DNA from: a virus
Lineage: Duplodnaviria; Heunggongvirae; Uroviricota; Caudoviricetes
Reading direction: 5' to 3' (one strand)
IMG/VR virus record: IMGVR_UViG_2711768040_000011
Span: 1-44,606 of that record
Length of the DNA stretch: 44,606 nt
Below, piece by piece: positions 1 through 44,606 of the stretch; within the stretch, counting starts at the first letter, position 1, and each line of letters starts with the position of its first letter. The notes beneath the pieces were generated by a model. It did not search any database. It was not told the origin of the DNA and was given only the letters and a program-made list of their open reading frames with translations. Both the position numbers and the translations under genes were made by a program.

Positions 1-672
1 ATGTGTGGACGTTTTGCACAAGCCCAAACCCGTGAAGACTATCTGGCGTACCTGGCCGACGAAGGAGATCGTGACATCGCCTACGACCCGGAGCCTATTG
101 GCCGTTACAACGTGTCGCCCGGTACCAAAGTCCTACTGCTGAGCGAGCGAGACGAGCAGCTGCATCTCGATCCGGTTCTGTGGTCGTACGCGCCCGGGTG
201 GTGGGATAAGCAGCCGCTGATTAACGCGCGCGTCGAGACGGCGGCCACTAGCAGAATGTTCAAACCTCTCTGGCAGCATGGCCGGGCGATCTGTTTTGCG
301 GATGGATGGTTTGAATGGAAGAAGGAAGGCGACAAGAAACAGCCCTACTTCATTCACCGGGCCGATGGCCTGCCCATTTTCATGGCGGCGATCGGCAGTA
401 CGCCTTTCGAACGCGGCGATGAAGCGGAAGGATTTCTGATAGTGACGTCTGCAGCTGACAAAGGCCTGGTCGATATTCACGACCGCCGGCCGCTGGTTCT
501 GTCACCTGAAGCGGCGCGCGAATGGATGCGTCAGGATGTAGGCGGGAAAGAAGCTGAGGAGATAATTGCCGACGGTACAGTGCCCGCCGACAAGTTTATC
601 TGGCACCCTGTTACGCGCGCCGTGGGCAATGTGAAGAATCAGGGCTCGGAGCTGATCCAGCCGCTTTCGTGA
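1..672 (+). CDS. yedK: SOS response-associated peptidase (SRAP/YedK family, abasic-site DNA-protein crosslink enzyme)
   Basis: 223-aa ORF beginning MCGRFAQ (Cys2 nucleophile hallmark of SRAP); starts at window base 1. Confidence 0.85.
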   Translation: MCGRFAQAQTREDYLAYLADEGDRDIAYDPEPIGRYNVSPGTKVLLLSERDEQLHLDPVLWSYAPGWWDKQPLINARVETAATSRMFKPLWQHGRAICFADGWFEWKKEGDKKQPYFIHRADGLPIFMAAIGSTPFERGDEAEGFLIVTSAADKGLVDIHDRRPLVLSPEAAREWMRQDVGGKEAEEIIADGTVPADKFIWHPVTRAVGNVKNQGSELIQPLS

Positions 673-681
673 GTTGCGGGT

Positions 682-999
682 TTATATCGGAAGCTCGTCA
701 TCCCTCGCACGGTTGATGAAGAACGTCACCCGCCCCATCACCTCTACCTCTTCCAGTGCCGGGCCTTCTATCGCCTCGCCATCGTCCGTGATTAACGCCT
801 TACCCATCAACTTGGCGAACTGCGTATGCCCTTCGCACAGGATCAGCAACACATCGCCTGGCGTCTTTTTCGTAGCCGGCTCTATTACTGCGTACCCCGT
901 ATCAGTCTCGAGAACCCTGCTCTCGGGCTTAATGTGGCACAGAACAACCGGGGAGAGCTGGCGCTCAACGTAATCCATCGCCGGTGAAGGAAATCCCAT
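682..999 (-). CDS. UmuD'-like protein (HumD-like; LexA/S24 fold, starts at the position of processed UmuD')
   Basis: N-terminus MGFPSPAMDYVERQ matches the UmuD segment immediately after the RecA-dependent cleavage site (GFPSPAADYVEQ); C-terminal blocks resemble UmuD; start overlaps upstream stop (TGATG). Confidence 0.55.
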   Translation of the reverse strand: MGFPSPAMDYVERQLSPVVLCHIKPESRVLETDTGYAVIEPATKKTPGDVLLILCEGHTQFAKLMGKALITDDGEAIEGPALEEVEVMGRVTFFINRARDDELPI

Positions 1000-1238
1000 C
1001 AGTGAACCCTCCCCATGTTGCGCAGGATCCAGTAGTGGTTGTCTGTCCCGTCAGTCGTCTTATCCGTGAAGTCTGGCTGATAGCGATCTATCCAGGCATT
1101 GGCGTCTGTTCGGGTAAAGTGCCAGTTGAACTCCCGCAGCTTCTCGATAAAGCTGTCTGTGCTCAGATAGCGGTAGCCCTTGGGATTGAGCTGTATGACC
1201 GCAACAAAGGCGGCATGTATGTCTGCTGTGCGTGGCAT
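999..1238 (-). CDS. hypothetical protein, first gene of SOS-box cassette
   Basis: 79-aa ORF from ATG at 1238 with GAGGTG SD; translationally coupled to downstream UmuD'-like gene; LexA box 19-34 nt upstream. Confidence 0.45.
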   Translation of the reverse strand: MPRTADIHAAFVAVIQLNPKGYRYLSTDSFIEKLREFNWHFTRTDANAWIDRYQPDFTDKTTDGTDNHYWILRNMGRVH

Positions 1239-1256
1239 AATCACCTCACAAAATAA

Positions 1257-1272
1257 CTGTATAGATATACAG
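1257..1272 (-). promoter_or_regulatory. LexA (SOS) box CTGT-N8-ACAG
   Basis: Palindrome aaCTGTATAGATATACAGta at 1255-1274, matching the enterobacterial SOS box consensus, immediately upstream of the minus-strand cassette. Confidence 0.6.
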
Positions 1273-1542
1273 TATCGTTGAGTATTAGCCTTGGTCAACC
1301 CGAAATTTTCTGATTTTCGTTACTGAGAGCTTAGGTATGGTGTAAGCTATTGACGTTAGTTTGCTCTCAACAAGTTACTAACTAGGGGGTCAGGCGGGCT
1401 TCGCTCTCTTGACCCCTGACTTTCCACATTGGTAGTTGTCCACTCCCTGCATCTGTTTTTACAAAGCACATAATCATTACACAAATTAAGCTTTATGATT
1501 ATAATGCTATTGTCTCTACATCTTTTGAGCCTAACAATCAAT

Positions 1543-2655
1543 ATGAAATTATCTCAAAATCAGTCTGATGCACTTGAGTCTCTCAGGGGGTTGTCAGCTA
1601 TCGCAGTGTTAATCTGTCACTTTTTTCAGGTCTTTCTGGCTAGATTTTATCCTGATTACTTTCATGCCGATTTGATCATTGCTCAGTCTAGCGTAATGAT
1701 TTTTTTTGTTATGAGTGGCTTTCTTATTGGTGTATCAGTGCAGTCAAACATCAGTCGAAACGGAAGTTTTGACCTCATTTCGTATGCCAAATCACGATTT
1801 CTTCGTATTTACCCGCCTTTATTGTTTGCCATTATATTGTGTTTCATTTTGTCTAGCTTGGCCCCAATTTTCTTTGAAAGCGGAAGCGCCTCTTTCATGA
1901 TCCCAGATGCTTTTACACGAGGTAAATCTCTGGAAATGCCAGCAAAAGAGATTTTGGCCTCACTTACTTTCATGAATGGATTCTTGCCAGTAGGTGCAAA
2001 TTTTAACTCCCCTCTGTGGAGCCTACCGTACGAGGTGTGGTACTACGTTGTCTTTGGCCTACTTGCAACTCTACGCCCTGGGCTTGTGATTCTTGGTCTT
2101 ATTTTTTTCTTTGTCATTTCAATGGCAAATGATCGCTTCATGGCTTACTCAGTAATATGGGGAGCCGGTTTCGCAATGTCATTCTTACTTTCAAGAACTG
2201 CTTATGCTAAAGCGCTATGTGTTATCGGGCTTGCTTATTTCGGTTATCAATCTTATTTAAATGCAGGAACATTCCTGGACGGAACAACCGATCTAGAAAT
2301 GTATAAAATTACATTCGGCCTCGCATTTTCCATGCTCGTTTATATAGCACTCTTCATTTATGACCTGCCTTTCAAGGTGTTAAAGAAATCATCAAAAATT
2401 TCATACACGTTATATATCACTCATTTCCCTGTTATGCTTTTCTTCATCGGAGCTTTCGAGTACACAGTTAAAAATGATGCTTCGTTATCTGCGGTCATTG
2501 GGATCTGCGCAATGGTTGTGGCCTTAATCATTTCGCATTACGCATCACAAGTTTTTGAGAACAAAAAAGTAATGGCTGCAATGTTTATGAAAAAGGCCAT
2601 GCAAGAAAAATCAAATATCAGAAGTCCGGAGCATACGTCCCTGACACAAAAATAG
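1543..2655 (+). CDS. membrane acyltransferase (acyltransferase-3/OafA family; putative O-antigen O-acetyltransferase, lysogenic conversion)
   Basis: Multi-TM protein with ESLRGLSAIAVLICH motif typical of acyltransferase-3; AT-rich; in-frame alternative start at 1495; 3' end overlaps tailspike 3' end. Confidence 0.8.
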   Translation: MKLSQNQSDALESLRGLSAIAVLICHFFQVFLARFYPDYFHADLIIAQSSVMIFFVMSGFLIGVSVQSNISRNGSFDLISYAKSRFLRIYPPLLFAIILCFILSSLAPIFFESGSASFMIPDAFTRGKSLEMPAKEILASLTFMNGFLPVGANFNSPLWSLPYEVWYYVVFGLLATLRPGLVILGLIFFFVISMANDRFMAYSVIWGAGFAMSFLLSRTAYAKALCVIGLAYFGYQSYLNAGTFLDGTTDLEMYKITFGLAFSMLVYIALFIYDLPFKVLKKSSKISYTLYITHFPVMLFFIGAFEYTVKNDASLSAVIGICAMVVALIISHYASQVFENKKVMAAMFMKKAMQEKSNIRSPEHTSLTQK

Positions 2656-4570
2656 TCGTGCCGAGAGACTGCAGGAATGCTGGTTTTACTAGAACATTCT
2701 TGAGGCTAACTGCTACCCACGTGCTATTCGAAACGTTGGCCGCCATCACGATAGTTTGTGTCGTTGATGGCGCATTCACTCCCACCGTAGCAGACGTGTC
2801 TACAAGAGTAGAACCAGCATAATATGACACTGCAGGTAACGTAGTTGTTGCTCCATGTGTCAATGTCACAAGACCAGCTGAACCAGATGCCGACACAAGG
2901 GATGAAATCCATGCTGGGGGAGTTGCGGCAGGCCTGCCAGATCTGATTTCGCCAGTATTTACGTTTACTATAATATCCAGATTGGCATATATAGTTACAC
3001 GCAAATTATAATCTGTGCTTACGTTTAATCTGTCAGCAATAGCAAACAAGCCACTGGTTAATTCTGTTCTGTTTAAATATGCGGTAAAATCAAACCAACA
3101 CGACGCATTATCTGAAATGGTAAATAATAATGAGTTACCGTCACTTGCAGGAGCAACCTTCGATATATTCGACGGGCGCATCACTCCAGTATCGTTATTT
3201 AGATTAAGAATTTGCCACGAAGAACTAGATGAGGCATATCGTGCTGCTGCAGCACAATGCTTTGCCCTTAGCCATGGCGCAACGTTGTTTCCTGTGTACT
3301 GTAACAGATCCTCAGGGGTCTTTGTTTTCACTCCCCCCTTCTCGATAGCCCACAATCCTCTCGCCGCTCCTGCACCCATGGTGTTATAGCCTTTTTGGGT
3401 ATAGTGAACTCCTTCTGTTCCTACGTTTCCGTCACGATTAAGGAATGAAGGACACCCATCAAAAGCAGTAACAGCAATATCTCGAGCATTAACAACATAT
3501 CTCTGAGCGTTCTGGATGGTTTGCCATGTGTATTCTGGTCGGTTCTTTGGGCTGCCAACTGTACAGTTTGCGAACCTTGCCAGAGGTATATCTGCAGAAA
3601 GATTATCGATGAGATTAACAAACAAAGATCGGTAAGAATCGAACGATGTCTCGTTAAGCTGATCTGTTTCACCCTGATGGAAGAGAACATATACTTTTCC
3701 GAGCGTTAACCCCTGAGTCCCCATTCTTGATATTGCATTATTAACACCTGCAACTAATAAGCCATAATAGTCAGACGCGCCAGTAGATGCCCCCTTAGAA
3801 AGTTGAGCTAACGAGGTAGCACCACGACCACAATGAACAACAACAGCACCCCTGCCACTCAGTCGATACCATTCGTTAGTAAATTCACCCCATGCATGCC
3901 CTGAAGATGCCACTCCTGACGAGCTTACAATGGCCTGAATGATCGGTTTAATAGTACCGTCTGTGAAATCATACATCAGTGATTTCGGCAGCGGGGATGG
4001 GAATCCAGACGTATCACCAGAAAGAATGGCCTCGCCAGCGCTATTGGACTGGCCGTAGGTCACGATCAGGTCATATACATCAGGGGCTTCAAGATATTTT
4101 GTACCCCTAACGTTCTGCGCAACCTGAGATGCCGGCACTCCAGCAATACTCACCGTGCTATTAACATCGGCTAGCTGCTTACGGAGAACATCGCTAACGT
4201 CAACGAGTTGCCATTTACCCTCGCCTGTTCCGCCTGATGAGCCAGGCGTTGATCCAGAAGGAACTGTCTTGGGTAATGTCGAAAGGTCATCCCATCGGTA
4301 CCATGCGCCAGAGGTAGTGTCCTGGATGATATCTCCTGGGTTATTGACTATCGCCCCACCCTGGAAGGTTCCTACGGGATTCCAGCCAAGGGCATAGATC
4401 TGTTCGAGAACCAAAGCCTTCAGACCTTCAATCGTGTAGTGCTTATTCCCGAAGCGATCGATATACCACTCAGCAAAAGAGGTAACGAATTCATCTATTT
4501 TCCCGGCGTTAAATTTCAGGTCAATTGGGGATTCGCTCGGTACAGGCCTATTGGTAGGTGTAGTAGCCAT
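2618..4570 (-). CDS. tailspike / receptor-binding protein with SGNH (SASA/DUF303-type) esterase domain
   Basis: 650-aa ORF at distal end of tail module; central GQSNSAGEA and HQGETD blocks resemble sialate O-acetylesterase family motifs; C-terminal third is AT-rich. Confidence 0.75.
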   Translation of the reverse strand: MATTPTNRPVPSESPIDLKFNAGKIDEFVTSFAEWYIDRFGNKHYTIEGLKALVLEQIYALGWNPVGTFQGGAIVNNPGDIIQDTTSGAWYRWDDLSTLPKTVPSGSTPGSSGGTGEGKWQLVDVSDVLRKQLADVNSTVSIAGVPASQVAQNVRGTKYLEAPDVYDLIVTYGQSNSAGEAILSGDTSGFPSPLPKSLMYDFTDGTIKPIIQAIVSSSGVASSGHAWGEFTNEWYRLSGRGAVVVHCGRGATSLAQLSKGASTGASDYYGLLVAGVNNAISRMGTQGLTLGKVYVLFHQGETDQLNETSFDSYRSLFVNLIDNLSADIPLARFANCTVGSPKNRPEYTWQTIQNAQRYVVNARDIAVTAFDGCPSFLNRDGNVGTEGVHYTQKGYNTMGAGAARGLWAIEKGGVKTKTPEDLLQYTGNNVAPWLRAKHCAAAARYASSSSSWQILNLNNDTGVMRPSNISKVAPASDGNSLLFTISDNASCWFDFTAYLNRTELTSGLFAIADRLNVSTDYNLRVTIYANLDIIVNVNTGEIRSGRPAATPPAWISSLVSASGSAGLVTLTHGATTTLPAVSYYAGSTLVDTSATVGVNAPSTTQTIVMAANVSNSTWVAVSLKNVLVKPAFLQSLGTTIFVSGTYAPDF

Positions 4571-4581
4571 ATTTATTCCAT

Positions 4582-4605
4582 AAAAAACCCGGCACAGTGG
4601 CCGGG
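4582..4605 (-). terminator. rho-independent terminator-like hairpin between tail tip gene and tailspike
   Basis: cccggc-acagtg-gccggg stem-loop followed by U-run on minus strand. Confidence 0.45.
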
Positions 4606-4627
4606 TCGGGTTGGTCGGGGACGGTTC

Positions 4628-7105
4628 TTATTGATAGATGGCGTCGCTGTACTCTGCGACAGTCAGAGATACCGTGTTATCTGTGTTCGGTTTGATGCTG
4701 TTGACCTTCCATAGTTGGCTGTTCAGCTCTTCCACTGTCGCAATGAGGTAGCGCGACGGGAGCTGTACAGTGTCTCCGTTCCAGATATTGAGTTGAATCT
4801 CGGGTATTGCCGCGGTGAATCCGTACTTCGTATCGGCGCGGGCGGTGGCCGGATAGCGCAGAGTCGGGTTGCCCAGGCTGTCGGTCACCAGGACATACAT
4901 CGAGCCGGTAAACGTTATTGGCTCGCTGGTATCAAAATTATTCCCGGCGCGGCCAGTGATATAACCTTGCTGCTGGTTGCTGTCGTAGATATCCGCTATC
5001 TGCACGACGCTACCGACCTGCATGATCCCGTCCTCAAACACTTTGGCGTTCATCTTCACCCGGGAGTAGATAAGGCGCCTCGTTTCGCGCAGAGCGCGTT
5101 CCCGCGCCTGATACTCGTTACGGAAGCCGACTATCTCGATTTTGTTCGGGTTCTCCGCTTCCTGCTCGACGATAGCGCCGTTCAGAACGCGGTAGTTGAT
5201 GTACGTCTTGTTGTTCGTGGTTGGATGCACGTAGGACACCTGCACGCCGTCGTAGCCGCCAGGAAGAGTGGCCTCGTACGTCATTTTGTACTCGTCCGTC
5301 TTCATGTTGGCACGGTTGAATACGGCCGCCGGGTAGTCAACCTTTTGATCACGGGTAAACGTCAGCACGCCGTCGTCCCAGTACGCAATGACAGATGCCG
5401 CATTGCAGATCGCCTGCACGCGGTCGCCGAGAGAATCGTTCTCGTCATCAAACGTGTAGTCGAAGTAACCCAGGCGTTCGTCAGGTAAGCTTTCAGCGAT
5501 CGAGTACAGGCCGTAAAGGTCAATGCTGCTAACAGGTTGCTCACCCATAATCAGCCAGGTATGCGCCACTGCATCAGCGAACGAGCGCGAGGCCCGCAGG
5601 GTGTAATCCACCGCTTGCGTCGTCAGGTTGTAACTGATGGTCTGACGCGTCACCAGGGCGTTGTATTTGCGGTCACGGCTGCCCAGGGCGTTCTCCGTCG
5701 CCCTTACCTTCACGCGCACCAGCGTATCGGTTGGATGCACGACGTTGGTTCTGACGTTGACCGAGTGGATCTCCTCAACCTTCAGGATAGAGGCATCACT
5801 GGAGTTATCTGTGCGCTGGAAGTTAATGGCGTACTTGCCGAAACCGCCGGTCGGCGTCAGCTTATCGGTGCGGTAAAATACTTCGCTCGATGATTTGTGC
5901 GGCGTACCCTGATGGTAGGTGAACGTCTGTTGCGTTCCCGGCACCTGGTTGTAGTCATCGTCAATCTTCCAGATCGTTACCTTCCAGTCAGCGGACTTTT
6001 TGCCGCCCAGCTGCACCTGAGTGTGCAGCCACAACTGAGAGGATTCGACAGGCGAGAAGAACGGGCCTACCACGAGCGCTTCGTTATCGTTGAGTATGAA
6101 CTTTGTCGTGTTGATGGTCGCCGTTGCCGGCACGTCAGGAGGGCCAATCAGATCCCCCATCGTGAATGTGTACCACCGGACCGGGTTAACCACTGCGCCG
6201 TCGTTGGTTTCGACAGCTGAAATCAGCGTGCCGGAGAAATCGACATCCTGCGTAACGTTTCCGGTTGGCGAGCTGTAGGTGACGTTAATCGTAAAGGTAA
6301 CGGCGTGCGGCAGGACCAGGCCCATGAAGTAATCAAACTCAGGCTGCTTGACGATTTTTACTGCAATCTGCCCGCCGGAGTAAGTTCCGCTCACAACCGT
6401 AGTAGCCGTAGCAGTCTCGATCGGGAAATTATCCGATTCGTTTTGCCCGGGCACTTCCTGGCCATCCACGTCGTCGAACCCGTAGCCTTCGTTGATGGTA
6501 GGGATCACTTCACCCGGCTGGTAAAACTGGAATTCTGCACCGGCCATGCTTCCGAGGCTGGACTCTGAATAACGCACAGACTCGTAATCATATTTGCCGA
6601 TCCCGATGCACATCCACTCAGTAACGTACTTCAGGCCGCCATCCGTGTCGCTCTGGCGCACGTATTCGAACAGCGACTCCTGAATCAGGTCCGGGAACGA
6701 ACGGATTTGTCCGTAGATGTCCGGTTTTGCTTTGTAGACGCGTGCCGTATTCGTCTGGCCGGTTAGGCTATTGTTTGGCGAGTCAATCGTGTTGCCGCCG
6801 GTATTGGCTATCGCCGGCTTTGGTGCAAGGAAAGAGAATACCGCGCCGACAACTTTGAAGATCGGGCTGAGAATGTCGCCAATGATGCCCTTGGGCTGGT
6901 CGAATATCTGGACGGTGTCCAGTTCACATAGCTCAAACGCCAGCTCATCATCTTCGCCCAGCTTTACGCCGTTGCGGACGATCAGCAGATCGCGGTGAAA
7001 GGTAGCGTCATTAGCTGCAAGCCAGTCATAAAAAAGGGTGCCGTTTGGCACCCTGCAACGCAGCTTAGGCGTTCCTGGAAAATTCGATATCTCAACCAGA
7101 GCCAT
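4628..7105 (-). CDS. tail tip / host specificity protein (gpJ-like central tail fibre)
   Basis: 825-aa ORF directly downstream of NlpC/P60 tail gene in conserved tail-tip order. Confidence 0.65.
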   Translation of the reverse strand: MALVEISNFPGTPKLRCRVPNGTLFYDWLAANDATFHRDLLIVRNGVKLGEDDELAFELCELDTVQIFDQPKGIIGDILSPIFKVVGAVFSFLAPKPAIANTGGNTIDSPNNSLTGQTNTARVYKAKPDIYGQIRSFPDLIQESLFEYVRQSDTDGGLKYVTEWMCIGIGKYDYESVRYSESSLGSMAGAEFQFYQPGEVIPTINEGYGFDDVDGQEVPGQNESDNFPIETATATTVVSGTYSGGQIAVKIVKQPEFDYFMGLVLPHAVTFTINVTYSSPTGNVTQDVDFSGTLISAVETNDGAVVNPVRWYTFTMGDLIGPPDVPATATINTTKFILNDNEALVVGPFFSPVESSQLWLHTQVQLGGKKSADWKVTIWKIDDDYNQVPGTQQTFTYHQGTPHKSSSEVFYRTDKLTPTGGFGKYAINFQRTDNSSDASILKVEEIHSVNVRTNVVHPTDTLVRVKVRATENALGSRDRKYNALVTRQTISYNLTTQAVDYTLRASRSFADAVAHTWLIMGEQPVSSIDLYGLYSIAESLPDERLGYFDYTFDDENDSLGDRVQAICNAASVIAYWDDGVLTFTRDQKVDYPAAVFNRANMKTDEYKMTYEATLPGGYDGVQVSYVHPTTNNKTYINYRVLNGAIVEQEAENPNKIEIVGFRNEYQARERALRETRRLIYSRVKMNAKVFEDGIMQVGSVVQIADIYDSNQQQGYITGRAGNNFDTSEPITFTGSMYVLVTDSLGNPTLRYPATARADTKYGFTAAIPEIQLNIWNGDTVQLPSRYLIATVEELNSQLWKVNSIKPNTDNTVSLTVAEYSDAIYQ

Positions 7106-7508
7106 ATTCGAAAAACTCCACTTTGGTGAATGCCCGCTGAATGACCAGCAACGAGTCCATGCGTACGCTTCCGTTCTCGCCGCGCGAGTGCAGCGCCTGA
7201 CGGTTTAGTACCAGACCAACATGCGCCGGTTGCGCGCCGCGGTACCCGACGAATATCCCACCCTCGACCGGCTTATCCACCGGGCGCCAGAAAACGACAT
7301 CACCTTGGTAGCAGGTGAAGAAGTCCTCACCGGCTTCGTAGTCCGGCGTCTGGTGCAGTTCAATGCCGAGAACGTGCCGGTAATACAGCACCACCAGGCC
7401 CCAACAATCGACCTTCTCGAAAGAGCAGGCCCGGTTAGCCCACGGCACGCCGATCACCTTCCGAACAAAATCAGAGGTACTGCAGGCCGGTATATTCCGT
7501 TGGGTCAT
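7092..7508 (-). CDS. tail assembly protein, NlpC/P60-like (gpK-like)
   Basis: 138-aa ORF with Cys-containing CWGLV motif; position between minor tail protein and tip protein. Confidence 0.55.
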   Translation of the reverse strand: MTQRNIPACSTSDFVRKVIGVPWANRACSFEKVDCWGLVVLYYRHVLGIELHQTPDYEAGEDFFTCYQGDVVFWRPVDKPVEGGIFVGYRGAQPAHVGLVLNRQALHSRGENGSVRMDSLLVIQRAFTKVEFFEYGSG

Positions 7509-7941
7509 AGAGCCTTCCGATGTTGTTGTTCAGCGGGTTGGTGACGGACAGGGTTACTGACGCGGAGTCAGCGTCGATGTCCACTGTCTTGACGTATAAC
7601 TGCCAGGACTTAATCGGCACAGACACGTCCCCGCTGTCGAAGATCTGCCTTGTGGCCGTGATGGCCGTCAGCCGGGCCGCGCCCTTCCACTGCTTCATCA
7701 GCGCTTTGATATCCGACGACAGCCGCCCTAATTTCACCGTCGCGTCGATCACCGGCGTACCGCTCTGCTGGCTCTCTTCGATTTCAAAACGCGCGGGCGT
7801 GTACGTCTGGCCACCAAGCGTTTTCTCGAAGAACTGCTTATCGACCAGGCGGACATAACCAAATGATGGATGGTAGAACGTGATGGTGTCGTACAGACCT
7901 CGCGTCGGGCGCTGCTGCTTATACTCCCTAAAGCTCGGCAT
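7471..7941 (-). CDS. minor tail protein
   Basis: ORF with start MPSFREYK coupled to upstream stop at 7941; tail module position. Confidence 0.55.
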   Translation of the reverse strand: MPSFREYKQQRPTRGLYDTITFYHPSFGYVRLVDKQFFEKTLGGQTYTPARFEIEESQQSGTPVIDATVKLGRLSSDIKALMKQWKGAARLTAITATRQIFDSGDVSVPIKSWQLYVKTVDIDADSASVTLSVTNPLNNNIGRLYDPTEYTGLQYL

Positions 7942-8438
7942 TACGGCACCCTCGGTAGTGATTCCGGATCGCGTCCGTCCGGATAGCCAGTGACAACGAT
8001 ATCCAGCCAGGAATCCCACGGCGGCGGCAGTTCAACAATGATGTCGTCGAATTCGTCGTCGGCGTTGTAGAGGTGGTTCGCAATAACGGTCCCCGTCCAG
8101 GTCACCACCCCGCCGTCGATACTGGTTTGCACCGGCATCTGCGTGAAGTGAAGCTCCTGCAGCTGCAGGCCACTGCCGCCCAGGTTGATATTCATCCGGA
8201 ACCAGTTCAGGCCCCGGTTGAGATAGTTCGGGCTGCGCAGCCACTGTTGGAAAGCGCGCTCCTGCGCCAGGGTGAATATCCACGTCAGCGACCAGGTCAC
8301 TTTCAGGTCGTCGGTTTGGTTCTCGAATATGGCCGGGCCGACCGCTGGCTGATCGGTCTGGAACCCGGTATCGAGCGTCATGTTTTTGCTGGCCTTCTGC
8401 GCCAGCGGCAGCCAGTCGGGATAGTCGATAATTGGCAT
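7941..8438 (-). CDS. minor tail protein (distal tail component)
   Basis: 165-aa ORF immediately after tape measure gene, start overlaps TMP stop. Confidence 0.5.
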   Translation of the reverse strand: MPIIDYPDWLPLAQKASKNMTLDTGFQTDQPAVGPAIFENQTDDLKVTWSLTWIFTLAQERAFQQWLRSPNYLNRGLNWFRMNINLGGSGLQLQELHFTQMPVQTSIDGGVVTWTGTVIANHLYNADDEFDDIIVELPPPWDSWLDIVVTGYPDGRDPESLPRVP

Positions 8439-10771
8439 CAGCCCTGCCCCCTTGGCGTGCGTTTAACGTTCATGTTGCTGGTAATGGCGTTACTGATTGG
8501 GCCGCCGTTGTTCAGGTCTGCAACGATGAAATCAACGGTAAGCCCGCCGTTTGCATCTGTACCAGCCTGGGCATCGACAGAGGATGACGTATAGTTCTGG
8601 ATGTTGATTACCACCCCGCCGCCACCCCCTGCAGTCATATCCTTGTTACTGATCACCTTGCCGTTGTCGCCCGGTATCATGTACTGCTTACCGGTACTGG
8701 CCTGGTAAATCTCCGGCATGCCACCTTCGCCGACCTGGTACATTCCGCCCGCCGTTACCGGACCGCCGTTCTTACGTTTACCGAGAAGGTTCGCGCCAAT
8801 AACGCCGGCCACCGCGCCGAGACCGATCGCCGCCGCCGTACCCATTGAGGCTATTGAGGAAAGGATCGCCGCCGGGGTCCATGCCGCCGCAGTCGTTGCC
8901 GCCGCCGCTGTGCTGGTAGCAGTCTGTGTTGCCACTGCTGCCGTCTGCACTGCTGTCACCGTGCCGATAGCAGCAGTTTGTGCCGCTTGCCCCATGATGG
9001 CCGACTTCACCCACTCGATACCCATCTGGACGAACGAATTAACAACGCTGTTCAGGACCGTCATGCCTATACTGCGCATTGCGTCGCTGGCAGACATGCT
9101 GCCTGTGATGATTCCTGTCAGCGCGTTACTGGCAACCGAGCCGAGTGAATCGAAAGCTGCCGCCGCTGCTTGTGTGGCCGCGTTCTGCTGCGCCCACTCT
9201 TCCCACATCGCCGCGTTGCGCTGATCCCGATATTGCTGTTCGATAGCAGCGCGCGCAGCCTCAGCCTCCCCGACCTTTTGCGGGTAAAGCTGAGCGTATT
9301 GTTGGATATCCGAGATGTCTTTCTGATACTGACTATCCAGTCCGGCAGTTTTGCTGGTTTTACCCTGGATGGTGCTGAACTTATTGGCAGCGTCAGTACG
9401 CTCCTTTTCTGCCTTGGCCTGGGCGCGCAATGCGTTGGCGTTATCCCAGGCTTTAGCCGCGTATTGCCCGGCCAGAATGACCTGTTCCTGTGTCGCATCA
9501 TTACCGAGAGACTGCTGTGCATTAAGCACGGCCTGAGCTCGCGATAACTCACCAACGCTTCCGGCTGACAGTTCGGCTTTCTGCTTCAGTTCATCGAGTT
9601 TTTGGTTAACAGACTCTTGAGCTTTAGCGTATTGCTCTGCCTCTTTCTGAGCAGCAGACTTTCCGCCTTTCGCTTTGCTGCCAGCAGCTGAGCCGGACGT
9701 TTTAATCTCGATCGGCTTTGTGTTAGCCGCGGTCTGTGATGCTTTGGAAACAGCAGCCAGATCGCCAACCAGCATGGCAGCTTTATTGCTCAGCCCGGCC
9801 AGGGCTTTGTTTTGCGCTTCCCAGCCATCAAGTCCAAGCCAGGACCAGGTGCGCGCCCGACGCGTGAACATTTCTGCAGTGCTGTTCAGATCTGATATCT
9901 GAGCGTCTGCCGACGCCGCTTTACCCACCAGCCGGTCGAGCGCTGCAGTCATTGAGTCGATAACCGCAACCAGTCCTGTGCTTGCTCCTGTCGCCTGGTT
10001 AACAGAGTCAATCATCGACAGGAATGAGTTAGTCAGCGCGGTATTAGCCTGGGAAAGCGTGCGAGGGAGTTTCTCGAATTCTGCATTCACTGAGCCGGTT
10101 TGCTTCTGAATGGCGTTGAGAGCATCTTCTGCCGTCAGTTTGCCGTCCAGCATCAGCTGACGAAGTTCTCCAATACTTACACCCATCCCGGCGGCAATCT
10201 GGCGCGCAAGTTCAGGCATTTGCTCAAGGATGGAGTTGAACTCCTCCGCCCGGACAGTACCGGAGGAAATTGACTGACCGAACTGGCGCAGCGCATTCGC
10301 CATTTCCTCTGATGAGGATCCGCCAATGCGACCGATTTTCTGAAGCGTCTCGGTGAGCTGAATGATCTGGCCGTTCGTCGCGCCGGTATCGCGAAGTGCA
10401 GTGCTGAGAGTTTCCCACAGTTTTGCGGTGTCCTGCAGCGACCCGCCGGTTGCAGAGCTTATGCGCATCAAGGCCTGCATTGTCTGCGATGCCGCTGCAG
10501 CGCTGCCTGTCAGACGCTCAATGCGCGCGTTGAGCTGGCTCATGTTGTCAGCAGCAACGAGAAACGCCTTACCCCAGTCAACAACGAGTGAAGCCGCAAT
10601 AGCGCCGGCCACGCGGTTGATATTGGTCTGCAGCTCATCCATCTTTTTGGCTGCGTTAGTGGCAGAGTTGCCGATTGAGTCGAGTGACTTATTGGCCTTT
10701 CCCTGCGCCTTCAGCAAGCCAGAAACATCGGCCTCGATGTCGTAATAGATCTCGCCTGCTTTCTCAGACAT
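8438..10771 (-). CDS. tail tape measure protein
   Basis: 777-aa Ala/Gln-rich mostly helical protein with hydrophobic Gly-rich segment, located between chaperone and tail tip genes. Confidence 0.9.
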   Translation of the reverse strand: MSEKAGEIYYDIEADVSGLLKAQGKANKSLDSIGNSATNAAKKMDELQTNINRVAGAIAASLVVDWGKAFLVAADNMSQLNARIERLTGSAAAASQTMQALMRISSATGGSLQDTAKLWETLSTALRDTGATNGQIIQLTETLQKIGRIGGSSSEEMANALRQFGQSISSGTVRAEEFNSILEQMPELARQIAAGMGVSIGELRQLMLDGKLTAEDALNAIQKQTGSVNAEFEKLPRTLSQANTALTNSFLSMIDSVNQATGASTGLVAVIDSMTAALDRLVGKAASADAQISDLNSTAEMFTRRARTWSWLGLDGWEAQNKALAGLSNKAAMLVGDLAAVSKASQTAANTKPIEIKTSGSAAGSKAKGGKSAAQKEAEQYAKAQESVNQKLDELKQKAELSAGSVGELSRAQAVLNAQQSLGNDATQEQVILAGQYAAKAWDNANALRAQAKAEKERTDAANKFSTIQGKTSKTAGLDSQYQKDISDIQQYAQLYPQKVGEAEAARAAIEQQYRDQRNAAMWEEWAQQNAATQAAAAAFDSLGSVASNALTGIITGSMSASDAMRSIGMTVLNSVVNSFVQMGIEWVKSAIMGQAAQTAAIGTVTAVQTAAVATQTATSTAAAATTAAAWTPAAILSSIASMGTAAAIGLGAVAGVIGANLLGKRKNGGPVTAGGMYQVGEGGMPEIYQASTGKQYMIPGDNGKVISNKDMTAGGGGGVVINIQNYTSSSVDAQAGTDANGGLTVDFIVADLNNGGPISNAITSNMNVKRTPRGQG

Positions 10772-10788
10772 CAGTTTTCTCCGGGCAT

Positions 10789-10811
10789 AAAAAAACCCAC
10801 CGAGTGGTGGG
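10789..10811 (-). terminator. rho-independent terminator downstream of lipoprotein moron
   Basis: cccacc-gagt-ggtggg hairpin followed by 7 U on minus strand. Confidence 0.55.
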
Positions 10812-10828
10812 TTAGTTATTCGTGTCGT

Positions 10829-11203
10829 TTATTGGCATCGGTCTATGTATGCCTGAGGCGGCGGCGTATCTTTCGAGCTGAGGAAGTGTTCACCAAGCGT
10901 GTAATCGACACCTTTTGAGAACATCCCTTTCGATTTCATGTTCAGCTCAACGAAGAAAGGATGAAATCCAGCATACGCCCCGAAGCCGTTCTTGCCGTTA
11001 ATCTCACCGCAAACTACAGCAATGATACGGCCGTCATCGGCATCAGTCATTTTGGCTATTTTCACGTTGCGGAACTGTGCGCTAGCCGGGTCTTTAAGAT
11101 TTGCAGCAACCTCTGATTTCGCCAGTGATATAGCCTTTTCCTCGCCGGGCTTGCAGCCAGCCAGAACCAGTGGAATCGCCAAAGCCAAAAGTATTTTCTT
11201 CAC
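10829..11203 (-). CDS. lipoprotein (moron inside tail module)
   Basis: MKKILLALAIPLVLAGC signal peptide with lipobox; inserted between chaperone and tape measure genes, with its own terminator. Confidence 0.8.
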   Translation of the reverse strand: MKKILLALAIPLVLAGCKPGEEKAISLAKSEVAANLKDPASAQFRNVKIAKMTDADDGRIIAVVCGEINGKNGFGAYAGFHPFFVELNMKSKGMFSKGVDYTLGEHFLSSKDTPPPQAYIDRCQ

Positions 11204-11275
11204 CCTTATCCCCTGAGTTTTATTGTCGAGCCATATTACGCCCGGTCAGGCGTGGCTGGTATACCCATTATTAAC

Positions 11276-12019
11276 TCAGGCCGCTCTCTTTGCTGATTTT
11301 TCGCGCTCAATCATTTCCTGCCAACGGCGATCGTCATCGTCCATAACAGCGTCGTACTCTTCCCTGGTGAAGCCTTTCTGGTCCGGGTATTTGGCATTCA
11401 GCATCATTGCAAATTCGGTCATGGTGAGTTCCATCGCCTCTTCCTTGCTGATACCGAAGTGATTGCGGGCTGCCATGATGTATTCAGTCGCATGGAATTC
11501 TGGAGTCGTCTCCTTTCCTTCATGTTTCTGAAGTTTTCGAACCCTGGCCCGGCCGATAATGCCATGCATGATGAGAGACTGGGCTATGAGGATCAGGTTT
11601 TCTGGTGGGAGCGCGCCGCGGCGCCATACGAATGTACGACGACCTGTGCGAGAGGGTTCACTCCAGCCTGTTAACTCGGAAACATCTTCATCGCAGCAGG
11701 ATTGAATGACATTGATGGCCGAGAGAAGCGCCTCACGCACAAAAGCGGCAGAGCCTGCAGCATCAAGCGCCCAACGTGGAACCGAGACGTCACCGAAATA
11801 GTGGGCGTAGAACTTGCGCTGATGCTCAGGTATAGCGCTGTGAATTTCTCTCGCCGCATCAAGCATTCTCGCCACGTCGTCATTAAACAGCGCATAGAAC
11901 GTCCTGACGATATGGTCTGGCTCGCCAATGCGCGTCATGCTACGGAAAGACGGACGGAAGAAATATTCCCGCTCTCCAGCGCCTATCATGCACTCGCCAA
12001 TTTCTTTCAAAGGGGTCAT
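11276..12019 (-). CDS. putative tail assembly chaperone
   Basis: Position between major tail and tape measure genes; start ATG 12019 with GGAGA SD; no frameshift site identified. Confidence 0.45.
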   Translation of the reverse strand: MTPLKEIGECMIGAGEREYFFRPSFRSMTRIGEPDHIVRTFYALFNDDVARMLDAAREIHSAIPEHQRKFYAHYFGDVSVPRWALDAAGSAAFVREALLSAINVIQSCCDEDVSELTGWSEPSRTGRRTFVWRRGALPPENLILIAQSLIMHGIIGRARVRKLQKHEGKETTPEFHATEYIMAARNHFGISKEEAMELTMTEFAMMLNAKYPDQKGFTREEYDAVMDDDDRRWQEMIEREKSAKRAA

Positions 12020-12069
12020 ATAAATCTCCATAACCAGTATCAAGGGCAGCACGCCGCCCTTTGTAGTGA

Positions 12070-12825
12070 TTACGGTGCAGCAGTCACGGTAACAGCACAG
12101 GTATCGGTGAAGTCACCATCTGAGGTTGTAGCCGTAATTGTCGCGGTGCCGGCGGCAACAGCCGTTACCAGGCCGGTTGAGCTAACGGTTGCGATAGATG
12201 GAGCCGAGGTCGTCCAGGTGATCGCTTTGTTAGTCGCATCGGTTGGCTGAACTGCACCGCTCAGTTGCTGGGTTGCACCAACGACCAGAGAAGCAGTTGC
12301 AGGGGTAACCTCAACGCCAGTGGCTGCGATGGAATCAGCGACTTCAAATACAACGGTGTCGGCGTCGTATACTTTCCATTCGCCGGAGAAGGTGGAAATA
12401 TCGTTGGTTCCGAAATCACCAGACCACGAAGTGGTGTTCATGTAACCCTGGATATAGGTGCCAGCGTTCTCACCCGCGAAGTCGAAACGCACCCACAGGT
12501 TAGGCTGACGGCCAGCCTGAACTTCATCAAAGATATACTTCGACAGACGCCACGCGCCAATCTCGTTGTCTTTATCGGACTTTCGAAACTCTCCTTCACC
12601 GGAGATCGTCAGATCCATGTTGTTGACCAGGTTTTCCACCAGCCCTTTAGCATCATCTGCCTCTGAGTTGATGGTGTTCATCGAATAGTCGATGCCCTTA
12701 GTCGTCATAGCGCCGAGACGCTTCCATTCGGAAAGCGCTGGCACTGCGTCGGGGCAGCCAAAGGCCATGCGTAGCACAGCTACTTTCCCGATCAGCTTGC
12801 CAAAATCATTAGCACAGCCTTGCAT
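12070..12825 (-). CDS. major tail protein with C-terminal Ig-like (Big_2-type) domain (gpV-like)
   Basis: 251-aa ORF; C-terminal TPATASLVVGATQQL...TATTSDG Ig-like repeat as in lambda V; GAGAGG SD. Confidence 0.8.
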   Translation of the reverse strand: MQGCANDFGKLIGKVAVLRMAFGCPDAVPALSEWKRLGAMTTKGIDYSMNTINSEADDAKGLVENLVNNMDLTISGEGEFRKSDKDNEIGAWRLSKYIFDEVQAGRQPNLWVRFDFAGENAGTYIQGYMNTTSWSGDFGTNDISTFSGEWKVYDADTVVFEVADSIAATGVEVTPATASLVVGATQQLSGAVQPTDATNKAITWTTSAPSIATVSSTGLVTAVAAGTATITATTSDGDFTDTCAVTVTAAP

Positions 12826-12837
12826 GTGTACCTCTCA

Positions 12838-12864
12838 AATAAAAAAGGCCGCCGGATGGCAGCC
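12838..12864 (-). terminator. hairpin with U-run upstream of major tail gene
   Basis: ggcugcc-aucc-ggcggcc stem (one G-U pair) followed by UUUUUUAUUU on minus strand. Confidence 0.4.
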
Positions 12865-12883
12865 TGATGGGTTGGTGATTGGG

Positions 12884-13267
12884 TTATTCGCCGTAGACAC
12901 ACATGAACTGAAGCCGGAAGACCAGACGGCCCTCCTCAGTCAGGATAGGCGCCGGCATGTTGCCGAGATTTTGAATCAGGCCAAGACACTCATCCGTAAT
13001 GTCGTTCTGTTCGACATAATTTATGATTTCCTGGGCTTTATCTGCGGTAGCGCGGCGCTTGTCCTTGGCGGAGATGACATCCACCAGCACGTAGGGATCA
13101 GATCCGAGGTCATTTCGGATGTCGGTACCGCCGTTAGGCCTGAATACGATGAATGCGTCGGTTAATTTCTTTGTATCGTCCCATGCCAGTAACTGAACGA
13201 TGAAGCCAGTAGTAAGGCCAGCATCAACGAAATAGTTACGCACGCGCTCGTACATGGCTGGTGTCAT
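12884..13267 (-). CDS. putative tail terminator / tail completion protein
   Basis: 127-aa ORF just upstream of major tail gene in the head-tail joining block. Confidence 0.45.
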   Translation of the reverse strand: MTPAMYERVRNYFVDAGLTTGFIVQLLAWDDTKKLTDAFIVFRPNGGTDIRNDLGSDPYVLVDVISAKDKRRATADKAQEIINYVEQNDITDECLGLIQNLGNMPAPILTEEGRLVFRLQFMCVYGE

Positions 13268-13632
13268 ACTGATAGCTCCTTGCGCATTACGGCATCAATC
13301 TGGCTGCGGGTATCTTCAAAGCCTTTAGTGAGGAACTCTTTCTGCGCGGTTGCGCGGCGGAAGGTTTGTAGCACGTTCGGATCGTGTACGAAAACAGCGT
13401 AGTTCGCCGTATACCCCACACGCCCTGTCAGTCGAACGCCGTTGTTTATCAACTCCCTATACTGGCTATTAAGCAGCGTTGAGGTGTCGATCGGCGTGTA
13501 CAACGCAGCCTGTGAGCTGCCGATTATCATTGCTGACTGCAGCGCCCGGACAACCTTGCGCCCTTTCACATCGTTAATGATGCGATTTAGCCCGGCTTTG
13601 GACTGTTTAACGCCACGCACTTTGATGCCCAT
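13264..13632 (-). CDS. head-tail joining protein (HK97 gp10-like)
   Basis: 122-aa ORF coupled to neighbours by overlapping stop/start; position. Confidence 0.5.
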   Translation of the reverse strand: MGIKVRGVKQSKAGLNRIINDVKGRKVVRALQSAMIIGSSQAALYTPIDTSTLLNSQYRELINNGVRLTGRVGYTANYAVFVHDPNVLQTFRRATAQKEFLTKGFEDTRSQIDAVMRKELSV

Positions 13633-13634
13633 GG

Positions 13635-13982
13635 CTACATTCCCGTCAGGATGGCGTAATCATCCGCCAGGCGCTCGAACGTGTCGGCGTAGCGGATAAC
13701 CTGCCGCACCTCGTCGGCACCGGCCACAACCGGGTCCGCTTCGGTCGATACGCCAATCAGCAAGTAATCACCCGCAGCCGCCAGTGCATACTCAGTCCAA
13801 ACGGTATTCTTCACGACGATTTCAGATCCGATATTGCCGATGCGCTTTGACAGGCCACCTTCGTAATCACAGAGAATCGACTCAGGGGCAGAGAAGCCGA
13901 GCGAGTCACCGTATTCATCGTTACCGAGATTGCGCCAGATTGTCGCCGTCGCGGTGTATGACCAATTAGCGGTTGACGACAT
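13635..13982 (-). CDS. head-tail joining / head completion protein
   Basis: 115-aa ORF, start overlaps stop of small upstream ORF (TGATG). Confidence 0.5.
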   Translation of the reverse strand: MSSTANWSYTATATIWRNLGNDEYGDSLGFSAPESILCDYEGGLSKRIGNIGSEIVVKNTVWTEYALAAAGDYLLIGVSTEADPVVAGADEVRQVIRYADTFERLADDYAILTGM

Positions 13983-13984
13983 CA

Positions 13985-14155
13985 GTCATCCCTCCATCGC
14001 AGCACAGCGGCGCCAGTCGCCCGGATGCGCGGGCAGTTGATGAACCACTCGCCGTCCGACTTAACGTAACCGGTTGTCTCCCGCCCTGTGTCGGTCATCA
14101 CCCAGACGCGGGTGAATGAGCGCGGCAGGCCGTGCTTAACTGATTTGTACGTCAT
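13985..14155 (-). CDS. small hypothetical protein (57 aa), not in supplied ORF track
   Basis: Hand-translated MTYKSVKHGLPRSF...VLRWRDD; fills the 13982-14155 gap exactly with TGATG overlaps at both ends. Confidence 0.4.
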
Positions 14156-14535
14156 CAGCAGCCCCCGACCACCATGAACAGGCCGACACTATTACCAGCG
14201 CTGATCGGTAACTCACCGGTGCATCCGCTGGTATCGAGACGAGCCAACGAGTCGCGCAGCCAGGTAATGCTGTCGTCACCATATTCAAACGAGCGGGACG
14301 CGCCAGACGGCGCACCCTGTGATTTGATGCGGCGCGCACCAGACGACGTAGCCATAAGCGCGGCGGCGTACATCAGAATCAGCTTTGCAGTGCACTCGTC
14401 ATACCCCGCACCATCGAGGCACGGGATAATTTTGTTGACCGCGCAGAGAATTGGATCCAGCAACGCCATGGGAATGGTGTAACCCAATTCACCGAGGTAC
14501 GCCTGCACGTCTGCCGCTGTGATTGGGTCAGCCAT
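14155..14535 (-). CDS. putative head-tail connector / adaptor protein
   Basis: 126-aa ORF after capsid genes, first of a translationally coupled chain. Confidence 0.5.
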   Translation of the reverse strand: MADPITAADVQAYLGELGYTIPMALLDPILCAVNKIIPCLDGAGYDECTAKLILMYAAALMATSSGARRIKSQGAPSGASRSFEYGDDSITWLRDSLARLDTSGCTGELPISAGNSVGLFMVVGGC

Positions 14536-14537
14536 GG

Positions 14538-14903
14538 TTATTTCGCCTTCTTGGTTGCTTCCGCCAATGCCGCTTCGGCTTCGTCAGCGCGTTTTGTTTC
14601 TGCTGCCAGTGCGTCGGCGTGAGCCTTGTCTTTTGCTTCACCATCGGCGATTAGCTTTTGGTTCTGCTCCAGCGCGTCGGCGAGTTGCTTTTGCAGGCCA
14701 GAAAGGTCTGCCGCCTGCGCGGACGGAGTTGCCACTTCGAAGGTAAGCTTCTCGCCTTTCTTCTTGTCGGTTTGCTTCGCCTTGCCAGCGCTGATCCAGC
14801 GCTCAGCCGTTGCGTCGTCAACATCCACCACCGAACCAACCTCCAGTTTGCGGAGATTGGCACCGGCGTGCAGGTTACTTGCCACGATTTCTACCAGTGC
14901 CAT
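14538..14903 (-). CDS. hypothetical head-associated protein (Ala/Lys-rich C-terminus)
   Basis: 121-aa ORF directly downstream of major capsid gene. Confidence 0.45.
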   Translation of the reverse strand: MALVEIVASNLHAGANLRKLEVGSVVDVDDATAERWISAGKAKQTDKKKGEKLTFEVATPSAQAADLSGLQKQLADALEQNQKLIADGEAKDKAHADALAAETKRADEAEAALAEATKKAK

Positions 14904-14912
14904 GATTTATCC

Positions 14913-16010
14913 TTAGCTTGATGCGTGAATTACGGAGTATTTGTTGTTGATGTCCTGCTTGACCATCAACCCCATTGCACCCCAGGTGCGCCAGATGTAG
15001 TCGCTGTTGTACTCAGGACGCGGAGATGCAACGGTACCGATAGCCTGGCCGACGATTGGAGCAATGACACCTGCACTCAGTGGAACGATGACGATTTCGT
15101 TACCTGACAGTTGGCTGTCTTCTTTAATCGCCGCTACACCGGTCAGCTTCAGGATTTCATCCATGATCGTTCCGGACTGGAAGTTGTCGGAGAAGTAGCG
15201 TTCCAGGTTGGAGATGATTTCGCCGGATACATACCAGGTCTGCTCTGCATACTGGTTGTTTACGCGACGCATCTGATCACGAAGCACGATTGCCCCGGCG
15301 CGGATGTCCTGAGACGTTGCTGTGCCAGAGGTAAAATCGATGTTCAGGCCTGAAGCGCCAAGGTCGATCTGCGCTACGCGCTCATCGTCACGCAACCCTT
15401 TCCAGGTCAGACCGTCAAACACTGCGAAGTTGCCAGCTTTGTCGCGGAAGCCGTTGAAGATGTAGTCAACGTAACGACGCTGAACGTCTTCAACCGAACC
15501 ACGCTGCGCATCAGCCTGCGACTGCAATGCCTGTGGGCTGTTGAAGATTGGATCACGCCATTCGAACTTAAAGCCCGAGTCGTGAATAGGTACCATGGTG
15601 CCATCGAAGGAATAGCTGCGAGCATCCAGCGCCGCACCAACCTGACCGGACATGGAAGTATGAGCCCAGCCGCGGCCGCCGGTACGAGCGTAATCGTAAC
15701 GAGACTGCTCAATTCGCACGGAGCGAGAGAGCGGCATCAGATCGTTCAGCAGGGTGAATTCGGTATTTGGCTCGAACTGCTGAAGCACAGTTGTGTCGAA
15801 AGCGCGATACAGGCGGCGGATATCGTCAACTGCGTTCACCGCGTCGAGATAAGGGGCGTTTTCTGCATCACCACGGAACTGAGTGCGCGCCAGAAAATCA
15901 GCTGCTGCCTGAGCACTGGCGTTTCGCTCAAGTTCGAGAGCGCGCCATTGCGCCTGGTTTACCGCGAGGTTACCGGTCTTCTCGCCGATAGACTTGGAGA
16001 ATACAAACAT
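14913..16010 (-). CDS. putative major capsid protein
   Basis: 365-aa ORF between scaffold/protease-like gene and head-tail genes. Confidence 0.6.
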   Translation of the reverse strand: MFVFSKSIGEKTGNLAVNQAQWRALELERNASAQAAADFLARTQFRGDAENAPYLDAVNAVDDIRRLYRAFDTTVLQQFEPNTEFTLLNDLMPLSRSVRIEQSRYDYARTGGRGWAHTSMSGQVGAALDARSYSFDGTMVPIHDSGFKFEWRDPIFNSPQALQSQADAQRGSVEDVQRRYVDYIFNGFRDKAGNFAVFDGLTWKGLRDDERVAQIDLGASGLNIDFTSGTATSQDIRAGAIVLRDQMRRVNNQYAEQTWYVSGEIISNLERYFSDNFQSGTIMDEILKLTGVAAIKEDSQLSGNEIVIVPLSAGVIAPIVGQAIGTVASPRPEYNSDYIWRTWGAMGLMVKQDINNKYSVIHASS

Positions 16011-16020
16011 TCAGTGCTCC

Positions 16021-16455
16021 TTATTTGAACACAACGCGAATCAGATCGCCCGCCACCGCAGTGACTGCTTTATCTTCTTCGACATAAGCGAATACGGCGA
16101 CATCATCTACAACCGCAGTGATCTGACCGTTGGCTACTGCAACCGGCTGGCCTTTGGTGTAAGTGCCCGCTGCTGCTCGCACATTTAGGAACATGCCAGG
16201 CAGCGGATGAATACCAACAACCAATTCATTGGCTGGGATTGCGTCATCAACACTCAGGCAGCGCAGGTAGTCTTTGTTTGCCACATACTTGATGGCGGAT
16301 TCTGCCCCGACCACAGAGGCCGTGAACTTGTCAGCAGTACTGAAGAAGCCAACAGTACCAGGCAGAGTCGATGCAGCCGCCCCGCCTTCGCGGTTAAGCA
16401 GCGGATTAGGGAACACGCCGCCGGCGTGGATAATATGCTTTCCGTCTTTAGCCAT
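16021..16455 (-). CDS. capsid-associated structural protein (possible decoration)
   Basis: 144-aa Gly/Ala/Val-rich ORF between scaffold-like and capsid genes. Confidence 0.45.
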   Translation of the reverse strand: MAKDGKHIIHAGGVFPNPLLNREGGAAASTLPGTVGFFSTADKFTASVVGAESAIKYVANKDYLRCLSVDDAIPANELVVGIHPLPGMFLNVRAAAGTYTKGQPVAVANGQITAVVDDVAVFAYVEEDKAVTAVAGDLIRVVFK

Positions 16456-16458
16456 TTT

Positions 16459-17847
16459 TTACTCCGGCATTTCGCTGACTGATTGGGTGTTGGTTGCCTG
16501 ATGGCGGAATGCACCGTTCAGGCCGAAAGATGTCTGGCACTTGGCGTACATGGCGTCGAGCGCCTTACCGTCCAGATCCGCGACTTCGTCGTCGCTCATG
16601 TTCATCGCCAGCTTCACAGCCGCGCGCTTTTCGCCTTTCTCTTTATCGGCGTTAGCGCTCAGGCTGTTGAAAACGACGTCCACGCGATCGGCGAGTTTCT
16701 GCGCCCACGCTGGCATCTCTTCGTTATTGGCGGCCTGCTCTTTTTTCTTGGGCTTGCCGGTTTCCGGGTCGATTTCTTCATCGCCTTTTTTCTTGGCGGT
16801 GGCTTCTTCGGCCTTCATCTGGTTGTATGCGTCCATCAGCTCGGCGTCGGACTTGCCTTCAGTCGGCTTACCAGCGGCTTGCAGCGCATTGATAATCAGT
16901 TCTTTCATCGGATCGTTCTCTCCGTTGGTTTTAATCTCGTACTCAGTGGGTTTGCGCACGACTTCTACAGGTTCGCCGACGAACACGGCCTTGCCGTCAT
17001 CATCGATGAGGTACTTCTGTTTCAGGTATTTGGTGTCATTGCGGTAGATGAAGCTGTCCGGCCACACCGTTTCAGGCCAAAGCCACTTATCTTCGGTGTC
17101 ACCCTCGCGCAGCTTGTCGCTGATAGCGCGGGAGATATCGTCGAAAGAGAAATTAGAGGCATTGGTGAAGAAGAATTTGGTCTTGTTGAGCAGGCCGTCT
17201 CGGGTACAGTCGATGCCATCAGCCAGACGGGCAACTTCAATCTGCTGCTCATCACCTTCAGAGTTAACGAAGATGCCCACGCCATCCTCCGGCGTACCCG
17301 CGCCAGGCTCATCGAGCAGCACCGCCACATGGTCAAACATCATGTTGGTGGCGATCTCGTTGTACTTCTTGCCCTTCGACTCACCATTGGCGGCGATGCC
17401 GGAATACAGCAGACCGGTTGAGATGTGGATCGGGTCGGAGTTGGTACCAGCCAACATCTCATCCAGACGGTTAATCAGGCGCTTGCCCTTGTCGCTGGAT
17501 TCGGCGTACTGGCGGTTAACGTACATATCGCCCGTCACTTTCCCGTCTTTGTGGCTGACGTTCTGCAGCCATGCCCCGACGTGATACTCATTCACCGCCC
17601 GGACATCGCGCGCCGAAACATGCTTGCCGTCCACTTTCGGATGGCCCAGCGGCATCGGGTTGCGCTCGAGTGTGTTGTAGGCCTTTTCGATTTCGGCTGC
17701 CGGGTACAACTTCCGGTTCATCACAATATCGTCCACGACAGGCGTGATGCCGCGAACCACGATATGTGGCTTGCCGTCGATGGTTTCAGTGGTGATGTTT
17801 GAAGCGGAGTTGACGACGGTCAGCACGTTAACGCGGTTGCGTTTCAT
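16459..17847 (-). CDS. putative prohead scaffolding/protease protein (DUF2213-like)
   Basis: 462-aa ORF with acidic/Lys-rich C-terminal region, upstream of capsid gene. Confidence 0.55.
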   Translation of the reverse strand: MKRNRVNVLTVVNSASNITTETIDGKPHIVVRGITPVVDDIVMNRKLYPAAEIEKAYNTLERNPMPLGHPKVDGKHVSARDVRAVNEYHVGAWLQNVSHKDGKVTGDMYVNRQYAESSDKGKRLINRLDEMLAGTNSDPIHISTGLLYSGIAANGESKGKKYNEIATNMMFDHVAVLLDEPGAGTPEDGVGIFVNSEGDEQQIEVARLADGIDCTRDGLLNKTKFFFTNASNFSFDDISRAISDKLREGDTEDKWLWPETVWPDSFIYRNDTKYLKQKYLIDDDGKAVFVGEPVEVVRKPTEYEIKTNGENDPMKELIINALQAAGKPTEGKSDAELMDAYNQMKAEEATAKKKGDEEIDPETGKPKKKEQAANNEEMPAWAQKLADRVDVVFNSLSANADKEKGEKRAAVKLAMNMSDDEVADLDGKALDAMYAKCQTSFGLNGAFRHQATNTQSVSEMPE

Positions 17848-17876
17848 GCTGGGTCCTCGTTATTGGATATCTGGCA

Positions 17877-17900
17877 ATAAAAAAGGCCGCCGTAGCGACC
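17877..17900 (-). terminator. rho-independent terminator downstream of head-module moron
   Basis: ggucgc-uacg-gcggcc hairpin (one G-U) followed by UUUUUUAUU on minus strand. Confidence 0.45.
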
Positions 17901-17916
17901 TTCAGGAGCTCTGAGG

Positions 17917-18432
17917 TTATTTAAATTTAAGTTCTTTTTCAGCGTCCAAGACAATGGCATCAATAAGTTGCTGGGTCGCAATCGTCATATCATTGTATGC
18001 CACAAAATCTGGGTAACCCTCTTCGTAAACACTATGATCGGAATCAGCGTCCTGCTTGAAGAAATTATTGAGCAAATCCCTTGTATTATTGCTTAGAGAG
18101 ATTGGTGCGAGCACATAAAACCGATGGAGTTGCGCTTTTATTTGATGGAATGTATTCCAATCAACAGACCCTTTCGGCGGCGGCCTACCATACATACCAG
18201 CATTGTATTCAGCCTCGTAAAAATCTGAGGCGTGGGAATAAATTGCTTTGATTTCAAATAATTTATCAATTAATTGATTGTACGCAGCATGTTTCTTCTC
18301 CCACCATTTTTCTTTGTAAAATCGATTCAGAGCGAAAAATGCAGTAAATCCTGCTGCCACAACCCCAGTGGTGATTGGAACAACTAGAGATAAAAAGAAT
18401 GAACCGACTTCTGCCGGAGTTACACTGCTCAT
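17917..18432 (-). CDS. AT-rich membrane-anchored moron protein of unknown function
   Basis: 171-aa ORF, N-terminal TM helix (FFLSLVVPITTGVVAAGFTAFFAL); AT-rich versus flanking head genes; AAGGGTGAG SD and own terminator. Confidence 0.7.
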   Translation of the reverse strand: MSSVTPAEVGSFFLSLVVPITTGVVAAGFTAFFALNRFYKEKWWEKKHAAYNQLIDKLFEIKAIYSHASDFYEAEYNAGMYGRPPPKGSVDWNTFHQIKAQLHRFYVLAPISLSNNTRDLLNNFFKQDADSDHSVYEEGYPDFVAYNDMTIATQQLIDAIVLDAEKELKFK

Positions 18433-18471
18433 TGCTCACCCTTAAGCAACTTTATCATTTACATGATGATA

Positions 18472-19476
18472 TCACTCCGACTCGGATTTCCAAGCTTTCC
18501 TCTCTTTCGCCAGTTTCTCAGCCAGCCCCTCATTGAAGATGCTGCCGTCGTCGTTGAGCAGCACTGGGATCTGGCTGCAGTAGCAGTTGTACCGGTTGCC
18601 GTTCTCGGCGTAGAAGTCCCGAATCTCTTCGGTGGTGTAGACCTTGCCGTGGCGGCTGGCATGCCAGGTTCGCGTCGTTGGTTTTAGCGCTGACAACCAC
18701 AGTAGGCCGGTATTCAGCCCCAGCCGGTCAGCAGCCCAGTCGGTTTCGTTCCATTGTGCCTGCCGCAGTGCGCCGACCTGCTCAGTCTGAGCGATGGTCT
18801 TTGCCTTCGACATCGACACATCGAGGCGCTTGCTGATTACGCTGGCCGTCTCGCGAGGGTTCACCCCGCGCGCGACCGCATCGGTGATGATGTTGGTCAG
18901 GTCGCCGCGGGCTGTATCGCTGATGACCTTCCAGTCACTGAACGTTGTCAGCCTTGCCGCTGCCACCTGATTAAGATGACCGGGACTGCTTAAAAGCTGC
19001 TGCAGCGTCGTCTGACTGGCATACACCTGCGACTGTTGCGAGAGGTTATTGAATGCCTCAAGCGTGCCGCGCTGCGCTTCTGCGACGACGTAATCCATCG
19101 CCCAGAGATTTTGCTCGCCACCATCCAGCAGGTAATCGTCGAGAATGGCCTGCACCGCTTCCAGCAGGTCCGCCAGTTCCTGCGCCGACATGTCGTAGAT
19201 GAACTTGCCGGCGTTTACCTGGTAGAGGCGCATATCCGCGCCGTGGTCATGACAAAGGAAGTGCCAGTTATGGCTGTTAACCTCGCGCTCACGCCCGGTA
19301 AGGCGCTGGTCGAACAGAGATTTCAGCGCTCGCTTGATGCCGATATATCGCTTCTCGATATCCCGGAACATCGCGGTTACCTGCTTTGCCGATAGGGTTG
19401 GGTCAACCTTGCTGCGCGGAACTACCGGTGTCCCGACTTTCGTCTTTTGCTCCGGCGTCATCGGAAAGAGGATCAT
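18472..19476 (-). CDS. head morphogenesis protein (SPP1 gp7 / Mu F-like minor capsid protein)
   Basis: 334-aa ORF immediately downstream of portal gene; start may be an internal Met. Confidence 0.7.
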   Translation of the reverse strand: MILFPMTPEQKTKVGTPVVPRSKVDPTLSAKQVTAMFRDIEKRYIGIKRALKSLFDQRLTGREREVNSHNWHFLCHDHGADMRLYQVNAGKFIYDMSAQELADLLEAVQAILDDYLLDGGEQNLWAMDYVVAEAQRGTLEAFNNLSQQSQVYASQTTLQQLLSSPGHLNQVAAARLTTFSDWKVISDTARGDLTNIITDAVARGVNPRETASVISKRLDVSMSKAKTIAQTEQVGALRQAQWNETDWAADRLGLNTGLLWLSALKPTTRTWHASRHGKVYTTEEIRDFYAENGNRYNCYCSQIPVLLNDDGSIFNEGLAEKLAKERKAWKSESE

Positions 19477-20878
19477 CGGTCGTTACCTTTTTATTTGGAT
19501 CAGGCGGCTTAACATCTTCACGCGGCTCAAGTTCTCCCGCTTCCCTGACCTCGTTCTCATCAACAGCAGGTGTGCCGTAGGCTTGCTGGGTATCCTTCGC
19601 CACCGCAGCCATTTCCTTCATGTTGGCAATCTTCTCTTTCTCGCTTGGAGCGAGTAGATCAGACCAGGTTAACGTGATTTCGCCAGATTTAGGTGGTTCG
19701 ATAACCTCCACAGTCCAAAGCCGTTCTATAACTGCACTTGCCCGGTCAGTCTGGAACCCGTTGCGGCGACCATTACAGCGCTTGGCAAAGTCGTTTTTGT
19801 CCTGATCTGAAGCAAGCCTTCCTGTCTGCTGACCAAACAAGATGGTGAATGGCATCTGGACTGAAGATGAAAACTGGTTAGCTGACACTGTCCACGTTGG
19901 ACTCGGATCGGCAGCGGCAACGGAAAGCACTTTAGCCTCTCCGTCCTGCGTCACCAGGGCCGAATCTGTACCAGAGTTAAGCTTCTGGATAGCAGCGTTA
20001 AGCGCCTCAGCCAGCCCCGAGTAACCAGCCTTCTTGGCATCCTCCATGATTTTGTCAATCTTGGTGTCTTTCGACATGTTAATGCCGAGCTGCCTGCTGG
20101 CGTTTTTCAGGAACCCCTCAGCGCTGCCGCCGGAGGTTTTAGCCATATCCAGCAGGTCGTTATAGCCTGCACGCAAGAACGGGATGCCAGCCTGTGAGGA
20201 TTCATCTTCTGAACCCTCGCAAAAAATAATGATGCGCTCAGGATGAATTTTGATTGAGCGCATAGGACCAACAATACTGCCGTTGTCCCCTACAGGTTGC
20301 TCCTGAAAATAATAAAACTTCGGCATGGCGTAATCAGGGGACTTCTGATCCTGCTCTAATTCGCCAGGCTTTACCTGCGATTCCCATGCAGGAATCATCT
20401 TCACCAGGCCACGCTCGCGCGAATTACGCATTACGTCACGATTAACTGGCTCAGACCATTCACGACTATCGGCAAACTGAAGAATTAGGGCTGAGTAGTG
20501 ACCGACAAGGTTACGTCTATCAGCGTCCTTCACCTTGGCCCAGTATTTCTTCATGAGCTTGGTGACTTTCTTTTCCCATGGCGTCGACTTTTTAGACTTC
20601 TTCGTCTCATCGCCGTCGACGATCACCGGGGTATCAGTCCAGCATGCATCGAGCAACTTATGAACAGCACCGAACGCGGCACCGTTGCGCTCATACATGT
20701 TGTAGAAGTGGTCAAAGTCGAGGCGCTCAGGATAGCCAAATTCACACCACAGATGATGTCGCTTGGTGTTGCCTGATTTATTGAAGCCAGCCGCATAAAG
20801 CTGTCGAGATCGCGATACCTCGTTGAGGCTATTCACAATCAGCCCAGCGAGGACTTGCATTTCTGTATCGTTACTCAC
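19403..20878 (-). CDS. portal protein
   Basis: About 490 aa, directly downstream of large terminase, acidic C-terminus; start GTG 20878 or ATG 20860 (ORF open to 20950). Confidence 0.7.
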   Translation of the reverse strand: MSNDTEMQVLAGLIVNSLNEVSRSRQLYAAGFNKSGNTKRHHLWCEFGYPERLDFDHFYNMYERNGAAFGAVHKLLDACWTDTPVIVDGDETKKSKKSTPWEKKVTKLMKKYWAKVKDADRRNLVGHYSALILQFADSREWSEPVNRDVMRNSRERGLVKMIPAWESQVKPGELEQDQKSPDYAMPKFYYFQEQPVGDNGSIVGPMRSIKIHPERIIIFCEGSEDESSQAGIPFLRAGYNDLLDMAKTSGGSAEGFLKNASRQLGINMSKDTKIDKIMEDAKKAGYSGLAEALNAAIQKLNSGTDSALVTQDGEAKVLSVAAADPSPTWTVSANQFSSSVQMPFTILFGQQTGRLASDQDKNDFAKRCNGRRNGFQTDRASAVIERLWTVEVIEPPKSGEITLTWSDLLAPSEKEKIANMKEMAAVAKDTQQAYGTPAVDENEVREAGELEPREDVKPPDPNKKVTTDDPLSDDAGAKDESRDTGSSAQQG

Positions 20879-20888
20879 TGAGTTGTCC

Positions 20889-22451
20889 TTATGTGAAGAA
20901 TATCGCCCCTGAACGGCGAGGTGAGTGCAGCACGCGGTAACGGGTAGCATCCCAGTCGTGGTCTTCCTGCTGGGTATCTACGTCATCCGGGTTTTTGCTG
21001 TCGCGAACCAGCACGGGTATGCGGCTAATCCAGCCACGGCAATGCTCCAACACGTAAAAAGCAGGCTTCTCAGGAATTCCAGATTCCAGCTTCTTACCCT
21101 CAACCACCGCCTCAAGCATGTCGGCGAATACCGAAGCCCCGTTGACTCGAGAGCCTGGCTTCTTATTGGCCTCAAGCCATTCAACACCCTGATTTTCCAT
21201 TTTCTGACCGATCGATAACTCATCGTCGCCAGTGTTGAAAATGGCGCTATCAGCTGGGCCAGGAATAACCTCCGAGCAAATTCCCGGCACAATGTTGAGT
21301 TGGCCCTGCGTGACCCCGTCGATTTGAATCTCTTCCGGCTCGTCGACGTCTTCGCCCACAAGCCGCTTGTCAATCCACGCCACGCCTTTCGCGACGTTGG
21401 TGGATGACATGTTCAGGCCTTTGTTCAGCTCGTCAGGCGGGCAGCCGTACCATTCTCCGATCAGGATTATCGAACCAGCCGGCGGGCAGAACTGTCGACC
21501 ATCTGGCAGCTCGGCGGCAGTGCCGTCAGCTTGGGCCCACCAGAGGTTAGAGAACGGCTTCGACTCACCCCAGTCATGGGAGCGGTCGACGGTCCAACTA
21601 TCCGGTATGCGGAACGGCTTAATGACGTGCAGCGCTTCATTCCACAGGTGGTCAAATCGTCCGCCACTGGTCACATCCCAGGAGCCCTCTACCCAGGCCT
21701 TGCGTCGGTTAGGGTCTTTGATGGCCATCAGGGTCGCGATGTACTGCGGGTCGAGGTACGGGTTTTCTTTAAACGAGCCGTGGATTGCCACGCGGGTCAG
21801 CGTGATTTCCTCTTCTCGCTCAGTCTGAGGGTTGAATACCATTTGCCGGTCGCGCTGTACGGTTCCGCGCGGCGCTGGCTCAATGAAGCGCTTCTTCACC
21901 CAGGTATGCCCGATGCCAAACGGGTTGGTCGTGCTGAATGTCTCTAGCGGGATTGGCCTCAGTAACTTGCCATTCTCCAGCGGGTAGTTTTCCGGCCTGA
22001 ACGATGAACGTCGGCACGAGAACATCATTTCGTAGAATTCCGGGGACTGCTGTTTAGTCAGCTCGTTAAAGCCGATAAACGGGAATTCCTGCCCGTGGAA
22101 ATCCCAGTAGTCGTCTGCCTCTTTGCCGAAGCGGAAGAGAAGTTCCTCGCTTGTGGGCCATACCCATCGCAATTCGCTCGCAGATGACAGATAGCGCGCA
22201 CCGTCGTTGAATAGGCGAAACATACGCTTCGACTGAGTGATGATGTCGGCAAGGTTCTTATATTCGGTGTCGAAAATGACGCCGCGCCAGAACGAGCCAT
22301 AACCCACGCCGACATTACGCCTGAACCTGGCTAACTGCGCAGCTGTCTTGCCCGGTCCGCGAGTGCCCTCGAACAGGATTTCGTTACACGGGCAGCTCAG
22401 CGCCAGGGACTGAGATCCAGGCAGTGGCTTCCATACAGCTTTGTAATTCAT
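20889..22451 (-). CDS. terminase large subunit
   Basis: 520-aa ORF with Walker A-like FEGTRGPGKT and C-terminal nuclease-type acidic motifs. Confidence 0.9.
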   Translation of the reverse strand: MNYKAVWKPLPGSQSLALSCPCNEILFEGTRGPGKTAAQLARFRRNVGVGYGSFWRGVIFDTEYKNLADIITQSKRMFRLFNDGARYLSSASELRWVWPTSEELLFRFGKEADDYWDFHGQEFPFIGFNELTKQQSPEFYEMMFSCRRSSFRPENYPLENGKLLRPIPLETFSTTNPFGIGHTWVKKRFIEPAPRGTVQRDRQMVFNPQTEREEEITLTRVAIHGSFKENPYLDPQYIATLMAIKDPNRRKAWVEGSWDVTSGGRFDHLWNEALHVIKPFRIPDSWTVDRSHDWGESKPFSNLWWAQADGTAAELPDGRQFCPPAGSIILIGEWYGCPPDELNKGLNMSSTNVAKGVAWIDKRLVGEDVDEPEEIQIDGVTQGQLNIVPGICSEVIPGPADSAIFNTGDDELSIGQKMENQGVEWLEANKKPGSRVNGASVFADMLEAVVEGKKLESGIPEKPAFYVLEHCRGWISRIPVLVRDSKNPDDVDTQQEDHDWDATRYRVLHSPRRSGAIFFT

Positions 22452-23098
22452 CCACCGAGCACCCCGTCCTGATGTTTCTGCGCTGCCGCCTCCCAGTCAT
22501 CCACGTTGTCACTGGTTGGCACCAGCATGACGTTATGGGTGACCTCTTTCGTTTCAGCCTTATTCTCGATGCTGTATGCCTCACGCTCGAGGCCGATCAG
22601 CGTCTTTAGGCTGTCGCTCAGGTCTTTCATGGATTTAACGCGGGAAGGCAGGCTGATCACTTTCTGATAAATTTCATTGAGCCGGTCCCGCCCTTTATCG
22701 TCGGGGTCAAACATGATGTCGCCCAACTGCTCGAGCGCGCTTACATCTGCGCACTGCGCACCAAGTTCATCGAATAGCGTGTTGGTCAGTTCACGAGCCC
22801 GGCGGATGTCTCCCCGGTGCTCCATGCGTACCGTGGCAATTACCTCGGCAGTCGCCTCTATCAGTACGCGCTCGGTCAAAGTGCTTTCGTTGCGTACCTG
22901 TTTGCGTACCTCCTGTTTGCGTACCAGATCATCAGCCTTTTGCTGAATCTTCGCATTGAGGTCACGCGACCAGTCGTCACGCTTGGCACGCTTACGGATA
23001 GCGCCTTCGCTAATACCGTGCTGTGAAGCAATTTCTCGGAGGGACATCACTCCGGCCCGGTACGCCGTCTCGATGGCCTCCCAGTCCGGTTTGCTCAT
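22448..23098 (-). CDS. terminase small subunit
   Basis: 216-aa ORF with N-terminal HTH (MSLREIASQHGISEGAIRKRAKRD), overlapping start of large terminase. Confidence 0.7.
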   Translation of the reverse strand: MSKPDWEAIETAYRAGVMSLREIASQHGISEGAIRKRAKRDDWSRDLNAKIQQKADDLVRKQEVRKQVRNESTLTERVLIEATAEVIATVRMEHRGDIRRARELTNTLFDELGAQCADVSALEQLGDIMFDPDDKGRDRLNEIYQKVISLPSRVKSMKDLSDSLKTLIGLEREAYSIENKAETKEVTHNVMLVPTSDNVDDWEAAAQKHQDGVLGG

Positions 23099-23101
23099 TC
23101 G

Positions 23102-23320
23102 TTACTCCGTTGTTTGTCCTGCTGGCTGTTCGGTCTGCTCTGCCGGTACTGGCGTAAACTGCACGCGCTTCACATCGGCCGGAGCGAAATAAAGCCACTC
23201 GCCCGTCTCTGTCGCCAGCGGCACAAAGCCATTAACCAACTCAGGCTGACGTCGTGACATCTTGCCCGTGAAGGTTTCGCCTGTTTGAGTGGTTAGCGTG
23301 ATTTGGTAGATGTCGGACAT
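23102..23320 (-). CDS. small hypothetical protein
   Basis: 72-aa ORF from ATG 23320 with GAGGG SD, directly upstream of terminase small subunit. Confidence 0.45.
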   Translation of the reverse strand: MSDIYQITLTTQTGETFTGKMSRRQPELVNGFVPLATETGEWLYFAPADVKRVQFTPVPAEQTEQPAGQTTE

Positions 23321-23349
23321 GAAGACCCTCACAAGCCACTGTTGAAGAA

Positions 23350-23375
23350 AATGCCATCAGCATGGTGATGGCATT
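23350..23375 (-). terminator. terminator-like hairpin downstream of AT-rich moron
   Basis: 10-bp inverted repeat aatgccatca/tgatggcatt with 6-nt loop, followed by U-rich tract on minus strand. Confidence 0.4.
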
Positions 23376-23397
23376 ACAATTCAATAATATGGCTGTA

Positions 23398-23979
23398 TTA
23401 TTTTGCAGTTTTGTATTCAATAAACCCGTCAAAAATCAGACTATCGATGGTCATCATTTTCGTAAGTTTTTCCATAACCTCAGGATTTTCTTGCATATCA
23501 ACAAGCCATCTCCTCACGCCATTAGCTATATCATTACATAACTCAATAACATCTAATTGCAGAACACCATTAAAAGCATTCATATGTGCATGAAGGTTTT
23601 CTCGCGCAGGGGTCGTTATCTTAAACTTCCTTAGCTTCGTTTCATCAACGCCTTCATGCAAACATGCATTCCTTAAACTCCAACAGTCTTCTGCAGTGAA
23701 TGAGACTACGGGTTTTTGCGCCCTTAAGCTTTGCTTTATTCCTTCAGGCATGCTCTGAACCATTGCAGGGCTGGTGAGACTTAAATAGTCATACATGTTA
23801 TCAGCGTTATATCTTGGCTTAAGATAGCGATTAAACCAGTCCTTGTACCTCGCGCCATTTCCTTTGATTTTATCCTCTGTCGCGCCACAGATGTCAGGAA
23901 GTGATATTGCTATGAATAAAGCACCAAACCAATTCTTTTTAGACAAGCAATCATCTATTCCACTCAGCAACTGTTGCAT
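23398..23979 (-). CDS. AT-rich moron protein with HEPN-like R-x4-H motif (candidate abortive-infection/defence protein)
   Basis: ORF open to 24060 (GTG); ATG 23979 with AAGGTG SD gives 193 aa; AT-rich; contains SLRNACLHEG (R-x4-H). Confidence 0.6.
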   Translation of the reverse strand: MQQLLSGIDDCLSKKNWFGALFIAISLPDICGATEDKIKGNGARYKDWFNRYLKPRYNADNMYDYLSLTSPAMVQSMPEGIKQSLRAQKPVVSFTAEDCWSLRNACLHEGVDETKLRKFKITTPARENLHAHMNAFNGVLQLDVIELCNDIANGVRRWLVDMQENPEVMEKLTKMMTIDSLIFDGFIEYKTAK

Positions 23980-24047
23980 ATATGAGCACCTTATTTTGTT
24001 GTAGACAGAGCCTACAATACAACCAGATGCAACTATTAAGAAAACCT

Positions 24048-24527
24048 TTACTTCAAGCACTGAGTGCTTAGATATTCCTGAAGATAGCCAACCTGCTTCA
24101 TCACTGTGGCGATTCTTTCTCTGAGGGTGAAATAATCCCGTTCAGCGGAGTCAGTAAGTCGGGGGCCGGAAGCATCGCCCATGCCGCTGGAGCCGGTCGT
24201 TCCGTTCGCGGGACAGTTTGCGTTGAGCTGCAGCCGCTTACGGCCAGCAATGACATCGCTATGCAGACGCTCAATGGTTTCTTTCGCATCAGCTAGTTCT
24301 CCGGTGTATTTGGCATCCAGTGCAGCGACATCACGCTGGCGGGCCTGCATGTCTTTTATGGTGGTGTTAGCCAGGCTGAGTTTCTCAGTGGCTTTATCGC
24401 GCTGGTCTTTATAAGCGATGGCGTTGTCGCGGTAGTGGTTAATCGCCCAGGCCATGGAAACGAGCAGGCAGATAACGACAGCACAGATGATTGCTGTTAA
24501 TCGGCTCATTTCTGGCCCCACTCGCAA
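24048..24527 (-). CDS. Rz: i-spanin Rz
   Basis: 159-aa ORF with N-terminal TM, coiled-coil middle, downstream of endolysin, with Rz1 embedded. Confidence 0.8.
24101..24289 (-). CDS. Rz1: o-spanin Rz1 (lipoprotein embedded in Rz in alternate frame)
   Basis: 62-aa [23 protein letters not shown] (lipobox), Pro-rich, entirely inside Rz. Confidence 0.75.
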
Positions 24528-25000
24528 ACTTCGCGCTCAATCTCGCGCCGGGTTATCAGTCCCTTCCACTGCTTGCCACCGGCATACGTCCAGCGTTGCA
24601 GTTCTTTGCATGCCCCCGGCACGTCTCCGGCGTTCAGCTTCTTCAGCAGCGTCGAGCTGGCAAAAGCACCAGAGCCAACGTTATAGGTGAAGGAGTAAAG
24701 CGCGGCGCGGGTTGGCTCAGGAATGCGAACCTTGATCAGCGGGTCGATAGCATTTGCCACCTTTCGCAGATCGGCCTTCAGCATGTTGTCGCACTCTTTG
24801 TCGGTGTATCGGTGACCGCGGCGAATGTCCGCTCCGGTGTGCCCATCGCAAACAGTCCAGACGCCGACCACATCCTGATAGGCGTAATAGCGCCGTCCTT
24901 CCAGCCCATCGGCATTGCCCAGCATTACTGCAGCAATGGTGATGGCTCCGGATCCGCCAACAATGGCACCCACCAGCTTATTCCTCAACGTTGGGTTCAT
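24506..25000 (-). CDS. SAR endolysin (lysozyme, T4/P21 R-like)
   Basis: 164-aa ORF with N-terminal hydrophobic signal-arrest-release segment ([20 protein letters not shown]) followed by lysozyme-like region. Confidence 0.8.
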
Positions 25001-25202
25001 CTCGGCTCCTGCTGCGGCGGTTGTCTTCGCGGATCTTGAAATAGAGATTCGTCAGATACGTCAGTACGGCAATGATGATACCCACCAGCACGCCGATAGC
25101 GTTCCACTGCTCGGGGCTGTAGGCATTAAGCATGCCGTTTAGGATGCTCCCGGCTGAAGCGCCATAGGCAGCACCAGTGGTTATTTTTTCCATGCGATAC
25201 AT
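24978..25202 (-). CDS. holin (pinholin-type, dual-start motif)
   Basis: 74-aa ORF starting MYRM (dual Met starts), TM segments, charged C-terminus; immediately upstream of SAR endolysin. Confidence 0.75.
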
Positions 25203-25302
25203 GCTCTCACCTCGCGTAGTTAGCGGGTGCTGTTCGTGTAGTGGGAAAGGCCGTCAAACACGATAGCTACGGGGCATCTGAAAGTGATTGTCTGCGGCCT
25301 GA

Positions 25303-25327
25303 ATAAAAAACCCGGCGACAGGCCGGG
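25303..25327 (-). terminator. rho-independent terminator in late-operon leader (tR'-like)
   Basis: cccggc-cuguc-gccggg hairpin followed by 8 U on minus strand, between tRNA and holin. Confidence 0.6.
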
Positions 25328-25381
25328 AAGATGAGGGTAAGGCAATGTCGGCTCTACGGCCTATCCCAGCTGGCGGGATTC

Positions 25382-25457
25382 TGGTGCTGATTGACGGAGT
25401 TGAACCGCCGACATCCTGCTTACAAGGCAGGCGCTCTACCTACTGAGCTAAATCAGC
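25382..25457 (-). tRNA. tRNA-Thr (anticodon UGU), phage-encoded
   Basis: 76-nt cloverleaf GCTGATT...AATCAGC-A-CCA: 7-bp acceptor stem, U8, GG in D-loop, anticodon loop CTTGTAA, T-loop TTCAACT, encoded CCA. Confidence 0.8.
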
Positions 25458-25549
25458 CAATAAAAAAGCCCCGCACGATGGCGAGGCTGGTTATTCATTC
25501 ATGTCACACACAACAATGGCAACATATACGAATTATTCTGCTCATTTGT

Positions 25550-26050
25550 TCATTGAAAAGCAAGCACGTTGTGAACATTTTTTGCAACTTTGTTCACATT
25601 ATCGCGGCTGATAAAGGCATTTTGCAGCGGTTGATACAGGCAGAACAGTGCCGCGTTAAGTGTTTCCTTCACCTCCCGGCGTATGGTGGATATGCTCGGG
25701 TGCTTATACTGATTCCCGCCACGCGTCTTCATCACTCGAGGTTTGCTCACAGCGTGCTGCCAGCTGGCGATGCGGATCTCACTGGAGTTGCAGACGTAAT
25801 AGGCGAAGACAACACGCCAGGCGTTCTCGTCGATATTTTTCAGGTAATGGCGCAGCACTGCGTCAATCAGCATACCGTCGTCGTCGCTACATACCGGGCG
25901 AGATGCCTGCTGCGGTTCGACGGTCGCCATAAACTTGGCAATCATGTTGATCATCGCCTTGTCTATCTTCCCGGTCTGCGACCATGCACCCCACAACTGG
26001 AGCCACTGATCAATCCACTGATGCTGCTCGTTGGTTAATTCCAGTTTCAT
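25550..26050 (-). CDS. putative late-gene antiterminator Q
   Basis: 166-aa ORF immediately upstream of tRNA/terminator/lysis genes; N-terminal QWIDQWLQLWGAWS block typical of one Q family. Confidence 0.55.
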   Translation of the reverse strand: MKLELTNEQHQWIDQWLQLWGAWSQTGKIDKAMINMIAKFMATVEPQQASRPVCSDDDGMLIDAVLRHYLKNIDENAWRVVFAYYVCNSSEIRIASWQHAVSKPRVMKTRGGNQYKHPSISTIRREVKETLNAALFCLYQPLQNAFISRDNVNKVAKNVHNVLAFQ

Positions 26051-26162
26051 GCGGCCTCCTTCTTTGGCTGGTTGGTTTTGGTCTGGCTGTGCTTTGCTAT
26101 TGGCGGCAGACTGGCGCGCTTAACGCTTTCGGCCTGGTATCTGGCTATCTGGTCACTGGTCA

Positions 26163-26375
26163 TCAAATCGCCCTCGGCCTAGTTACGCACACAGAAATTC
26201 GGTAATGCTCACCTGCATCAAATACGAATCCTTTTGCGTAAGTGGATAGCCCATCAGATACCGTCTTCCTTGCTAGCCTGTCAGCCGCGTGTTGTGCCTG
26301 CCTCTTGCTCATCCTGATAGCGTTAAAATCGGCGTCCGTCAGCGGGCCACCTATGCCGAAAACTGGCTTTATCAT
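26163..26375 (-). CDS. small hypothetical protein (nin region)
   Basis: 70-aa ORF between NinG and Q, start overlaps NinG stop. Confidence 0.4.
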   Translation of the reverse strand: MIKPVFGIGGPLTDADFNAIRMSKRQAQHAADRLARKTVSDGLSTYAKGFVFDAGEHYRISVCVTRPRAI

Positions 26376-27004
26376 GCTGCCTCCTGTTGACGGGCGCGGC
26401 GCTTCTCCAGCGCGCGGGCTTTACGGGTGAAAATGGATTTGATGCGTTGCAGGTATTGGATGTCGAACCGGCGGACGGAGTTATCGTTGTTTATCGCCTC
26501 AACTTTTTCGGCACCGATGCGCTCGATAAGGCCCTGTTCAAATGCCTTTTGCGCGCCGTCCCGATCCCGGTTGCAATAGACACACTGGGCAGCGGTATTG
26601 TGAAGGTTGAAAGCCAGATGCGCGGCAGCGCCACGGGTGCGATAGTGTCCGCAGTCCATGGTTCCGCCAAACTTCTGCTCTGGCAGCCTGCCGCAGCTGA
26701 TGCACGGCTTACCTGCATCCCTCAGACGGACGTACCGGTTGAATGCCGCCTGCGCTTCCGATCTCCACTGCGGTTTCGTTTTTAGCGCCACCTTTCTCGC
26801 TTTCAGATCCCGGCGTTCCGCGCGCTCTTTCTCTTTGCGCTCCTTGATGCGCTTAGCCGCGGCTTTAACCTTCTCCTTTTCGCGCTCCTCCATCGCGAGG
26901 ATTGCGCCGTGCTCCGGACAGCACCAGCGGATCCGGATGTCGTGGAATTTCGGCACGAAGTATTCACCGCATACTTTGCACTTACGGCGGGATGGTTTAC
27001 GCAT
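26372..27004 (-). CDS. ninG: NinG/Rap recombination protein
   Basis: Start [16 protein letters not shown], multiple Cys pairs and Arg/Lys-rich coiled region as in lambda NinG; ORF open to 27082. Confidence 0.75.
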
Positions 27005-27665
27005 GGGCACCACCTTGAACCTGTACCAGCGTGAGGTTTCCGCAGAACACGGCACCGGTATCGATGTACATCTGGTTGGCATACTTCAGGGGCTGGCGCG
27101 CTGGGGTGTGTCCGAAGATAAACAGATCAGCACCGGATATCGGCGAGACAATGCCGTCCTGAGCGTCGCTAACCCGCTCACGATTCCAGATGACCATTTC
27201 TTTCGGCACTGGCTTATCAAATTCATATTCGTTGTGCGGGTAGTCAGCGTGACAGATGACTATTTTTCGATCGGAGGTAACCAACTCGATGATGAGTGGT
27301 AACTCAGCCGCTTTGTGAACCAGAGCCTTAGCCAGCACTTCTTTGTCATAGTCGAGATTGAAGAACCAACCGCCACCATTTACCAGCCAGTGATTGACGT
27401 TTCCATACTCCGACAGCCCATCAATCATCATCTGCTCATGGTTTCCTCGCACAGCCCGGAGCCAAGGCATAGTAATCAACTCCAGGCACTCGACGTTTTC
27501 CGCGCCGCGGTCAACAAGGTCTCCAACCGAAATCAGCAAATCACACGCAGGGTCGAACGAAACTTTTTCGAGCTCATTCATCAGCAGCGTGTAGCACCCA
27601 TGCAGATCGCCGACGACGAAAATATTGCGCCATTCAGCGCCATTAATGCGTTGATACATGCTCAT
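26997..27665 (-). CDS. ninI: serine/threonine protein phosphatase (lambda NinI-like metallophosphoesterase)
   Basis: GDLHGC, GDLVDRG, GNHE and HADYP metallophosphatase motifs; near-colinear with lambda NinI; start MSMYQ at 27665. Confidence 0.9.
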
Positions 27666-27832
27666 GCAGATTTTCTCCTCGCCGCGAGACGCAGCCATTT
27701 CTGATCCACCAGACGGGCGGTGTAGCCCTTCAGTGTCGGGATGTCGGACGGCTTAACCGCAGGCTTACGCTGGCGGCGCGCAGGAACGCGGAATATTTCG
27801 TTTGTGATGATGCGGGAAAGTGGAGTAGACAT
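27662..27832 (-). CDS. small hypothetical protein (56 aa, NinF-position), not in supplied ORF track
   Basis: Hand-translated [23 protein letters not shown]...; AGGAGG SD; ATGA overlaps with NinB stop and phosphatase start. Confidence 0.45.
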
Positions 27833-28287
27833 CAGGCCTCCTGCTTATCGCGCAGCTGCTGGTATTCACAGCTCTGCGGAATGGTCAGGTGGCAGCCGAT
27901 ATTCATCGCCCAGGCTTCGACCTTGCACAGGAAGATGTACATTTCGCCAGTTTCCAGATCAGACGTATGGCGGAGGGATTGGACGGTGGTGACCTCGCCG
28001 GACACGACGTCTACACGGTCTTTGCTTTCGTAGCCGAGATAGGTGTGCTTCATCGCGTCTTTGACCCACTCAGGCGTAGCGAAGGTCTTGCCGCGGGCGA
28101 TGAGGTACTCGCTGATTTCCGTGTACCACATGTGGCTGAGCGCGTTCTGTGACAGGCTGCGCTTCTCTCGCCACGGCTTAACCTGCAGGCGGAAGCACTG
28201 CCCGGCATCCAGCAATGGCTGAATCTGCTGGCCGATGGCCGCGAAGTTGCCACGATGGAGTTTGATACCGTCTACTGGCAGAGTCAT
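27832..28287 (-). CDS. ninB: NinB recombination protein
   Basis: 151-aa ORF with EKRSLSQNA block resembling lambda NinB; position ahead of nin genes. Confidence 0.7.
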   Translation of the reverse strand: MTLPVDGIKLHRGNFAAIGQQIQPLLDAGQCFRLQVKPWREKRSLSQNALSHMWYTEISEYLIARGKTFATPEWVKDAMKHTYLGYESKDRVDVVSGEVTTVQSLRHTSDLETGEMYIFLCKVEAWAMNIGCHLTIPQSCEYQQLRDKQEA

Positions 28288-28499
28288 ACGGCCTCCTTAA
28301 CGGAAACCGCAGAATGCAGAAAATCGCAGGTGCATTTCTGCATCTGTGACAATGTGAGGAGTTCAGATTGTGGTCGCATTTAAGTCCCCTTAAATGCGCA
28401 GAAGTCACCAATGGGTGTTCAGACCATCAGCAAAGAAAGTATGGACGGTTGATTCAACAAAATCAACTGAAGAGAAAGGCCTCCGGAGAGGCCAATGAG

Positions 28500-28781
28500 T
28501 TAGTCGTCCACGCGTTTAAAGCACTGCGGGCAAACATCATTTCCACCGTGTTCTTCGTATGCGCTTTTAACAGCATCAGTCATCTCTTTAAAGCTTTCGA
28601 ATAGATGACTACCGTTGCTTTTTTTATAAGCTCCGGCTGCGTATTTGTAGATGTCGGACTCTTCTATGCCCTCATCAACATAAGTGCCCTCATGATGAGG
28701 GCACTGCGTTAAAGCGCCAACCCTACCAAGCATCTCCAATGCCCAACACTCTTGTTTCATGCAAAGTTGATCGATACTCAT
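28500..28781 (-). CDS. hypothetical Cys-containing small protein (AT-rich cassette)
   Basis: 93 aa from ATG 28781 with AGGAGG SD; Cys pairs incl. CPQC; AT-rich. Confidence 0.5.
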   Translation of the reverse strand: MSIDQLCMKQECWALEMLGRVGALTQCPHHEGTYVDEGIEESDIYKYAAGAYKKSNGSHLFESFKEMTDAVKSAYEEHGGNDVCPQCFKRVDD

Positions 28782-29047
28782 AACGCCTCCTGTTGGTTTT
28801 ACATCGCCAAATGAATGTACCACCATGCAAGAGGAAATGAAGCAGTTAAATTGTAAAACATGTGTATATATCAATGAGTTAAAATAGTTTGCTATTTTTC
28901 TTACAGCCTTGCTGCGTCGAATGGGTTAGGCATGGCGACCTCTACACGAGCTGAAAATATAAGCCGCTACAGCCAAATCCTGAATTGCTGTTATTGCCAG
29001 CATCCAACCATAAATGCTGTCATTGAAATGCCACGCCAGCGCTGTAA

Positions 29048-29263
29048 TCACGGCTTCACCTCCTTAGCCGTTTTGACGATTGCAGCGAGGCACTTCTTGC
29101 ATGGAACCTGCAATGAACCCTGCTCAATGCTCAACAGTGCATGCTGAGCGTCCTGAAACAACCAGTCAGAAAATTGAGGCTTATGTCCGCACCATGTTTC
29201 TGTTTCATGCTTCGCAAGTTTTACGCCGTCACGATAGTCATATTTGATGATGTGATTACTCAC
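29048..29263 (-). CDS. small hypothetical protein (AT-rich cassette)
   Basis: 71-aa ORF, GTG start with AGGAGG SD, overlaps Lar stop. Confidence 0.45.
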   Translation of the reverse strand: MSNHIIKYDYRDGVKLAKHETETWCGHKPQFSDWLFQDAQHALLSIEQGSLQVPCKKCLAAIVKTAKEVKP

Positions 29264-29559
29264 GGCTGTACCTCCTGCTGCGGTGCTGCAATTAGTTCTA
29301 GCGTGAAGCCGTCTTGCTTAAGACTATCAATGTAAGCCGCAGTTCTCCTGCGCTCGCCAGCACATGCCAGCGTTTCTGGGTCGTAAAACCACACCTTCAT
29401 TCGGCTATTCCATGCAGAAATTGCTTCAGCCTTATTGCGCTTTAATGGCCCATGAGCACCACATTTGCAGTGGACGTAGCGCTTCTTTCCCATAATACTG
29501 AATGAGTAGCCAATACCAAGCGCTGTCGATTCGCAAAATGGGCAGAGTAGTGGAGTCAT
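29260..29559 (-). CDS. lar: Lar-family restriction alleviation protein
   Basis: CPFCES...VHCKCGAHGP...AISAWNSR motif set typical of Lar/RalR family; AGGAGG SD. Confidence 0.7.
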   Translation of the reverse strand: MTPLLCPFCESTALGIGYSFSIMGKKRYVHCKCGAHGPLKRNKAEAISAWNSRMKVWFYDPETLACAGERRRTAAYIDSLKQDGFTLELIAAPQQEVQP

Positions 29560-30260
29560 TTATCCTCCTGCTGAGGTGCTGCTGAAGATGCAAAAATATC
29601 AATCAGCGTATCTTCTCCCATGCTATTGCAATGAGCCTGAAGCCTATTGATGATTGCCTGAAGAGCAAACTTCGGAACCATATTTTCCTTACCTATCTGC
29701 GGGCAGTTTTCGGTACCGAACCAAAATTGCTCGATCTGCAGCAGCAGACCATTTTTGCCTTCAGTTGCACTGAATACGCCGAACGCTTCAATGTCGTATG
29801 CTTTCGCAATCACAGGAGAGTTGCCATCGGCACCCTGAAGCATGGCGGCGCGGCGCTCCCAGTCAGCTATTGCGGCTGAATGTTCCATCGAGTCGTCGCC
29901 AAACTCAGCATGTGCGCACTCGTCTGCCGCATTGGCGGCAGTTTTCGCAATCGTCAAGAGATCTGACAGGAGCGAATCAGATATCGGTGCTGGCGGGGCG
30001 GTGTAAAGCGGCTCACATTCCCAGCCTTGCTTTTGCCAGGATGCCAGGACATTTTTTGAATCTGTCAGAAGGCCGTGATTCTCGTAATAAAGCGATCGCC
30101 ACGCCACAGGATCCGCTTCGAGAGATGCCAGCGCGATACGAAACACCTCTGCAGTCATGCTGCGAGGCGACTGATTGTCATGCGCTGGGTCGGTAAGGAA
30201 GCCAGTAATAAACGCCTTCAATTGCTGATTGTGAATATCGCGTTTGTCGATGTTGCTCAT
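29556..30260 (-). CDS. hypothetical protein
   Basis: ORF start MSNIDKRD (ATG 30260; ORF open to 30275); coupled to neighbours. Confidence 0.5.
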   Translation of the reverse strand: MSNIDKRDIHNQQLKAFITGFLTDPAHDNQSPRSMTAEVFRIALASLEADPVAWRSLYYENHGLLTDSKNVLASWQKQGWECEPLYTAPPAPISDSLLSDLLTIAKTAANAADECAHAEFGDDSMEHSAAIADWERRAAMLQGADGNSPVIAKAYDIEAFGVFSATEGKNGLLLQIEQFWFGTENCPQIGKENMVPKFALQAIINRLQAHCNSMGEDTLIDIFASSAAPQQEDK

Positions 30261-30904
30261 TGGGCGGTCCTCCAACCTTCACATTCAATGTCACTGCAGC
30301 CATCGAAATCGTATGGATTTAGCTGCCAGCTAATCTTTCCGCAGCAAGGGCAATTCCAGCGAACCTTACCGCTGCGTGATTTTTTTCGGTTGTGCTTTTT
30401 CAGCCACTCAGGCATGACAAGCCCTGCCGCCTGAACCATGGTGCGTCGGTTAAACTCATTGATGCTGAACGTGCGGCGCTTAGCCTTGTCAGCTAAAGCA
30501 AAAGGAATCCAGACAATGCCAGGCTCTGCCGTGTTGGCGGATACAAAAACGAATGCCTTACTGAAGTCGTCAGTTGGAAGGCCTCCATGTTGCAACCAGT
30601 ACACATCGTTACCGTTCCAACTGCCTTTTTTGTAGGCCACATAGGACTCACAGCCAGGCTCAATAACACTTTCGGTAGGTATGTACTGACAATCGACATG
30701 CCAGACAGCCATGGAATCAACACTGTCAGCGCAAACCGGCTGATCAATCTCTCTACCCAATTCCCAGCTTCTTTGAGCTTCTTCACGGGTGTACACGTGG
30801 GCGCGGTCTATATTGGAGCTATATCCGTTGCCGTTGTGGCAGTGGAATGACGCGTTACTGCCAACCGTTTCGCGAGTACAAAGCATGTAAAATCTATCGC
30901 TCAT
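30257..30904 (-). CDS. hypothetical protein with C-terminal CPCCG Cys cluster
   Basis: 215-aa ORF, overlapping start/stop with neighbours. Confidence 0.5.
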   Translation of the reverse strand: MSDRFYMLCTRETVGSNASFHCHNGNGYSSNIDRAHVYTREEAQRSWELGREIDQPVCADSVDSMAVWHVDCQYIPTESVIEPGCESYVAYKKGSWNGNDVYWLQHGGLPTDDFSKAFVFVSANTAEPGIVWIPFALADKAKRRTFSINEFNRRTMVQAAGLVMPEWLKKHNRKKSRSGKVRWNCPCCGKISWQLNPYDFDGCSDIECEGWRTAQ

Positions 30905-31335
30905 GACTGCACTCCTTTGCGAAGCTCGTCGGCGAAGTTCTCAGCATCTGCGGCCATGCCAGCAGCCTCTTCAGACATCCTCATGCTTCGGCTACGCAGA
31001 GCCTGCTGTCGTTCTCGCTTATGTGCGGCAAACATCTCCACACCCTGCGCCCGCACTTCAGCCAGGAAAGCGTCGGTGGCTGGGGTTTTGACCTTATTCG
31101 CAGCGAACTCAATTTTTTCTTTCGTGTCTCTGCCGATTTCGCTTGAGCCCAACTTTCCGATGAAGCTAACGATTTGGTCAGGGAACTGCTTCAGCCCCGC
31201 ATTCTCCGCAGCCAGCGCAGCGAATGTGGTTTCAAACACGTTAAGCAGAGTCGTAACTTCTGCCGGTGACATGTGCTCACCACATTCTGCATTCACCCTG
31301 GCGTTTTTAATCAGATCTTCGTATTTGTTGCTCAT
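30901..31335 (-). CDS. hypothetical protein
   Basis: 144 aa from ATG 31335 with GGGGGAGGG SD; the longer ORF to 31692 is a composition-odd extension. Confidence 0.5.
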   Translation of the reverse strand: MSNKYEDLIKNARVNAECGEHMSPAEVTTLLNVFETTFAALAAENAGLKQFPDQIVSFIGKLGSSEIGRDTKEKIEFAANKVKTPATDAFLAEVRAQGVEMFAAHKRERQQALRSRSMRMSEEAAGMAADAENFADELRKGVQS

Positions 31336-31631
31336 ACCCCTACCCTCCCCCAAACCATCAATACTCGCTTCATCGCCGCGCTGTTGCGGCACTCCTGAAA
31401 TATTCCGTTGGTGCAGCTGCGCGCGGTACCATCTTGCTCTTCCGGCGTCGCCAGGCGGTAAGTCACCGTTCGCCAGACCTTGCTCACGCGCACAATCTTC
31501 CTGGCCCGCTCCAGATCGATAGCGTTCTTGGTGATGCAGTTGATGGTCATGACGCACTCTGTGGCCACATCCTTCGCAGTGAAGGTCCGGTGCGTTTCGA
31601 GATAACGCAGAATTGCCTGTTTGCCTTTCAT
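31332..31631 (-). CDS. hypothetical protein
   Basis: 99-aa ORF between helicase and downstream genes, coupled overlaps. Confidence 0.45.
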   Translation of the reverse strand: MKGKQAILRYLETHRTFTAKDVATECVMTINCITKNAIDLERARKIVRVSKVWRTVTYRLATPEEQDGTARSCTNGIFQECRNSAAMKRVLMVWGRVGV

Positions 31632-33067
31632 CAGAAGCCCCCTTTCTTTTTCGGCTGCTGCTCGCGCCCGCGACGTTCTGCGGCGGCGGCATGCTGGTCT
31701 GTGTCGTAAATTGCCCCGTTAATCTGATTGCAATAAACCGTTCCGGTACTGCCGTGGCGGTTGAGTCGCAGGATTAACTCGGTTTCGCCCGGCGGCACGC
31801 TGTCATCGAAAGCACCTTCCCGGTGGATACCAACCCAGTAGTCGCAGTCCTGCTCAATCTGTCCTGTGTCGCGGGAATCACTCGGCAACGGGCGTTTATT
31901 CACTCGCTTCTCCAGTTCGCGGTTGAGCTGAGTCAGCAGCACGACGACGCAGCCAAGCTCTTTGGCCAGGTTCTTCAACCCTTTGGTGATCATCCCGTAG
32001 GCCAGGTCATTACGGTCTGCTTTTTCGGCGGTCATCAGCGTCAGGTAGTCAACCAGAATCATGCCTACGCAGCCTTTCTCGCGCTTAATTCGACGGCATT
32101 CGGTAACGATATGCGCCAGTGACAGGCCAGGAGTGTCGTCGATGTACAGCATGTCGATTTCACTCAGCCGCCCGGCTGTTGCGATCGCCTTCTTAAAGTC
32201 GCCGTCGTAGTCGCCCTGATACTGGTCATCGGCATCATCCGTGGCGGGCATGTAAAAAATGCTCGGGTTAATGCCCGACTTCTGACCAACCAGTTTTTCG
32301 AGGATCTGGTCGCCTGGCATTTCCAGGCTGAACATCAGCGCCGGCTTTTTCTCACGAACCGCGCAGTTGATCGCCATCTGCCCGTACAGGGTTGTTTTGC
32401 CCATTTTTGGCCTTGCGCCAATTACGAACAGAGAGCCTTTAACCAGACCTTTCGGCGCCAGCAGCCGGTCGAGTGACGGGATACCGGTACTCATGCCGCG
32501 CTGTTCGCCTGAGGGGTCAAATCGTTTTTCCAGATCTGCTACCCAGTCATCCATAACCTCGCCGAACGACCGCAACCCACGACGATTTCCGGTTTTTGAA
32601 TGATCTGCGAGCTGGGTGAAGATACCCTGAATGGCCTCATACTTCTGCGTAGCGCTCATACCGTTGCGGGAATACAGCAGCTCAGTAGCTTCGGTCAGAC
32701 GGTTGATACCGTAGCGCTCCATTGCGGCTTCCCGGACTGATTCTGCGTATGCCACGATGTTTGCTGCGCTTGGAGTGTTCTTGGCTATCTCCGCCAGGTA
32801 AGCAAAGCCACCTACCTGCTCCGCGAGCCCTTTTCCTTCAAGCGCGTCGAACAATGTCAGACCATCGACTGGCTTGTTGTCGCGGAACATCTGGCGCATC
32901 TCGGCAAAGATCAGCTGGTGAGGTCGGCTGTAGAACGACTCAGGCTTGAGCATCGCCAGAACCTTCTGGACTCGCTCGCTGTTGTCATCATCCAGCAGCA
33001 GGCCACCGATAACGCTCTGCTCCGCTTCGAGGTTTTGTGGCACAGCCATGAATTCAGCGGTCATCAC
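31631..33067 (-). CDS. replicative DNA helicase (DnaB family)
   Basis: 478-aa ORF with Walker A GARPKMGKTT and DnaB-like helicase blocks; overlaps O-like gene stop. Confidence 0.9.
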   Translation of the reverse strand: MMTAEFMAVPQNLEAEQSVIGGLLLDDDNSERVQKVLAMLKPESFYSRPHQLIFAEMRQMFRDNKPVDGLTLFDALEGKGLAEQVGGFAYLAEIAKNTPSAANIVAYAESVREAAMERYGINRLTEATELLYSRNGMSATQKYEAIQGIFTQLADHSKTGNRRGLRSFGEVMDDWVADLEKRFDPSGEQRGMSTGIPSLDRLLAPKGLVKGSLFVIGARPKMGKTTLYGQMAINCAVREKKPALMFSLEMPGDQILEKLVGQKSGINPSIFYMPATDDADDQYQGDYDGDFKKAIATAGRLSEIDMLYIDDTPGLSLAHIVTECRRIKREKGCVGMILVDYLTLMTAEKADRNDLAYGMITKGLKNLAKELGCVVVLLTQLNRELEKRVNKRPLPSDSRDTGQIEQDCDYWVGIHREGAFDDSVPPGETELILRLNRHGSTGTVYCNQINGAIYDTDQHAAAAERRGREQQPKKKGGF

Positions 33068-33959
33068 GATCCCCCTCGCGCACTTCGATGTAGAGCTTTT
33101 CGGTCAGGAACTTATCGAATTTCATGCGGCGCCAGGTTTTCCCGGATTTCTGGTCTGGTCGGTCTTCAAGCATCCAGCGGCAGTTTTGAGCGATATATCG
33201 CAGATAGCTTCTGAAACCGTCCATATCCATCGGCTTGCCGTCCAGGTTGCGGGCAATCTTGTTAGCCTTACCCCAGAAGGTGCGGATCAGATTGCGTCGC
33301 TCATCAGTGAGGCATCTCCATCCCCGGGCTTCAGGCAGTTCGTCTTTCAGGCATTGCCATACTTCATCGCATGACAAACGGGACTTTTTCTCTTCAGCGG
33401 GGTTCTGGTCATTTGCGACATACTTACTACCTTTAGGTAGTAAGTTATTTAATATATTGTTATCTGTGGACACCGGCTGGACATCGGCTGGACACACATC
33501 CTCCACAGGCATTGTTATTACTGCGTTTGCGCTGGACACTGGCTGGACATCGGCTGGACAAAAATTTGACTGATATTCGTCATATTTGACCACTTTTAGA
33601 ACAGTAAAACGGTTGTTCGATTTGGTGGTGATCATGCCCAGATTCTGGAATTTACGGAGCAGTGATTTAACGCGATCAGCGGTCAAACCCGTTTCCATTG
33701 CCAGCGTGTTACGCCCGGTGATGAACTCGCCGCGCTCGCAGATCACATCGCCAACATCAGTCGATACCAGTGTCTGTTCGTGATTAGCGCGCAGGAGCAG
33801 GTGAACCCATAAATGAGCCGCCTCAGCGTCCTTGTAGAACGGCACATCCATAATTTTACGGTGCAGCAAGGCAAACCCCTTACCGTCATTCGTGCGCGGT
33901 TTCTGGAGCCTTCTGGCCTCTCTGGCTTCGGCTAAATTGGATACGTTACCCACGGCCAC
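33054..33959 (-). CDS. replication initiation protein (lambda O-like) containing ori iterons
   Basis: 301-aa ORF upstream of helicase; DNA iterons inside the gene encode duplicated CPADVQPVS peptide; GTG start with AAGGAGAG SD. Confidence 0.7.
   Translation of the reverse strand: MAVGNVSNLAEAREARRLQKPRTNDGKGFALLHRKIMDVPFYKDAEAAHLWVHLLLRANHEQTLVSTDVGDVICERGEFITGRNTLAMETGLTADRVKSLLRKFQNLGMITTKSNNRFTVLKVVKYDEYQSNFCPADVQPVSSANAVITMPVEDVCPADVQPVSTDNNILNNLLPKGSKYVANDQNPAEEKKSRLSCDEVWQCLKDELPEARGWRCLTDERRNLIRTFWGKANKIARNLDGKPMDMDGFRSYLRYIAQNCRWMLEDRPDQKSGKTWRRMKFDKFLTEKLYIEVREGDRDDR
33465..33565. repeat. replication origin iterons (two clusters of GGCTGGACA-type repeats) followed by AT-rich segment
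   Basis: tggacaccggctggacatcggctggaca ... gctggacactggctggacatcggctggacaaaaatttgactgatattcgtcatatttgacc. Confidence 0.6.
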
Positions 33960-34185
33960 TCTCCTTACGTTTCAATTCTTCCAGGATGGCGCGCATCTTC
34001 TCTGCCACAATCGGGTTAACCGAGCGGATGAAGCGGTCGCGGGCTATGTTTTTATGTACAGCGGTATGGTAATAGCGTGGATTTTTTGCCATTATTCCTC
34101 CTGCAATGAGTGCACACGATTTGCATCTGAAGGCCAGTTCTGTTCGCGCAGACTGGCTTTCGCCATTTTTGATACTTCCCATCAC
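33946..34185 (-). CDS. small hypothetical protein
   Basis: 79-aa ORF between YdaT-like gene and O-like gene. Confidence 0.4.
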   Translation of the reverse strand: MMGSIKNGESQSARTELAFRCKSCALIAGGIMAKNPRYYHTAVHKNIARDRFIRSVNPIVAEKMRAILEELKRKESGRG

Positions 34186-34724
34186 ATAACCCCCAGCATC
34201 GACGTGACCATCGTCATCAGTGGTCCTACCTGCTCCGGCATGAGGCGGAACAGCGAAGCTATACCCTCGCTTACCTCTTTCAGCTTCTGATGCTCTGGGG
34301 CGTCCAAAAGCACGGCCTGTTTAGCTTCAGCACACTCTTTCATCGCAGAAGCGATCAGCGACATCGTGTCGTTCTGCGGCGCCAGGCGGTTGCGGTACTC
34401 CAGCGGCAATACGGACATGATTGCGGGTGTCAGCTGGCGCACGTTCTCGCGGTACTGTTCGGAGTCGAAACGGTTATCCAGGAAGCGGAACAGCTTCTGG
34501 CGCGCACGGCTGATGTCGTCAGGAAAGCTGATGGCGGTCCCGCCCTGCTCCCGGTATTCGTTGATGATCAGTGCCGAAACGACGTCCTGATTGTCCAGCG
34601 CCGAAGACCATGCCCGGACCGCATCGCGGATCTTTTCGTGGTCAGGCGCCGCCTTAGGTTGAGCGCGGTTTATCATCGCTCCCGGGTGTATTCCGGTATT
34701 GTGTTGATACGCAAGTGAATGCAT
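34182..34724 (-). CDS. YdaT-like protein (functional CII-equivalent family of Rac-type prophages)
   Basis: INEYREQGG and LTPAIMSVLPLEYRNRL blocks resemble Rac YdaT; located directly downstream of Cro-like gene. Confidence 0.6.
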   Translation of the reverse strand: MHSLAYQHNTGIHPGAMINRAQPKAAPDHEKIRDAVRAWSSALDNQDVVSALIINEYREQGGTAISFPDDISRARQKLFRFLDNRFDSEQYRENVRQLTPAIMSVLPLEYRNRLAPQNDTMSLIASAMKECAEAKQAVLLDAPEHQKLKEVSEGIASLFRLMPEQVGPLMTMVTSMLGVM

Positions 34725-34741
34725 TGCTTTCCCTTTCGTGG

Positions 34742-34975
34742 TTAGGCCGCAGTATCACGCGGCGATGCGAATACCAGGCTTTCTTTTAGGACCGGAGCCT
34801 GGCGGTGAAAATTCTTCGTGCCTTTCTCGATAGCAGATGCCATTTCTGGAGATGCCCGGCGATTTCCGTAGGCGATCTGGTCCAGGTAACCTGGCGTCGT
34901 GTTAGCCAACTTTGCGAGCTGCGCCCATTCGTCGGTAGTGGCGGCCTTGCGCCAGCGGTGTAGTTCAGTGCTCAT
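34742..34975 (-). CDS. Cro-like / YdaS-like HTH regulator
   Basis: 77-aa ORF with HTH (WAQLAKLANTTPGYLDQIAYG), divergent from cI across operator region. Confidence 0.65.
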   Translation of the reverse strand: MSTELHRWRKAATTDEWAQLAKLANTTPGYLDQIAYGNRRASPEMASAIEKGTKNFHRQAPVLKESLVFASPRDTAA

Positions 34976-35007
34976 TGGTGTCTCCGGGTGAGTCGTTTGA
35001 TTTGGAG

Positions 35008-35073
35008 TTTAGCGTTATGCTAAATACTACGCAAGCATCATTTAGCAATTTGCACATTTATCATTTTGCTAAA
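35008..35073. promoter_or_regulatory. OR-like operator cluster (TTTAGC-N5-GCTAAA palindromes) with divergent promoters
   Basis: TTTAGCgttatGCTAAA at 35008-35024, TTTATCattttGCTAAA at 35057-35073, weaker site at 35041-35057. Confidence 0.5.
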
Positions 35074-35091
35074 AGCAGTAACAATGCAGGT

Positions 35092-35769
35092 ATGGAAAAT
35101 AAAGAAATCAGAAAAGCCAACCTGGAAGCGCTGTACGAGAAGCGTCAGCACGAGTCTGGAATGACCAAAGCGCAGTTTGCCGAGCTCATCGAGACAAGTC
35201 CGGCTGCGCTTAGCCAGCTACTGGGACCAAACCCTCATCGCAATATCGGCGATAAGATGGCTCGCAAAATTGAAACTGCGCTTGATCTGCCTTTTGGCTG
35301 GATGGATGTTTTACACGCCAGTGAAGAACCTTCGAACGTTGCATTTCGAGGACTGAACGAGACAAAAGGAAGTTATCCTGTAATCAGCTGGGTAAGCGCG
35401 GGGCAATGGATGGAAGCTGTAGAACCTTATCACCGAAGAGCGATAGATCGCTGGTATGACACGACTGTTGACTGCTCAGAAGATTCATTCTGGCTGGACG
35501 TTAAAGGGGATTCTATGACCTCCCCGGCTGGACTGAGCATACCCGAGGGAGCAGCGATACTTGTTGATCCTGAAGTCGAGCCGCGCAACGGAAAGCTGGT
35601 TGTCGCGAAGCTAGAAGGCGATAACGAAGCGACCTTTAAGAAGCTTGTAATCGATGCCGGCAGACGCTTCCTAAAGCCCCTTAACCCCGCATATCCAATG
35701 CTAGAAATTAATGGAAACTGCAAAATCATCGGCGTTGTGGTTGATGCCAAAATACTAAACATCCCATAA
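35092..35769 (+). CDS. cI: CI-type prophage repressor (HTH + LexA-like S24 autopeptidase)
   Basis: N-terminal HTH, Ala-Gly cleavage site (SAGQW), GDSM Ser and FKKL Lys motifs; ATG 35092 (ORF open from 34975). Confidence 0.9.
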   Translation: MENKEIRKANLEALYEKRQHESGMTKAQFAELIETSPAALSQLLGPNPHRNIGDKMARKIETALDLPFGWMDVLHASEEPSNVAFRGLNETKGSYPVISWVSAGQWMEAVEPYHRRAIDRWYDTTVDCSEDSFWLDVKGDSMTSPAGLSIPEGAAILVDPEVEPRNGKLVVAKLEGDNEATFKKLVIDAGRRFLKPLNPAYPMLEINGNCKIIGVVVDAKILNIP

Positions 35770-35788
35770 CCTCACGCAAAACCCCTCA

Positions 35789-35813
35789 AGCCCGCCATCG
35801 CGCGGGCTTTTTT
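35789..35813 (+). terminator. rho-independent terminator after cI
   Basis: agcccgc-catcgc-gcgggct hairpin followed by TTTTTT. Confidence 0.6.
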
Positions 35814-35885
35814 ACGTCCCGAATTCCTTCGCTGTAAATTTTTAATCGCTTATTAATCAATACGCTAAATAAAACCATTCAACAA

Positions 35886-35927
35886 TTTAGCATTTTGCTA
35901 TTGCGCATAATTTAGCATCACGCTAAA
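35886..35927. promoter_or_regulatory. OL-like operator cluster (TTTAGC-N5-GCTAAA)
   Basis: Perfect TTTAGCatcacGCTAAA at 35911-35927 and partial TTTAGCattttGCTAtt at 35886-35902. Confidence 0.45.
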
Positions 35928-36124
35928 TTCACCCTATCGAAACGAAACATCGACAGCTGAGCGAAGTTAGCCAGCGGCGAAGTGGAGATTCGGTCAGTCG
36001 AACGGCGCGACAGTAAACCATGCGTCGGACCATAGGCGGGCTCAGGAAGAGCGGCAATTATGGCTAAACGATTTACCAGCAGCTCTTTGCGAGGGGCTGA
36101 CGGTAAACAATCAGAGGGGTGTAT

Positions 36125-36466
36125 ATGTCAGATAAAAAAATGGCGCCACTACTGCTCAATGTAGACGCCAGCGAAGTGCTTACCCAGACCGGGGAGCTTT
36201 TAAAGTTACTTGAACTTCCAGCCAGCTCCCTTCAGGGAATTCCTGAGCATGTCGTCGATCTGTTTTTTGACCGTGTCCGTGGCCTGATTGACAACATCGT
36301 CCTTAGTGATTTCGCGACCACAGTCAGCACAACTGACGCCGGTGAAATTTGTCTCAAAGTCAAAATCATCGGGCTGGTTGAACATCTCACTTCCGCAGTC
36401 AGGGCACACGGTCCGCATGGTTTGCATGAACATATCCTTTCTACTGTTGGGGAGCTTAAAGAGTAA
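36125..36466 (+). CDS. hypothetical protein (first gene of early-left operon); conflicts with antisense ORF
   Basis: 113-aa ORF with GAGGGG SD, same strand as downstream early genes; not Arg-rich. Confidence 0.4.
   Translation: MSDKKMAPLLLNVDASEVLTQTGELLKLLELPASSLQGIPEHVVDLFFDRVRGLIDNIVLSDFATTVSTTDAGEICLKVKIIGLVEHLTSAVRAHGPHGLHEHILSTVGELKE
36206..36433 (-). CDS. alternative antisense small zinc-ribbon protein (two CxxCG pairs)
   Basis: MFMQTMRTVCPDCG...CADCG ORF with AAAGGA SD; fully overlaps 36125-36466 on opposite strand, so only one is likely real. Confidence 0.3.
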   Translation of the reverse strand: MFMQTMRTVCPDCGSEMFNQPDDFDFETNFTGVSCADCGREITKDDVVNQATDTVKKQIDDMLRNSLKGAGWKFK

Positions 36467-36655
36467 GCGATTTCTTGCTGTTGGGGAATAGCGGGAAAGC
36501 GCGCGCCGGGCGCGGATAAATACCCCGGCAATAACTGGAATGTTTTGTAGTGCAGTGAATTGCAGCTGCATCGACGGCAACCGGAAGATAAGCACCCGGC
36601 GCTGCACCACAAAGCATTTCTCCCGCATCAGCGGGTAACGACAGAGGGTAAGGGG

Positions 36656-36952
36656 ATGATCGACGACATCAAGCGCATCGACTCAATGATAAATGCGCTT
36701 CGCAATATGAAACAGGACATCAAGCGTCAGCAGAAACTAAGTGAAATAAACAGTTTAGACCTGTCGCCGAAGCAAGCTCAAAAGCGCAATGCCGATGCTG
36801 ACTGGATTGCGATGGAACAGATTAAGCGTCGGCATGAGCTGCACGCTCTGTCTGTTGAGCTTGGGTTCGCTGAGCGCCGGGAAAGTTATGCTCCATTTGA
36901 ATTAACTGACGGGTGGCACCGATTCGACCACAAGCCGCGCGAACCTCAATAG
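36656..36952 (+). CDS. hypothetical protein
   Basis: 98 aa from ATG 36656 with GGGTAAGGGG SD (ORF open from 36560). Confidence 0.5.
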   Translation: MIDDIKRIDSMINALRNMKQDIKRQQKLSEINSLDLSPKQAQKRNADADWIAMEQIKRRHELHALSVELGFAERRESYAPFELTDGWHRFDHKPREPQ

Positions 36953-37107
36953 CCGCCTAACCAGCGGCTTTTTCATACCTGGAGTCATTTACGAGTGGCT
37001 CAAGTTATGACAACCGGCGGCCATCCACCGCCCATTGAAACACTGAATAAATGCGTTGAAGTCTTGTATTAACCGTTCCGTTCGCCGCGATAAGGCCAAG
37101 AGGATTT

Positions 37108-37317
37108 ATGAGTGATTTGGAGTTGGGCTTAAAGATATACGCATTATGGTTTGTCGGGACGTTTCTGCTCGGCATAGCAATCAACTCGCTGACGAAAAAA
37201 GAACATCGCCAGCCACTTTCAAAACTAGCCATTGACCATGTACGCATGTCTTCCGCAATAACCATTGTGGGCCTGATTGTGTGCGGTATGGGCTGGTTCT
37301 TATTCAAGGTGGTGTGA
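37108..37317 (+). CDS. small membrane protein (two predicted TM helices)
   Basis: 69-aa ORF, AAGAGGA SD, hydrophobic segments. Confidence 0.55.
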   Translation: MSDLELGLKIYALWFVGTFLLGIAINSLTKKEHRQPLSKLAIDHVRMSSAITIVGLIVCGMGWFLFKVV

Positions 37318-37318
37318 G

Positions 37319-37477
37319 ATGACAGTCACCCACAACGGCAAGCAGTACACCGCCAAAAAGCTCAACGATAACGAGTGGCAGCTGACGTCGGTATCTAACC
37401 CGCGTGAAAAGCTGACGATGAACCGCTGGCATATGAAGCTGGCTGGCCTCCTGGAACAGGTTGAGGTGAAGGCATGA
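37319..37477 (+). CDS. small hypothetical protein
   Basis: 52-aa ORF MTVTHNGKQY... starting right after previous stop. Confidence 0.4.
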   Translation: MTVTHNGKQYTAKKLNDNEWQLTSVSNPREKLTMNRWHMKLAGLLEQVEVKA

Positions 37478-37683
37478 TCAACCACTACGGCACCACCCCG
37501 CTCATTCGCCAGTGCGTCACGCCCGGCATGATGGCATTGCATGAAGGCCGCACATATCGCGTCTCAGCAGTCATTCAGGAGCGCAAATGGGTATACCTGC
37601 ACACTGACGCAGAAATAATCCGACTCAGTGACTGCGTGATTGACGTCCTTCTTGACGGTCACGGCAACCCTATCCAGCACTAA
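37474..37683 (+). CDS. small hypothetical protein
   Basis: 69-aa ORF with ATGA overlap to upstream ORF. Confidence 0.45.
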   Translation: MINHYGTTPLIRQCVTPGMMALHEGRTYRVSAVIQERKWVYLHTDAEIIRLSDCVIDVLLDGHGNPIQH

Positions 37684-37753
37684 CCACCCTATTCAACCGT
37701 TCGGCCTGGCATTACGCGGGCGGGATCTGCACATCCAAATTTCAGGAGAAACC

Positions 37754-38725
37754 ATGAGCGAAGTAACGGACTTAACTGTCATCGAAATCAAGCCGGAACA
37801 GGCCCCAGTGCTTTACGTAGCGGGCGGCCTTGACGCGTACCTTGAGCAAATCCGCCAGGCTGTAAACGAAGTGCCGGACCTGTCCACGAAGAAAGGCCGT
37901 GACCGTGTTGCCTCTCTGGCAGCGCAGGTGTCCCGCAGCAAGACGGCAATCGAAAAGCCGGGCCGTGAGTACCTGAAGCGCCTGAAAGAGGCTGTGCGTC
38001 CGGCTGAGGCCGAAATTAAGCGATTCGTTGATGCCTGCGACGAGCTGCGCGATGCGACCCGCCGCCCACTCACCGAATGGGAAGCCGAGCAGGAACGCAT
38101 TAAGGCTGAAGAAGCCATGAACGCGATGCACGCCGAAGCGCTGGAGATGAACATCAGGTTCGATCAGGAACTGGCTGCCAAGTTCGAAGCGGACCACGAA
38201 ATGGCTCTACTGATGAACAAGGATTTTGACCGTGACCGCGAAGAGCAGCGCCGTCTGGCGGAACAGGCTCAGCGTGAACGTGATGAGCGGCTGAAACAGG
38301 AAGCGGCAGAACAAGCCCGCCGCGATGCCGAAGCGAAGCACAAAGCGGAGATTGAAGCCGCAGCGCGCCGTGAAGCCGAAGAGAAAGCCCGCGCTGAACT
38401 GGCGGAGCGCCAGCGCGTCGAAGCGGAACAGCGTGCAGCTCGCGAGAAGCAGGAAGCGGAAGCCCGGGCGGAACGCGAAAAAGCCGCGGCGGTTGAAGCC
38501 GAGCGCCTGAAGGCCAAACAGGCCGAAGATGCCCGCCTGGCCGAAGAGAAGCGCCTCGCCGATGAGCAGGCAAAGCGTGAAGCTGACGTTAAGCACCGCA
38601 AGACGGTCGGCACCAACATCGTTAACGCGCTCACCAGCCAAACCAGCTTAACCCGCGAGCAGGCTATCGAAGTGCTTACCGCTCTGAAAGATGACCTGAT
38701 CCCCTGCGCGAAAATTCATTACTGA
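37754..38725 (+). CDS. coiled-coil protein with long E/A/R/K-rich low-complexity region
   Basis: Start MSEVTDLTVIEIK with AGGAGA SD (ORF open from 37640); about 150 aa of AEQARRDAEAKHKAEIEAAARREAEEKARAE-type repeats. Confidence 0.6.
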   Translation: MSEVTDLTVIEIKPEQAPVLYVAGGLDAYLEQIRQAVNEVPDLSTKKGRDRVASLAAQVSRSKTAIEKPGREYLKRLKEAVRPAEAEIKRFVDACDELRDATRRPLTEWEAEQERIKAEEAMNAMHAEALEMNIRFDQELAAKFEADHEMALLMNKDFDRDREEQRRLAEQAQRERDERLKQEAAEQARRDAEAKHKAEIEAAARREAEEKARAELAERQRVEAEQRAAREKQEAEARAEREKAAAVEAERLKAKQAEDARLAEEKRLADEQAKREADVKHRKTVGTNIVNALTSQTSLTREQAIEVLTALKDDLIPCAKIHY

Positions 38726-38732
38726 GGCAACC

Positions 38733-39017
38733 ATGAACGCATACCTCACTTACGACCGCATCGAAGATCGGCGCTGGGCTGAGCAGCAGATCACCGACGA
38801 GAAAGAGAAGTGGATCGACGACCGGGCGCAGAAAATCATCGACATGATGCCTAAAGAGCCGTCCGGCCTCTTCCACTTCACGATCCCGATAGACTCCAGC
38901 CCATACGAAGGGCTTCGCAGCGATAAAGCTGGCGAGGCCTACAACGATTTCATTTCGGTAGTTGCTTACGCCCAGGCGGAATACGACTGGGAACACCGTA
39001 CCGGCTGCCCGTTTTAA
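38733..39017 (+). CDS. hypothetical protein
   Basis: 94-aa ORF between coiled-coil gene and bet. Confidence 0.5.
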   Translation: MNAYLTYDRIEDRRWAEQQITDEKEKWIDDRAQKIIDMMPKEPSGLFHFTIPIDSSPYEGLRSDKAGEAYNDFISVVAYAQAEYDWEHRTGCPF

Positions 39018-39035
39018 TTTTTGAGGGATTTAACA

Positions 39036-39782
39036 ATGAGTACTGCACTTTCCACCATGGCCGGGAAACTGGCCGCACGCCTCGGCATGGATGCCGGTAC
39101 AGACCTGATGAATACGCTGAAGAATACAGCGTTCAAAGGTGGCAACGTCACGGACGAGCAGTTTACAGCCCTGTTGATCGTCGCCAACCAGTACGGCCTG
39201 AACCCATGGACCAAAGAGATTTACGCATTCCCAGATAAAGGCGGGATTGTCCCGGTCGTCGGCGTTGATGGATGGGCTCGCATTATCAACGAGCATCCTC
39301 AGTTTGACGGCATGGAGTTCTCTTACGACAAGGAGGAAGGCGCGTGTACCTGCAAGATTTACCGCAAAGACCGTAAGCACCCGACCATCGTCACCGAGTA
39401 CATGGGAGAGTGCAAACGCAACACTCAGCCATGGCAGTCCCACCCTACCCGCATGCTTCGCCACAAGACGCTGATCCAGTGCGCGCGTCTGGCCTTTGGT
39501 TTCGCTGGCATCTTCGACCAGGACGAGGCAGAGCGAGTAATTGAAGGAACAACGGCAGAGGTTCATGCGGGCCATGAATCAGATAGCCGCCGCCCGGAAC
39601 TGATCGCAAAAGGTGAGTCCGCCGCGCGCCTTGGAACCGTTAAGTATCAGGAGTTCTGGGTGGCGCTGAGCGCCGAAGAGAAACAGGTGATCGGCGCAGT
39701 TGAGAAACGACGCATGTATGACATGAGTCTTGCTGTCGACAACGCCGAACCTGTCAATGTCGCAGAGACGGAGGCTGAATGA
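39036..39782 (+). CDS. bet: recombination protein Bet (RecT-family single-strand annealing protein)
   Basis: Long colinear identity blocks with lambda Bet as recalled (LLIVANQYGLNPWTKEIYAFPDK, MLRHK, IQCARLAFGFAGI); GAGGGA SD. Confidence 0.9.
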   Translation: MSTALSTMAGKLAARLGMDAGTDLMNTLKNTAFKGGNVTDEQFTALLIVANQYGLNPWTKEIYAFPDKGGIVPVVGVDGWARIINEHPQFDGMEFSYDKEEGACTCKIYRKDRKHPTIVTEYMGECKRNTQPWQSHPTRMLRHKTLIQCARLAFGFAGIFDQDEAERVIEGTTAEVHAGHESDSRRPELIAKGESAARLGTVKYQEFWVALSAEEKQVIGAVEKRRMYDMSLAVDNAEPVNVAETEAE

Positions 39783-40396
39783 TAGAGCAACGCACCCCTG
39801 AATGGTTTGCTGCGCGCTGCGGCAAGGTCACAGCCAGTCGCCTGGCTGATGTCATGGCCCGGACTAAGTCGGGCTACTCCACCAGCCGCCAGAACTACAT
39901 GGCCGAGCTGATTTGCCAACGGCTGACCGGGAAGCTGGAGGAAGGGTTTTCGAATGCCGCGATGATGCGCGGCACTGAACTTGAGCCAGTGGCACGCGAA
40001 ATGTACGCGCTGAATGAGTTCAATGCGGAAATCACTGAAGTTGGACTCATCGATCACCCAACCATACCCGGATTCGCAGCCAGCCCGGACGGACTTGTAA
40101 ACGACGACGGGCTTATCGAAATCAAATGCCCCAATACCTGGACCCATATCGAAACGCTGAAAACCGGTGAACCAAAGCGCCAGTACATGCTGCAAATGCA
40201 TGCACAGATGATGTGCACCGGGCGGAAATGGTGTGATTTCGTTAGTTTCGATGATCGCCTGCCGCCTGACCTCGCCTATTTCAAGAAGCGTATTCATTTC
40301 GATGAAGAGCTGGCGCGCGAAATCGAGTCTGAGGTTAAGACCTTCCTTGCAGATCTGGAATCTGAAATTCAGAAAATCACAGAGCGTGCAGCATGA
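39779..40396 (+). CDS. YqaJ-type viral recombinase exonuclease (Exo partner of Bet)
   Basis: 205-aa ORF with PD-(D/E)xK-like blocks (ASPDG...IEIKC), ATGA overlap with bet stop. Confidence 0.8.
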   Translation: MIEQRTPEWFAARCGKVTASRLADVMARTKSGYSTSRQNYMAELICQRLTGKLEEGFSNAAMMRGTELEPVAREMYALNEFNAEITEVGLIDHPTIPGFAASPDGLVNDDGLIEIKCPNTWTHIETLKTGEPKRQYMLQMHAQMMCTGRKWCDFVSFDDRLPPDLAYFKKRIHFDEELAREIESEVKTFLADLESEIQKITERAA

Positions 40397-40487
40397 AGGC
40401 ACTCATCACCCGGGAGCTTAAAGCTCCTTTTTTATTGCTGGCGTTCACCTTCAACCGAATTAACCGACAGTTCCGGGAGCATTGACC

Positions 40488-40706
40488 ATGGACATCATCG
40501 ATACCGCAGCAGAGATTGAAGAGCTTCAGCGTAACGCTGCCCTTTCCGCTCACCGCATCGACCGTAATGCCGTTTCAGCGGAGCATTGCGAAGAATGCGA
40601 CGAACCAATTCCCGAACCGCGGCGCGCTGCCGTTCCCGGCTGCCAGACGTGTGCAGAGTGCCAATCCGTCATCGAGCTGAAGAATAAGCAAAGGGGGTTG
40701 CAGTGA
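40488..40706 (+). CDS. TraR/DksA-family C4 zinc-finger protein
   Basis: CEEC...CQTCAEC spacing typical of phage TraR-like proteins; ATG 40488. Confidence 0.65.
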   Translation: MDIIDTAAEIEELQRNAALSAHRIDRNAVSAEHCEECDEPIPEPRRAAVPGCQTCAECQSVIELKNKQRGLQ

Positions 40707-41371
40707 AAGAGCGCGGAATGATTTTCAACGGCGAGATGGTGCGCGCCATCCTCGACGGCAAAAAGACGCAGACGCGGCGCATCATGAAGGTTCAGCCGTC
40801 TGATGGTTTCCACCCAACGCATAACGGTTACGATCTGGATTTAAACGCACACTGGTACACACCTGGCGTGATCGATAAAAACGGATACCTGCAACCTGCA
40901 AAGAAAGATGCATTTGGCGTTGCTGATGAGAATGAAGGCTATACCTGCCCGTTCGGTGCCGTCGGCGATCGCATCTGGGTGCGCGAAACGTGGGCTGAAG
41001 CTGGTGCTGGCGCGCCGGACCTGAAACTTTATCGCGCGGATTACCCTGAGCATGTTCCAACTCATTACGAGAATGTGCCGCTGGCTGATGAAATACGCTG
41101 GACGCCTTCGATTCACATGCCGCGCTGGGCTAGTCGTCTAACTCTGGAGATTACCGGAGTGCGAGTTGAGCGATTGCAGGCCATTACCCTTGGGGATATC
41201 TGTAAGGAAATCGGCTGCGGTCTTTACGACTTCCGCCCTGCTACTTATGGCTTTCAGGTGTGGGAAGAACTGTGGAAGTCCATCTACGGCGAAGAAAACT
41301 GGCAGGCCAACCCCTGGGTCTGGGTAATCGAATTTAAGGTGGTGCCCAATGTTCAGGATAATCCAGCCTAA
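40703..41371 (+). CDS. hypothetical protein (possible ASCH/PUA-like domain)
   Basis: 222-aa ORF; N-terminal FNGEMVRAILDGKKTQTRR block resembles ASCH-type domains. Confidence 0.45.
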   Translation: MKERGMIFNGEMVRAILDGKKTQTRRIMKVQPSDGFHPTHNGYDLDLNAHWYTPGVIDKNGYLQPAKKDAFGVADENEGYTCPFGAVGDRIWVRETWAEAGAGAPDLKLYRADYPEHVPTHYENVPLADEIRWTPSIHMPRWASRLTLEITGVRVERLQAITLGDICKEIGCGLYDFRPATYGFQVWEELWKSIYGEENWQANPWVWVIEFKVVPNVQDNPA

Positions 41372-41663
41372 TACCTGGTACGCCGATCCCCACGGCGCGT
41401 CCTGCAAAATCCTCCGCGCTACCCACGAAGTAATCCACTACATCCGCAACGGTCGCACCTGCATCGCCAGCATTGGCCGCTTTCAACATGAATTCGAGCC
41501 GCTGATCAAAGCACAGGCTGAGCGGATCGCCGAAGAAATCGAAACAGCAAAGCACATCGAAAAATTAAGGAGCATGAGACGTGATCGGAATACTCAAGCC
41601 GGTACCGGAATCGCAATGGCCGGTACGATGCCACGACCCCAAGCGGAGCAACGTGTGGGCTAA
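41349..41663 (+). CDS. hypothetical protein
   Basis: 104-aa ORF overlapping neighbours; no motif recognised. Confidence 0.4.
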   Translation: MFRIIQPNTWYADPHGASCKILRATHEVIHYIRNGRTCIASIGRFQHEFEPLIKAQAERIAEEIETAKHIEKLRSMRRDRNTQAGTGIAMAGTMPRPQAEQRVG

Positions 41664-41922
41664 CTCTTACTTTCTTGTTCAGGAGTTTCAGGAAGAGAAC
41701 GGTGTTATTCGCCTGACGGTGAACACCACCAGCATTGGCAGCTCTGGCCGGTGGAAGGATGGCATCAGTTGGGATGCATTGCAGGAGATAAAGTCAGCCG
41801 TTGGCTATGGGGATCGGGATGCCGTGGAGATTTACCCGCGGGATTATGATGTGGTGAACGTGGCGAACATGCGCCACCTGTGGATTACGCCGGAGCCAAT
41901 TAGCTTCGCCTGGCGGAAGTAA
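41581..41922 (+). CDS. hypothetical protein
   Basis: 113-aa ORF (GTG start; alternative GTG at 41653 removes overlap); ends immediately before IS left end. Confidence 0.45.
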   Translation: MIGILKPVPESQWPVRCHDPKRSNVWANSYFLVQEFQEENGVIRLTVNTTSIGSSGRWKDGISWDALQEIKSAVGYGDRDAVEIYPRDYDVVNVANMRHLWITPEPISFAWRK

Positions 41923-42012
41923 ACAGCATCAGCGCATCGCCGTGTGGCGGGTGACATCCCGCCAAATAACGACGATCAACTGAACATCAACACATTATAT
42001 GTACATACGACC

Positions 42013-43104
42013 ATGAACATTCAGATCAAAACACTATCTGTCCGAATTAAAGACAAGCACGCAGCCGTTTTGCGGCAGATGGCCTTTGAGGTCAATCAGA
42101 TCTTTAATCTGGCAAACGAGATAACCAGCGCAGCATACGGCAACGCTGGCTTTTTTGGCGCGCAAAAACCGCAATGGCTATCGGCGTTTGATGTTCAGAA
42201 ACCGCTCCTTAAAGAGCGAAAAGAGCGCGGGTATACCATCCCCAGCCATACCGTACAGGAAATCGCAGCAATTCACGGCAAGGCACGGAAGCAATTTAAA
42301 CGCTCTCGCTTACGCTGGCGAGTCAGTGGGGGATCTCGCCGTTCGTTGGGTTGGGTGCCGTTTAAAATAGGCAGCGCTGTCTGGAAAAATGGCGCGGTGC
42401 GGTTCGCTGGCAGGATTTTTAATGTCTGGGATAGCTACGGCTTGGGAGGATTTAAATTCCGTGCTGGAAGCTTTTCAGAAGACAGCCGTGGACGCTGGTA
42501 CTTCAATGTTTGCGTAGAGGTCGAAACTGTCCCATCAACGGCCACTTCCGCCGTGGGTATCGATTTAGGGCTGAAAGACTACGCCACCCCGTCAGAAGGT
42601 GATCCGCTGATTGCCGGTAGATTCTATCGAGATCTGGAGCCTGCATTAGGAAAGGCACAGCGTGCAAACAAAAAAGCCCGTGTACGCGCCATACACGCCA
42701 AAATTAAGAACCGCCGCAAAGATGCCCTGCACAAGTACAGCACGGCGCTGGTTAACAGCCATGCGGCAATATTCGTAGGCGACGCGAGCAGTAAGAAACT
42801 GGTTAAAACCAAAATGGCAAAAAGCATTTTGGACGCTGGCTGGTTCATGCTCAAAACACAACTGGAATATAAAGCGATTGCGCGGTCAGTGGTGTTTGAA
42901 GTGGTCAACGAAAGTTATTCCACCCAAGCTTGTTCGTGTTGCGGGGCTATCTCCGCCAACAGTCCGAAAGGTAGAGCAGGCCTGCGAATAAGAGAATGGA
43001 CTTGTTGTGAGTGCGGAACCACTCATGACCGCGACGTGAACGCCGCAAAGAACATTCTCGCGGCGGGGCATCGCCGTCTAGCTGTAGGAATCCCCTTCCT
43101 TTAG
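42013..43104 (+). CDS. tnpB: TnpB (RNA-guided endonuclease / IS605 OrfB family transposase accessory protein)
   Basis: RuvC-like blocks (SAVGIDLGLKDYAT; DRDVNAAKNIL) and C-terminal zinc finger CSCCG...CCECG; ATG 42013. Confidence 0.85.
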   Translation: MNIQIKTLSVRIKDKHAAVLRQMAFEVNQIFNLANEITSAAYGNAGFFGAQKPQWLSAFDVQKPLLKERKERGYTIPSHTVQEIAAIHGKARKQFKRSRLRWRVSGGSRRSLGWVPFKIGSAVWKNGAVRFAGRIFNVWDSYGLGGFKFRAGSFSEDSRGRWYFNVCVEVETVPSTATSAVGIDLGLKDYATPSEGDPLIAGRFYRDLEPALGKAQRANKKARVRAIHAKIKNRRKDALHKYSTALVNSHAAIFVGDASSKKLVKTKMAKSILDAGWFMLKTQLEYKAIARSVVFEVVNESYSTQACSCCGAISANSPKGRAGLRIREWTCCECGTTHDRDVNAAKNILAAGHRRLAVGIPFL

Positions 43105-43187
43105 GACGGGGAGGATGTCAAGCAACTGATAGCCAGTTATGAGCTGGCTATTGGGTGCGAAAGCACTGCTCAGTTATCCCCCATTTT

Positions 43188-43215
43188 GCCCGGCCCCGCG
43201 CCGGGCGCTCTTTTT
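43188..43215 (+). terminator. hairpin plus T-run at right end of IS element (terminator and/or IS right-end structure)
   Basis: gcccggc-cccgc-gccgggc followed by gctcTTTTT. Confidence 0.45.
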
Positions 43216-43228
43216 CTGGAGATCACAG

Positions 43229-43444
43229 ATGAATGACAGCATCCTGGTTACAAGCGAAATCCTTGCGCGCTACAAAATATCGCGCAGCACGCTCTATTTC
43301 TGGAGCACTCCCGCACGTATGCCATCCAGCTTTTCATGCCCATTCCCGAAACCAACCATCCCCGGAAATCCGAAGCGCTGGCGTGAGTCAGAAATCAAGT
43401 CATGGGAAGACAAGGTCAACTTTGCTAAAGGGGATACCCAATAA
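43229..43444 (+). CDS. alpA: AlpA-family phage regulatory protein / excisionase
   Basis: 71-aa ORF MNDSILVTSEILARYKISRSTLYFW (AlpA-type HTH), GGAGA SD, adjacent to integrase. Confidence 0.7.
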   Translation: MNDSILVTSEILARYKISRSTLYFWSTPARMPSSFSCPFPKPTIPGNPKRWRESEIKSWEDKVNFAKGDTQ

Positions 43445-44606
43445 TCTCCTGCAAATGCTTCTGCCAGATATCCAGCCATTCATGCTGATCGTCCATATAG
43501 TCATGAAGGTTGTATCTGGCCATAACCCCGCCCATCTGATGTCCGAGCAACTTTTCTATAACGTGTGGTGGAGCGCCAAGCTCGGACAGGCGCGTGGCCA
43601 CCGTTCTCCGCAAATCATGTAATGACCACTCCTTCATTCCGTTCTTACGCACTACCTGCATTGAGTACGTCGAGACAAGCGTCTGCCCAGGTGGGACATC
43701 TTCTTTATCCCGGAACTGTGCTGGAGTCAGAACGTGCTTAGTGATTGATCCGCGTTGATGCTCTTGCAGAAGCCTGACCGCAGTATCCGGCAACGCACGA
43801 CGAATAGTTTTACCGGTCTTATAATCCTCTGCCGGCACAGTCCAGGACCTTTCTTTGAAATCGAACCACTCCCATCTCGACTTTCTTATTTCTGCGGCGC
43901 GGCATCCGGTTAGAATCATGAACCTGATTACCAGTTGTTGAGAGGGAGGCAGAGAGAAAAGAGTATCCCACACCTGCTTTATCTCACTATCTGAAAGCCG
44001 CCTCTCCTTCATCTTCGCTGCTATACCGACATCCGATTTTCGTAACGACTCCAGTGGATTGGTTTTGATTACTCCCCTGTTGTGGCAGAACCGGAAAGCA
44101 CGCTTGGTCAGAGACAGCATCTCACCTGATATGACACTCCTCCCCATTGCATCGAAAACCTCAAGCCAGTTCGCCTTCACTGTCTGGTCCACAATAGCCT
44201 TCCCTAGCCGCGGGCTAATGTGCTTTTTGAAGCTTTTACCGTTCGCATCAATTTTAATGAGCCCCTCCGGGATACAGTAATGCTTCACCCAGTACTCATA
44301 GGCCTCATCGACTGTCAGCGCTTCTATTCTTTCAGCCTTCTCCACCAGCACTTTCTGCCGGGGATCATACCCCTCGCTCAACCACGCTCTGAACTGCTGT
44401 CTTCTGTCTCTCGCCTGAGAGAGTGAAATAGTTGGATAGTCACCAATGCTTAACTGCACAGGCTTGCCCAGCCAGCGATACCGATAGAAGAATGTGATAG
44501 AACCGGTTATGCTTAGACGCACATTCAGTCCGTTTGAATCAGAGAGAACCTCAACCTTCTCCCTGCGCTTTCCGAGCGACTTTCGTAACTTAGTATCTGT
44601 GAGCAC
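43425..44606 (-). CDS. int: tyrosine integrase (P4-like), N-terminus runs off window end
   Basis: HxxR block (HDLRRTVAT), LLGH and catalytic Tyr region (ARYNLHDY); first codon at the window edge. Confidence 0.9.
   Translation of the reverse strand: MLTDTKLRKSLGKRREKVEVLSDSNGLNVRLSITGSITFFYRYRWLGKPVQLSIGDYPTISLSQARDRRQQFRAWLSEGYDPRQKVLVEKAERIEALTVDEAYEYWVKHYCIPEGLIKIDANGKSFKKHISPRLGKAIVDQTVKANWLEVFDAMGRSVISGEMLSLTKRAFRFCHNRGVIKTNPLESLRKSDVGIAAKMKERRLSDSEIKQVWDTLFSLPPSQQLVIRFMILTGCRAAEIRKSRWEWFDFKERSWTVPAEDYKTGKTIRRALPDTAVRLLQEHQRGSITKHVLTPAQFRDKEDVPPGQTLVSTYSMQVVRKNGMKEWSLHDLRRTVATRLSELGAPPHVIEKLLGHQMGGVMARYNLHDYMDDQHEWLDIWQKHLQEIIGYPL

Follow-up and report, generated by a model that had tools for sequence, protein, structure and literature searches.

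The ren gene of phage lambda has been known for decades, and it was reportedly Toothman and Herskowitz who in 1980 linked it to the escape of the phage from Rex exclusion. The lambda operon runs in the order pR-cro-cII-O-P-ren-tR2 (PMC3640518), and Ren interacts with the Rex proteins (bioRxiv 10.1101/2021.04.19.439022). Oad2 (HK446 gp27) binds P2 OLD and blocks activation of the OLD tRNase; it is a relative of P22 EaE that is at times fused to HNH or EaD/Ea22 proteins, and its activity is described as highly specific, an HK75 homologue 54% identical to it failing to inhibit P2 OLD (bioRxiv 10.64898/2026.07.10.737580). Lambda Ea22 and Ea8.5 have been tied to the lysis-lysogeny decision and not to counter-defence (PMC7093339).

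We compared with these systems a locus of a window of 44,606 nucleotides, the whole stretch of viral DNA analysed here (Caudoviricetes; IMG/VR record IMGVR_UViG_2711768040_000011). Four consecutive genes, ORF1 to ORF4, lie there on the minus strand at 29556-31631, with a DnaB-like gene on one side and a Lar gene on the other (Table 1), just as a preliminary description had placed them. With a probability of roughly 0.6 we read the region as a string of independent early accessory genes, probably for counter-defence, on the pR transcript of a lambdoid prophage of Enterobacteriaceae. It would form the distal, delayed-early part of the pR operon, built of small, translationally coupled and independently exchangeable genes that do not make up one system, and would be transcribed in the order ren, ORF2, ORF3, ORF4 and then Lar, the 71-aa gene and Ea8.5.

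Because all four have significant protein-level homologues, ORF1-ORF4 are genes and not chance ORFs. A mechanical ORF list gives ORF2 as 263 aa and the ATG at 31335 yields the 144-aa product; ORF4 is 234 aa from its ATG and would be 239 aa from an upstream TTG. Public gene calls on DNA that is 100% identical show the same series of 99, 144, 215, 234, 99 and 71 aa, one related locus (L001, GCA_045609385.1) matches the window at 100% identity over 10.8 kb, and the exact ORF1-ORF4 protein sequences each occur on 359-525 public contigs. The stop codon of the DnaB-like gene overlaps the start of ORF1 by 1 nt (TGATG), the junctions ORF1/2, 2/3, 3/4 and 4/Lar are 4-nt ATGA overlaps, the Lar/71-aa gene junction reads GTGA, and a purine-rich SD stands 6-10 nt 5' of every start codon. 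These overlaps of 1-4 nt and the SD sites bear out the translational coupling directly downstream of the DnaB-like gene that had been proposed earlier. A consensus scan found no promoter-like site inside ORF1-ORF4, an Rfam search found no RNA element there, and the first good terminator-like site that the consensus scan returned on the minus strand is the hairpin past the ea8.5-like gene.

Table 1. Features of the region between the helicase gene and the terminator-like site (window coordinates).
Feature	Position	Strand	Basis
DnaB-like replicative helicase gene	31631..33067	-	ORF list; identical public gene has Pfam DnaB/DnaB_C
ORF1, 99 aa, ren orthologue by homology	31332..31631	-	lambda Ren similarity, PHROG 142
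ORF2, 144 aa, assigned to the EaE / Oad2 family	30901..31335	-	Oad2 similarity, six common PHROGs
ORF3, 215 aa, PHROG 2457 family	30257..30904	-	C-terminal Cys4 zinc ribbon
ORF4, 234 aa, mosaic ea-type modular protein by homology	29556..30260	-	PHROGs 60, 5117, 660
Lar-family restriction-alleviation gene	29260..29559	-	Pfam PF14354 8e-7; TIGR03655 2.5e-12; PHROG 599
71-aa gene	29048..29263	-	PHROG 4090
Ea8.5 homologue, 93 aa from internal ATG	28500..28781	-	Pfam PF20735; public 93-aa gene call
Terminator-like GC hairpin + T-rich tail	28478..28493	-	consensus scan alone; tR2-like position ahead of ninB
Gene-junction repeat GCAGCACC(T/G)CAGCAGGAGG	29564..29582 (ORF4/Lar); copy 2 29271-29289 (Lar/71-aa gene)	-	

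Judged by homology, ORF1 is a ren orthologue. It is 52% identical to lambda Ren over 95 of its 99 aa (E 2e-31), matches PHROG 142 'Ren-like exclusion protein' at E 4.2e-32, and a protein identical to it carries the NCBI name 'protein ren'; Pfam and NCBIfam scans gave no match and a PADLOC-DB scan a single marginal one (E 0.011). The gene resembles lambda ren in size, in its slot just behind the replication genes, whose end its start codon overlaps, and in its operon, but a DnaB-type helicase gene precedes it where lambda has P. A second difference lies downstream: in lambda ninB comes after tR2, whereas here six further genes stand before the terminator-like site.

The sequence of ORF2 places it in the EaE/Oad2 family. 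It shares 31% identity with Oad2 over 122 aa (E 2e-10), each of the two matches the same set of six PHROGs (492, 614, 368, 14548, 10746 and 26126), and when Oad2 was used as the query against the window ORF2 was its sole match (E 2e-7). The alignment covers residues 57-172 of Oad2 and takes in both the TPATDAFLAEVRAQ motif and the ...LRKG C-terminus, but ORF2 is shorter and has a different N-terminus. Residues 31-103 are 47% identical to a P22-type 'EaE protein', and the central segment has at least 90% DNA identity to parts of post-ren genes of E. coli prophages annotated 'HNH endonuclease', 'EaE protein' or 'coiled-coil protein', in line with the fusions described for Oad2. Pfam, NCBIfam and PADLOC gave no match for ORF2, and kinship with P7 Upf87.4, P7 Upf88.3 or lambda Ea22 was rejected as no similarity was found. 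The two genes also differ in position, that of Oad2 lying in the pL recombination locus between xis and erf/abc2 and ORF2 on the pR side, past ren. By analogy with HK446 Oad2, ORF2 is a candidate for inhibiting a defence nuclease of the OLD type, and might bind and lock an ABC-ATPase/TOPRIM abortive-infection nuclease of this kind or a similar host sensor. Given the low identity of ORF2 to Oad2 and the inactivity of the much closer HK75 homologue, the anti-OLD activity itself is not transferable to ORF2. This phage has a Gam-like gene, a known type of OLD trigger, at 38733-39017, and downstream of Q a tRNA-Thr(UGU), as does HK446; both bear on the Oad2-like reading as circumstantial evidence. 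As a divergent Oad2/EaE member in a phage with a Gam-like RecBCD inhibitor and tRNA-Thr(UGU), ORF2 is a ready test case for the specificity of the newly described anti-OLD inhibitors.

ORF4 is a two-module protein, with an N-module of residues 1-~145 and a C-module of ~147-234, as delimited from 120 homologues. Residues 9-168 match PHROGs 60, 5117 and 660. Phage proteins with an Ea22 or EaA annotation share ~47-52% identity with residues 11-93 or 40-93, and homologues bearing PF13935, PF04448 or PF04447 can be aligned over residues 1-~150. With Ea22/Ead (PF13935) and the DUF551/DUF550 prophage proteins ORF4 thus has N-terminal modules and linkers in common and a shuffled build, the conserved linkers between the shuffled modules being ALASLEAEPV, APPAPV and RAAMLQGADGNSP. 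Its N-terminal two thirds are on this similarity a shuffled ea-type protein of the PHROG 60/660/5117 kind. No Pfam family was matched at E<=0.1, nor any NCBIfam or PADLOC model, and the C-module of ~90 aa gave no PHROG match, an empty PDB sequence profile search and an AF2 model of low confidence (pLDDT 54). A relationship to P7 Upf88.3 or IME10 hkaG was rejected for lack of significant similarity. ORF4 would then be a shuffled ea-type protein with the variable C-terminal domain as its 'cargo'.

These family ties raise the possibility that ORF2-ORF4 are counterparts of the lambda exo-xis genes, relocated to the pR side, and tune the choice between lysis and lysogeny or the host cell cycle. The lambda set comprises the pro-lysogenic ea22 with ea8.5, orf60a, orf61 and orf63, and Ea22 promotes lysogeny although its sequence is highly diverse (PMC7093339, PMC10834534). 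In our phage ORF2 and ORF4 come from the exo-xis/early-left 'ea' families, the exo-xis region proper is short, and the string itself carries an Ea8.5 homologue, which is 51% identical to lambda Ea8.5 (E 2e-33). However, ORF4 shows no detectable similarity to lambda Ea22 (BLASTP E 1.3) and has no match to Pfam Ead_Ea22 (PF13935). Only one relative of ORF2 has been characterised biochemically, and it inhibits a defence; Lar and ren, which stand in the same string, are both anti-host-exclusion functions. We therefore find this explanation unlikely for ORF2-ORF4 as a set; by analogy, ORF4 and ea8.5 may be developmental modulators.

The preliminary description had called all four genes uncharacterised and had assigned no motif beyond a C-terminal CPCCG cluster in the 215-aa protein. 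Homology and profile searches overturn this for ORF1, ORF2 and the N-terminal part of ORF4, all of which find a place in families, and uphold it for the ORF4 C-module and for ORF3. The CPCCG cluster is real. It is part of a predicted Cys4 zinc ribbon with two CxxC-like knuckles, whose cysteines are kept among 87 divergent members of the family (C185 97%, C188 98%, C203 97%, C208 82%), and which closes a predicted layout of two small alpha/beta lobes and a basic linker. The ribbon is unlike the Lar domain, with no match to PF14354 or TIGR03655. Comparison of the two lobes by hhalign for an internal duplication gave a weak match of 26 columns (probability 24%), too little to claim a repeat.

ORF3 shares 79% identity with P7 Upf87.6 and, over its full length, 35-42% with Vibrio phage proteins; its kin form PHROG 2457, in which a protein of Vibrio H20-like phages is named 'putative zinc finger protein'. 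The match is to an uncharacterised family and offers no explanation of ORF3. The family has no Pfam model, and Pfam, NCBIfam and PADLOC scans of ORF3 itself gave no match; a Pfam scan of 83 divergent members returned weak Zn-ribbon matches alone. Weak profile matches of ORF3 are confined to the basic linker and zinc ribbon, and point to the ribosomal zinc-ribbon proteins eL43 and uS14, to zinc-finger proteins and to Pfam Zn-ribbon families. The predicted structure is confident, but neither the PDB nor predicted viral proteins gave a match to it, and longer relatives checked for domain fusions carry no Pfam domains. Neither homology, fold match, domain fusion nor conserved neighbour indicated an activity, and a literature search for a characterised homologue found nothing specific.

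The family is large, with 754 clusters at 50% identity, and is found in Enterobacterales, Vibrio, Acinetobacter, Pseudomonas, Shewanella and Alteromonas as well as in P1/P7-like and P22-like phages. Its members always lie amid early or accessory phage genes; in P7 the homologue sits within a C1-operator-controlled operon. The architecture is unusually stable, and lambdoid and P1/P7-like phages share ~80% identity in ORF3; this is more in keeping with a target that is itself conserved than with an arms race against defence proteins that vary. ORF3 could act as a stoichiometric binder, its basic linker and Cys4 zinc ribbon making contact with nucleic acid or with some conserved factor of the host. 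Tentatively, and rather against the odds, we speculate that PHROG 2457 is a new-fold class of early proteins that neutralise a conserved target in the host, either an immune sensor or a function linked to nucleic acids, and that with the Oad2-like ORF2, the orphan C-domain of ORF4, Lar and tRNA-Thr(UGU) it would make up a multi-layer counter-defence island with at least two new inhibitors. Being so widespread in temperate-phage early operons, the family would be a sensible choice for structural work and for screens of anti-defence or host-takeover functions.

Could ORF3 instead be an enzyme, for example one modifying nucleic acids or nucleotides, and not a passive binder? The polar residues Y28, D71, Q73, N99, D100 and R143 are kept at 84-99% in members only 21-47% identical overall; the lobes may hold them as a Y-D-Q-N-D-R cluster, perhaps lying between the two, which could serve specific recognition or catalysis. 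The annotators of P7 guessed a 'putative tyrosine protein phosphatase' for Upf87.6, and in Vibrio phage D80 the homologue is flanked by genes for a Mu Gam-like protein and a DNA methyltransferase. Yet none of the matches found supports the phosphatase label, no catalytic fold or family was matched, and there is no conserved His/Cys catalytic motif beyond the zinc ribbon, which makes an enzyme quite unlikely in our view.

How the genes travel separates them further. In six different phage backgrounds a block of ORF2, ORF3, ORF4 and Lar is found 97-100% identical; the replication modules that it follows are of the DnaB, IstB/DnaC, O/P and DnaT/P types. In one phage ORF2-ORF4 come directly ahead of NinX and terminase. 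ORF2 and ORF4 are themselves mosaic, with breakpoints that differ. At the related loci ren is exchanged whenever the replication module is exchanged. Sequence comparison thus indicates that ren moves as part of the replication module and not with the ORF2-Lar cassette, and that ORF1-ORF4 are not one unit but at least three independently moving modules. The suggestion that this is a variable accessory region holds up, given the ORF2-Lar block behind four different modules; the comparative genomics proposed with it bears out a mobile unit for that block, and not for ren. The gene directly 3' of ORF4 is a bona fide Lar-family member, like Lar of the Rac prophage, and co-moves with ORF2-ORF4; the 71-aa gene is present at 5 of 6 related loci. 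PDB sequence searches with ORF1-ORF4 gave nothing meaningful, and a literature search for a nin-side anti-defence hotspot found nothing specific. For all the functions that we infer here, including the counter-defence role of ORF2-ORF4, the region is an ordinary example of lambdoid mosaic accessory strings, in which ORF2 and ORF3 are the leads worth following.

The co-inheritance and translational coupling of ORF2, ORF3, ORF4 and Lar might also mean that ORF2-ORF4, perhaps together with Lar, are components of a single multi-protein system such as a multi-subunit anti-restriction complex, a prophage defence or a toxin-antitoxin, and in P7 and E. coli phages, too, an Ead/Ea22-annotated gene comes after the ORF3 homologue. 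Against this, the partners are not kept outside the enterobacterial block: at 45 loci with ORF3 homologues an ORF2-like neighbour was seen twice and an ORF4-like or Lar neighbour never (0/45). Integrase was the sole recurrent neighbour (6 of 45), no conserved partner emerged from these loci or from the Vibrio, Acinetobacter, Methyloprofundus and P7 contexts, and none exists outside Enterobacteriaceae among them. The downstream 'Ea22-like' genes of P7 and IME10 are dissimilar to ORF4, the differing mosaic breakpoints of ORF2 and ORF4 speak against a single unit, and the PADLOC-DB anti-phage defence models gave no significant match for ORF2-ORF4 or Lar, nor any for the 71-aa gene. A single system is on these grounds improbable, and by its genomic contexts ORF3 appears to be a stand-alone gene outside any conserved pairing.

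It is barely credible that ORF1-ORF4 are replication accessory proteins for the DnaB-like helicase (loader, primase adaptor or origin factors), as suggested by their place directly downstream of the helicase gene and their coupling to it, by the covariation of ren with the replication module and by one paper in which ren, interacting with Rex proteins together with O, is called 'likely involved in DNA replication', for ORF2-ORF4 stay unchanged behind four unrelated replication modules, as also in the one case right before NinX and terminase, and ORF3 homologues in other phages adjoin integrase or recombination genes. Homology to housekeeping replication proteins, named at the outset as the finding that would speak against accessory genes, was absent for ORF2-ORF4 from Pfam and NCBIfam.

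Returning to the string of independent accessory genes, two of its junctions carry the repeat listed in Table 1 (family D4), whose copies are identical at 18 of 19 nt. The pattern occurs twice in the window, where 0.01 matches would be expected, and codes for ...AAPQQE protein tails together with the SD of the following gene.

The four genes between the DnaB-like gene and the Lar gene, here called ORF1 to ORF4, lie exactly where the preliminary description had placed them, all on the minus strand. The DnaB-like stop and the ORF1 start codon overlap by one base (TGATG), ATGA overlaps occur at the next four junctions (ORF1/2, 2/3, 3/4 and ORF4/Lar), the junction between Lar and the following 71-aa gene is GTGA, and a purine-rich Shine-Dalgarno sequence is found 6-10 nt 5' of every start. 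The public annotation of a 100%-identical prophage (GCA_045609385.1) gives the same product series (477, 99, 144, 215, 234, 99 and 71 aa), and identical protein sequences occur in 359-525 public contigs of E. coli, Salmonella enterica and other Enterobacteriaceae. The lambda operon runs in the order pR-cro-cII-O-P-ren-tR2 (PMC3640518). We found no sigma-70-like site inside the four genes, and their strand has no convincing terminator-like hairpin until 28493-28478, directly after the ea8.5-like gene and before ninB, in the position of lambda tR2. The four genes are thus real and co-oriented and are almost certainly transcribed from pR.

Coordinates of the accessory genes, their junction sequences and other features of the window
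Feature	Position	Strand	Remark
SRAP (YedK-like) peptidase	1-672		host-side gene
Acyl_transf_3 acyltransferase	1495-2655	+	low-GC (43%) stretch
Tailspike gene	2618-4570	-	SASA carbohydrate-esterase domain; low-GC (43%) stretch
tRNA-Thr(UGU)	25382-25457	-	directly downstream of Q, between Q and lysis genes
Q antiterminator	25550-26050		
Ea8.5 homologue	28500-28781	-	51% identity to lambda Ea8.5
Near-identical ~19-20-nt sequence	29045-29064	-	
Near-identical ~19-20-nt sequence	29257-29276	-	
19-nt junction sequence	29271-29289	-	Lar/71-aa gene
19-nt junction sequence	29564-29582	-	ORF4/Lar
ORF4	29556-30260	-	234 aa
ORF3	30257-30904	-	215 aa
ORF2	30901-31335	-	144 aa
ORF1	31332-31631	-	99 aa
DnaB-like gene	31631-33067	-	upstream neighbour of ORF1
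Gam-like RecBCD nuclease inhibitor	38733-39017	+	leftward operon
Bet	39021-39782	+	leftward operon, after Gam-like gene
RecE-like exonuclease	39779-40396	+	leftward operon, after Gam-like gene
IS605 OrfB / TnpB-like gene	41944-43104	+	Pfam OrfB_IS605 and Cas12f1-like TNB
Integrase gene	43425-44606	-	Arm-DNA-bind_3 and Phage_integrase; runs off right end

ORF1 is ren, an already known gene. Over 95 residues it shares 52% identity with lambda Ren (E 2e-31); it also matches PHROG 142 'Ren-like exclusion protein' (4e-32) and is placed as ren is in lambda; NCBI names a sequence identical to it 'protein ren'. Toothman and Herskowitz are said to have reported in 1980 that lambda ren acts against exclusion. 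Ren interacts with the Rex proteins (bioRxiv 10.1101/2021.04.19.439022).

ORF2 is a new addition to the EaE family, which was characterised very recently. By tblastn it matched HK97 gp37, HK620 hkaH and, at 47% identity across residues 31-103, P22-type 'EaE protein' genes. HK446 gp27, which is related to P22 EaE, has been identified as Oad2, which binds the abortive-infection tRNase OLD of P2 and keeps it from being activated (bioRxiv 10.64898/2026.07.10.737580). Compared directly, ORF2 and HK446 Oad2 were 31% identical over 122 residues (E 2e-10), with a TPATDAFLAEVRAQ motif and a C-terminal LRKG end in common; ORF2 was the sole match when the whole window was searched with Oad2, and six PHROGs were matched by both proteins. 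With >4,300 clusters the ORF2 family is very large, and it is also mosaic. ORF2's central segment recurs at a DNA identity of at least 90% in post-ren genes of E. coli prophages annotated as HNH endonuclease, EaE or coiled-coil protein, in agreement with the fusions mentioned in the Oad2 preprint. The same work describes a 54%-identical Oad2 homologue that has lost activity against P2 OLD, and since the identity between ORF2 and Oad2 lies far below this value, activity against P2 OLD cannot be transferred to ORF2.

These assignments lead us to propose a string of early accessory genes with independent functions, whose targets are most likely exclusion systems of the host or of prophages. The proposal draws on the roles of ren and Lar in lambda and Rac, and on the sole characterised relative of ORF2 being a direct inhibitor of an ABC-ATPase/TOPRIM nuclease. 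Lar in Rac is likewise directed against host exclusion. Circumstantial support comes from two other genes of the window, one of which encodes a Gam-like RecBCD inhibitor, the type of protein that triggers OLD, and the other a tRNA-Thr(UGU), placed as is the tRNA-Asn/tRNA-Thr(UGU) pair of HK446 (4098-4253 of its locus, L065); OLD cleaves host tRNA-Thr(UGU) after nt 27-29 and the HK446 copy rescues phages from OLD (bioRxiv 10.64898/2026.07.10.737580). The anticodon stem of the window copy (CCTGC/GCAGG) differs from that of E. coli thrU (ACTGA/TCAGT).

ORF4 combines known shuffled modules in a new arrangement with an orphan domain. Residues ~9-168 match PHROGs 60, 5117 and 660, shorter stretches (11-93 or 40-93) are similar to phage proteins with the annotation Ea22 or EaA, and some of its 985 relatives carry Pfam Ead_Ea22, DUF551 or DUF550. 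When 120 relatives were mapped, the N-module (1-~145) and the C-module (~147-234) proved to recombine independently of each other; the linkers that join them are conserved (ALASLEAEPV, APPAPV and RAAMLQGADGNSP). We rejected ORF4 as an Ea22 family member because it did not match the Pfam Ead_Ea22 model and its similarity to lambda Ea22 was not significant (E 1.3). The C-module, with no PHROG, Pfam or PDB sequence relative and an unreliable AlphaFold2 model (pLDDT 54), is an orphan mobile domain. Over residues 137-234 (29559-29852, minus strand) the C-terminal module AYDIEAFGVFSATEG...CPQIGKENMVPKFALQAIINRLQ.HC is well conserved and many different N-termini are attached to it. Rather than countering exclusion, ORF4 may modulate development, like the Ea22-annotated proteins with which it has N-terminal modules in common (PMC7093339).

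ORF3 is the real unknown of the region, and its family is uncharacterised but widespread. It belongs to PHROG 2457 over its full length (4.6e-107) and had no match in Pfam, NCBIfam or PADLOC. A word-indexed search gave 167 relatives; when all 1.84 billion representatives were searched with an HMM the number was 754 (E<=1e-3), nearly all of ~200-220 aa and of a single architecture; no Pfam domains were found in the few longer ones. The family occurs in genomes of Enterobacterales, Alteromonas, Rheinheimera, Acinetobacter, Shewanella, Pseudomonas, Methyloprofundus and Undibacterium, in phages of Vibrio (129 records), Pseudomonas and Burkholderia, in the P22-like IME10 and in P1/P7-like phage-plasmids (P7 Upf87.6, 79% identity). 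In 87 members with 21-47% identity to ORF3, G15, G27-Y28, A43, P56, D71, Q73, G98-N99(-D100), A117 and R143 are retained, as are four cysteines (C185, C188, C203 and C208). The AlphaFold2 model is confident (pLDDT 93.6, pTM 0.76, from a 53-sequence alignment) and consists of two small lobes (beta-hairpin/alpha/beta/alpha/beta), two helices, within which the basic KKHNRKKSRSGK stretch lies, and a pair of zinc-ribbon hairpins. The predicted fold had no match in the fold libraries searched, and profile searches of PDB sequences and Pfam gave weak matches, to eL43 and uS14 of the ribosome and to various Zn-ribbon families, all confined to the basic-linker/zinc-ribbon part. The reading we favour is that ORF3 is a stoichiometric binder, whose basic linker and zinc ribbon would grip either nucleic acid or some conserved factor of the host; recognition would be supplied by the conserved polar residues, perhaps clustered between the lobes. 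That the architecture is stable and the conservation high speaks for a conserved target. That ORF3 is an enzyme is a live alternative to such a binder. Together with the Oad2-like ORF2 it is the part of the region that deserves experiments.

Across 45 genomic loci with an ORF3 homologue we found no conserved partner outside the ORF2-Lar block: an ORF2-like gene was present at two, ORF4-like and Lar genes at none, and the sole recurrent neighbour was an integrase (six loci). The surroundings were early or accessory genes in every case. In Vibrio phage D80 the homologue has a Mu Gam-like gene on one side and a DNA methyltransferase on the other. In E. coli phages it stands among Ea22/EaA genes, and in Acinetobacter and Methyloprofundus it is found in the early regions of prophages; in P7 (NC_050152.1, 86674-89014) Upf87.6 is in an operon with the C1 repressor operator Op(hea) upstream. 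The P7 annotation of Upf87.6 as 'putative tyrosine protein phosphatase' is supported by no result found here.

At six public loci encoding an ORF4 protein identical to that of the window, the ORF2-ORF3-ORF4-Lar block retains 97-100% DNA identity and follows replication modules of four different types (DnaB type, IstB/DnaC type, lambda O/P and DnaT/P), and the nin or late modules beyond it differ. The breakpoint on its left lies within the final ~80-100 nt of the first gene, so that ren is replaced along with the replication module, by 114-aa or 191-aa genes. One phage has the common segment limited to 31219-29303 of the window. Downstream, the Lar gene is a true Lar (PF14354, TIGR03655) and is followed by the 71-aa gene (a PHROG 4090 protein), the Ea8.5 homologue, NinB, NinE, a phosphatase, NinG and Q. 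The same 19-nt sequence, GCAGCACC(T/G)CAGCAGGAGG, stands at two successive junctions (18/19 identical; 2 matches against 0.01 expected) and encodes ...AAPQQE protein tails, the Shine-Dalgarno sequence of the next gene and its overlapping start. These are candidate module boundaries for cassette exchange. Near-identical sequences of ~19-20 nt occur at three successive junctions (ORF4/Lar, Lar/71-aa gene and 71-aa gene/next ORF).

The region is a typical lambdoid accessory string, and its sole unusual feature is that exo-xis-type genes (EaE-like, the ea-type mosaic and Ea8.5) are on the pR side, between replication and nin. In lambda ea8.5 is a gene of the exo-xis region, whereas its homologue here precedes ninB. 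The usual ea genes seem to have been relocated to the pR side. In the leftward operon the RecE-like exonuclease is followed by a short exo-xis region with a DksA-like zinc-finger protein, PHROG 874 and PHROG 285. The TnpB-like gene lies inside the prophage at the end of this operon, where the integrase was first expected; a Methyloprofundus prophage (L012/L013) also has a TnpB gene near its ORF3 homologue. The integrase gene is on the opposite strand to the leftward operon and may be part of either this prophage or a neighbouring element. At the other end of the window, the acyltransferase, possibly an O-antigen-modifying moron, is convergent with the tailspike gene.

What the first reader, a model, noticed from the sequence alone, without database searches (positions are those of the whole stretch)
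33421..33600. Replication origin embedded in the O-like gene: iteron clusters, AT-rich tract and a nearby perfect palindrome
Two clusters of GGCTGGACA-type iterons (33465-33500 and 33531-33565) are followed by an AT-rich segment (aaaaatttgactgatattcgtcatatttgacc). A 25-bp perfect palindrome TACTTACTACCtttAGGTAGTAAGT lies just upstream (33421-33447). The iterons are in-frame and encode a duplicated CPADVQPVS peptide in the initiator, the same ori-within-O logic as lambda.
Basis: partly seen in the sequence, partly recalled or inferred. Interest (0 to 1): 0.45.

Follow-up and report, generated by a model that had tools for sequence, protein, structure and literature searches.

The report
Phage replication origin inside initiator gene
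This is very probably the phage's replication origin (six 11-bp protein-binding repeats, an easily melted AT-rich stretch and a small palindrome) written inside the gene for its own initiator protein; the arrangement is already known from phages HK022, HK620, Sf6 and L, so this is an ordinary new example with its own repeat word.

Summary
Six TGTCCA-core units lie at an 11-bp period in two triplets 66 bp apart (33462-33494 and 33528-33560). Next to them are the least stable duplex of the whole 44.6-kb window (33424-33463) and an 11+2+11 palindrome (33422-33445). All of this lies inside a minus-strand initiator gene (33054-33959) that is followed by a DnaB-type helicase gene.

The constraint acts on the DNA, not the peptide. 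The three units of a triplet fall in three reading frames. Among 59 close relatives, third codon positions vary at 1/16 sites in the cores, against 122/242 in the flanks.

In 178 of 179 unique family genes the layout is the same. The repeat word follows residues 56-125 of the protein (AMI 0.87). The palindrome keeps perfect Watson-Crick symmetry through 18 sequence versions.

The class is already described. Sf6's record annotates a putative rep_origin at this position, and the phage L paper reports six 11-bp TGTCCAACGGA repeats as the likely origin.

The protein is not a lambda O (Pfam Phage_rep_O) relative. The origin resembles lambda's in layout only.

Verdict: interpretation supported, new member of a known kind, low interest.

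The parts
33054..33959 (-). Initiator gene (301 aa; 'O-like', HK022 O / phage L gp18 type) that contains the origin
   Evidence: ORF. phrog_345 'replication initiation O-like', E 1.9e-68. 51% identical to HK022 O and 97% to the CobraSix homolog. 1674 homologs, named 'DNA replication protein'.
33585..33794 (-). Codes residues 56-125: the helix-turn-helix plus wing of the N-terminal domain, inferred to set repeat specificity
   Evidence: The repeat word follows clusters of this segment (AMI 0.87) and not N1 (0.50) or the C-domain (0.21). The AF2 model gives helix-helix-beta-hairpin at pLDDT 67-85. All fold matches are winged-helix domains, but they are weak, E >= 0.011.
33566..33597 (-).
   Evidence: GC 0.31; ranks in the least stable 0.7-0.8% of windows. 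Nearly identical to HK022. Third-position polymorphism 2/11, not significantly low.
33528..33560 (-). Repeat triplet A: TGTCCAGCCGA, TGTCCAGCCAG, TGTCCAGCGCA (gene orientation)
   Evidence: The units start in frames 1, 3, 2. Core positions 1-8 are almost invariant in 59 relatives.
33495..33527 (-). 33-bp spacer between the triplets; variable in sequence, fixed in length
   Evidence: 17/33 sites are polymorphic among close relatives. The triplet-to-triplet distance is 66 nt in 178/179 unique family genes.
33462..33494 (-). Repeat triplet B: TGTCCAGCCGA, TGTCCAGCCGG, TGTCCAcagat (the last unit is truncated after CCA in every lineage)
33446..33464 (-). AT-rich tract (GATAACAATATATTAAATA in gene orientation); the most likely DNA-unwinding element
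   Evidence: GC of 33446-33466 is 0.14. The 20-, 30- and 40-bp windows covering it are the least stable in the whole 44.6 kb. 1/19 sites are polymorphic. It holds the same position as lambda's AT-rich region.
33422..33445 (.). Palindrome ACTTACTACCT-aa-AGGTAGTAAGT (11-nt arms, 2-nt centre)
   Evidence: As ssDNA the hairpin is -8 kcal/mol, z = -3.07. Across 18 distinct versions in the family, 8 of 11 pairs change on both sides, there are no G-T pairs, and 92% of cells are paired against 37-50% in slid controls. Only the centre varies among close relatives.
33060..33380 (-). Codes the C-terminal domain (residues ~194-300), inferred to recruit the helicase
   Evidence: AF2 pLDDT 78-89. phrog_24933. 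The only similarity to P22 gp18 is here, E 8e-4. This domain reassorts independently of the repeats.
31631..33067 (-). Phage DnaB-family replicative helicase gene, overlapping the end of the initiator gene
   Evidence: Pfam DnaB and DnaB_C. TIGR03600 phage_DnaB, 549 bits, above its cutoff.

Best explanation
Window 33422-33560 is the theta-replication origin of this lambdoid phage or prophage. It is embedded in the part of the initiator gene that codes a flexible linker between the protein's two domains.

Proposed mechanism:
- The N-terminal winged-helix domain of the initiator (specificity residues about 56-125) binds the six 11-bp direct repeats (core TGTCCAGC[C]). The repeats form two triplets, all in one orientation and in helical register.
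- The resulting nucleoprotein complex strains and opens the adjacent, extremely AT-rich tract (33446-33464).
- The C-terminal domain brings in the phage's own DnaB-type helicase, encoded by the next gene.
- The palindrome just beyond the AT tract (33422-33445) is part of the origin as a DNA-level dyad or cruciform element. Its role is not known.

Shown here: the anatomy; DNA-level selection; family-wide conservation; co-variation of repeat word with protein segment; and the domain and linker layout.

Inferred: binding, unwinding, helicase loading, and which AT tract melts.
For: 1. The repeats are not chance. All four exact GGCTGGACA copies in 44.6 kb lie within 86 bp, at a strict 11-bp period with a 66-bp offset.

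2. The constraint is on DNA. The units of each triplet fall in frames 1, 3, 2. Among 59 distinct relatives, polymorphic sites are 4/48 in cores, 1/19 in the AT tract and 1/24 in the palindrome, against 11/18 in the inter-core gaps and 17/33 in the spacer. Third codon positions in cores + AT tract + palindrome vary at 3/30 sites against 122/242 in flanking coding sequence, Fisher p = 2e-5.

3. The architecture is a family trait. 178 of 179 unique genes have 3+3 units with exactly 66 nt between triplets, then an AT tract, then a palindrome.

4. Specificity co-varies. Six repeat words (TGTCCAGCC, GTGCCAACA, TTACCAGCA, TTACCAACA, TGTCCAACG, TTCCCAACA) follow clusters of residues 56-125 (AMI 0.87), not N1 (0.50) or the C-domain (0.21). 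HK022 and Sf6 have 100% identical C-domains but different repeats. The natural hybrid P0016 carries the HK022-type segment together with HK022-type repeats.

5. The AT tract is the least stable duplex of the whole window. It sits in the same position as lambda's: repeats, then AT-rich, then palindrome, in the direction of transcription.

6. The palindrome is conserved as a structure through 18 sequence versions, with 8 of 11 pairs compensated.

7. The AF2 model has folded N and C domains. Residues 131-193, exactly the part encoded by the origin, have pLDDT below 50.

8. [quoted passage not shown]
Against: - No experiment on any member of this 11-bp-repeat class turned up in the searched literature. 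The public annotations say 'putative' or 'likely'.
- The protein has no detectable homology to lambda O: BLASTP E 2.4, no PF04492 match, hhalign probability 0.5%. Transfer of mechanism from lambda is therefore by analogy.
- Natural variants with only one triplet exist on 20 Salmonella contigs. Either six units are not all required, or those prophages are replication-defective.
- A second AT-rich tract flanks the repeats on the other side, so the site of melting is not settled.
- The fold matches for the N-domain are individually non-significant.
Confidence: 0.82

Rival explanations
1. The repeats are only a protein-level duplication. A duplicated CPADVQPVS linker peptide would be what is selected, and the DNA would have no function of its own.
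For: The peptide is present twice. The two 33-bp blocks are in frame with each other because 66 nt equals 22 codons.
Against: - The repeat unit is 11 bp and is read in three different frames, so the unit cannot be a peptide repeat.
- Third codon positions in the cores are nearly frozen (1/16 against 122/242, p = 4e-4).
- The peptide between the triplets varies freely, with at least six versions among close relatives.
- The encoded segment is predicted to be disordered.
- Lineages with quite different peptides (VPADYQQIT, CPTVVQRLS) keep the same 11-bp and 66-bp DNA geometry.
Confidence: 0.03
2. The repeats are initiator-binding sites used mainly for control and not for initiation: autoregulation, titration or handcuffing, or replication-type incompatibility. 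The true start site would lie elsewhere.
For: - Repeat word and protein segment co-vary, which shows binding but not initiation.
- In lambda, plasmid-borne iterons inhibit phages of the same replication type (PMC3349717).
- Single-triplet variants exist.
Against: - The repeats are directly joined to the least stable duplex of the window and to a conserved palindrome, which is the full lambda-type origin layout.
- No other repeat cluster for this word exists in the window.
- Control and initiation roles are not exclusive.
Confidence: 0.08
3. Same origin, but melting starts in the reader's AT tract on the promoter-proximal side (33566-33597), not in the tract between the repeats and the palindrome.
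For: This tract is in the least stable 0.7-0.8% of windows. It is AT-rich in all family members and nearly identical between this window and HK022.
Against: - It is clearly more stable than the distal tract (-21.2 against -17.4 kcal/mol per 20 bp; GC 0.31 against 0.14).
- It codes a conserved protein motif (KYDEYQSNF), which by itself explains its conservation. Its third positions are not significantly constrained (2/11, p = 0.06).
- In lambda the AT-rich region lies on the promoter-distal side, next to the palindrome.
Confidence: 0.2
4. The palindrome works as an RNA hairpin or intrinsic terminator for transcription running antisense to the initiator gene. It would not be a DNA element of the origin.
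For: On the + strand the stem followed by TATTTAATAT matches a terminator pattern. In every lineage the stem is followed by the T-rich complement of the AT tract in that orientation.
Against: - The scan found 2 such sites where shuffles give 2.9.
- No promoter-like site was found on either strand in 32900-35100.
- None of 198 pair cells is a G-T/G-U pair, which an RNA stem would tolerate.
- The stems are AT-rich, with 4 G-C pairs.
- Lambda has a palindrome at the equivalent place in its origin.
Confidence: 0.05

Closest known systems
Putative origins in the initiator genes of phages HK022, HK620, Sf6, ST64T and L (HK022 O / L gp18 type)
   Same: - The protein is homologous over its full length (42-55% identity).
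- The origin has the same anatomy at the same position: 3+3 units of 11 bp, 66 bp between triplets, an AT tract, then a palindrome.
- A DnaB-type helicase gene follows.
- Sf6 annotates a rep_origin there. The phage L paper describes six 11-bp repeats as the likely origin.
   Different: - The repeat word differs: TGTCCAGCC here, TGTCCAACG in L, ST64T and Sf6, TTACCAGCA in HK022.
- Residues 56-125 are correspondingly diverged (44-53% identity).
- The palindrome sequence differs.
- The origin is not annotated in the nearest phages, CobraSix and Chronis.
Lambda ori within gene O (also P22 ori within gene 18)
   Same: - The origin lies in the middle of the initiator gene.
- The order along the direction of transcription is the same: repeats, AT-rich tract, palindrome.
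- The initiator has an N-terminal DNA-binding part and a C-terminal part that deals with the helicase step. P22 gp18 shares weak similarity in the last ~50 residues and also pairs with a DnaB-type helicase.
   Different: - Lambda O and P22 gp18 are Pfam Phage_rep_O. This protein is not, and no homology is detectable.
- Lambda and P22 have four ~18-20-bp repeats with internal dyad symmetry at 20-24-bp spacing. Here there are six 11-bp asymmetric direct repeats in two triplets.
- Lambda uses the P loader for host DnaB. Here the phage supplies its own helicase.
Iteron origins of theta plasmids (winged-helix Rep proteins) and origin-in-gene 'replisome organizers' of Gram-positive phages such as SPP1 gene 38 (comparison from general knowledge)
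   Same: - Direct, same-orientation repeats are bound by a winged-helix initiator next to an AT-rich unwinding element.
- The N-domain matches PHROG families labelled DnaD-like helicase loader (E 7e-23 and 7e-15) and staphylococcal-phage 'DnaD domain' or 'replisome organizer' proteins.
   Different: - No Pfam Rep or DnaD family is matched.
- The unit is much shorter (11 bp) than typical plasmid iterons.
- The origin is inside coding sequence.
- The similarity covers only the N-terminal ~140 residues.

Membership tests
HK022 O / phage L gp18-type initiator with internal origin | Full-length homology of the initiator protein to HK022 O, Sf6 gp43 and ST64T/L gp18 | tested here: met
   phrog_345 E 1.9e-68 over residues 5-301. 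51% identity to HK022 O over the full length. tblastn gives 42-55% identity at 91-100% coverage to Sf6, ST64T and PA-1.
HK022 O / phage L gp18-type initiator with internal origin | Six imprecise 11-bp direct repeats in the middle of the gene, arranged 3+3 | tested here: met
   The 66-nt triplet distance is shared with 178 of 179 unique family genes. The published description for phage L is in PMC8022706.
HK022 O / phage L gp18-type initiator with internal origin | AT-rich tract and palindrome immediately after the second triplet | tested here: met
HK022 O / phage L gp18-type initiator with internal origin | DnaB-family helicase gene immediately downstream | tested here: met
   Pfam DnaB and DnaB_C and TIGR03600. 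The same arrangement is seen in HK022, Sf6, ST64T, PA-1 and others.
HK022 O / phage L gp18-type initiator with internal origin | The fragment supports initiator-dependent replication | not testable with these tools
   This needs a plasmid replication assay. No such experiment for this class was found in the literature searched.
Lambda O family (Pfam PF04492 Phage_rep_O) | N-terminal domain matches Phage_rep_O | tested here: not met
   No PF04492 hit for the window protein, HK022 O or Sf6 gp43. Lambda O and P22 gp18 hit it at E 6e-36 and 7e-38. BLASTP against lambda O gives E 2.4. hhalign probability is 0.5%.
Lambda O family (Pfam PF04492 Phage_rep_O) | Four ~18-20-bp iterons with internal dyad symmetry | tested here: not met
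   Lambda and P22 each have 4 copies of a 20-nt unit at spacing 20, 24, 23, and the copies pair as inverted repeats. Here there are six 11-bp units, all in the same orientation, with no internal dyad.
Lambda O family (Pfam PF04492 Phage_rep_O) | Origin inside the initiator gene, with the order repeats, AT-rich tract, palindrome | tested here: met
   (lambda) compared (window).
DnaD-like / replisome-organizer N-terminal domain | Sequence or fold match of the N-terminal domain | tested here: inconclusive
   PHROG families labelled DnaD-like helicase loader match residues 22-168 (E 7e-23, 7e-15, 1e-8). No Pfam DnaD family matches. There is no PDB sequence hit. The fold hits are generic winged-helix regulators at E >= 0.011.

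The most novel reading that the evidence does not exclude
The palindrome may be a separate functional module of the origin and not a passive neighbour. It would be a DNA dyad or cruciform element, for example a helicase-loading or priming landmark, or a structure that host defences can sense.

Its sequence is free to change as long as Watson-Crick symmetry is kept. It is inherited with the C-terminal domain and helicase half of the replication module, while the repeats are inherited with the DNA-binding half. The two halves are joined by recombination in the conserved AT tract.
Probability: 0.3. Interest if true: 0.45.

Novelty: new member of a known kind. Interest (0 to 1): 0.2.

Why it matters
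Practical value: this locates the probable origin in a common family of Klebsiella, Enterobacter and Salmonella prophages. IMG/VR holds 275 relatives and the protein collection 1674. The nearest sequenced phages, CobraSix and Chronis, carry no origin annotation.

It also defines a repeat word, TGTCCAGCC, that should set replication-type specificity and incompatibility.

The comparative data give a clean natural experiment. There are six repeat words paired with six versions of one protein segment, natural hybrids, and single-triplet deletions. These could be used to work out how a winged-helix initiator reads 11-bp direct repeats.

Phage origins are also relevant as triggers of defence systems. 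Lamassu LmuB is enriched at the lambda origin during infection (PMC12663957).

None of this changes current understanding. It extends a known pattern.

Tried and rejected
- Lambda O membership: rejected. There is no PF04492 hit, BLASTP gives E 2.4, and hhalign gives 0.5%.
- Peptide-level repeat: rejected because the units fall in three frames and third positions are frozen.
- Extra repeat clusters elsewhere in the window, such as regulatory copies near the immunity region: none. One-mismatch matches number 16 against 10.3 +/- 3 expected, and they are scattered.
- Promoters inside or near the origin: none found in 32900-35100.
- Known RNA families: only a tRNA in the whole window.
- Solved-structure relatives by sequence: none.
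- Fold search: only generic winged-helix matches, none with E <= 0.001, so no specific structural family can be claimed.
- Literature search for experiments on HK022, HK620 or L-type origins, or on CobraSix: nothing relevant. A search for a function of the lambda palindrome also found nothing usable.
- DnaA-box or IHF-site readings of the AT tracts were considered by eye only. They were not pursued because such degenerate motifs would not be informative here.

Full report
WHAT IS THERE

The finding lies inside a 301-codon gene on the minus strand, 33054-33959. The gene's end overlaps a phage DnaB-family helicase gene, 31631-33067 (Pfam DnaB and DnaB_C; TIGR03600 above its cutoff).

Upstream, in transcription order, are a divergent S24 repressor gene, a cro-like gene, a cII-position gene and an orf48-like gene. 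This is the early-right operon of a lambdoid phage. The nearest sequenced phages are Enterobacter phage CobraSix (97% over the gene) and Klebsiella phage Chronis (92.5%). Neither record annotates an origin.

OBSERVATION CHECK

The repeats are real. Six TGGACA-core units start at 33467, 33478, 33489 and 33533, 33544, 33555 on the + strand. They have an 11-bp period, and the two triplets are 66 bp apart. Tandem Repeats Finder independently reports both arrays with period 11. All four exact GGCTGGACA copies in the 44.6-kb window fall within 33475-33560.

The palindrome has 11-nt arms around a 2-nt centre, 33422-33445.

The peptide CPADVQPVS does occur twice.

THE DNA IS UNDER SELECTION, NOT THE PEPTIDE

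The six units begin in reading frames 1, 3, 2, 1, 3, 2, so the 11-bp unit cannot be a peptide repeat.

I compared 59 distinct close relatives from IMG/VR (94-100% protein identity, no indels). The fractions of polymorphic sites were:
- repeat cores: 4/48
- AT tract: 1/19
- palindrome: 1/24, and that one site is in the centre
- 3-nt gaps between cores: 11/18
- inter-triplet spacer: 17/33

Third codon positions vary at 1/16 sites in the cores, against 122/242 in the flanking coding sequence (Fisher p = 4e-4). For cores, AT tract and palindrome together the figure is 3/30 (p = 2e-5). The peptide encoded by the spacer changes freely.

THE LAYOUT IS A FAMILY TRAIT

HK022 O, Sf6 gp43, ST64T gp18, Pantoea PA-1, Cronobacter ENT47670 and Klebsiella ST101-KPC2phi6.1 all have the same anatomy at the same place, with different repeat words and different palindromes.

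In an automated survey of 179 unique genes from three IMG/VR scans plus the phage records, 178 have exactly 66 nt between the triplets. The one exception, L132, looks like a deletion.

Six repeat words occur: TGTCCAGCC (this window, 91 genes), GTGCCAACA, TTACCAGCA, TTACCAACA, TGTCCAACG and TTCCCAACA. The sixth unit is truncated after CCA in every lineage.

The repeat word follows clusters of residues 56-125 of the protein (adjusted mutual information 0.87). It follows the first 55 residues much less (0.50) and the C-terminal domain hardly at all (0.21).

Three comparisons illustrate this:
- HK022 and Sf6 have 100% identical C-domains, but only 44% identity in residues 56-125, and different repeats.
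- This window and PA-1 share 72% in the C-domain, but 47% in residues 56-125, and different repeats.
- A natural Klebsiella hybrid (P0016) combines HK022-type residues 56-125 and HK022-type repeat peptides with this window's palindrome peptide and C-domain.

The AlphaFold model has a folded N-domain (residues ~36-130, with helix-helix-beta-hairpin order) and a folded C-domain (~194-300). Residues 131-193 have pLDDT below 50 and no secondary structure. That is exactly the part encoded by the repeats, AT tract and palindrome. Fold matches to the model are all winged-helix DNA-binding domains, but none is individually significant; the best E is 0.011.

THE UNWINDING TRACT

A nearest-neighbour stability scan puts the least stable 20-, 30- and 40-bp windows of the entire 44.6 kb at 33424-33463, between triplet B and the palindrome. 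GC of 33446-33466 is 0.14.

It codes the conserved KYDEYQSNF motif, which is enough to explain its conservation.

In lambda the order along O is also iterons, AT-rich region, palindrome (arms at lambda 39162-39173 and 39178-39189). I therefore place the main unwinding element on the promoter-distal side. The other side remains a live rival at about 0.2.

THE PALINDROME

Eighteen distinct versions align without gaps at the same position. Of 11 pairs:
- 8 show changes on both sides;
- none shows a one-sided (G-T) change;
- 92.4% of cells are paired, against 37-50% when the partner is slid by 1-3 columns;
- no shuffle out of 500 reaches the observed pairing or covariation score.

This is Watson-Crick dyad symmetry maintained at the DNA level. 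An RNA stem would be expected to tolerate G-U pairs.

Palindrome type maps to C-domain type and is shuffled relative to the repeats. Window-type repeats occur with ENT47670-type palindromes, and HK022-type repeats occur with the window-type palindrome. A recurrent recombination joint therefore lies in the conserved AT tract. Physical linkage to the C-domain is enough to explain the association, so a functional link to the helicase half is only a possibility.

On the + strand the stem plus its T-rich tail looks like a terminator. However, the scan is not enriched over shuffles and found no promoter.

COMPARISON WITH WHAT IS KNOWN

The class has already been described. The Sf6 record carries a rep_origin feature inside gene 43, labelled 'putative; repeat region reminiscent of the phage lambda origin; similar to phage HK620'. 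[quoted passage not shown] It adds that L gp18 is only 15% identical to lambda O (PMC8022706).

The membership tests agree. The window protein belongs to the HK022 O / L gp18 family. It is not a Phage_rep_O protein: lambda O and P22 gp18 match PF04492 at E 6e-36 and 7e-38, while the window protein, HK022 O and Sf6 gp43 do not. BLASTP against lambda O gives E 2.4, and the profile-profile probability is 0.5%. Similarity to P22 gp18 is limited to the last ~50 residues (E 8e-4). That fits a shared need to engage a DnaB-type helicase.

Lambda and P22 have four ~20-bp dyad-symmetric iterons. Here the units are 11-bp asymmetric direct repeats. The origin therefore works like lambda's in layout and logic but uses a different initiator family and a different binding geometry. 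That geometry is closer to monomers bound head to tail, as on plasmid iterons; this last comparison rests on general knowledge.

LIMITS

I found no experimental test of any origin in this class. Binding, melting and helicase loading are all inferred.

Natural variants lacking exactly one triplet plus the spacer (277-aa proteins) occur on 20 Salmonella contigs and in Klebsiella. They sit in otherwise normal immunity and replication modules. Whether they replicate is unknown. For lambda, the two iterons nearest the AT-rich region were reported to suffice in vitro (as cited in PMC7466680).

VERDICT

This is a new member, with its own repeat word, of a known kind of origin. Interest is low. The best leads for follow-up are the repeat/protein co-variation series and the structure-conserved palindrome.

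Noticed in passing
L252:4395-4470 (Salmonella contig ABFUGX010000039.1); proteins P0004, P0008: Natural 277-aa variants of the initiator have lost exactly 22 codons (66 nt), which is one repeat triplet plus the spacer. Three units, the AT tract and the palindrome remain. They were seen on 20 Salmonella contigs and in Klebsiella, within otherwise normal immunity and replication modules. The likely cause is recombination between the two 33-bp direct repeats.
   Followed up: partly
P0016, P0038; L141, L144, L205, L207 (last repeat unit to palindrome): Natural hybrids exchange the 'residues 56-125 plus repeats' half and the 'palindrome plus C-domain' half of the gene. The joint falls in the conserved AT tract.
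   Followed up: yes
window 33946-34185 (-): The small orf48/hkaW-like gene between the cII-position gene and the initiator gene matches phrog_1913, which is labelled 'tail protein'. Several RefSeq records, including P22 orf48, carry the same label. Its position in the early-right operon makes this look like a propagated misannotation.
   Followed up: no
window 34182-34724 (-): The gene in the cII position (180 aa) matches both Pfam YdaT_toxin (E 5e-28) and the PHROG 'CII-like transcriptional activator' family (E 1e-60). These are two conflicting labels for one family.
   Followed up: no
window 33422-33455 (+): Read on the + strand, antisense to the initiator gene, the palindrome followed by TATTTAATAT scores as an intrinsic-terminator-like site. 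The same geometry exists in all family members, because the AT tract always adjoins the palindrome.
   Followed up: partly
window 33456-33463 and 33511-33518: ATTGTTAT (ATAACAAT in gene orientation) occurs after each triplet, 55 bp apart. This may be a trace of an ancestral duplication of a 'triplet plus AT tract' block, or it may be chance.
   Followed up: no
window 33433-33434 (centre of the palindrome): This window has the rare centre variant AAAG (3 of 179 unique genes), which extends the arms to 11 bp. Most relatives have AACG, giving 10-bp arms and a 4-nt centre. The variant changes the encoded residue (K instead of N).
   Followed up: partly
window 25382-25457 (-): A tRNA-Thr (anticodon TGT) gene is the only Rfam or ARAGORN hit in the window.
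   Followed up: no
window 25000-44606: The right part of the window is a mosaic. Only 27% is covered by CobraSix (93.5% identity), 23% by phi80 and 15% by HK639. The replication module is therefore shared more widely than the rest of the genome.
   Followed up: no

What the first reader, a model, noticed from the sequence alone, without database searches (positions are those of the whole stretch)
34182..34975. Cro-like regulator followed by a YdaT-like (CII-equivalent) gene rather than a lambda CII
The gene after the Cro-like HTH gene shows blocks resembling Rac-prophage YdaT (INEYREQGG; LTPAIMSVLPLEYRNRL), which has been described as a functional CII analogue. This gives the lysis-lysogeny circuit a Rac/CP-933P-type architecture, combined with a LexA-like CI.
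Basis: partly seen in the sequence, partly recalled or inferred. Interest (0 to 1): 0.35.

Follow-up and report, generated by a model that had tools for sequence, protein, structure and literature searches.

The report
Phi80-type (YdaT-family) cII lysogeny gene
The gene after the Cro-like gene is a 92%-identical copy of phage phi80's cII, a YdaT-family DNA-binding protein that does lambda CII's job without being related to it; this arrangement is already known and ordinary, although comparison with relatives points to its likely binding site and target promoter inside its own 5' end.

Summary
Window 34742-34975 (-) is a 77-aa Cro-position HTH gene. Window 34182-34724 (-) is a 180-aa protein matching Pfam YdaT_toxin (E=5e-28) and PHROG 163 'CII-like transcriptional activator' (E=1e-60), with no hit to lambda CII.

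The closest known relative is phage phi80 CII (92% aa identity, same length), not Rac YdaT (33% over 89 aa). The AF2 model's best PDB match is the YdaT homologue 3c4r. cI and cro are unrelated to phi80's, and homology to phi80 starts at the cro stop codon, so this is a mosaic lambdoid immunity region. It has a LexA-like (S24) CI, tripartite OR/OL operators, an oop/M3-like antisense hairpin, and an O-like gene plus DnaB.

Across 37 non-redundant homologues, a TGAT-N8-ATCA box (window 34659-34676) lies exactly 20 nt from an antisense TAnnnT -10 (34697-34702). Both are conserved at wobble positions although the amino acids vary. This places the box at -41.5 of a pRE-like promoter aimed through cro at cI, and Rac shows the same geometry.

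A perfect YdaT box (28449-28466) also overlaps a conserved promoter upstream of ninB.

Verdict: already known kind, low interest. The cis-element inferences are testable extras.

The parts
34182..34724 (-). cII-like gene (180 aa), YdaT family, orthologue of phage phi80 cII. Residues 1-26 form a disordered N-tail. Predicted helices: 29-43, 46-59, recognition helix 71-83 (SRARQKLFRFLD), 89-105, 120-139, 144-159 and 163-176.
   Evidence: Pfam YdaT_toxin E=5e-28; phrog_163 E=1.2e-60; 92% identity to phi80 CII and 94% to KO-TP1 gp25; AF2 model pLDDT 78.5; best PDB fold match 3c4r, TM 0.70.
34742..34975 (-). Cro-position small HTH gene (77 aa), first gene of the rightward early operon.
   Evidence: ORF; HTH_3 E=0.0026 and phrog_35 E=7.5e-8; no similarity to phi80 Cro/gp30; the homologue in Klebsiella phage KO-TP1 is annotated as Cro.
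34659..34676 (.). Candidate CII (YdaT-type) box. It reads TTGAGCGCGGTTTATCAT on the + strand and ATGATAAACCGCGCTCAA in the cII sense (cII nt 49-66, codons M17-Q22).
   Evidence: The TGAT-N8-ATCA core has at most 1 mismatch at this position in 37/37 non-redundant homologues. T50, G51, A52, T63 and C64 are invariant although the encoded amino acids vary. The box is perfect (TTGATTTCGATTTATCAA) in phage ENT1, whose CII is only 32.5% identical. The location is homologous to the footprinted Rac YdaT-box (PMC11879457).
34697..34702 (+). Candidate -10 hexamer TATTGT of a pRE-like promoter antisense to cII. The predicted start is near 34709, and the transcript would run antisense through cro into cI.
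   Evidence: TAnnnT lies exactly 20 nt from the box in 37/37 homologues. cII nt A23, T27 and A28 are invariant, and T27 is a wobble base under 6 different amino acids. Rac has the same box + 20 nt + TATGAT layout. Promoter function is inferred; the generic sigma-70 scan finds nothing here.
34128..34170 (+). oop/M3-like antisense hairpin followed by a T-run, between the cII stop codon and the next gene.
   Evidence: Inverted repeat I3; fold -25.1 kcal/mol, z=-2.55; it matches in position the annotated M3 RNA of phi80 and the M3-like RNA of HK639, with a different stem sequence. No Rfam hit.
35092..35769 (+). cI repressor, LexA-like (HTH plus S24 peptidase), divergent from cro. It is the presumed target of the pRE-like transcript.
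   Evidence: Peptidase_S24 E=1.9e-29, HTH_3 E=8.8e-5; phrog_4 E=1.9e-49; unrelated to phi80 CI.
35008..35073 (.). OR region with three 17-bp operators (35008-35024, 35041-57, 35057-73), consensus TTTAGC-N5-GCTAAA. The matching OL set is at 35853-35927.
28438..28466 (-). nin-leader promoter/operator. A perfect YdaT-type palindrome TTGATTTTGTTGAATCAA (28466->28449) has a first hexamer that can serve as a -35, followed by a 17-nt spacer and CATACT (28443->28438). It reads into ninB (27832-28287).
   Evidence: It is the only 0-mismatch match to TTGATT-N6-AATCAA in the window. The same arrangement occurs in phi80, HK639, HK225, CobraSix, 4A7 and phage 82, where -35 and -10 are annotated, and in 19 genome loci. 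Binding by CII is inferred only.

Best explanation
The 180-aa gene is the cII of a phi80-type early-right cassette. It encodes a YdaT-family transcription factor with a POU-like HTH domain, a long alpha2-alpha3 loop and C-terminal helices, and it acts as the lysogeny-establishment regulator in place of lambda CII. It is transcribed from pR after the Cro-like gene. The proposed mechanism is as follows. The protein binds a TGAT-N8-ATCA inverted repeat lying inside its own coding sequence (34659-34676), centred at about -41.5 of a weak antisense promoter (-10 TATTGT, 34697-34702). Like a class II activator, it switches on a leftward transcript that runs antisense through cro and into the LexA-like cI gene. 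This raises CI and opposes pR transcription, which is the logic of lambda pRE. What is shown here: family membership, orthology to phi80 cII, gene order, and DNA-level conservation of the box and the -10 at fixed spacing. What is inferred: actual binding, activation, the transcription start, tetramerisation, and any role of the second perfect box upstream of ninB.
For: Family and orthology: Pfam YdaT_toxin 5e-28; phrog_163 'CII-like transcriptional activator' 1.2e-60; 92% identity to phi80 CII over all 180 aa; fold match to 3c4r. Recognition helix: QKLFRFLD aligns with QKIFRWLD of CP-933P YdaT, it is invariant in 26 relatives, and its Arg80 aligns with Rac R57, which is needed for DNA binding. 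Context: cI / OR / cro / cII / oop-like hairpin / small ORF / O-like gene / DnaB. Cis elements: of 176 wobble positions in 37 non-redundant genes, only 6 are at least 95% fixed. Three of these fall in the predicted elements. Two sit under six different amino acids each: nt 27, which is the A(-11) of the -10, and nt 63 in the box. The third is box G51, under M, V or L. The rest are the start codon, a Trp codon and a Leu codon. Box-to-(-10) spacing is constant in 37/37 genes. The same box + 20 nt + TATGAT layout exists at Rac's footprinted YdaT-box (PMC11879457). The same box + 20 nt + TATACT layout lies upstream of an excisionase gene (Pfam DUF1233, 2e-22) in three prophages, which would be a pI analogue. 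Published function of relatives: CP-933P YdaT activates a PRE-like promoter between ydaS and ydaT (PMC8630535) and binds TTGATT-N6-AATCAA as a tetramer (PMC9986795); Rac YdaT activates racR via its box (PMC11879457).
Against: No experiment was done on this protein or on phi80 CII binding sites. The window's box has 2 mismatches to TTGAT/ATCAA (1 to the 8-nt core), and the proposed -10 scores only 4/6. The generic promoter scan finds no sigma-70 promoter in 33900-35150. The Rac study places the YdaT-dependent promoter about 190 bp from the box rather than next to it. The conserved bases lie in coding sequence, so some of the conservation could be at the protein level (Ile18 and Gln22 are invariant). 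The 37 sequences are related, so conservation counts are not independent events.
Confidence: 0.85

Rival explanations
1. The pair is a YdaS/YdaT toxin-antitoxin module, as the Pfam names suggest: the 180-aa protein would be a toxin neutralised by the small HTH protein.
For: The Pfam family is named 'Bacterial toxin ydaT', and many database names read 'toxin YdaT domain-containing protein'. Rac YdaT overexpression causes filamentation and death (PMC11879457 abstract).
Against: The literature argues that the toxicity is an overexpression effect of a regulator (PMC5917428). CP-933P YdaT showed no toxicity and is a DNA-binding activator (PMC8630535; PMC9986795). The window's small HTH protein barely matches YdaS_toxin (E=0.073). 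The gene is the named cII of phi80. The model is an HTH fold.
Confidence: 0.03
2. The protein is a YdaT-family DNA-binding regulator, but its main role is not pRE-type activation of cI. Instead it might repress the nin/Q-proximal promoter through the perfect box at 28449-28466, or act on host promoters as Rac YdaT does at rcsA.
For: The best match to the published box in the window is at the nin leader, not at cII. There the box covers the -35 and spacer of a conserved promoter, which is a repressor-like position. All 28 complete phage records carrying this leader also carry a YdaT-type cII. Rac YdaT binds the host rcsA promoter.
Against: The box at the cII 5' end, with its fixed spacing to a -10, is conserved in every homologue examined, whereas only about 40% of genome loci show the nin box within 9 kb. 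The two roles are not mutually exclusive: lambda CII also acts at three promoters.
Confidence: 0.1
3. The conserved nucleotides at cII nt 23-28 and 49-66 reflect protein or translation constraints, such as an internal start at Met17 or a conserved N-terminal peptide, rather than a promoter and operator.
For: The bases are coding. Codon 17 is ATG, GTG or TTG in many homologues, and GGGAG precedes it in the window.
Against: Codon 17 is CTG in 7 of 37 non-redundant genes. The fixed wobble T's at nt 27 and nt 63 each sit under six different amino acids. Residues 1-26 are predicted disordered. The motif is a symmetric inverted repeat matching the box determined experimentally for two distant family members. 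The GGGAG-to-ATG spacing is only 2 nt.
Confidence: 0.07

Closest known systems
Phage phi80 CII (PHI80_49, AFV29185; JX871397 35671-36213)
   Same: Both are 180 aa, with 92% aa and 86.5% nt identity. The first ~75 nt are identical and the upstream RBS/linker nearly so (one mismatch), starting at the cro stop codon. Both sit between cro and an oop/M3-type antisense hairpin and the O-like replication gene. Both have the same +49 box and the same nin-leader palindrome/promoter.
   Different: The flanking immunity cassette differs: cI and cro are unrelated to phi80's. A 48-aa DUF2740 gene is inserted between cII and O. The replication module is O-like plus DnaB rather than gp15/gp14.
CP-933P YdaT (PDB 8bt1; close homologue 3c4r)
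   Same: Same Pfam family. The recognition-helix motif QK[IL]FR[WF]LD is shared, as is the long alpha2-alpha3 loop. The gene lies after a Cro analogue. Published evidence shows binding to TTGATT-N6-AATCAA and activation of a PRE-like promoter between ydaS and ydaT.
   Different: Identity is only about 25%, and the sequence match covers residues 25-108. The window protein has a 26-aa disordered N-terminal extension that carries the box in coding sequence, plus extra C-terminal helices (144-176). The partner repressor in CP-933P is PaaR2 with a TA pair, not an S24-type CI.
E. coli K-12 Rac YdaT (b1358)
   Same: The box overlaps the 5' end of the gene, with the same box + 20 nt + antisense TAnnnT geometry. 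It activates the repressor gene racR.
   Different: Rac YdaT is 140 aa. Its repressor RacR is not LexA-like. The published promoter assignment (PracR4) is about 190 bp from the box. Host targets (rcsA) have been described.
Lambda CII (Pfam Phage_CII)
   Same: Same position in the operon and the same proposed logic: an activator site overlapping the -35 of a weak antisense promoter at the cro/cII junction that drives cI, with further sites elsewhere in the genome. An oop-type antisense RNA lies downstream.
   Different: There is no sequence similarity (no Pfam hit). Lambda CII binds a direct repeat TTGC-N6-TTGC (own knowledge), whereas this family binds an inverted repeat. Lambda CII is about 97 aa against 180 aa here.

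Membership tests
YdaT family (Pfam PF06254) / phi80-type CII (PHROG 163) | Significant match to the family profile | tested here: met
   PF06254 E=5e-28, 97.8 bits (cutoff 21), profile positions 1-90 of 92; phrog_163 E=1.2e-60, positions 1-168 of 168; all 120 listed homologues carry PF06254.
YdaT family (Pfam PF06254) / phi80-type CII (PHROG 163) | POU-like HTH domain with an unusually long alpha2-alpha3 loop, followed by a long helix | tested here: met
   The AF2 model (pLDDT 78.5) has helices 29-43 and 46-59, an 11-residue loop, recognition helix 71-83, helix 89-105 and long C-terminal helices. The top PDB fold hit is 3c4r at probability 1.00 and TM 0.70 over 118 columns. This is model-level evidence only.
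YdaT family (Pfam PF06254) / phi80-type CII (PHROG 163) | Conserved DNA-contacting Arg in the recognition helix (Rac R57) | tested here: met
   R80 aligns with Rac R57 and with the FRW of CP-933P. It is invariant in the 26-sequence alignment.
YdaT family (Pfam PF06254) / phi80-type CII (PHROG 163) | Gene located directly after the Cro analogue and before the replication genes, divergent from the prophage repressor | tested here: met
   Gene order is cI(+) | cro(-) cII(-) small ORF(-) O-like(-) DnaB(-).
YdaT family (Pfam PF06254) / phi80-type CII (PHROG 163) | Binds a TTGATT-N6-AATCAA-type inverted repeat and activates a promoter for the repressor gene | tested here: inconclusive
   Candidate sites exist: 34659-34676 (conserved at the DNA level in 37/37 homologues at -41.5 of an antisense TAnnnT) and a perfect site at 28449-28466. 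Binding and activation cannot be tested with these tools.
YdaT family (Pfam PF06254) / phi80-type CII (PHROG 163) | Tetramer formed through a C-terminal four-helix bundle | not testable with these tools
   Only a monomer model was made. Long C-terminal helices are present.
Lambda CII family (Pfam Phage_CII) | Sequence or profile similarity to lambda CII | tested here: not met
   No Phage_CII hit at E<=0.1 in the Pfam scan. The relation to lambda CII is functional analogy only.
Type II toxin-antitoxin toxin (YdaS/YdaT as a TA pair) | Toxic protein neutralised by a cognate antitoxin encoded next to it | not testable with these tools
   Nothing here supports this. The upstream gene matches YdaS_toxin only at E=0.073. 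The literature reassigns the pair as Cro/CII analogues.

The most novel reading that the evidence does not exclude
YdaT/phi80-type CII proteins may control a lambda-like regulon of up to three promoters through a single inverted-repeat box. The first is a pRE analogue embedded in the first 66 nt of their own coding sequence, with the box at -41.5. The second, in some prophages, is a pI analogue upstream of xis with identical geometry. The third, apparently undescribed, is a perfect box overlapping the -35 and spacer of a conserved promoter at the start of the nin/Q region. CII would shut that promoter off, giving direct CII control over progress toward late gene expression by repression, in place of lambda's antisense paQ.
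Probability: 0.3. Interest if true: 0.45.

Novelty: already known. Interest (0 to 1): 0.18.

Why it matters
As submitted, the finding is a correct annotation of a well-populated, already described class. phi80's cII gene is annotated in the phi80 sequence records. YdaT proteins were shown to be CII analogues in 2021-2025, and PHROG 163 already carries the label. Its practical value is corrective: databases still call these proteins 'toxin YdaT', and here the gene is clearly the lysogeny regulator of a mosaic phi80-like phage. The comparative by-product is more useful. It gives a precise, testable placement of the CII box and pRE-like promoter inside the cII coding sequence, conserved from Rac to phi80-type phages. 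It also identifies a perfect box on a nin-region promoter. If confirmed, these would define the regulon and activation geometry of this CII class.

Tried and rejected
- **Rfam scan, 31000-38000, E<=1:** no oop-like or other relevant family, only a sub-threshold Trp leader hit. The oop/M3-like element therefore rests on positional and structural analogy alone.
- **NCBIfam:** no model matches the cII-like, small-ORF or O-like proteins.
- **Generic sigma-70 scan, 33900-35150:** no promoter found. The one 'terminator' (34682-34696) lies inside the proposed pRE spacer and is probably not a terminator.
- **TTGATT-N6-AATCAA with up to 3 mismatches:** 18 hits against 19 expected, so there is no overall enrichment. 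Only the 0-mismatch hit is meaningful.
- **Lambda-style direct repeats at the cro/cII junction:** I looked by eye at the sequence for TTGC-N6-TTGC-like repeats and found nothing convincing, so I dropped this.
- **pI-like site in the window:** scanning for box + 20 nt + TAnnnT on both strands gave only the pRE-like site plus one likely chance hit at 1077-1120, with about 0.5 expected. The int gene (43425-44606, -) starts at the window edge, so its promoter cannot be examined.
- **Leftward (paQ-like) promoter at the nin box:** rejected. The flank on that side differs in every phage and has no TAnnnT at the right spacing.
- **PDB search with the Cro-like protein:** only non-significant hits to Cro-named chains (E=0.34).
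- **The 79-aa ORF reading of 33946-34185:** rejected in favour of a 48-aa gene starting at 34092, which has an AGGAGG RBS and matches the full length of phrog_1913 and DUF2740.
- **FR-phi paper (PMC13418256):** it shows that a cII deletion makes an Enterobacter phage lytic. I could not verify that its CII is of this family, so I do not use it as evidence.
Full report
**Observation**

The first is a 77-aa gene at 34742..34975 (-). The second is a 180-aa gene at 34182..34724 (-). They are 17 nt apart, with an AAGGGA ribosome-binding site before the second ATG.

- Pfam PF06254 YdaT_toxin, E=5e-28 (97.8 bits, cutoff 21), covering 90 of 92 profile positions.
- PHROG 163 'CII-like transcriptional activator', E=1.2e-60, end to end.
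- No lambda CII family match.
- BLASTP to K-12 Rac YdaT: 33% identity over 89 aa, E=9e-10, spanning both quoted blocks.
- Best PDB sequence hits: 8bt1 (CP-933P YdaT, E=2.8e-4) and 3c4r.

The divergent gene 35092..35769 (+) has HTH_3 plus Peptidase_S24 (E=1.9e-29), so it is a LexA-like CI.

The Cro label for the 77-aa protein is weaker. It rests on position, size, a sub-threshold HTH_3 match (E=0.0026) and phrog_35 (E=7.5e-8). PDB hits to Cro-named chains are not significant.

**What it is**

The nearest characterised relative is the cII gene of phage phi80, not Rac.
- The nucleotide sequence is 86.5% identical to phi80 cII.
- The proteins are both 180 aa and 92% identical.
- Klebsiella phage KO-TP1 gp25 is 94% identical.
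- A chromosomal copy in Enterobacter quasiroggenkampii is 98% identical.

The family is large. There are 918 database clusters at E<=1e-3, and every listed member carries PF06254. Most come from Klebsiella aerogenes, Citrobacter and Enterobacter, and many are still named 'toxin YdaT domain-containing protein'.

An AlphaFold2 model built on 26 relatives has mean pLDDT 78.5. It shows:
- a disordered N-tail (residues 1-26);
- helices 29-43 and 46-59;
- an 11-residue loop;
- a helix at 71-83;
- further helices up to residue 176.

Its only meaningful PDB fold match is 3c4r, the cryptic-prophage YdaT homologue (probability 1.00, TM 0.70 over 118 columns).

The helix 71-83 reads SRARQKLFRFLD. It is invariant among the 26 relatives and aligns with RNTQKIFRWLD of CP-933P YdaT. 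Its Arg80 aligns with Rac R57, which is needed for DNA binding.

**Context and mosaicism**

The window's cro and cI are unrelated to phi80's. Nucleotide homology to phi80 begins at the cro stop codon. The first ~75 nt of cII are 100% identical, and the upstream linker and RBS are nearly so, with one mismatch. The cI-cro cassette is instead shared at about 91% with KO-TP1 and some Enterobacter prophages.

Other features of the region:
- **Operators.** 17-bp operators with consensus TTTAGC-N5-GCTAAA occur three times between cI and cro (35008-35073) and three times beyond cI (35853-35927).
- **oop/M3-like element.** Downstream of cII, on the antisense strand, a hairpin plus T-run (34128-34170; -25.1 kcal/mol, z=-2.55) occupies the place of the annotated M3 (oop-like) RNA of phi80 and HK639. 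It has a different stem sequence. Rfam has no match.
- **Small gene.** A 48-aa DUF2740 gene follows at 33946..34092, with an AGGAGG RBS. PHROG calls it a 'tail protein', which its position makes doubtful.
- **Replication genes.** An O-like initiator (33054..33959) and a DnaB helicase (31631..33067) come next.
- **N region.** Window 36610-37674 is 99% identical to the phi80 N region.

This is a typical mosaic lambdoid early region carrying a phi80-type cII cassette.

**How it most likely works**

Published work gives the functional frame for the family.
- CP-933P YdaT binds TTGATT-N6-AATCAA as a tetramer (PMC9986795).
- CP-933P YdaT switches on an otherwise silent PRE-like promoter between ydaS and ydaT (PMC8630535). 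That paper also states that YdaT is homologous to phi80 CII.
- Rac YdaT footprints on ATGATTCATGAAAATCAA, which overlaps its own start codon, and activates racR (PMC11879457).

I looked for the equivalent elements here. At cII nt 49-66 (window 34676..34659) the sequence is ATGATAAACCGCGCTCAA. The same position reads differently in relatives:

| Phage or prophage | Sequence at cII nt 49-66 |
|---|---|
| Window | ATGATAAACCGCGCTCAA |
| mEp237 | ATGATAAATCGCAATCAA |
| Klebsiella prophage phage (ST16-OXA48phi5.1) | CTGATAAAGCGAAATCAG |
| Enterobacter phage ENT1 (CII only 32.5% identical; encodes LISIYQ instead of MINRAQ) | TTGATTTCGATTTATCAA (perfect) |

I then analysed the window, nine phages and 48 genome loci from many enterobacterial genera, reduced to 37 genes below 90% nt identity.
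- Every gene has the TGAT-N8-ATCA core with at most 1 mismatch at this position.
- Every gene has a TAnnnT hexamer on the antisense strand exactly 20 nt away.
- Of 176 third-codon positions, only six are at least 95% fixed.
- Three of the six are trivial or unexplained: the start codon G, a Trp codon and a Leu codon.
- The other three are G51 (in the box), T63 (in the box, under six different amino acids) and T27 (under six different amino acids). T27 is the complement of the key A at position 2 of the antisense -10.
- The invariant bases in the first 90 nt are essentially these two elements.

Codon 17 is CTG in several genes, which rules out an internal start codon as the explanation.

With the -10 at -12..-7, the box spans -50..-33 and is centred at -41.5. 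This is the classical class II activator position, established for CRP and FNR. The predicted start is near 34709 on the + strand. The transcript would run antisense through cro into cI.

Two further observations support this geometry.
- In Rac the footprinted box is followed, after 20 nt on the antisense strand, by TATGAT.
- In three prophages (L031, L047, L065) a perfect box + 20 nt + TATACT sits just upstream of an excisionase gene (DUF1233, E=2e-22). This would be a pI analogue.

These are comparative inferences, not demonstrations.
- The generic promoter scan finds nothing in this region.
- The sequences are phylogenetically related, so the counts are not independent.
- The Rac paper assigns the YdaT-dependent promoter to a site about 190 bp from the box.

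**A second site**

The only perfect match to the published box in the 44.6-kb window is TTGATTCAACAAAATCAA at 28449-28466. About 0.003 such matches are expected, by my own arithmetic for 12 fixed bases.

It lies after an intrinsic terminator (28478-28493) that follows an ea8.5-like gene. It is 161 nt upstream of ninB (27832..28287).

The same palindrome occurs at the same place in other phages:
- phi80, HK225, HK639, CobraSix and 4A7 have half-sites TTGAT[T/A]...[A/T]ATCAA with unrelated spacers and unrelated upstream flanks.
- In all five it is followed after 5 nt by CATAAT. The window has CATACT.
- In phage 82 the depositors annotated exactly these hexamers as a putative -35 and -10.
- In phi80 the scan scores TTGATA-17-CATAAT at 10/12.

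In 830 kb of the 48 genome loci there are 24 perfect TTGAT-N8-ATCAA sites, against about 0.8 expected. Nineteen of them are this nin-leader arrangement.

All 28 complete phage records that carry the leader also carry a YdaT-type cII. The leader is also present in 2992 of 5426 E. coli genomes, so this association has not been tested rigorously.

The right half-site lies in the promoter spacer, where a bare promoter needs no specific sequence. The palindrome therefore looks like an operator. It covers -35 to -18, so a bound protein would be expected to repress. That the protein is CII is a hypothesis.

**Comparison with known systems, and novelty**

The gene is a member of the YdaT / phi80-CII family by profile, fold model, recognition-helix motif and gene order. 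It is only a functional analogue of lambda CII. The toxin-antitoxin reading implied by the Pfam name has no support here and has been argued against in the literature.

The finding is correct but already known.

What may be new is the precise placement of the box and pRE-like promoter within the coding sequence across the family, and the nin-leader box. I found no mention of ninB or ybcN sites in the Rac paper. I could not read the original phi80 papers.

**Verdict**

- Observation: confirmed.
- Interpretation: supported, with phi80 cII as the proper reference point.
- Novelty: already known.
- Interest: low (0.18).
- Confidence that this is the phage's CII-type lysogeny regulator of the YdaT family: 0.85.
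- Confidence in the specific -41.5 activation model: about 0.6.
- Confidence that the nin-leader box is a CII operator: about 0.3-0.4.

Noticed in passing
window 28438-28466 (- strand); also L004 38718-38746 and L011 50-78: A perfect YdaT-type palindrome, TTGATT-N6-AATCAA, overlaps the -35 and spacer of a conserved promoter-like element (TTGATx-17-CATAAT; CATACT in the window) at the start of the ninB leader. It sits exactly at a mosaic boundary. It is present in all phage records with this leader, all of which also carry a YdaT-type cII. There are 19 such sites in 48 genome loci.
   Followed up: partly
window 28307-28342 and 28385-28411 (- strand): Two highly conserved hairpins lie in the ninB leader. 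One is GCGCATTTAAGGGGACTTAAATGCG (annotated IR4 in phi80). The other is TGCAGAAATGCACCTGCGATTTTCTGCA followed by a T-rich tail. They are nearly identical to phi80's although the surrounding sequence diverges. They could be attenuators or terminators between the nin promoter and ninB.
   Followed up: no
L031 2434-2451, L047 2600-2617, L065 2536-2553: In three enterobacterial prophages a perfect TTGAT-N8-ATCAA box is followed, after 20 nt on the leftward strand, by TATACT, just upstream of an excisionase gene (DUF1233, E=2e-22). The geometry matches the pRE-like site, so this may be a pI analogue. No such site is visible in the window, where int starts at the window edge.
   Followed up: partly
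L003 4178-4195 (E. coli K-12 Rac): The footprinted Rac YdaT-box is followed, 20 nt away on the antisense strand, by TATGAT. This implies a box-proximal antisense promoter at the ydaS/ydaT junction. The published assignment instead places the YdaT-dependent promoter (PracR4) about 190 bp away.
   Followed up: partly
window 41944-43104 (+): A 386-aa TnpB/Cas12f-like ORF (OrfB_IS605 E=9e-13; Cas12f1-like TNB domain E=8e-22) lies next to the integrase gene (43425-44606, -). Enterobacter prophages are known to carry nuclease-dead TnpB-like TldR regulators. I did not examine whether this copy is active, dead or guide-associated.
   Followed up: no
window 33946-34092 (-): A 48-aa gene with a strong AGGAGG RBS lies between cII and the O-like gene. 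It matches DUF2740 and phrog_1913, which PHROG labels 'tail protein'; that is implausible at this position. The mechanical 79-aa ORF (to 34185) probably over-extends it across the oop-like hairpin.
   Followed up: partly
window 34128-34170 (+): An antisense hairpin plus T-run immediately 3' of cII matches, in position, the phi80 M3 (oop-like) RNA terminator. The stem sequence differs but the architecture is kept. There is no Rfam family hit.
   Followed up: partly
window 33465-33570: Repeated GGCTGGACA(c/t)(c/t)GGCTGGACA motifs flank an A+T-rich stretch inside the O-like gene. They look like origin iterons, at the position where phi80 has annotated gp15 binding sites within gene 15.
   Followed up: no
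window 33662-33679: GTGATTTAACGCGATCAG is the only other perfect TGAT-N8-ATCA core in the window. It lies inside the O-like gene about 1 kb from the cII box. About 0.7 such cores are expected by chance, so it may be meaningless. A tetrameric YdaT could in principle bridge two sites.
   Followed up: no
window 35008-35073 and 35853-35927: Tripartite OR and OL sets of 17-bp operators have consensus TTTAGC-N5-GCTAAA, with two perfect copies. A strong intrinsic terminator follows cI (about 35789-35812). The whole-window count of near matches (26) exceeds the shuffled expectation (16).
   Followed up: partly
window 36610-37674: This stretch is 99.2% identical to phage phi80 31772-32836 (N antiterminator region), much higher than the 85-92% seen in other shared segments. 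That suggests recent exchange with a phi80-like phage.
   Followed up: no

What the first reader, a model, noticed from the sequence alone, without database searches (positions are those of the whole stretch)
34976..35935. Immunity switch: cI flanked by TTTAGC-N5-GCTAAA operator clusters
Within the 117-bp cro-cI divergent region there are three 17-bp sites matching TTTAGC-N5-GCTAAA (one perfect, two partial). Another perfect site plus partials lie downstream of the cI terminator, upstream of the plus-strand early operon. This resembles lambda OR1-3 and OL and defines the likely immunity specificity.
Basis: partly seen in the sequence, partly recalled or inferred. Interest (0 to 1): 0.4.

Follow-up and report, generated by a model that had tools for sequence, protein, structure and literature searches.

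The report
Operator sites of a prophage switch
Two clusters of three short palindromic DNA sites on either side of a prophage repressor gene are almost certainly where the repressor (and its antagonist Cro) bind; this is an ordinary lambda-type lysogeny switch whose recognition sequence I found described in no paper and which is a close cousin of that of Shiga-toxin phage H-19B.

Summary
TTTAGC-N5-GCTAAA occurs exactly twice in 44.6 kb (0.00 expected). Both copies and four degenerate copies lie in two clusters: S1-S3 between cro and cI, and S4-S6 after the cI terminator.

In 16-18 divergent relatives the half-site columns are 97-98% identical, against 60-67% for neighbouring non-site columns. 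Pantoea relatives keep the geometry but carry T instead of G at half-site position 5 in S1, S3 and all three left-operator sites (S2 is also T-type).

The two perfect sites sit between conserved TTG and TAAAYT hexamers of two inverted 30-nt promoter modules, which I read as PR and PL. S3 overlaps a conserved weak promoter whose -10 lies 7 nt before the cI ATG, so cI mRNA is probably leaderless, as in lambda. CI has an HTH domain, an Ala-Gly cleavage site and a Ser/Lys dyad.

The closest studied system is phage H-19B: CI N-terminal domain 51% identical, Cro 61%, same site geometry. The window lacks H-19B's fourth right operator.

Verdict: a new member of a known kind, of low to moderate interest. 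No binding, transcript start or immunity test exists.

The parts
34742..34975 (-). cro-like gene (77 aa, HTH), first gene of the minus-strand early operon
   Evidence: ORF. Weak HTH_3 hit, below the Pfam cut-off. PHROG 'transcriptional repressor'. 61% identical over the full length to H-19B Cro.
35006..35011 (-). Inferred PR -10 hexamer (TAAACT on the minus strand); overlaps S1 by 4 nt
   Evidence: Read from the sequence. The whole hexamer is conserved as TAAA(C/G)T across the wider family. Part of a 30-nt inverted repeat with PL. Below the consensus-scan threshold.
35008..35024 (.). S1 (OR1-like): TTTAGCGTTATGCTAAA, perfect dyad, inside the PR spacer and -10
   Evidence: Both half-sites invariant in 18 divergent relatives.
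35029..35034 (-). Inferred PR -35 hexamer (TTGCGT on the minus strand), 17-nt spacer to the -10
   Evidence: The TTG is near-invariant in relatives while the neighbouring bases vary. Only 3 of 6 match the consensus.
35041..35057 (.). S2 (OR2-like): TTTAGCAATTTGCACAT, strong left half and degenerate right half; centre at -43 from the cI ATG
   Evidence: 3 mismatches, not significant alone. Left half invariant and TTTGCAYAT conserved. 93% identical to the left part of S5 (family D3).
35057..35073 (.). S3 (OR3-like): TTTATCATTTTGCTAAA; shares one base with S2 and overlaps the inferred PRM -35 and spacer
   Evidence: 1 mismatch. Half-sites conserved and the central 5 bp free to vary. The same G/T-hybrid site is present in H-19B.
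35058..35063 (+). Inferred weak PRM -35 (TTATCA, 16-nt spacer; alternatively TTTATC at 35057-35062 with 17 nt)
   Evidence: Read from the sequence; inference only.
35080..35085 (+). Inferred PRM -10 (AACAAT), ending 7 nt before the A of the cI ATG, which implies a leaderless cI mRNA
   Evidence: Across 50 distinct family members: position -11 is A in 50/50, -7 is T in 50/50, -8 is A in 47/50, and -14 is G in 43/50. The distance to the ATG is fixed.
35092..35769 (+). cI repressor, 225 aa: N-terminal HTH, Ala103-Gly104, Ser141, Lys183
   Evidence: Peptidase_S24 E=1.9e-29; HTH_3 22.9 bits against a cut-off of 23. Aligns to lambda CI 3bdn at E=5e-32. Residue positions. Start codon supported.
35788..35809 (+). 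cI terminator hairpin followed by a T run
   Evidence: Conserved position in relatives.
35853..35869 (.). S4 (OL3-like): TTAATCAATACGCTAAA; good right half, poor left half
   Evidence: 2 mismatches. The right half is GCTAAA in all but 2 of the 16 G-type relatives compared (L073 AGCTAAA-shifted, L075 GCTAAT), and becomes GATAAA in Pantoea and GATATT in H-19B.
35886..35902 (.). S5 (OL2-like): TTTAGCATTTTGCTATT; its last two bases are the first two of the PL -35
   Evidence: Invariant in 16 relatives. H-19B has TTTATCATTTTGCTATT at the same relative place.
35901..35906 (+). Inferred PL -35 (TTGCGC), 17-nt spacer
   Evidence: TTG invariant in relatives. Arm of the 30-nt inverted repeat with PR (I1).
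35911..35927 (.). S6 (OL1-like): TTTAGCATCACGCTAAA, perfect dyad inside the PL spacer and -10
   Evidence: Invariant half-sites.
35924..35929 (+). Inferred PL -10 (TAAATT)
   Evidence: Invariant in relatives. Mirror of the PR -10.

Best explanation
The six sites are the operators of a lambda-type CI/Cro switch in a lambdoid prophage.

Shown from sequence and comparison:
- Each site is a 17-bp dyad, consensus A-TTTAGC-N5-GCTAAA-T. The half-site centres are 11 bp apart, as expected for a helix-turn-helix dimer.
- The sites form two clusters flanking cI.
- They are conserved while their flanks drift.
- In Pantoea relatives with a diverged CI N-terminal domain, position 5 is T instead of G in S1, S3, S4, S5 and S6, and S2 is also T-type.

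Inferred mechanism:
- CI dimers bind the perfect sites S1 and S6. These lie between the -35 (TTGCGT / TTGCGC) and -10 (TAAACT / TAAATT) of PR (minus strand, towards cro, the YdaT-type CII-like gene and the replication genes) and PL (plus strand). Binding there blocks RNA polymerase.
- S2 and S5 each have one good and one poor half-site. They are probably filled cooperatively from S1 (33 bp away) and S6 (25 bp away).
- CI at S2, centred at -43 from the cI ATG, could activate a weak promoter PRM. The conserved -10 of PRM places the transcript start at the ATG, giving a leaderless cI mRNA as in lambda.
- S3 overlaps the PRM -35 and spacer. It would shut PRM at high CI concentration, or when Cro binds.
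- Induction would go through RecA-stimulated self-cleavage at Ala103-Gly104 by the Ser141/Lys183 dyad.

The module is a relative of the H-19B immunity region, with G instead of T at half-site position 5.
For: Enrichment and clustering.

Genes:
- CI has Peptidase_S24 and a borderline HTH_3 hit, and aligns along its length with lambda CI (E=5e-32), with the Ala-Gly, Ser and Lys in place.
- The cro-like protein is 61% identical to H-19B Cro.
- The CI N-terminal domain is 51% identical to that of H-19B.

Conservation in relatives:
- OR, 18 divergent relatives: half-site columns 0.971 mean identity (30 of 35 invariant), against 0.597 (2 of 28 invariant) for non-site, non-promoter columns; Mann-Whitney p=6e-11.
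- OL, 16 relatives: 0.981 (32 of 36 invariant) against 0.666 (5 of 63 invariant); p=8e-14.

Coherent switch: Pantoea loci keep the geometry but read TTTATC / GATAAA / GATATT in S1, S3 and the three left-operator sites; the left half of S2 is TTTATC, its right half GAACAT. H-19B shows the same geometry at OR and OL.

Promoters:
- The PR and PL modules are a 30-nt inverted repeat, 83% complementary.
- The TTG of each -35 and the TAAAYT of each -10 are conserved.
- PRM -10: A at -11 and T at -7 in 50 of 50 distinct relatives, at a fixed distance from the ATG.

The left cluster stays with the early-left operon when a gene is inserted after cI (L041, L071).
Against: - No binding, footprint, transcript-start or immunity data exist for this module.
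- The consensus promoter scan found no sigma-70 promoter in 34700-36200. The proposed PR and PL match only 7 of 12 consensus positions.
- S2 has 3 mismatches and is not significant on its own.
- S2 and S3 share a base pair, with centres 16 bp apart, so simultaneous occupancy is uncertain.
- The left half of S4 is poor in all relatives.
- The comparison cannot tell CI binding from Cro binding.
- My attempt to tie the G/T switch to a recognition-helix residue of CI failed.
- Many relatives are closely related, so the p-values overstate independence.
Confidence: 0.82

Rival explanations
1. Only the well-matched sites (S1, S3, S6 and perhaps S5) are real operators. S2 and S4 are single half-sites or are conserved for other reasons: promoter -35 or upstream elements, or a host-factor site around the conserved AATCAA of S4. 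The switch would then have two sites per side rather than three.
For: S2 has 3 mismatches and is at chance level alone. The left half of S4 is poor, and its AATCAA core stays the same in the G-type, the T-type and H-19B loci instead of switching. S2 and S3 overlap by 1 bp.
Against: The good halves of S2 and S4 are conserved in G-type relatives and are T-type in Pantoea. The degenerate right half of S2 is itself conserved (GCAYAT). S2 and S5 share a 14-nt core at 93%. A review reports four operators for H-19B OR, which has the same S2/S3 arrangement (PMC8065619).
Confidence: 0.13
2. The dyads are bound by Cro, or by another phage regulator such as the YdaT-type CII-like protein, and not by CI. 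CI would recognise a different sequence.
For: Comparison cannot separate CI from Cro, because both genes always accompany the sites. The putative recognition helix of Cro is nearly constant across G-type and T-type loci.
Against: In all studied lambdoid switches CI and Cro share operators (established knowledge of lambda, 434 and P22). No other repeated dyad is present in the two regions. The CI N-terminal domain diverges along with the operator type, whereas Cro hardly does. CP-933P YdaT binds TTGATT-N6-AATCAA, a different motif (PMC9986795). H-19B has the same sites but a lambda-type CII.
Confidence: 0.04
3. The matches are chance palindromes in AT-rich promoter DNA and have no regulatory role.
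For: The half-site hexamer is not enriched in the window as a whole: 25 copies against about 21 expected. The 3-mismatch class is at background.
Against: No shuffle reproduces the exact, 1-mismatch or 2-mismatch counts. There is extreme clustering, near-invariance in relatives and a coherent G-to-T switch.
Confidence: 0.01

Closest known systems
Phage H-19B (Stx1 phage) immunity region: cI, cro, OR and OL (Shi & Friedman 2001, known to me only through the review PMC8065619; sequence AF034975)
   Same: The CI N-terminal domain is 51% identical and begins with the same MENK(E/D)IRK. Cro has the same length and is 61% identical. OR geometry is the same: site, 16 nt, then two sites sharing one base, then a fixed distance to the ATG. 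OL has the same pair 25 bp apart, with TTTATCATTTTGCTATT against TTTAGCATTTTGCTATT here. The S3-type site is essentially the same: TTTATC-N5-GCTAAA.
   Different: Position 5 of the strong half-sites is T (or C) in H-19B and G here. H-19B has an extra site (TTTATCACACAGAACAA) next to OR1, and the review counts four operators in its OR; the window has none there. The CI C-terminal domain is only distantly related (37% over the whole protein). H-19B has a lambda-type CII and an N gene 1.9 kb from cI; the window has a YdaT-type CII-like gene.
Bacteriophage lambda OR1-3 / OL1-3 with CI and Cro
   Same: Divergent cI and cro. Three 17-bp dyads on each side. The strongest site overlaps the lytic promoter. 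The middle site lies at about -42/-43 of PRM and the third site over PRM. The cI mRNA is probably leaderless. The CI C-terminal domain is homologous, with the same cleavage site and catalytic dyad (the lambda facts are from established knowledge).
   Different: The operator sequence is unrelated (lambda TATCACCGCCAGTGGTA, quoted in PMC5977221). Centre-to-centre spacings are 33 and 16 bp at OR here, against 24 and 23 bp in lambda. OL lies about 0.9 kb from OR, against 2.3 kb (PMC2685085 abstract). There are no rexAB genes, and the CII analogue is of YdaT type.
Salmonella phage P22 c2 repressor
   Same: The C-terminal two-thirds of the cI gene (window 35383-35752) is about 77% identical in DNA to P22 c2. 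The cleavage and oligomerisation domain is therefore of the P22/lambda kind.
   Different: The DNA match does not extend into the N-terminal DNA-binding domain. P22 operators have ATTTAAG-type half-sites (my recollection of Poteete et al. 1980 and Watkins et al. 2008; not checked here).
Klebsiella phages KO-TP1 (PQ571297) and vB_Kpn_Chronis (MN013086)
   Same: They carry the same immunity type. CI N-terminal domains are 93% and 73% identical, and all six sites are present with identical half-sites.
   Different: Neighbouring genes differ (mosaic genomes). Neither record annotates operators, and a full-text search for 'KO-TP1' found no paper.
IncP plasmid KorB operator OB (TTTAGC-S-GCTAAA)
   Same: The hexamer arms are the same. 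It surfaced in the literature search.
   Different: One central base instead of five, so the two half-sites are 7 bp apart, not 11. It is bound by a ParB-family protein. No korB-like gene was noticed in the window. This is a look-alike only.

Membership tests
Lambda-type CI/Cro immunity switch (OR/OL) | Divergently transcribed repressor and cro genes separated by a short control region | tested here: met
   cro-like gene at 34742-34975 (-) and cI at 35092-35769 (+), 116 bp apart.
Lambda-type CI/Cro immunity switch (OR/OL) | Repressor with an N-terminal HTH domain and a C-terminal LexA/S24 self-cleavage domain (Ala-Gly site, Ser/Lys dyad) | tested here: met
   Peptidase_S24 E=1.9e-29. HTH_3 scores 22.9 bits, just under the cut-off of 23. 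Alignment to lambda CI 3bdn at E=5e-32. Ala103-Gly104, Ser141 and Lys183 are present.
Lambda-type CI/Cro immunity switch (OR/OL) | Three related dyad-symmetric sites of about 17 bp in the control region | tested here: met
   S1, S2 and S3. Conserved in 18 divergent relatives. S2 is weak on its own.
Lambda-type CI/Cro immunity switch (OR/OL) | A second cluster of the same sites at the start of the other early operon | tested here: met
   S4, S5 and S6 after the cI terminator. Conserved. The cluster stays with the operon start when a gene is inserted after cI.
Lambda-type CI/Cro immunity switch (OR/OL) | Sites overlap the lytic promoters and a repressor-maintenance promoter | tested here: inconclusive
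   Conserved TTG-17-TAAAYT modules around S1 and S6, and a conserved nAnAAT 7 nt before the ATG. But no promoter passes the consensus scan, and there are no transcript-start data.
Lambda-type CI/Cro immunity switch (OR/OL) | CI and Cro bind the sites with opposite order of preference; CI binds cooperatively | not testable with these tools
   Needs purified proteins or in-vivo reporters.
H-19B-type immunity module | CI N-terminal domain and Cro homologous to those of H-19B | tested here: met
   51% over 75 aa. Cro 61% over 77 aa.
H-19B-type immunity module | Same operator geometry at OR and OL | tested here: met
   Ungapped alignment of OR from S1 to the ATG, and the 25-bp pair at OL.
H-19B-type immunity module | Half-site TTTA(T/C)C / GATAAA, i.e. 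the same immunity specificity | tested here: not met
   The strong half-sites here carry G at position 5. With the H-19B-type pattern, S1 and S6 have 2 mismatches each.
H-19B-type immunity module | Four operators in OR (review PMC8065619, citing Shi & Friedman 2001) | tested here: not met
   No site with 3 or fewer mismatches between the cro start and S1. H-19B has TTTATCACACAGAACAA there.
KorB OB site of IncP plasmids | 13-bp palindrome TTTAGC-(G/C)-GCTAAA | tested here: not met
   The spacing here is 5 bp in all six sites.

The most novel reading that the evidence does not exclude
In this repressor family, immunity specificity may be set largely by one base pair: position 5 of the half-site, G here and T in the Pantoea and H-19B lineages.

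- That position is the same in the strong half-sites of a given phage. The weak half-sites tend to carry the other lineage's base.
- The PRM-overlapping site S3 stays a G/T hybrid in nearly all lineages.
- Cro's recognition helix stays almost unchanged across lineages.

If so, CI would read this position and Cro would not. Natural hybrids (L097, L105, L107/L108) would be intermediates of an immunity change. That would make the family a ready-made system for studying repressor-operator co-evolution.
Probability: 0.3. Interest if true: 0.45.

Novelty: new member of a known kind. Interest (0 to 1): 0.25.

Why it matters
It gives a concrete, testable operator map for an immunity type found in 127 of 5,426 complete E. 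coli genomes (27 carry the whole region). The same type occurs in Enterobacter, Citrobacter and Klebsiella prophages and phages.

It corrects the annotated start of the repressor gene.

It places the module in a family with phage H-19B in which operator geometry is fixed while one base of the half-site varies. That is useful for predicting superinfection immunity among prophages and for choosing orthogonal repressor-operator pairs. It does not change how lambda-type switches are understood.

Tried and rejected
1. A specificity-determining residue. In the first set of relatives, CI residue 39 (third residue of the putative recognition helix) was A, M or T with TTTAGC operators and Q with TTTATC operators. 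A second scan found several lineages with Q and TTTAGC operators (L098-L104, L166-L172), so the idea is refuted. Ser36 remains a weak candidate only.

2. KorB OB site. It has the same hexamers but a 1-bp centre, so I rejected it.

3. YdaT as the binder. The conserved AATCAA in S4 and a TTGATT in the cro leader resemble halves of the CP-933P YdaT site (PMC9986795). But AATCAA is equally conserved in H-19B, which has a lambda-type CII. The TTGATT is not conserved. No full site lies near cro.

4. Consensus promoter scan. It found no hit in 34700-36200. The promoters are therefore inferred from conservation only.

5. Rfam. Nothing in the region; only a tRNA elsewhere.

6. Hairpin in the PL leader. 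By eye it seemed to covary, but the formal count gives only 1 of 4 pairs with a compensatory change.

7. Primary literature. The primary paper on H-19B operators (PMID 11532127) and the 933W operator paper (PMC524894) are not held. Full-text searches for TTTAGC with operator, repressor and phage, and for KO-TP1, found nothing on this operator.

8. The 1-mismatch site at 30318-30334. It lies inside an ORF and is absent from the related E. coli prophage L093, whose genes there differ. I treat it as probably chance.
Full report
**What is there**

The window is a lambdoid siphovirus prophage. It carries tail fibre, tape measure, capsid and terminase genes, a NinG gene, kil, a Bet-like recombinase and an integrase at the right end.

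In the region of the finding:
- A 77-aa HTH protein gene lies at 34742-34975 on the minus strand.
- A 225-aa repressor gene lies at 35092-35769 on the plus strand, 116 bp away.
- The repressor has a borderline HTH_3 match and a strong Peptidase_S24 match (E=1.9e-29).
- It aligns along its length with lambda CI (3bdn, E=5e-32). Ala103-Gly104 aligns with the lambda cleavage site, Ser141 with Ser149 and Lys183 with Lys192.
- Downstream of cro come a YdaT-domain CII-like gene, an O-like gene and a DnaB-like helicase gene.
- A terminator-like hairpin follows cI at 35788-35809.

TTTAGC-N5-GCTAAA occurs exactly at 35008-35024 and 35911-35927 and nowhere else in 44.6 kb. The expectation is 0.00, and no shuffle gives 2. 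With at most 1 mismatch there are 4 sites against 0.05 expected. With at most 2 mismatches there are 6 against 1.5 expected. Five of those six are in the two clusters.

| Site | Coordinates | Mismatches |
|---|---|---|
| S1 | 35008-35024 | 0 |
| S2 | 35041-35057 | 3 |
| S3 | 35057-35073 | 1 |
| S4 | 35853-35869 | 2 |
| S5 | 35886-35902 | 2 |
| S6 | 35911-35927 | 0 |

S2 is not significant on its own. The hexamer is at its expected overall frequency, but 8 of its 25 copies fall in these two clusters. A repeat finder run without the motif recovers the same family. It also finds a 30-nt inverted repeat, 83% complementary, between 35005-35034 and 35901-35930.

**Relatives**

The 1.4-kb region is found at 98.7% identity or more in 27 complete E. 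coli genomes, and in part in 127 of 5,426. Among deposited phages only Klebsiella phage KO-TP1 carries it, at 91% DNA identity. Klebsiella phage Chronis has a CI N-terminal domain 73% identical.

Scans with the N-terminal domain brought in about 170 loci from Enterobacter, Citrobacter, Atlantibacter, Phytobacter, Biostraticola, Pantoea and viral contigs.

In all of them the stretch from S1 to the cI ATG aligns without a single gap.

| Region | Relatives | Half-site columns | Other columns | Mann-Whitney p |
|---|---|---|---|---|
| OR | 18 divergent, TTTAGC-type (median pairwise N-terminal-domain identity about 60%, ungapped count) | 0.971 identity, 30 of 35 invariant | 0.597, 2 of 28 invariant (promoter hexamers excluded) | 6e-11 |
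| OL | 16 | 0.981, 32 of 36 invariant | 0.666, 5 of 63 invariant | 8e-14 |

The sequences are related, so these p-values overstate independence, but the contrast is plain in the alignments. The central five bases of S3, S4 and S6 vary freely. Those of S1 and S2 are nearly fixed.

**The strongest single argument: a coherent switch**

Pantoea prophages (L011, L012, L094-L096; CI N-terminal domain about 50% identical) keep the same geometry at both clusters. In them S1, S3 and all three left-operator sites read TTTATC, GATAAA or GATATT where the window reads TTTAGC, GCTAAA or GCTATT. The left half of S2 is TTTATC too, with a degenerate right half. A change at the same position of physically separate sites is what a change in the specificity of a shared binding protein predicts. 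Chance or promoter constraints do not predict it.

Two further points fit the operator reading. In loci L041 and L071 a lipoprotein-like gene is inserted after cI, and the S4-S6 cluster has moved with the start of the plus-strand operon. The half-site centres are 11 bp apart, about one helical turn, as expected for a helix-turn-helix dimer (established principle).

**How the sites sit on the promoters (inferred)**

No sigma-70 promoter passes the consensus scan. The promoters below therefore rest on conservation and position.

- **PR and PL.** On the minus strand, TTGCGT (35034-35029), 17 nt, then TAAACT (35011-35006) encloses S1. On the plus strand, TTGCGC (35901-35906), 17 nt, then TAAATT (35924-35929) encloses S6. 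These are the two arms of the 30-nt inverted repeat. The TTG and the TAAAYT are conserved in relatives while bases between them vary. I read these as PR and PL, with starts near 34999 and 35936. A repressor on S1 or S6 would occlude polymerase.
- **PRM.** The hexamer at -12 to -7 from the cI ATG has A at -11 and T at -7 in 50 of 50 distinct relatives, A at -8 in 47, and G at -14 in 43. This fits a -10 element whose transcript starts at the A of the ATG, giving a leaderless cI mRNA as at lambda PRM.
- **Start codon.** An in-frame stop lies within five codons upstream of MENKEIRK in 10 of the 50 distinct relatives, and further upstream but still without any in-frame ATG in 4 more. This supports ATG 35092 as the start.
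- **S2 and S3.** With this start, S2 is centred at -43, the position from which lambda CI at OR2 activates PRM. S3 covers the weak -35 (TTATCA, 35058-35063) and the spacer, so it is placed to repress PRM.
- **Cooperativity.** S2 and S5 share a design, a strong half plus a degenerate half, with 93% identity over 14 nt. This suggests dependence on cooperative binding from S1 (33 bp away) and S6 (25 bp away).

**Relation to known systems**

The closest studied relative is Stx1 phage H-19B.
- Its CI N-terminal domain is 51% identical and its Cro 61%.
- Its OR has the same layout, including two sites sharing one base. Its OL has the same 25-bp pair.
- Its strong half-sites carry T or C at position 5.
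- It has an extra site next to OR1, and a review states that H-19B OR has four operators (PMC8065619). The window has no such site.
- I could not obtain the primary paper.

The C-terminal part of cI is instead about 77% identical in DNA to P22 c2, the usual mosaic pattern. The window's CII analogue is of the YdaT type characterised in prophage CP-933P (PMC9986795, PMC8630535). H-19B has a lambda-type CII.

**Limits on 'defines immunity specificity'**

G-type and T-type operators differ at one of six half-site positions. H-19B itself mixes them: its OR3 right half is GCTAAA. Relatives with hybrid sites exist (L097, L105, L107/L108). The weak half-sites of each lineage tend to carry the other lineage's base, and S3 is a G/T hybrid nearly everywhere. 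The putative recognition helix of Cro (GYLDQIAYG) is almost the same in both groups.

I tried to link the switch to CI residue 39, and more data refuted it. Whether this prophage and H-19B are hetero-immune is therefore open.

**Verdict**

This is a real and well-supported operator set of an ordinary lambda-type switch. It is a new member of a known kind. I found no paper describing this operator sequence. Everything beyond sequence and comparison is inference by analogy: binding, cooperativity, activation, the leaderless transcript and induction.

Noticed in passing
window 28449-28466; L093 3427-3444: A perfect TTGATT-N6-AATCAA palindrome (TTGATTCAACAAAATCAA) lies in an intergenic stretch of the nin region. 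My rough estimate of the chance expectation for an exact match is about 0.003. This is exactly the site bound by the YdaT protein of prophage CP-933P (PMC9986795). It is conserved, with a different centre, in a related E. coli prophage. No such site lies at the cro/ydaT junction of the window, which is where CP-933P has it.
   Followed up: partly
window 35017-35091: RefSeq (E. coli XJ5.2) and the KO-TP1 record start cI at the ATG inside operator S1, 25 codons upstream of MENKEIRK. Among 50 distinct relatives, 10 have an in-frame stop within 5 codons upstream of MENKEIRK and 4 more have no in-frame ATG before the next stop. The upstream stretch shows operator-like rather than codon-like conservation. 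The annotated N-terminus is probably an over-extension.
   Followed up: yes
window 36206-36628 (-): An ORF of the 'ECs_2282 family putative zinc-binding protein' kind (two CxxC motifs) lies antisense to the inferred PL transcript, just downstream of OL. It overlaps a 115-aa plus-strand ORF (36119-36466) that has only a marginal PHROG hit.
   Followed up: partly
window about 35950-35985: A conserved leader follows PL (CATCGAAACGAAACATCG) and then a hairpin (GCTG.GC / GC.CAGC). Variants in relatives read GCGGC/GCCGC. A formal count gives only 1 of 4 pairs with a compensatory change. There is no Rfam match. No boxA-like sequence is seen here, whereas the Pantoea relatives have GCTCTTTAACAA after their PL.
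   Followed up: partly
window 30318-30334: An operator-like site with one mismatch (TTTAGCTGCCAGCTAAT) lies inside ORF 30257-30904 (-). Sites with at most 1 mismatch are expected 0.05 times per window. It is absent from the related prophage L093, whose genes there differ.
   Followed up: partly
window 41944-43104 (+): An ORF matching transposase families (PHROG 506, E=1e-68) sits between the early-left genes and the integrase gene (43425-44606, minus strand, running to the window end). It is probably an IS insertion in the prophage.
   Followed up: no
window 25382-25457 (-): A tRNA-Thr (anticodon TGT) gene lies inside the prophage, near the late regulatory and lysis region.
   Followed up: no
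window 1495-2655 (+): An O-acetyltransferase / O-antigen acetylase-like ORF lies next to the tail-fibre gene. It is a likely lysogenic-conversion gene.
   Followed up: no
L098, L100-L104 (viral contigs), about 11 nt upstream of their S1: One lineage of relatives carries an extra GCTAAA half-site 5 nt before S1 (GCTAAAgctagTTTAGCgttatGCTAAA). This may be a counterpart of the fourth operator of H-19B.
   Followed up: no

What the first reader, a model, noticed from the sequence alone, without database searches (positions are those of the whole stretch)
36119..36628. Two mutually exclusive overlapping ORFs on opposite strands at the head of the early-left operon
A plus-strand 113-aa ORF (GAGGGG SD, same orientation as the operon) fully overlaps a minus-strand ORF encoding a zinc-ribbon-like protein (CPDCG...CADCG) with its own AAAGGA SD. 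Purine/GC3 bias is not decisive by eye. Either the operon starts with an unknown protein, or a convergent small Zn-ribbon gene (possible antisense regulator) sits between OL and the early genes.
Basis: seen in the sequence. Interest (0 to 1): 0.4.

Follow-up and report, generated by a model that had tools for sequence, protein, structure and literature searches.

The report
Two real genes on opposite strands
The two overlapping reading frames are not alternatives: comparison with about 160 related prophages indicates that both strands of this DNA encode conserved proteins, a rare and old case of one gene nested antisense inside another.

Summary
A 113-aa plus-strand ORF lies at 36125-36466. 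A minus-strand zinc-ribbon ORF lies inside it at 36206-36427; its conserved form is 73 aa, not 140. The two are in exact codon register.

The either/or interpretation is not supported, because both look like real genes.
- **Zn gene:** dN/dS is 0.17, the four Cys are invariant in the close family, and it matches NCBIfam NF047912 over the full model.
- **Plus ORF, outside the overlap:** the 27 codons beyond the Zn stop show plus-frame coding periodicity (p=2e-6) and dN/dS 0.43. It is the only stop-free frame there. Its ATG and Shine-Dalgarno site recur in nearly all lineages printed.
- **Plus ORF, inside the overlap:** Zn-synonymous changes that would be radical for the plus protein are 4-8 fold depleted. 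Six control genes show 0.5-1.4.
- **Depth:** both frames are open in all 92 unique close relatives. Four of five very distant plus-ORF homologues again carry the antisense zinc ribbon.

GenBank phage records annotate one strand and RefSeq the other. The module follows a putL-like antiterminator RNA downstream of PL.

Inferred, not shown: expression alternates between lysogeny (Zn gene, own promoter) and lytic growth (plus gene, from PL). Protein functions are unknown.

The parts
35901..35929 (+). Probable early-left promoter PL (-35 TTGCGC 35901-35906, 17-nt spacer, -10 TAAATT 35924-35929), set among operator-like TTTAGC...GCTAAA palindromes.
   Evidence: Read from the sequence. The -10 lies at the position aligned with the pL -10 annotated in the phi80 record. 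The stringent consensus scan did not call it. Inference.
35996..36128 (+). putL-like antiterminator RNA. The core, 35996-36058, is homologous to HK022 putL. The 3' limit follows the HK639 record and covers the Shine-Dalgarno site of the plus ORF.
   Evidence: 97.4% identical to the region of HK639 that includes its annotated 'putL-like antiterminator RNA'. 79% identical over 63 nt to HK022, HK75 and O276 putL. Two-stem consensus with 5 compensatory pairs in stem II.
36114..36119 (+). Shine-Dalgarno site GAGGGG of the plus ORF, 5 nt upstream of the ATG.
   Evidence: A GAGG/GGGG-type site at a few nucleotides to about 10 nt upstream of the ATG recurs in nearly all of the 13 lineage representatives printed, although the flanking sequence differs. 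One representative (L006) has GTG instead of ATG.
36125..36466 (+). orf113: 113-aa protein, calculated pI 5.2, of the HK639 gp45 / Edno5 gp50 family. It is the first ORF of the PL transcript. Residues 1-27 lie outside the Zn gene, residues 28-101 are encoded antisense to it, and residues 102-113 form a variable tail.
   Evidence: N-terminal 26 codons: Fitch steps at positions 1/2/3 = 72/51/114, p=2e-6. dN/dS 0.43 and the only stop-free frame of six. Filtering of Zn-synonymous changes by their plus-frame effect. AlphaFold2 pLDDT 73.3. 63 clusters at 50% identity in the HMM search.
36206..36427 (-). 73-aa zinc-ribbon gene (C8-x2-C11 ... C33-x2-C36 followed by a C-terminal helix) of NCBIfam NF047912, the 'ECs_2282 family'. 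It is nested inside orf113 in codon register.
   Evidence: NF047912 at 83.4 bits against a cut-off of 37, full-length model. phrog_4852 at 3e-8. Fitch steps at positions 1/2/3 = 90/47/210. dN/dS 0.17. Cys invariant in the close family with synonymous changes.
36435..36440 (-). Shine-Dalgarno site AAAGGA of the Zn gene, 7 nt upstream of the ATG at 36427.
   Evidence: AAGGA-like sites at this spacing are present in the lineage representatives.
36444..36488 (-). Putative promoter and operator of the Zn gene: -35 TTCCCC (36488-36483), -10 TACTCT (36465-36460), and two direct repeats (plus-strand CTGTTGGGG at 36444 and 36478) that overlap the -35 and the predicted transcript start.
   Evidence: Repeats located and conserved across lineages. 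A TAnnnT hexamer ending 31-34 nt upstream of the ATG is the best sigma-70-like candidate in 29 of 41 unique upstream sequences. The stringent scan found no promoter. Inference.
36496..36531 (-). Conserved GC-rich element at the outer edge of the module. It can form two overlapping, mutually exclusive hairpins: GCCGGG/CCCGGC and CC(A/G)CGC/GCG(T/C)GG. Sequence beyond it is unrelated between phages.
   Evidence: The pair GCCGG:CCGGC changes to GCCTG:CAGGC in other lineages (one search reports one compensatory pair; the rest I read by eye). Function unknown.
36656..36952 (+). Phage phi80 N antiterminator gene (98 aa), the next gene of the operon, followed by terminator tL1A at 36951-36969.
   Evidence: 99.7% identical to phi80 from 36610 onward. 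phrog_25091 at 7e-62. Terminator found.

Best explanation
The locus is a conserved dual-coding module in which both ORFs are genuine protein-coding genes.

orf113 (36125-36466, +) is the first ORF of the early-left (PL) transcript. It follows a putL-like antiterminator RNA.

A 73-aa zinc-ribbon gene (36206-36427, -) is nested entirely inside orf113 on the other strand, codon for codon in register. It has its own ribosome-binding site and probably its own promoter, which points towards PL.

Shown by comparison:
- purifying selection acts on the Zn protein;
- purifying selection acts on the plus protein, both outside and inside the overlap;
- the two genes are kept together from close relatives down to homologues recognisable only by HMM profile.

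Inferred, about 40% likely: the arrangement makes the two products alternate.
- In a lysogen the repressor shuts PL, and the Zn gene is transcribed from its own promoter.
- After induction, put-modified RNA polymerase from PL reads head-on through that promoter. It expresses orf113 and silences the Zn gene by transcriptional interference and by RNA complementary to it.

The biochemical functions of both proteins are unknown. Because they are always co-inherited, they probably act in one pathway, for example a lysogen-phase function and its lytic-phase counterpart.
For: **Zn gene**
- NF047912 at 83.4 bits against a cut-off of 37, full-length.
- Third-position excess, 90/47/210 Fitch steps.
- dN/dS 0.17 and dNN/dSN 0.16.
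- Cys invariant in the close family, with synonymous changes at those codons.
- Fifteen different single-base changes that are silent in orf113 would put a new stop into the Zn frame. None is seen in the 92 unique sequences.

**orf113 outside the overlap (36128-36205)**
- Plus-frame periodicity 72/51/114, p=2e-6.
- dN/dS 0.43, and the only one of six frames without stops.
- The phantom continuation of the Zn frame gives dNN/dSN 0.70, with a bootstrap interval that includes 1.
- No indels over the 26 codons analysed in the close family.
- An ATG with a GAGG/GGGG Shine-Dalgarno site recurs in nearly all lineage representatives printed.
- The N-terminal D[AT]SE motif is recognisable in the distant homologues, with substitutions in two of them.

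**orf113 inside the overlap**
- At Zn-synonymous sites, changes that are radical for the plus protein are depleted. Transitions rad/cons 0.12 (CI 0.03-0.25); transversions 0.23 (CI 0.04-0.74).
- Six control genes from the same loci give 0.53-1.39 and 0.77-1.24.
- Most Zn four-fold sites are nearly frozen at 0-3 steps, against 10-12 at two others.
- 72% of Zn Leu codons are CTC (read as Glu on the plus strand), against 14% in controls.
- The frame is open in all 92 unique sequences. The product of per-lineage chance values is 10^-4.6 if the 11 lineages were independent.
- AlphaFold2 gives a single alpha/beta domain, pLDDT 73.3. The secondary-structure elements run without a break from the non-overlapped N-terminus into the overlapped part.

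**Depth of conservation**
- The plus-ORF profile finds 63 clusters at 50% identity.
- DNA was fetched for five of the most distant. In four, the in-register antisense frame again encodes an intact CxxCG...CxxCG ORF that ends inside the plus ORF. In one of those four the gene caller called both strands.

**Context**
- In HK639, Edno5, a Klebsiella phage, and Hafnia, Citrobacter and Cronobacter prophages, the plus ORF is co-oriented with the early-left genes, next to the repressor or N.

**Precedent for the switch**
- The tha/ith antisense unit of S. aureus phage 80alpha (PMC11087260).
Against: - No expression data exist for either strand. Everything rests on comparative sequence analysis.
- The generic overlapping-gene statistic for the plus frame inside the overlap is only borderline: dNN/dNS 0.52, against a range of 0.59-0.97 in six single-coding controls.
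- dSN/dSS is not significant, because there are only about 2 doubly synonymous sites.
- Naive dN/dS of the plus frame in the overlap is 0.94.
- The sequences are phylogenetically related, so bootstrap intervals understate uncertainty.
- No consensus sigma-70 promoter for the Zn gene was found by the stringent scan. The proposed -10/-35 is weak.
- The Zn protein model has low confidence, pLDDT 57.5 from an alignment of 6 sequences.
- Neither protein has a structural or functional analogue, so the functional coupling and the switch are conjecture.
Confidence: 0.8

Rival explanations
1. Only the minus-strand zinc-ribbon gene is real, as RefSeq/PGAP annotates. The plus ORF would be a shadow ORF kept open because the Zn gene rarely uses TTA, CTA or TCA.
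For: In-register antisense frames are often open by chance. One control gene is open in 70% of its sequences. The per-lineage chance of openness is 0.19-0.74 because the Zn protein has few Leu and Ser. Plus-frame dN/dS in the overlap is 0.94. dNN/dNS is only borderline against controls.
Against: It does not explain the 27 codons beyond the Zn stop: plus-frame periodicity, dN/dS 0.43, no stops, no indels over the 26 codons analysed, a recurring ATG and Shine-Dalgarno site, and an N-terminal motif recognisable down to homologues found only by HMM profile. It also does not explain the 4-8 fold depletion of plus-radical changes among Zn-synonymous changes, which is absent in six controls. In L169 the Zn frame is broken while the plus ORF is intact.
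Confidence: 0.07
2. Only the plus-strand ORF is real, as the GenBank records of HK639, Edno5 and a Klebsiella phage annotate. The zinc-ribbon pattern would be a by-product of the plus protein's sequence.
For: Most gene callers pick the plus ORF: 22 clusters at 90% identity against 10 for the Zn ORF. The plus protein is predicted with more confidence than the Zn protein. In one distant lineage (L169) the Zn frame is broken.
Against: In the overlap the variation is 90/47/210 at Zn positions 1/2/3, which is the wrong pattern for a plus-only gene. Zn dN/dS is 0.17. The four Cys stay invariant in the close family while their codons change synonymously. Fifteen plus-silent single-base changes would put a new stop into the Zn frame, and none is seen in the 92 unique sequences. 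A Shine-Dalgarno site and ATG are conserved. The curated NCBIfam model is matched over its full length.
Confidence: 0.03
3. Both are translated, but only the N-terminal roughly 30 residues of the plus product matter. The rest would be an unconstrained tail dictated by the Zn gene.
For: The clearest plus-frame coding signal lies outside the overlap. The C-terminal 12 residues vary in length and sequence between lineages.
Against: The radical-versus-conservative filter acts inside the overlap. The frame is never truncated in 92 unique sequences or in any of the distant homologues examined. AlphaFold2 predicts one continuous alpha/beta domain running from the non-overlapped N-terminus through the overlapped part.
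Confidence: 0.07
4. The minus-strand unit works chiefly as an antisense RNA or transcriptional roadblock against PL transcription. Its protein would be incidental.
For: It is convergent with PL and lies between PL and N or the early genes in most contexts. Lambdoid phages are known to use antisense RNAs such as lambda OOP and P22 sar (my own knowledge).
Against: An incidental protein would not show dN/dS 0.17, Cys invariant in the close family and a conserved ribosome-binding site. The RNA effect may still exist in addition to the protein.
Confidence: 0.03

Closest known systems
tha/ith antisense 'noncontiguous operon' of Staphylococcus aureus phage 80alpha (Nat Microbiol 2024, PMC11087260)
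   Same: A small protein-coding gene lies antisense within a prophage operon and is driven by its own promoter. The two transcription states, lysogenic and lytic, are mutually exclusive. The two products belong to one pathway.
   Different: In 80alpha the antisense gene faces the cI operon and is the lytic-phase gene. Here the nested gene faces PL. In the present case the coding sequences are fully nested in codon register, and both products are of unknown function. There is no sequence relationship. The switch is demonstrated there and only inferred here.
Embedded antisense overlapping genes of E. coli O157:H7 (ano, asa and others) and Pseudomonas aeruginosa
   Same: A protein-coding ORF is embedded antisense in another gene, and genome annotation keeps only one of the two (for the E. 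coli genes; for the annotation point and the Pseudomonas pair).
   Different: The Pseudomonas pair is described as evolutionarily novel and rests on ribosome profiling. The pair here has no expression data. It is, however, co-conserved down to homologues recognisable only by HMM profile, with comparative evidence for selection on both frames.
HK022/HK639 put RNA-mediated antitermination
   Same: The element immediately upstream (35996-36128) is 97% identical to the HK639 region that carries its putL-like RNA, and 79% identical to HK022 putL. It has the two-stem shape and lies downstream of PL.
   Different: This is the context of the finding, not the finding itself. Unlike HK022, this prophage also carries an N gene (phi80 type). 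The put core starts about 60 nt after the predicted transcript start, rather than almost at it.
Lar/RalR family small zinc-ribbon proteins of prophages (TIGR03655) and the MqsA/YgiT-type CxxCG zinc finger
   Same: Small phage or prophage proteins with two CxxC knuckles. The hits are weak.
   Different: Scores are far below the curated cut-offs: 17 against 39.6, and 16.7 against 20.2-61.8. The similarity is generic to zinc ribbons and is not evidence of membership.
lambda OOP/cII and P22 sar/ant antisense RNAs (my own knowledge)
   Same: Convergent transcription in the early region of a lambdoid phage.
   Different: Those antisense transcripts are non-coding. Here the antisense transcript encodes a conserved protein.

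Membership tests
NCBIfam NF047912, ECs_2282 family putative zinc-binding protein | Score above the curated cut-off over the whole 60-position model | tested here: met
   83.4 bits against a cut-off of 37. Residues 6-62 match model positions 4-60.
NCBIfam NF047912, ECs_2282 family putative zinc-binding protein | Two CxxC(G) knuckles about 21 residues apart, in a protein of about 70-76 aa | tested here: met
   C8, C11, C33 and C36 are invariant in the relatives aligned. Those relatives are 72-76 aa. Zinc binding itself was not tested.
Lar family restriction alleviation protein (TIGR03655) | Score above the curated cut-off | tested here: not met
   17.0 bits against a cut-off of 39.6. The PHROG Lar-like families hit only at E about 0.09.
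MqsA / YgiT-type zinc finger (TIGR03830, TIGR03831) | Score above the curated cut-off, and an HTH domain for MqsA | tested here: not met
   16.7 bits against cut-offs of 61.8 and 20.2. No HTH is present.
PADLOC candidate defence protein PDC-M14A | Full-length match to the 152-position model, with partner genes | tested here: inconclusive
   E=7e-6 and 24 bits, covering only model positions 20-90. Partner genes were not examined.
HK022-type put antiterminator RNA (upstream element) | Sequence homology to a characterised put site | tested here: met
   97.4% to the HK639 region carrying its putL-like RNA. 79% over 63 nt to HK022, HK75 and O276 putL.
HK022-type put antiterminator RNA (upstream element) | Two stem-loops supported by covariation, located downstream of an early promoter | tested here: met
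   The consensus has two stems. Five pairs in stem II show compensatory changes between the HK639 and HK022 types. The element lies downstream of the predicted PL. A single-sequence fold is not distinctive, with z = -1.2.
HK022-type put antiterminator RNA (upstream element) | Antitermination activity dependent on the RNA polymerase beta' zinc-binding domain | not testable with these tools
   Requires in vivo or in vitro transcription assays.
Antisense overlapping protein-coding gene pair | Both reading frames intact across relatives | tested here: met
   All 92 unique sequences from 152 loci, three further genera, and 4 of 5 very distant homologues.
Antisense overlapping protein-coding gene pair | Purifying selection attributable to each frame separately | tested here: met
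   Zn frame: dN/dS 0.17. Plus frame outside the overlap: dN/dS 0.43. Plus frame inside the overlap: rad/cons 0.12 and 0.23, against 0.5-1.4 in controls. The generic dNN/dNS is only borderline.
Antisense overlapping protein-coding gene pair | Separate translation start signals | tested here: met
   A Shine-Dalgarno site and ATG recur for both genes in the lineages printed; one representative has GTG for the plus ORF.
Antisense overlapping protein-coding gene pair | Separate promoter for the nested gene | tested here: inconclusive
   A positionally conserved TAnnnT -10-like hexamer is the best candidate in 29 of 41 unique upstream sequences. No stringent consensus promoter was found.
Antisense overlapping protein-coding gene pair | Transcription and translation of both strands | not testable with these tools
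   No expression data are available, and no paper on this pair was found.

The most novel reading that the evidence does not exclude
The two proteins are read from complementary codons in register, so their hydropathy profiles are mirror images (r = -0.80 over 73 codons). They may physically bind and neutralise each other.

The module would then be a self-contained, inseparable two-state device: lysogen-phase effector and lytic-phase inhibitor, or toxin and antidote. Its partners could never be separated by recombination because they are the same DNA. It would be a natural, old example of the long-debated sense-antisense protein complementarity.
Probability: 0.12. Interest if true: 0.9.

Novelty: new variant of a known kind. 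Interest (0 to 1): 0.68.

Why it matters
Long antisense overlaps between protein-coding genes in bacteria and their phages are widely treated as annotation artefacts. The few accepted cases I found are young and rest on expression data.

In this pair each public annotation pipeline keeps only one strand: GenBank phage records keep the plus ORF and RefSeq keeps the Zn ORF. Comparative evidence nevertheless supports selection on both frames, from near-identical prophages down to homologues recognisable only by HMM profile.

The pair is a clean test case for dual coding. The in-register geometry allows single-base mutants that stop one protein while leaving the other unchanged.

It sits at the regulatory heart of a lambdoid prophage, between PL with its put RNA and N. 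An alternation between a lysogen-phase product and a lytic-phase product would be biologically meaningful there, and directly testable.

It also exposes a systematic annotation gap: about 60 clusters of the plus family and the NF047912 family describe the same loci.

Tried and rejected
- **Pfam and NCBIfam for the plus ORF:** nothing. PHROGs gave only a weak hit, phrog_29546 at 7.5e-4.
- **Rfam over 34500-38000:** only a chance Trp-leader-like hit on the cI terminator.
- **Genome-contig scan with the Zn alignment:** no confirmed relative.
- **King 2011 paper on HK639 put RNAs:** not held. 'ECs_2282' occurs in no searchable paper.
- **Foldseek of the plus model against PDB and BFVD:** no match below E=0.1. 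afdb50 was unavailable.
- **Sequence search of solved structures:** only generic zinc fingers for the Zn protein, and nothing for the plus protein.
- **OLGenie-style dNN/dNS and dSN/dSS:** calibrated on flanking genes and judged not decisive. They were replaced by the radical/conservative test.
- **Stop-avoidance probability:** only an upper bound on significance, because lineages are not independent.
- **RNAalifold on the Zn leader:** only a 4-bp stem. The alternative-hairpin reading is by eye.
- **Stringent promoter scan:** nothing, not even PL.
- **Second put-like copy or a phi80 nut core in the window:** none found.
- **The 140-aa form of the minus ORF:** rejected as an over-extension.
Full report
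**1. The observation**

The plus-strand ORF starts at GTG 36119 or ATG 36125 and ends at 36466. From the ATG it is 113 aa. GAGGGG lies at 36114-36119, 5 nt upstream of the ATG.

The longest open frame on the minus strand is 36206-36628 (140 aa) and contains CPDCG...CADCG. An internal ATG at 36427 lies 7 nt downstream of AAAGGA.

The 140-aa form is an over-extension. The upstream in-frame extension ranges from 4 to 100 codons among relatives. Independently called relatives are 72-76 aa. The curated NCBIfam model NF047912 has 60 positions and matches residues 6-62 of the 73-aa form at 83.4 bits, against a cut-off of 37. The Zn gene is therefore 36206-36427 and lies wholly inside the plus ORF.

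The two frames are in exact codon register: plus position 1 is Zn position 3, and position 2 is position 2. This is the geometry in which chance shadow ORFs are most frequent, so openness alone is weak evidence.

**2. How public records treat the locus**

Public annotation is split.
- The GenBank records of phage HK639 (gp45), Edwardsiella phage Edno5 (gp50) and a Klebsiella phage annotate the plus ORF.
- RefSeq E. coli genomes annotate the minus strand as 'ECs_2282 family putative zinc-binding protein', often over-extended.
- In the 5.8-billion-protein collection the plus ORF family has 22 clusters at 90% identity, one of them with 378 members. The Zn family has 10.

**3. The Zn gene is real**

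I anchored 75 unique, indel-free homologous sequences on the Cys motif and counted parsimony steps on a neighbour-joining tree. Steps at Zn codon positions 1/2/3 are 90/47/210. Zn dN/dS is 0.17 and dNN/dSN is 0.16.

The four Cys, and CPDCGSEM as a whole, are invariant in the close relatives aligned, while the Cys codons change synonymously. More distant homologues vary the first knuckle (CPNCG, CPKCG, CSRCG).

In the window, fifteen different single-base changes that are silent in the plus ORF would put a new stop into the Zn frame. None is seen in the 92 unique sequences. An AAGGA-type ribosome-binding site 6-8 nt upstream of the ATG is present in the lineage representatives.

**4. The plus ORF is real: evidence outside the overlap**

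Twenty-seven plus codons (36125-36205) lie beyond the Zn stop, where the Zn gene imposes no constraint.
- Parsimony steps at plus positions 1/2/3 are 72/51/114 (p=2e-6).
- Several residues are invariant with only synonymous change. Examples are the Glu of the DA[ST]E motif, with 0/0/4 steps, and an Ala, with 0/0/2 steps.
- Of the six frames, only the plus ORF frame is free of stops, and it has the lowest dN/dS at 0.43.
- As an internal control, the phantom continuation of the Zn frame beyond its stop gives dNN/dSN 0.70 with a bootstrap interval that includes 1.
- The 26 codons analysed have no indels in the close family.
- An ATG preceded by a GAGG/GGGG Shine-Dalgarno site recurs in nearly all lineage representatives printed, even where the upstream sequence is unrelated. 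One representative has GTG.

**5. The plus ORF is real: evidence inside the overlap**

Standard statistics are confounded here. Naive plus dN/dS is 0.94. The OLGenie-type ratio dNN/dNS is 0.52 (CI 0.32-0.86). I calibrated that ratio on six single-coding genes from the same loci, scored in their phantom in-register antisense frame. They give 0.59-0.97, so it is borderline.

I therefore used a sharper test. Among changes that are synonymous for the Zn protein, I compared the rate of those radical for the plus protein (BLOSUM62 below 0) with the rate of those conservative for it, separately for transitions and transversions.
- **This locus:** rad/cons is 0.12 (CI 0.03-0.25) for transitions and 0.23 (CI 0.04-0.74) for transversions.
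- **Six control genes:** 0.53-1.39 for transitions and 0.77-1.24 for transversions.

The Zn gene's silent sites are thus filtered by what they do to the plus protein.

Other observations agree.
- Most Zn four-fold sites are nearly frozen at 0-3 steps, while two others show 10-12 steps on the same tree.
- 72% of Zn Leu codons are CTC, which reads as Glu on the plus strand, against 14% in controls.
- AlphaFold2 predicts one alpha/beta domain for the plus protein, with pLDDT 73.3 and pTM 0.57. Its secondary-structure elements run without a break from the non-overlapped N-terminus into the overlapped part.

**6. Depth of co-conservation**

Both frames are open in all 92 unique sequences from 152 loci. 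These include Edno5 at 34% plus-protein identity and a 57%-identity viral contig. Salmonella, Citrobacter and Cronobacter prophages also carry both.

A profile of the plus protein finds 63 clusters at 50% identity among 1.84 billion representatives. Most are about 95-105 aa and match end to end.

I fetched DNA for five of the most distant, with E-values from 1e-11 to 8e-4.
- In four, the in-register antisense frame again encodes an intact CxxCG...CxxCG ORF that stops inside the plus ORF. In one of those four the gene caller had called both strands.
- In the fifth (L169) the Zn frame carries CPDFG and an internal stop, while the plus ORF is intact.
- The N-terminal motif of the plus protein, read outside the Zn gene where I checked it, is recognisable in all five, with substitutions in two (DQSA, DISA).

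**7. Anatomy of the surroundings**

The window matches phi80 at 35926-35979 (94%) and is 99.7% identical to it from 36610 onward, which includes N at 36656-36952. It is HK639-like (92.7%) over 35936-36651. The roughly 630-bp segment 35980-36609 replaces the 320 bp of phi80 that hold nutL boxA and core.

The replacing segment begins with a putL-like RNA.
- It is 97.4% identical to the HK639 region that carries its annotated element.
- It is 79% identical over 63 nt to HK022, HK75 and O276 putL.
- The two-stem consensus has five compensatory pairs.

A block upstream of the Zn ATG is conserved across lineages.
- Two direct repeats, CTGTTGGGG on the plus strand at 36444 and 36478.
- A TAnnnT hexamer ending 31-34 nt from the ATG. 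It is the best -10 candidate in 29 of 41 unique upstream sequences.
- A GC-rich element at 36496-36531 that can form two mutually exclusive hairpins, with some covariation.

Beyond that element, sequences from different phages are unrelated, so it marks the edge of the module. The stringent consensus scan calls no promoter in the region. The promoter for the Zn gene is therefore an inference.

**8. How it probably works**

Shown: two genes, both under selection, inseparably nested. The plus gene is co-oriented with the early-left genes, usually next to the repressor or N.

Inferred: expression alternates. With PL repressed in the lysogen, the Zn gene can be transcribed from its own promoter. 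After induction, put-modified polymerase from PL reads head-on through it, makes orf113, and produces RNA complementary to the Zn message.

A demonstrated precedent for such a switch is the tha/ith antisense unit of S. aureus phage 80alpha (PMC11087260).

The functions are unknown. The plus protein has no sequence or fold relative. The Zn protein gives only generic zinc-ribbon hits, a sub-threshold Lar-family hit, and a weak partial hit to a candidate defence protein. Both proteins have an acidic calculated pI, 5.2 and 4.5. Their hydropathy profiles are mirror images, r = -0.80, as expected for complementary codons.

**9. Comparison with what is known, and verdict**

The Zn gene is a member of NF047912. 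It is not a member of the Lar or MqsA families. The upstream element belongs with the HK022/HK639 put RNAs.

The pair as a whole belongs to the rare class of antisense overlapping protein-coding genes. It differs from the published bacterial cases I found in being old, co-conserved, and supported by selection on both frames rather than by expression data. I found no paper describing it.

I rate dual coding at about 0.8 and the lysogeny/lysis alternation at about 0.4. The main weakness is the complete lack of expression data.

Noticed in passing
window 35980-36655 compared with phi80 (L153 1254-1573): The prophage keeps a phi80 N gene at 99.7% identity. The phi80 leader carrying nutL boxA and core is replaced by the HK639-type put RNA and gene pair. 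No phi80 nut core (CACGTAAACGTG) occurs anywhere in the 44.6-kb window, and no second put-like copy was found. N may therefore be an orphan here, or it may use an unrecognised site.
   Followed up: partly
window 36496-36531 (minus strand) and the equivalent region in L003, L061, L063, L068, L069 and L151: A conserved GC-rich element at the edge of the module can form two overlapping, mutually exclusive hairpins: GCCGGG/CCCGGC and CCACGC/GCGTGG. Both arms change together between lineages (GCCTG/CAGGC; CCAC/GTGG). It could be an RNA switch or a protein-binding palindrome. It is not in Rfam.
   Followed up: partly
window 36444-36454 and 36478-36488: Direct repeats CTGTTGGGG(A) lie 34 nt apart. 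The variant form on the Zn strand, TCCACAGTCAA, occurs in Hafnia and Edno5. They bracket the putative -10 of the Zn gene and look like paired operator sites for an unknown regulator.
   Followed up: partly
window 37277-37477 (+) and 37300-37542 (-): A second antisense ORF pair (66 aa and 80 aa) lies in the same operon. I did not analyse this pair.
   Followed up: no
L169 134-433 (ENA metagenome contig): In this distant plus-ORF homologue the antisense zinc-ribbon frame has decayed (CPDFG and an internal stop) while the plus ORF is intact. The protein was seen on 6 contigs. It may be a lineage in which the plus gene survives alone.
   Followed up: partly
E. coli RefSeq genomes, for example L002 3277-3729: PGAP extends the zinc-ribbon CDS to 140-150 aa by choosing the longest ORF. 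The extension is not conserved, and the family model covers only the last 60-70 residues.
   Followed up: yes
window 35736-35815: A weak Rfam Trp_leader hit (23 bits against a gathering score of 41) falls on the intrinsic terminator after the cI-like repressor gene. It is a chance resemblance to a terminator hairpin.
   Followed up: yes
L167 152-633: In one distant relative the plus-family gene starts 4 nt before the end of a small HTH_35 gene, which suggests translational coupling to a regulator.
   Followed up: no
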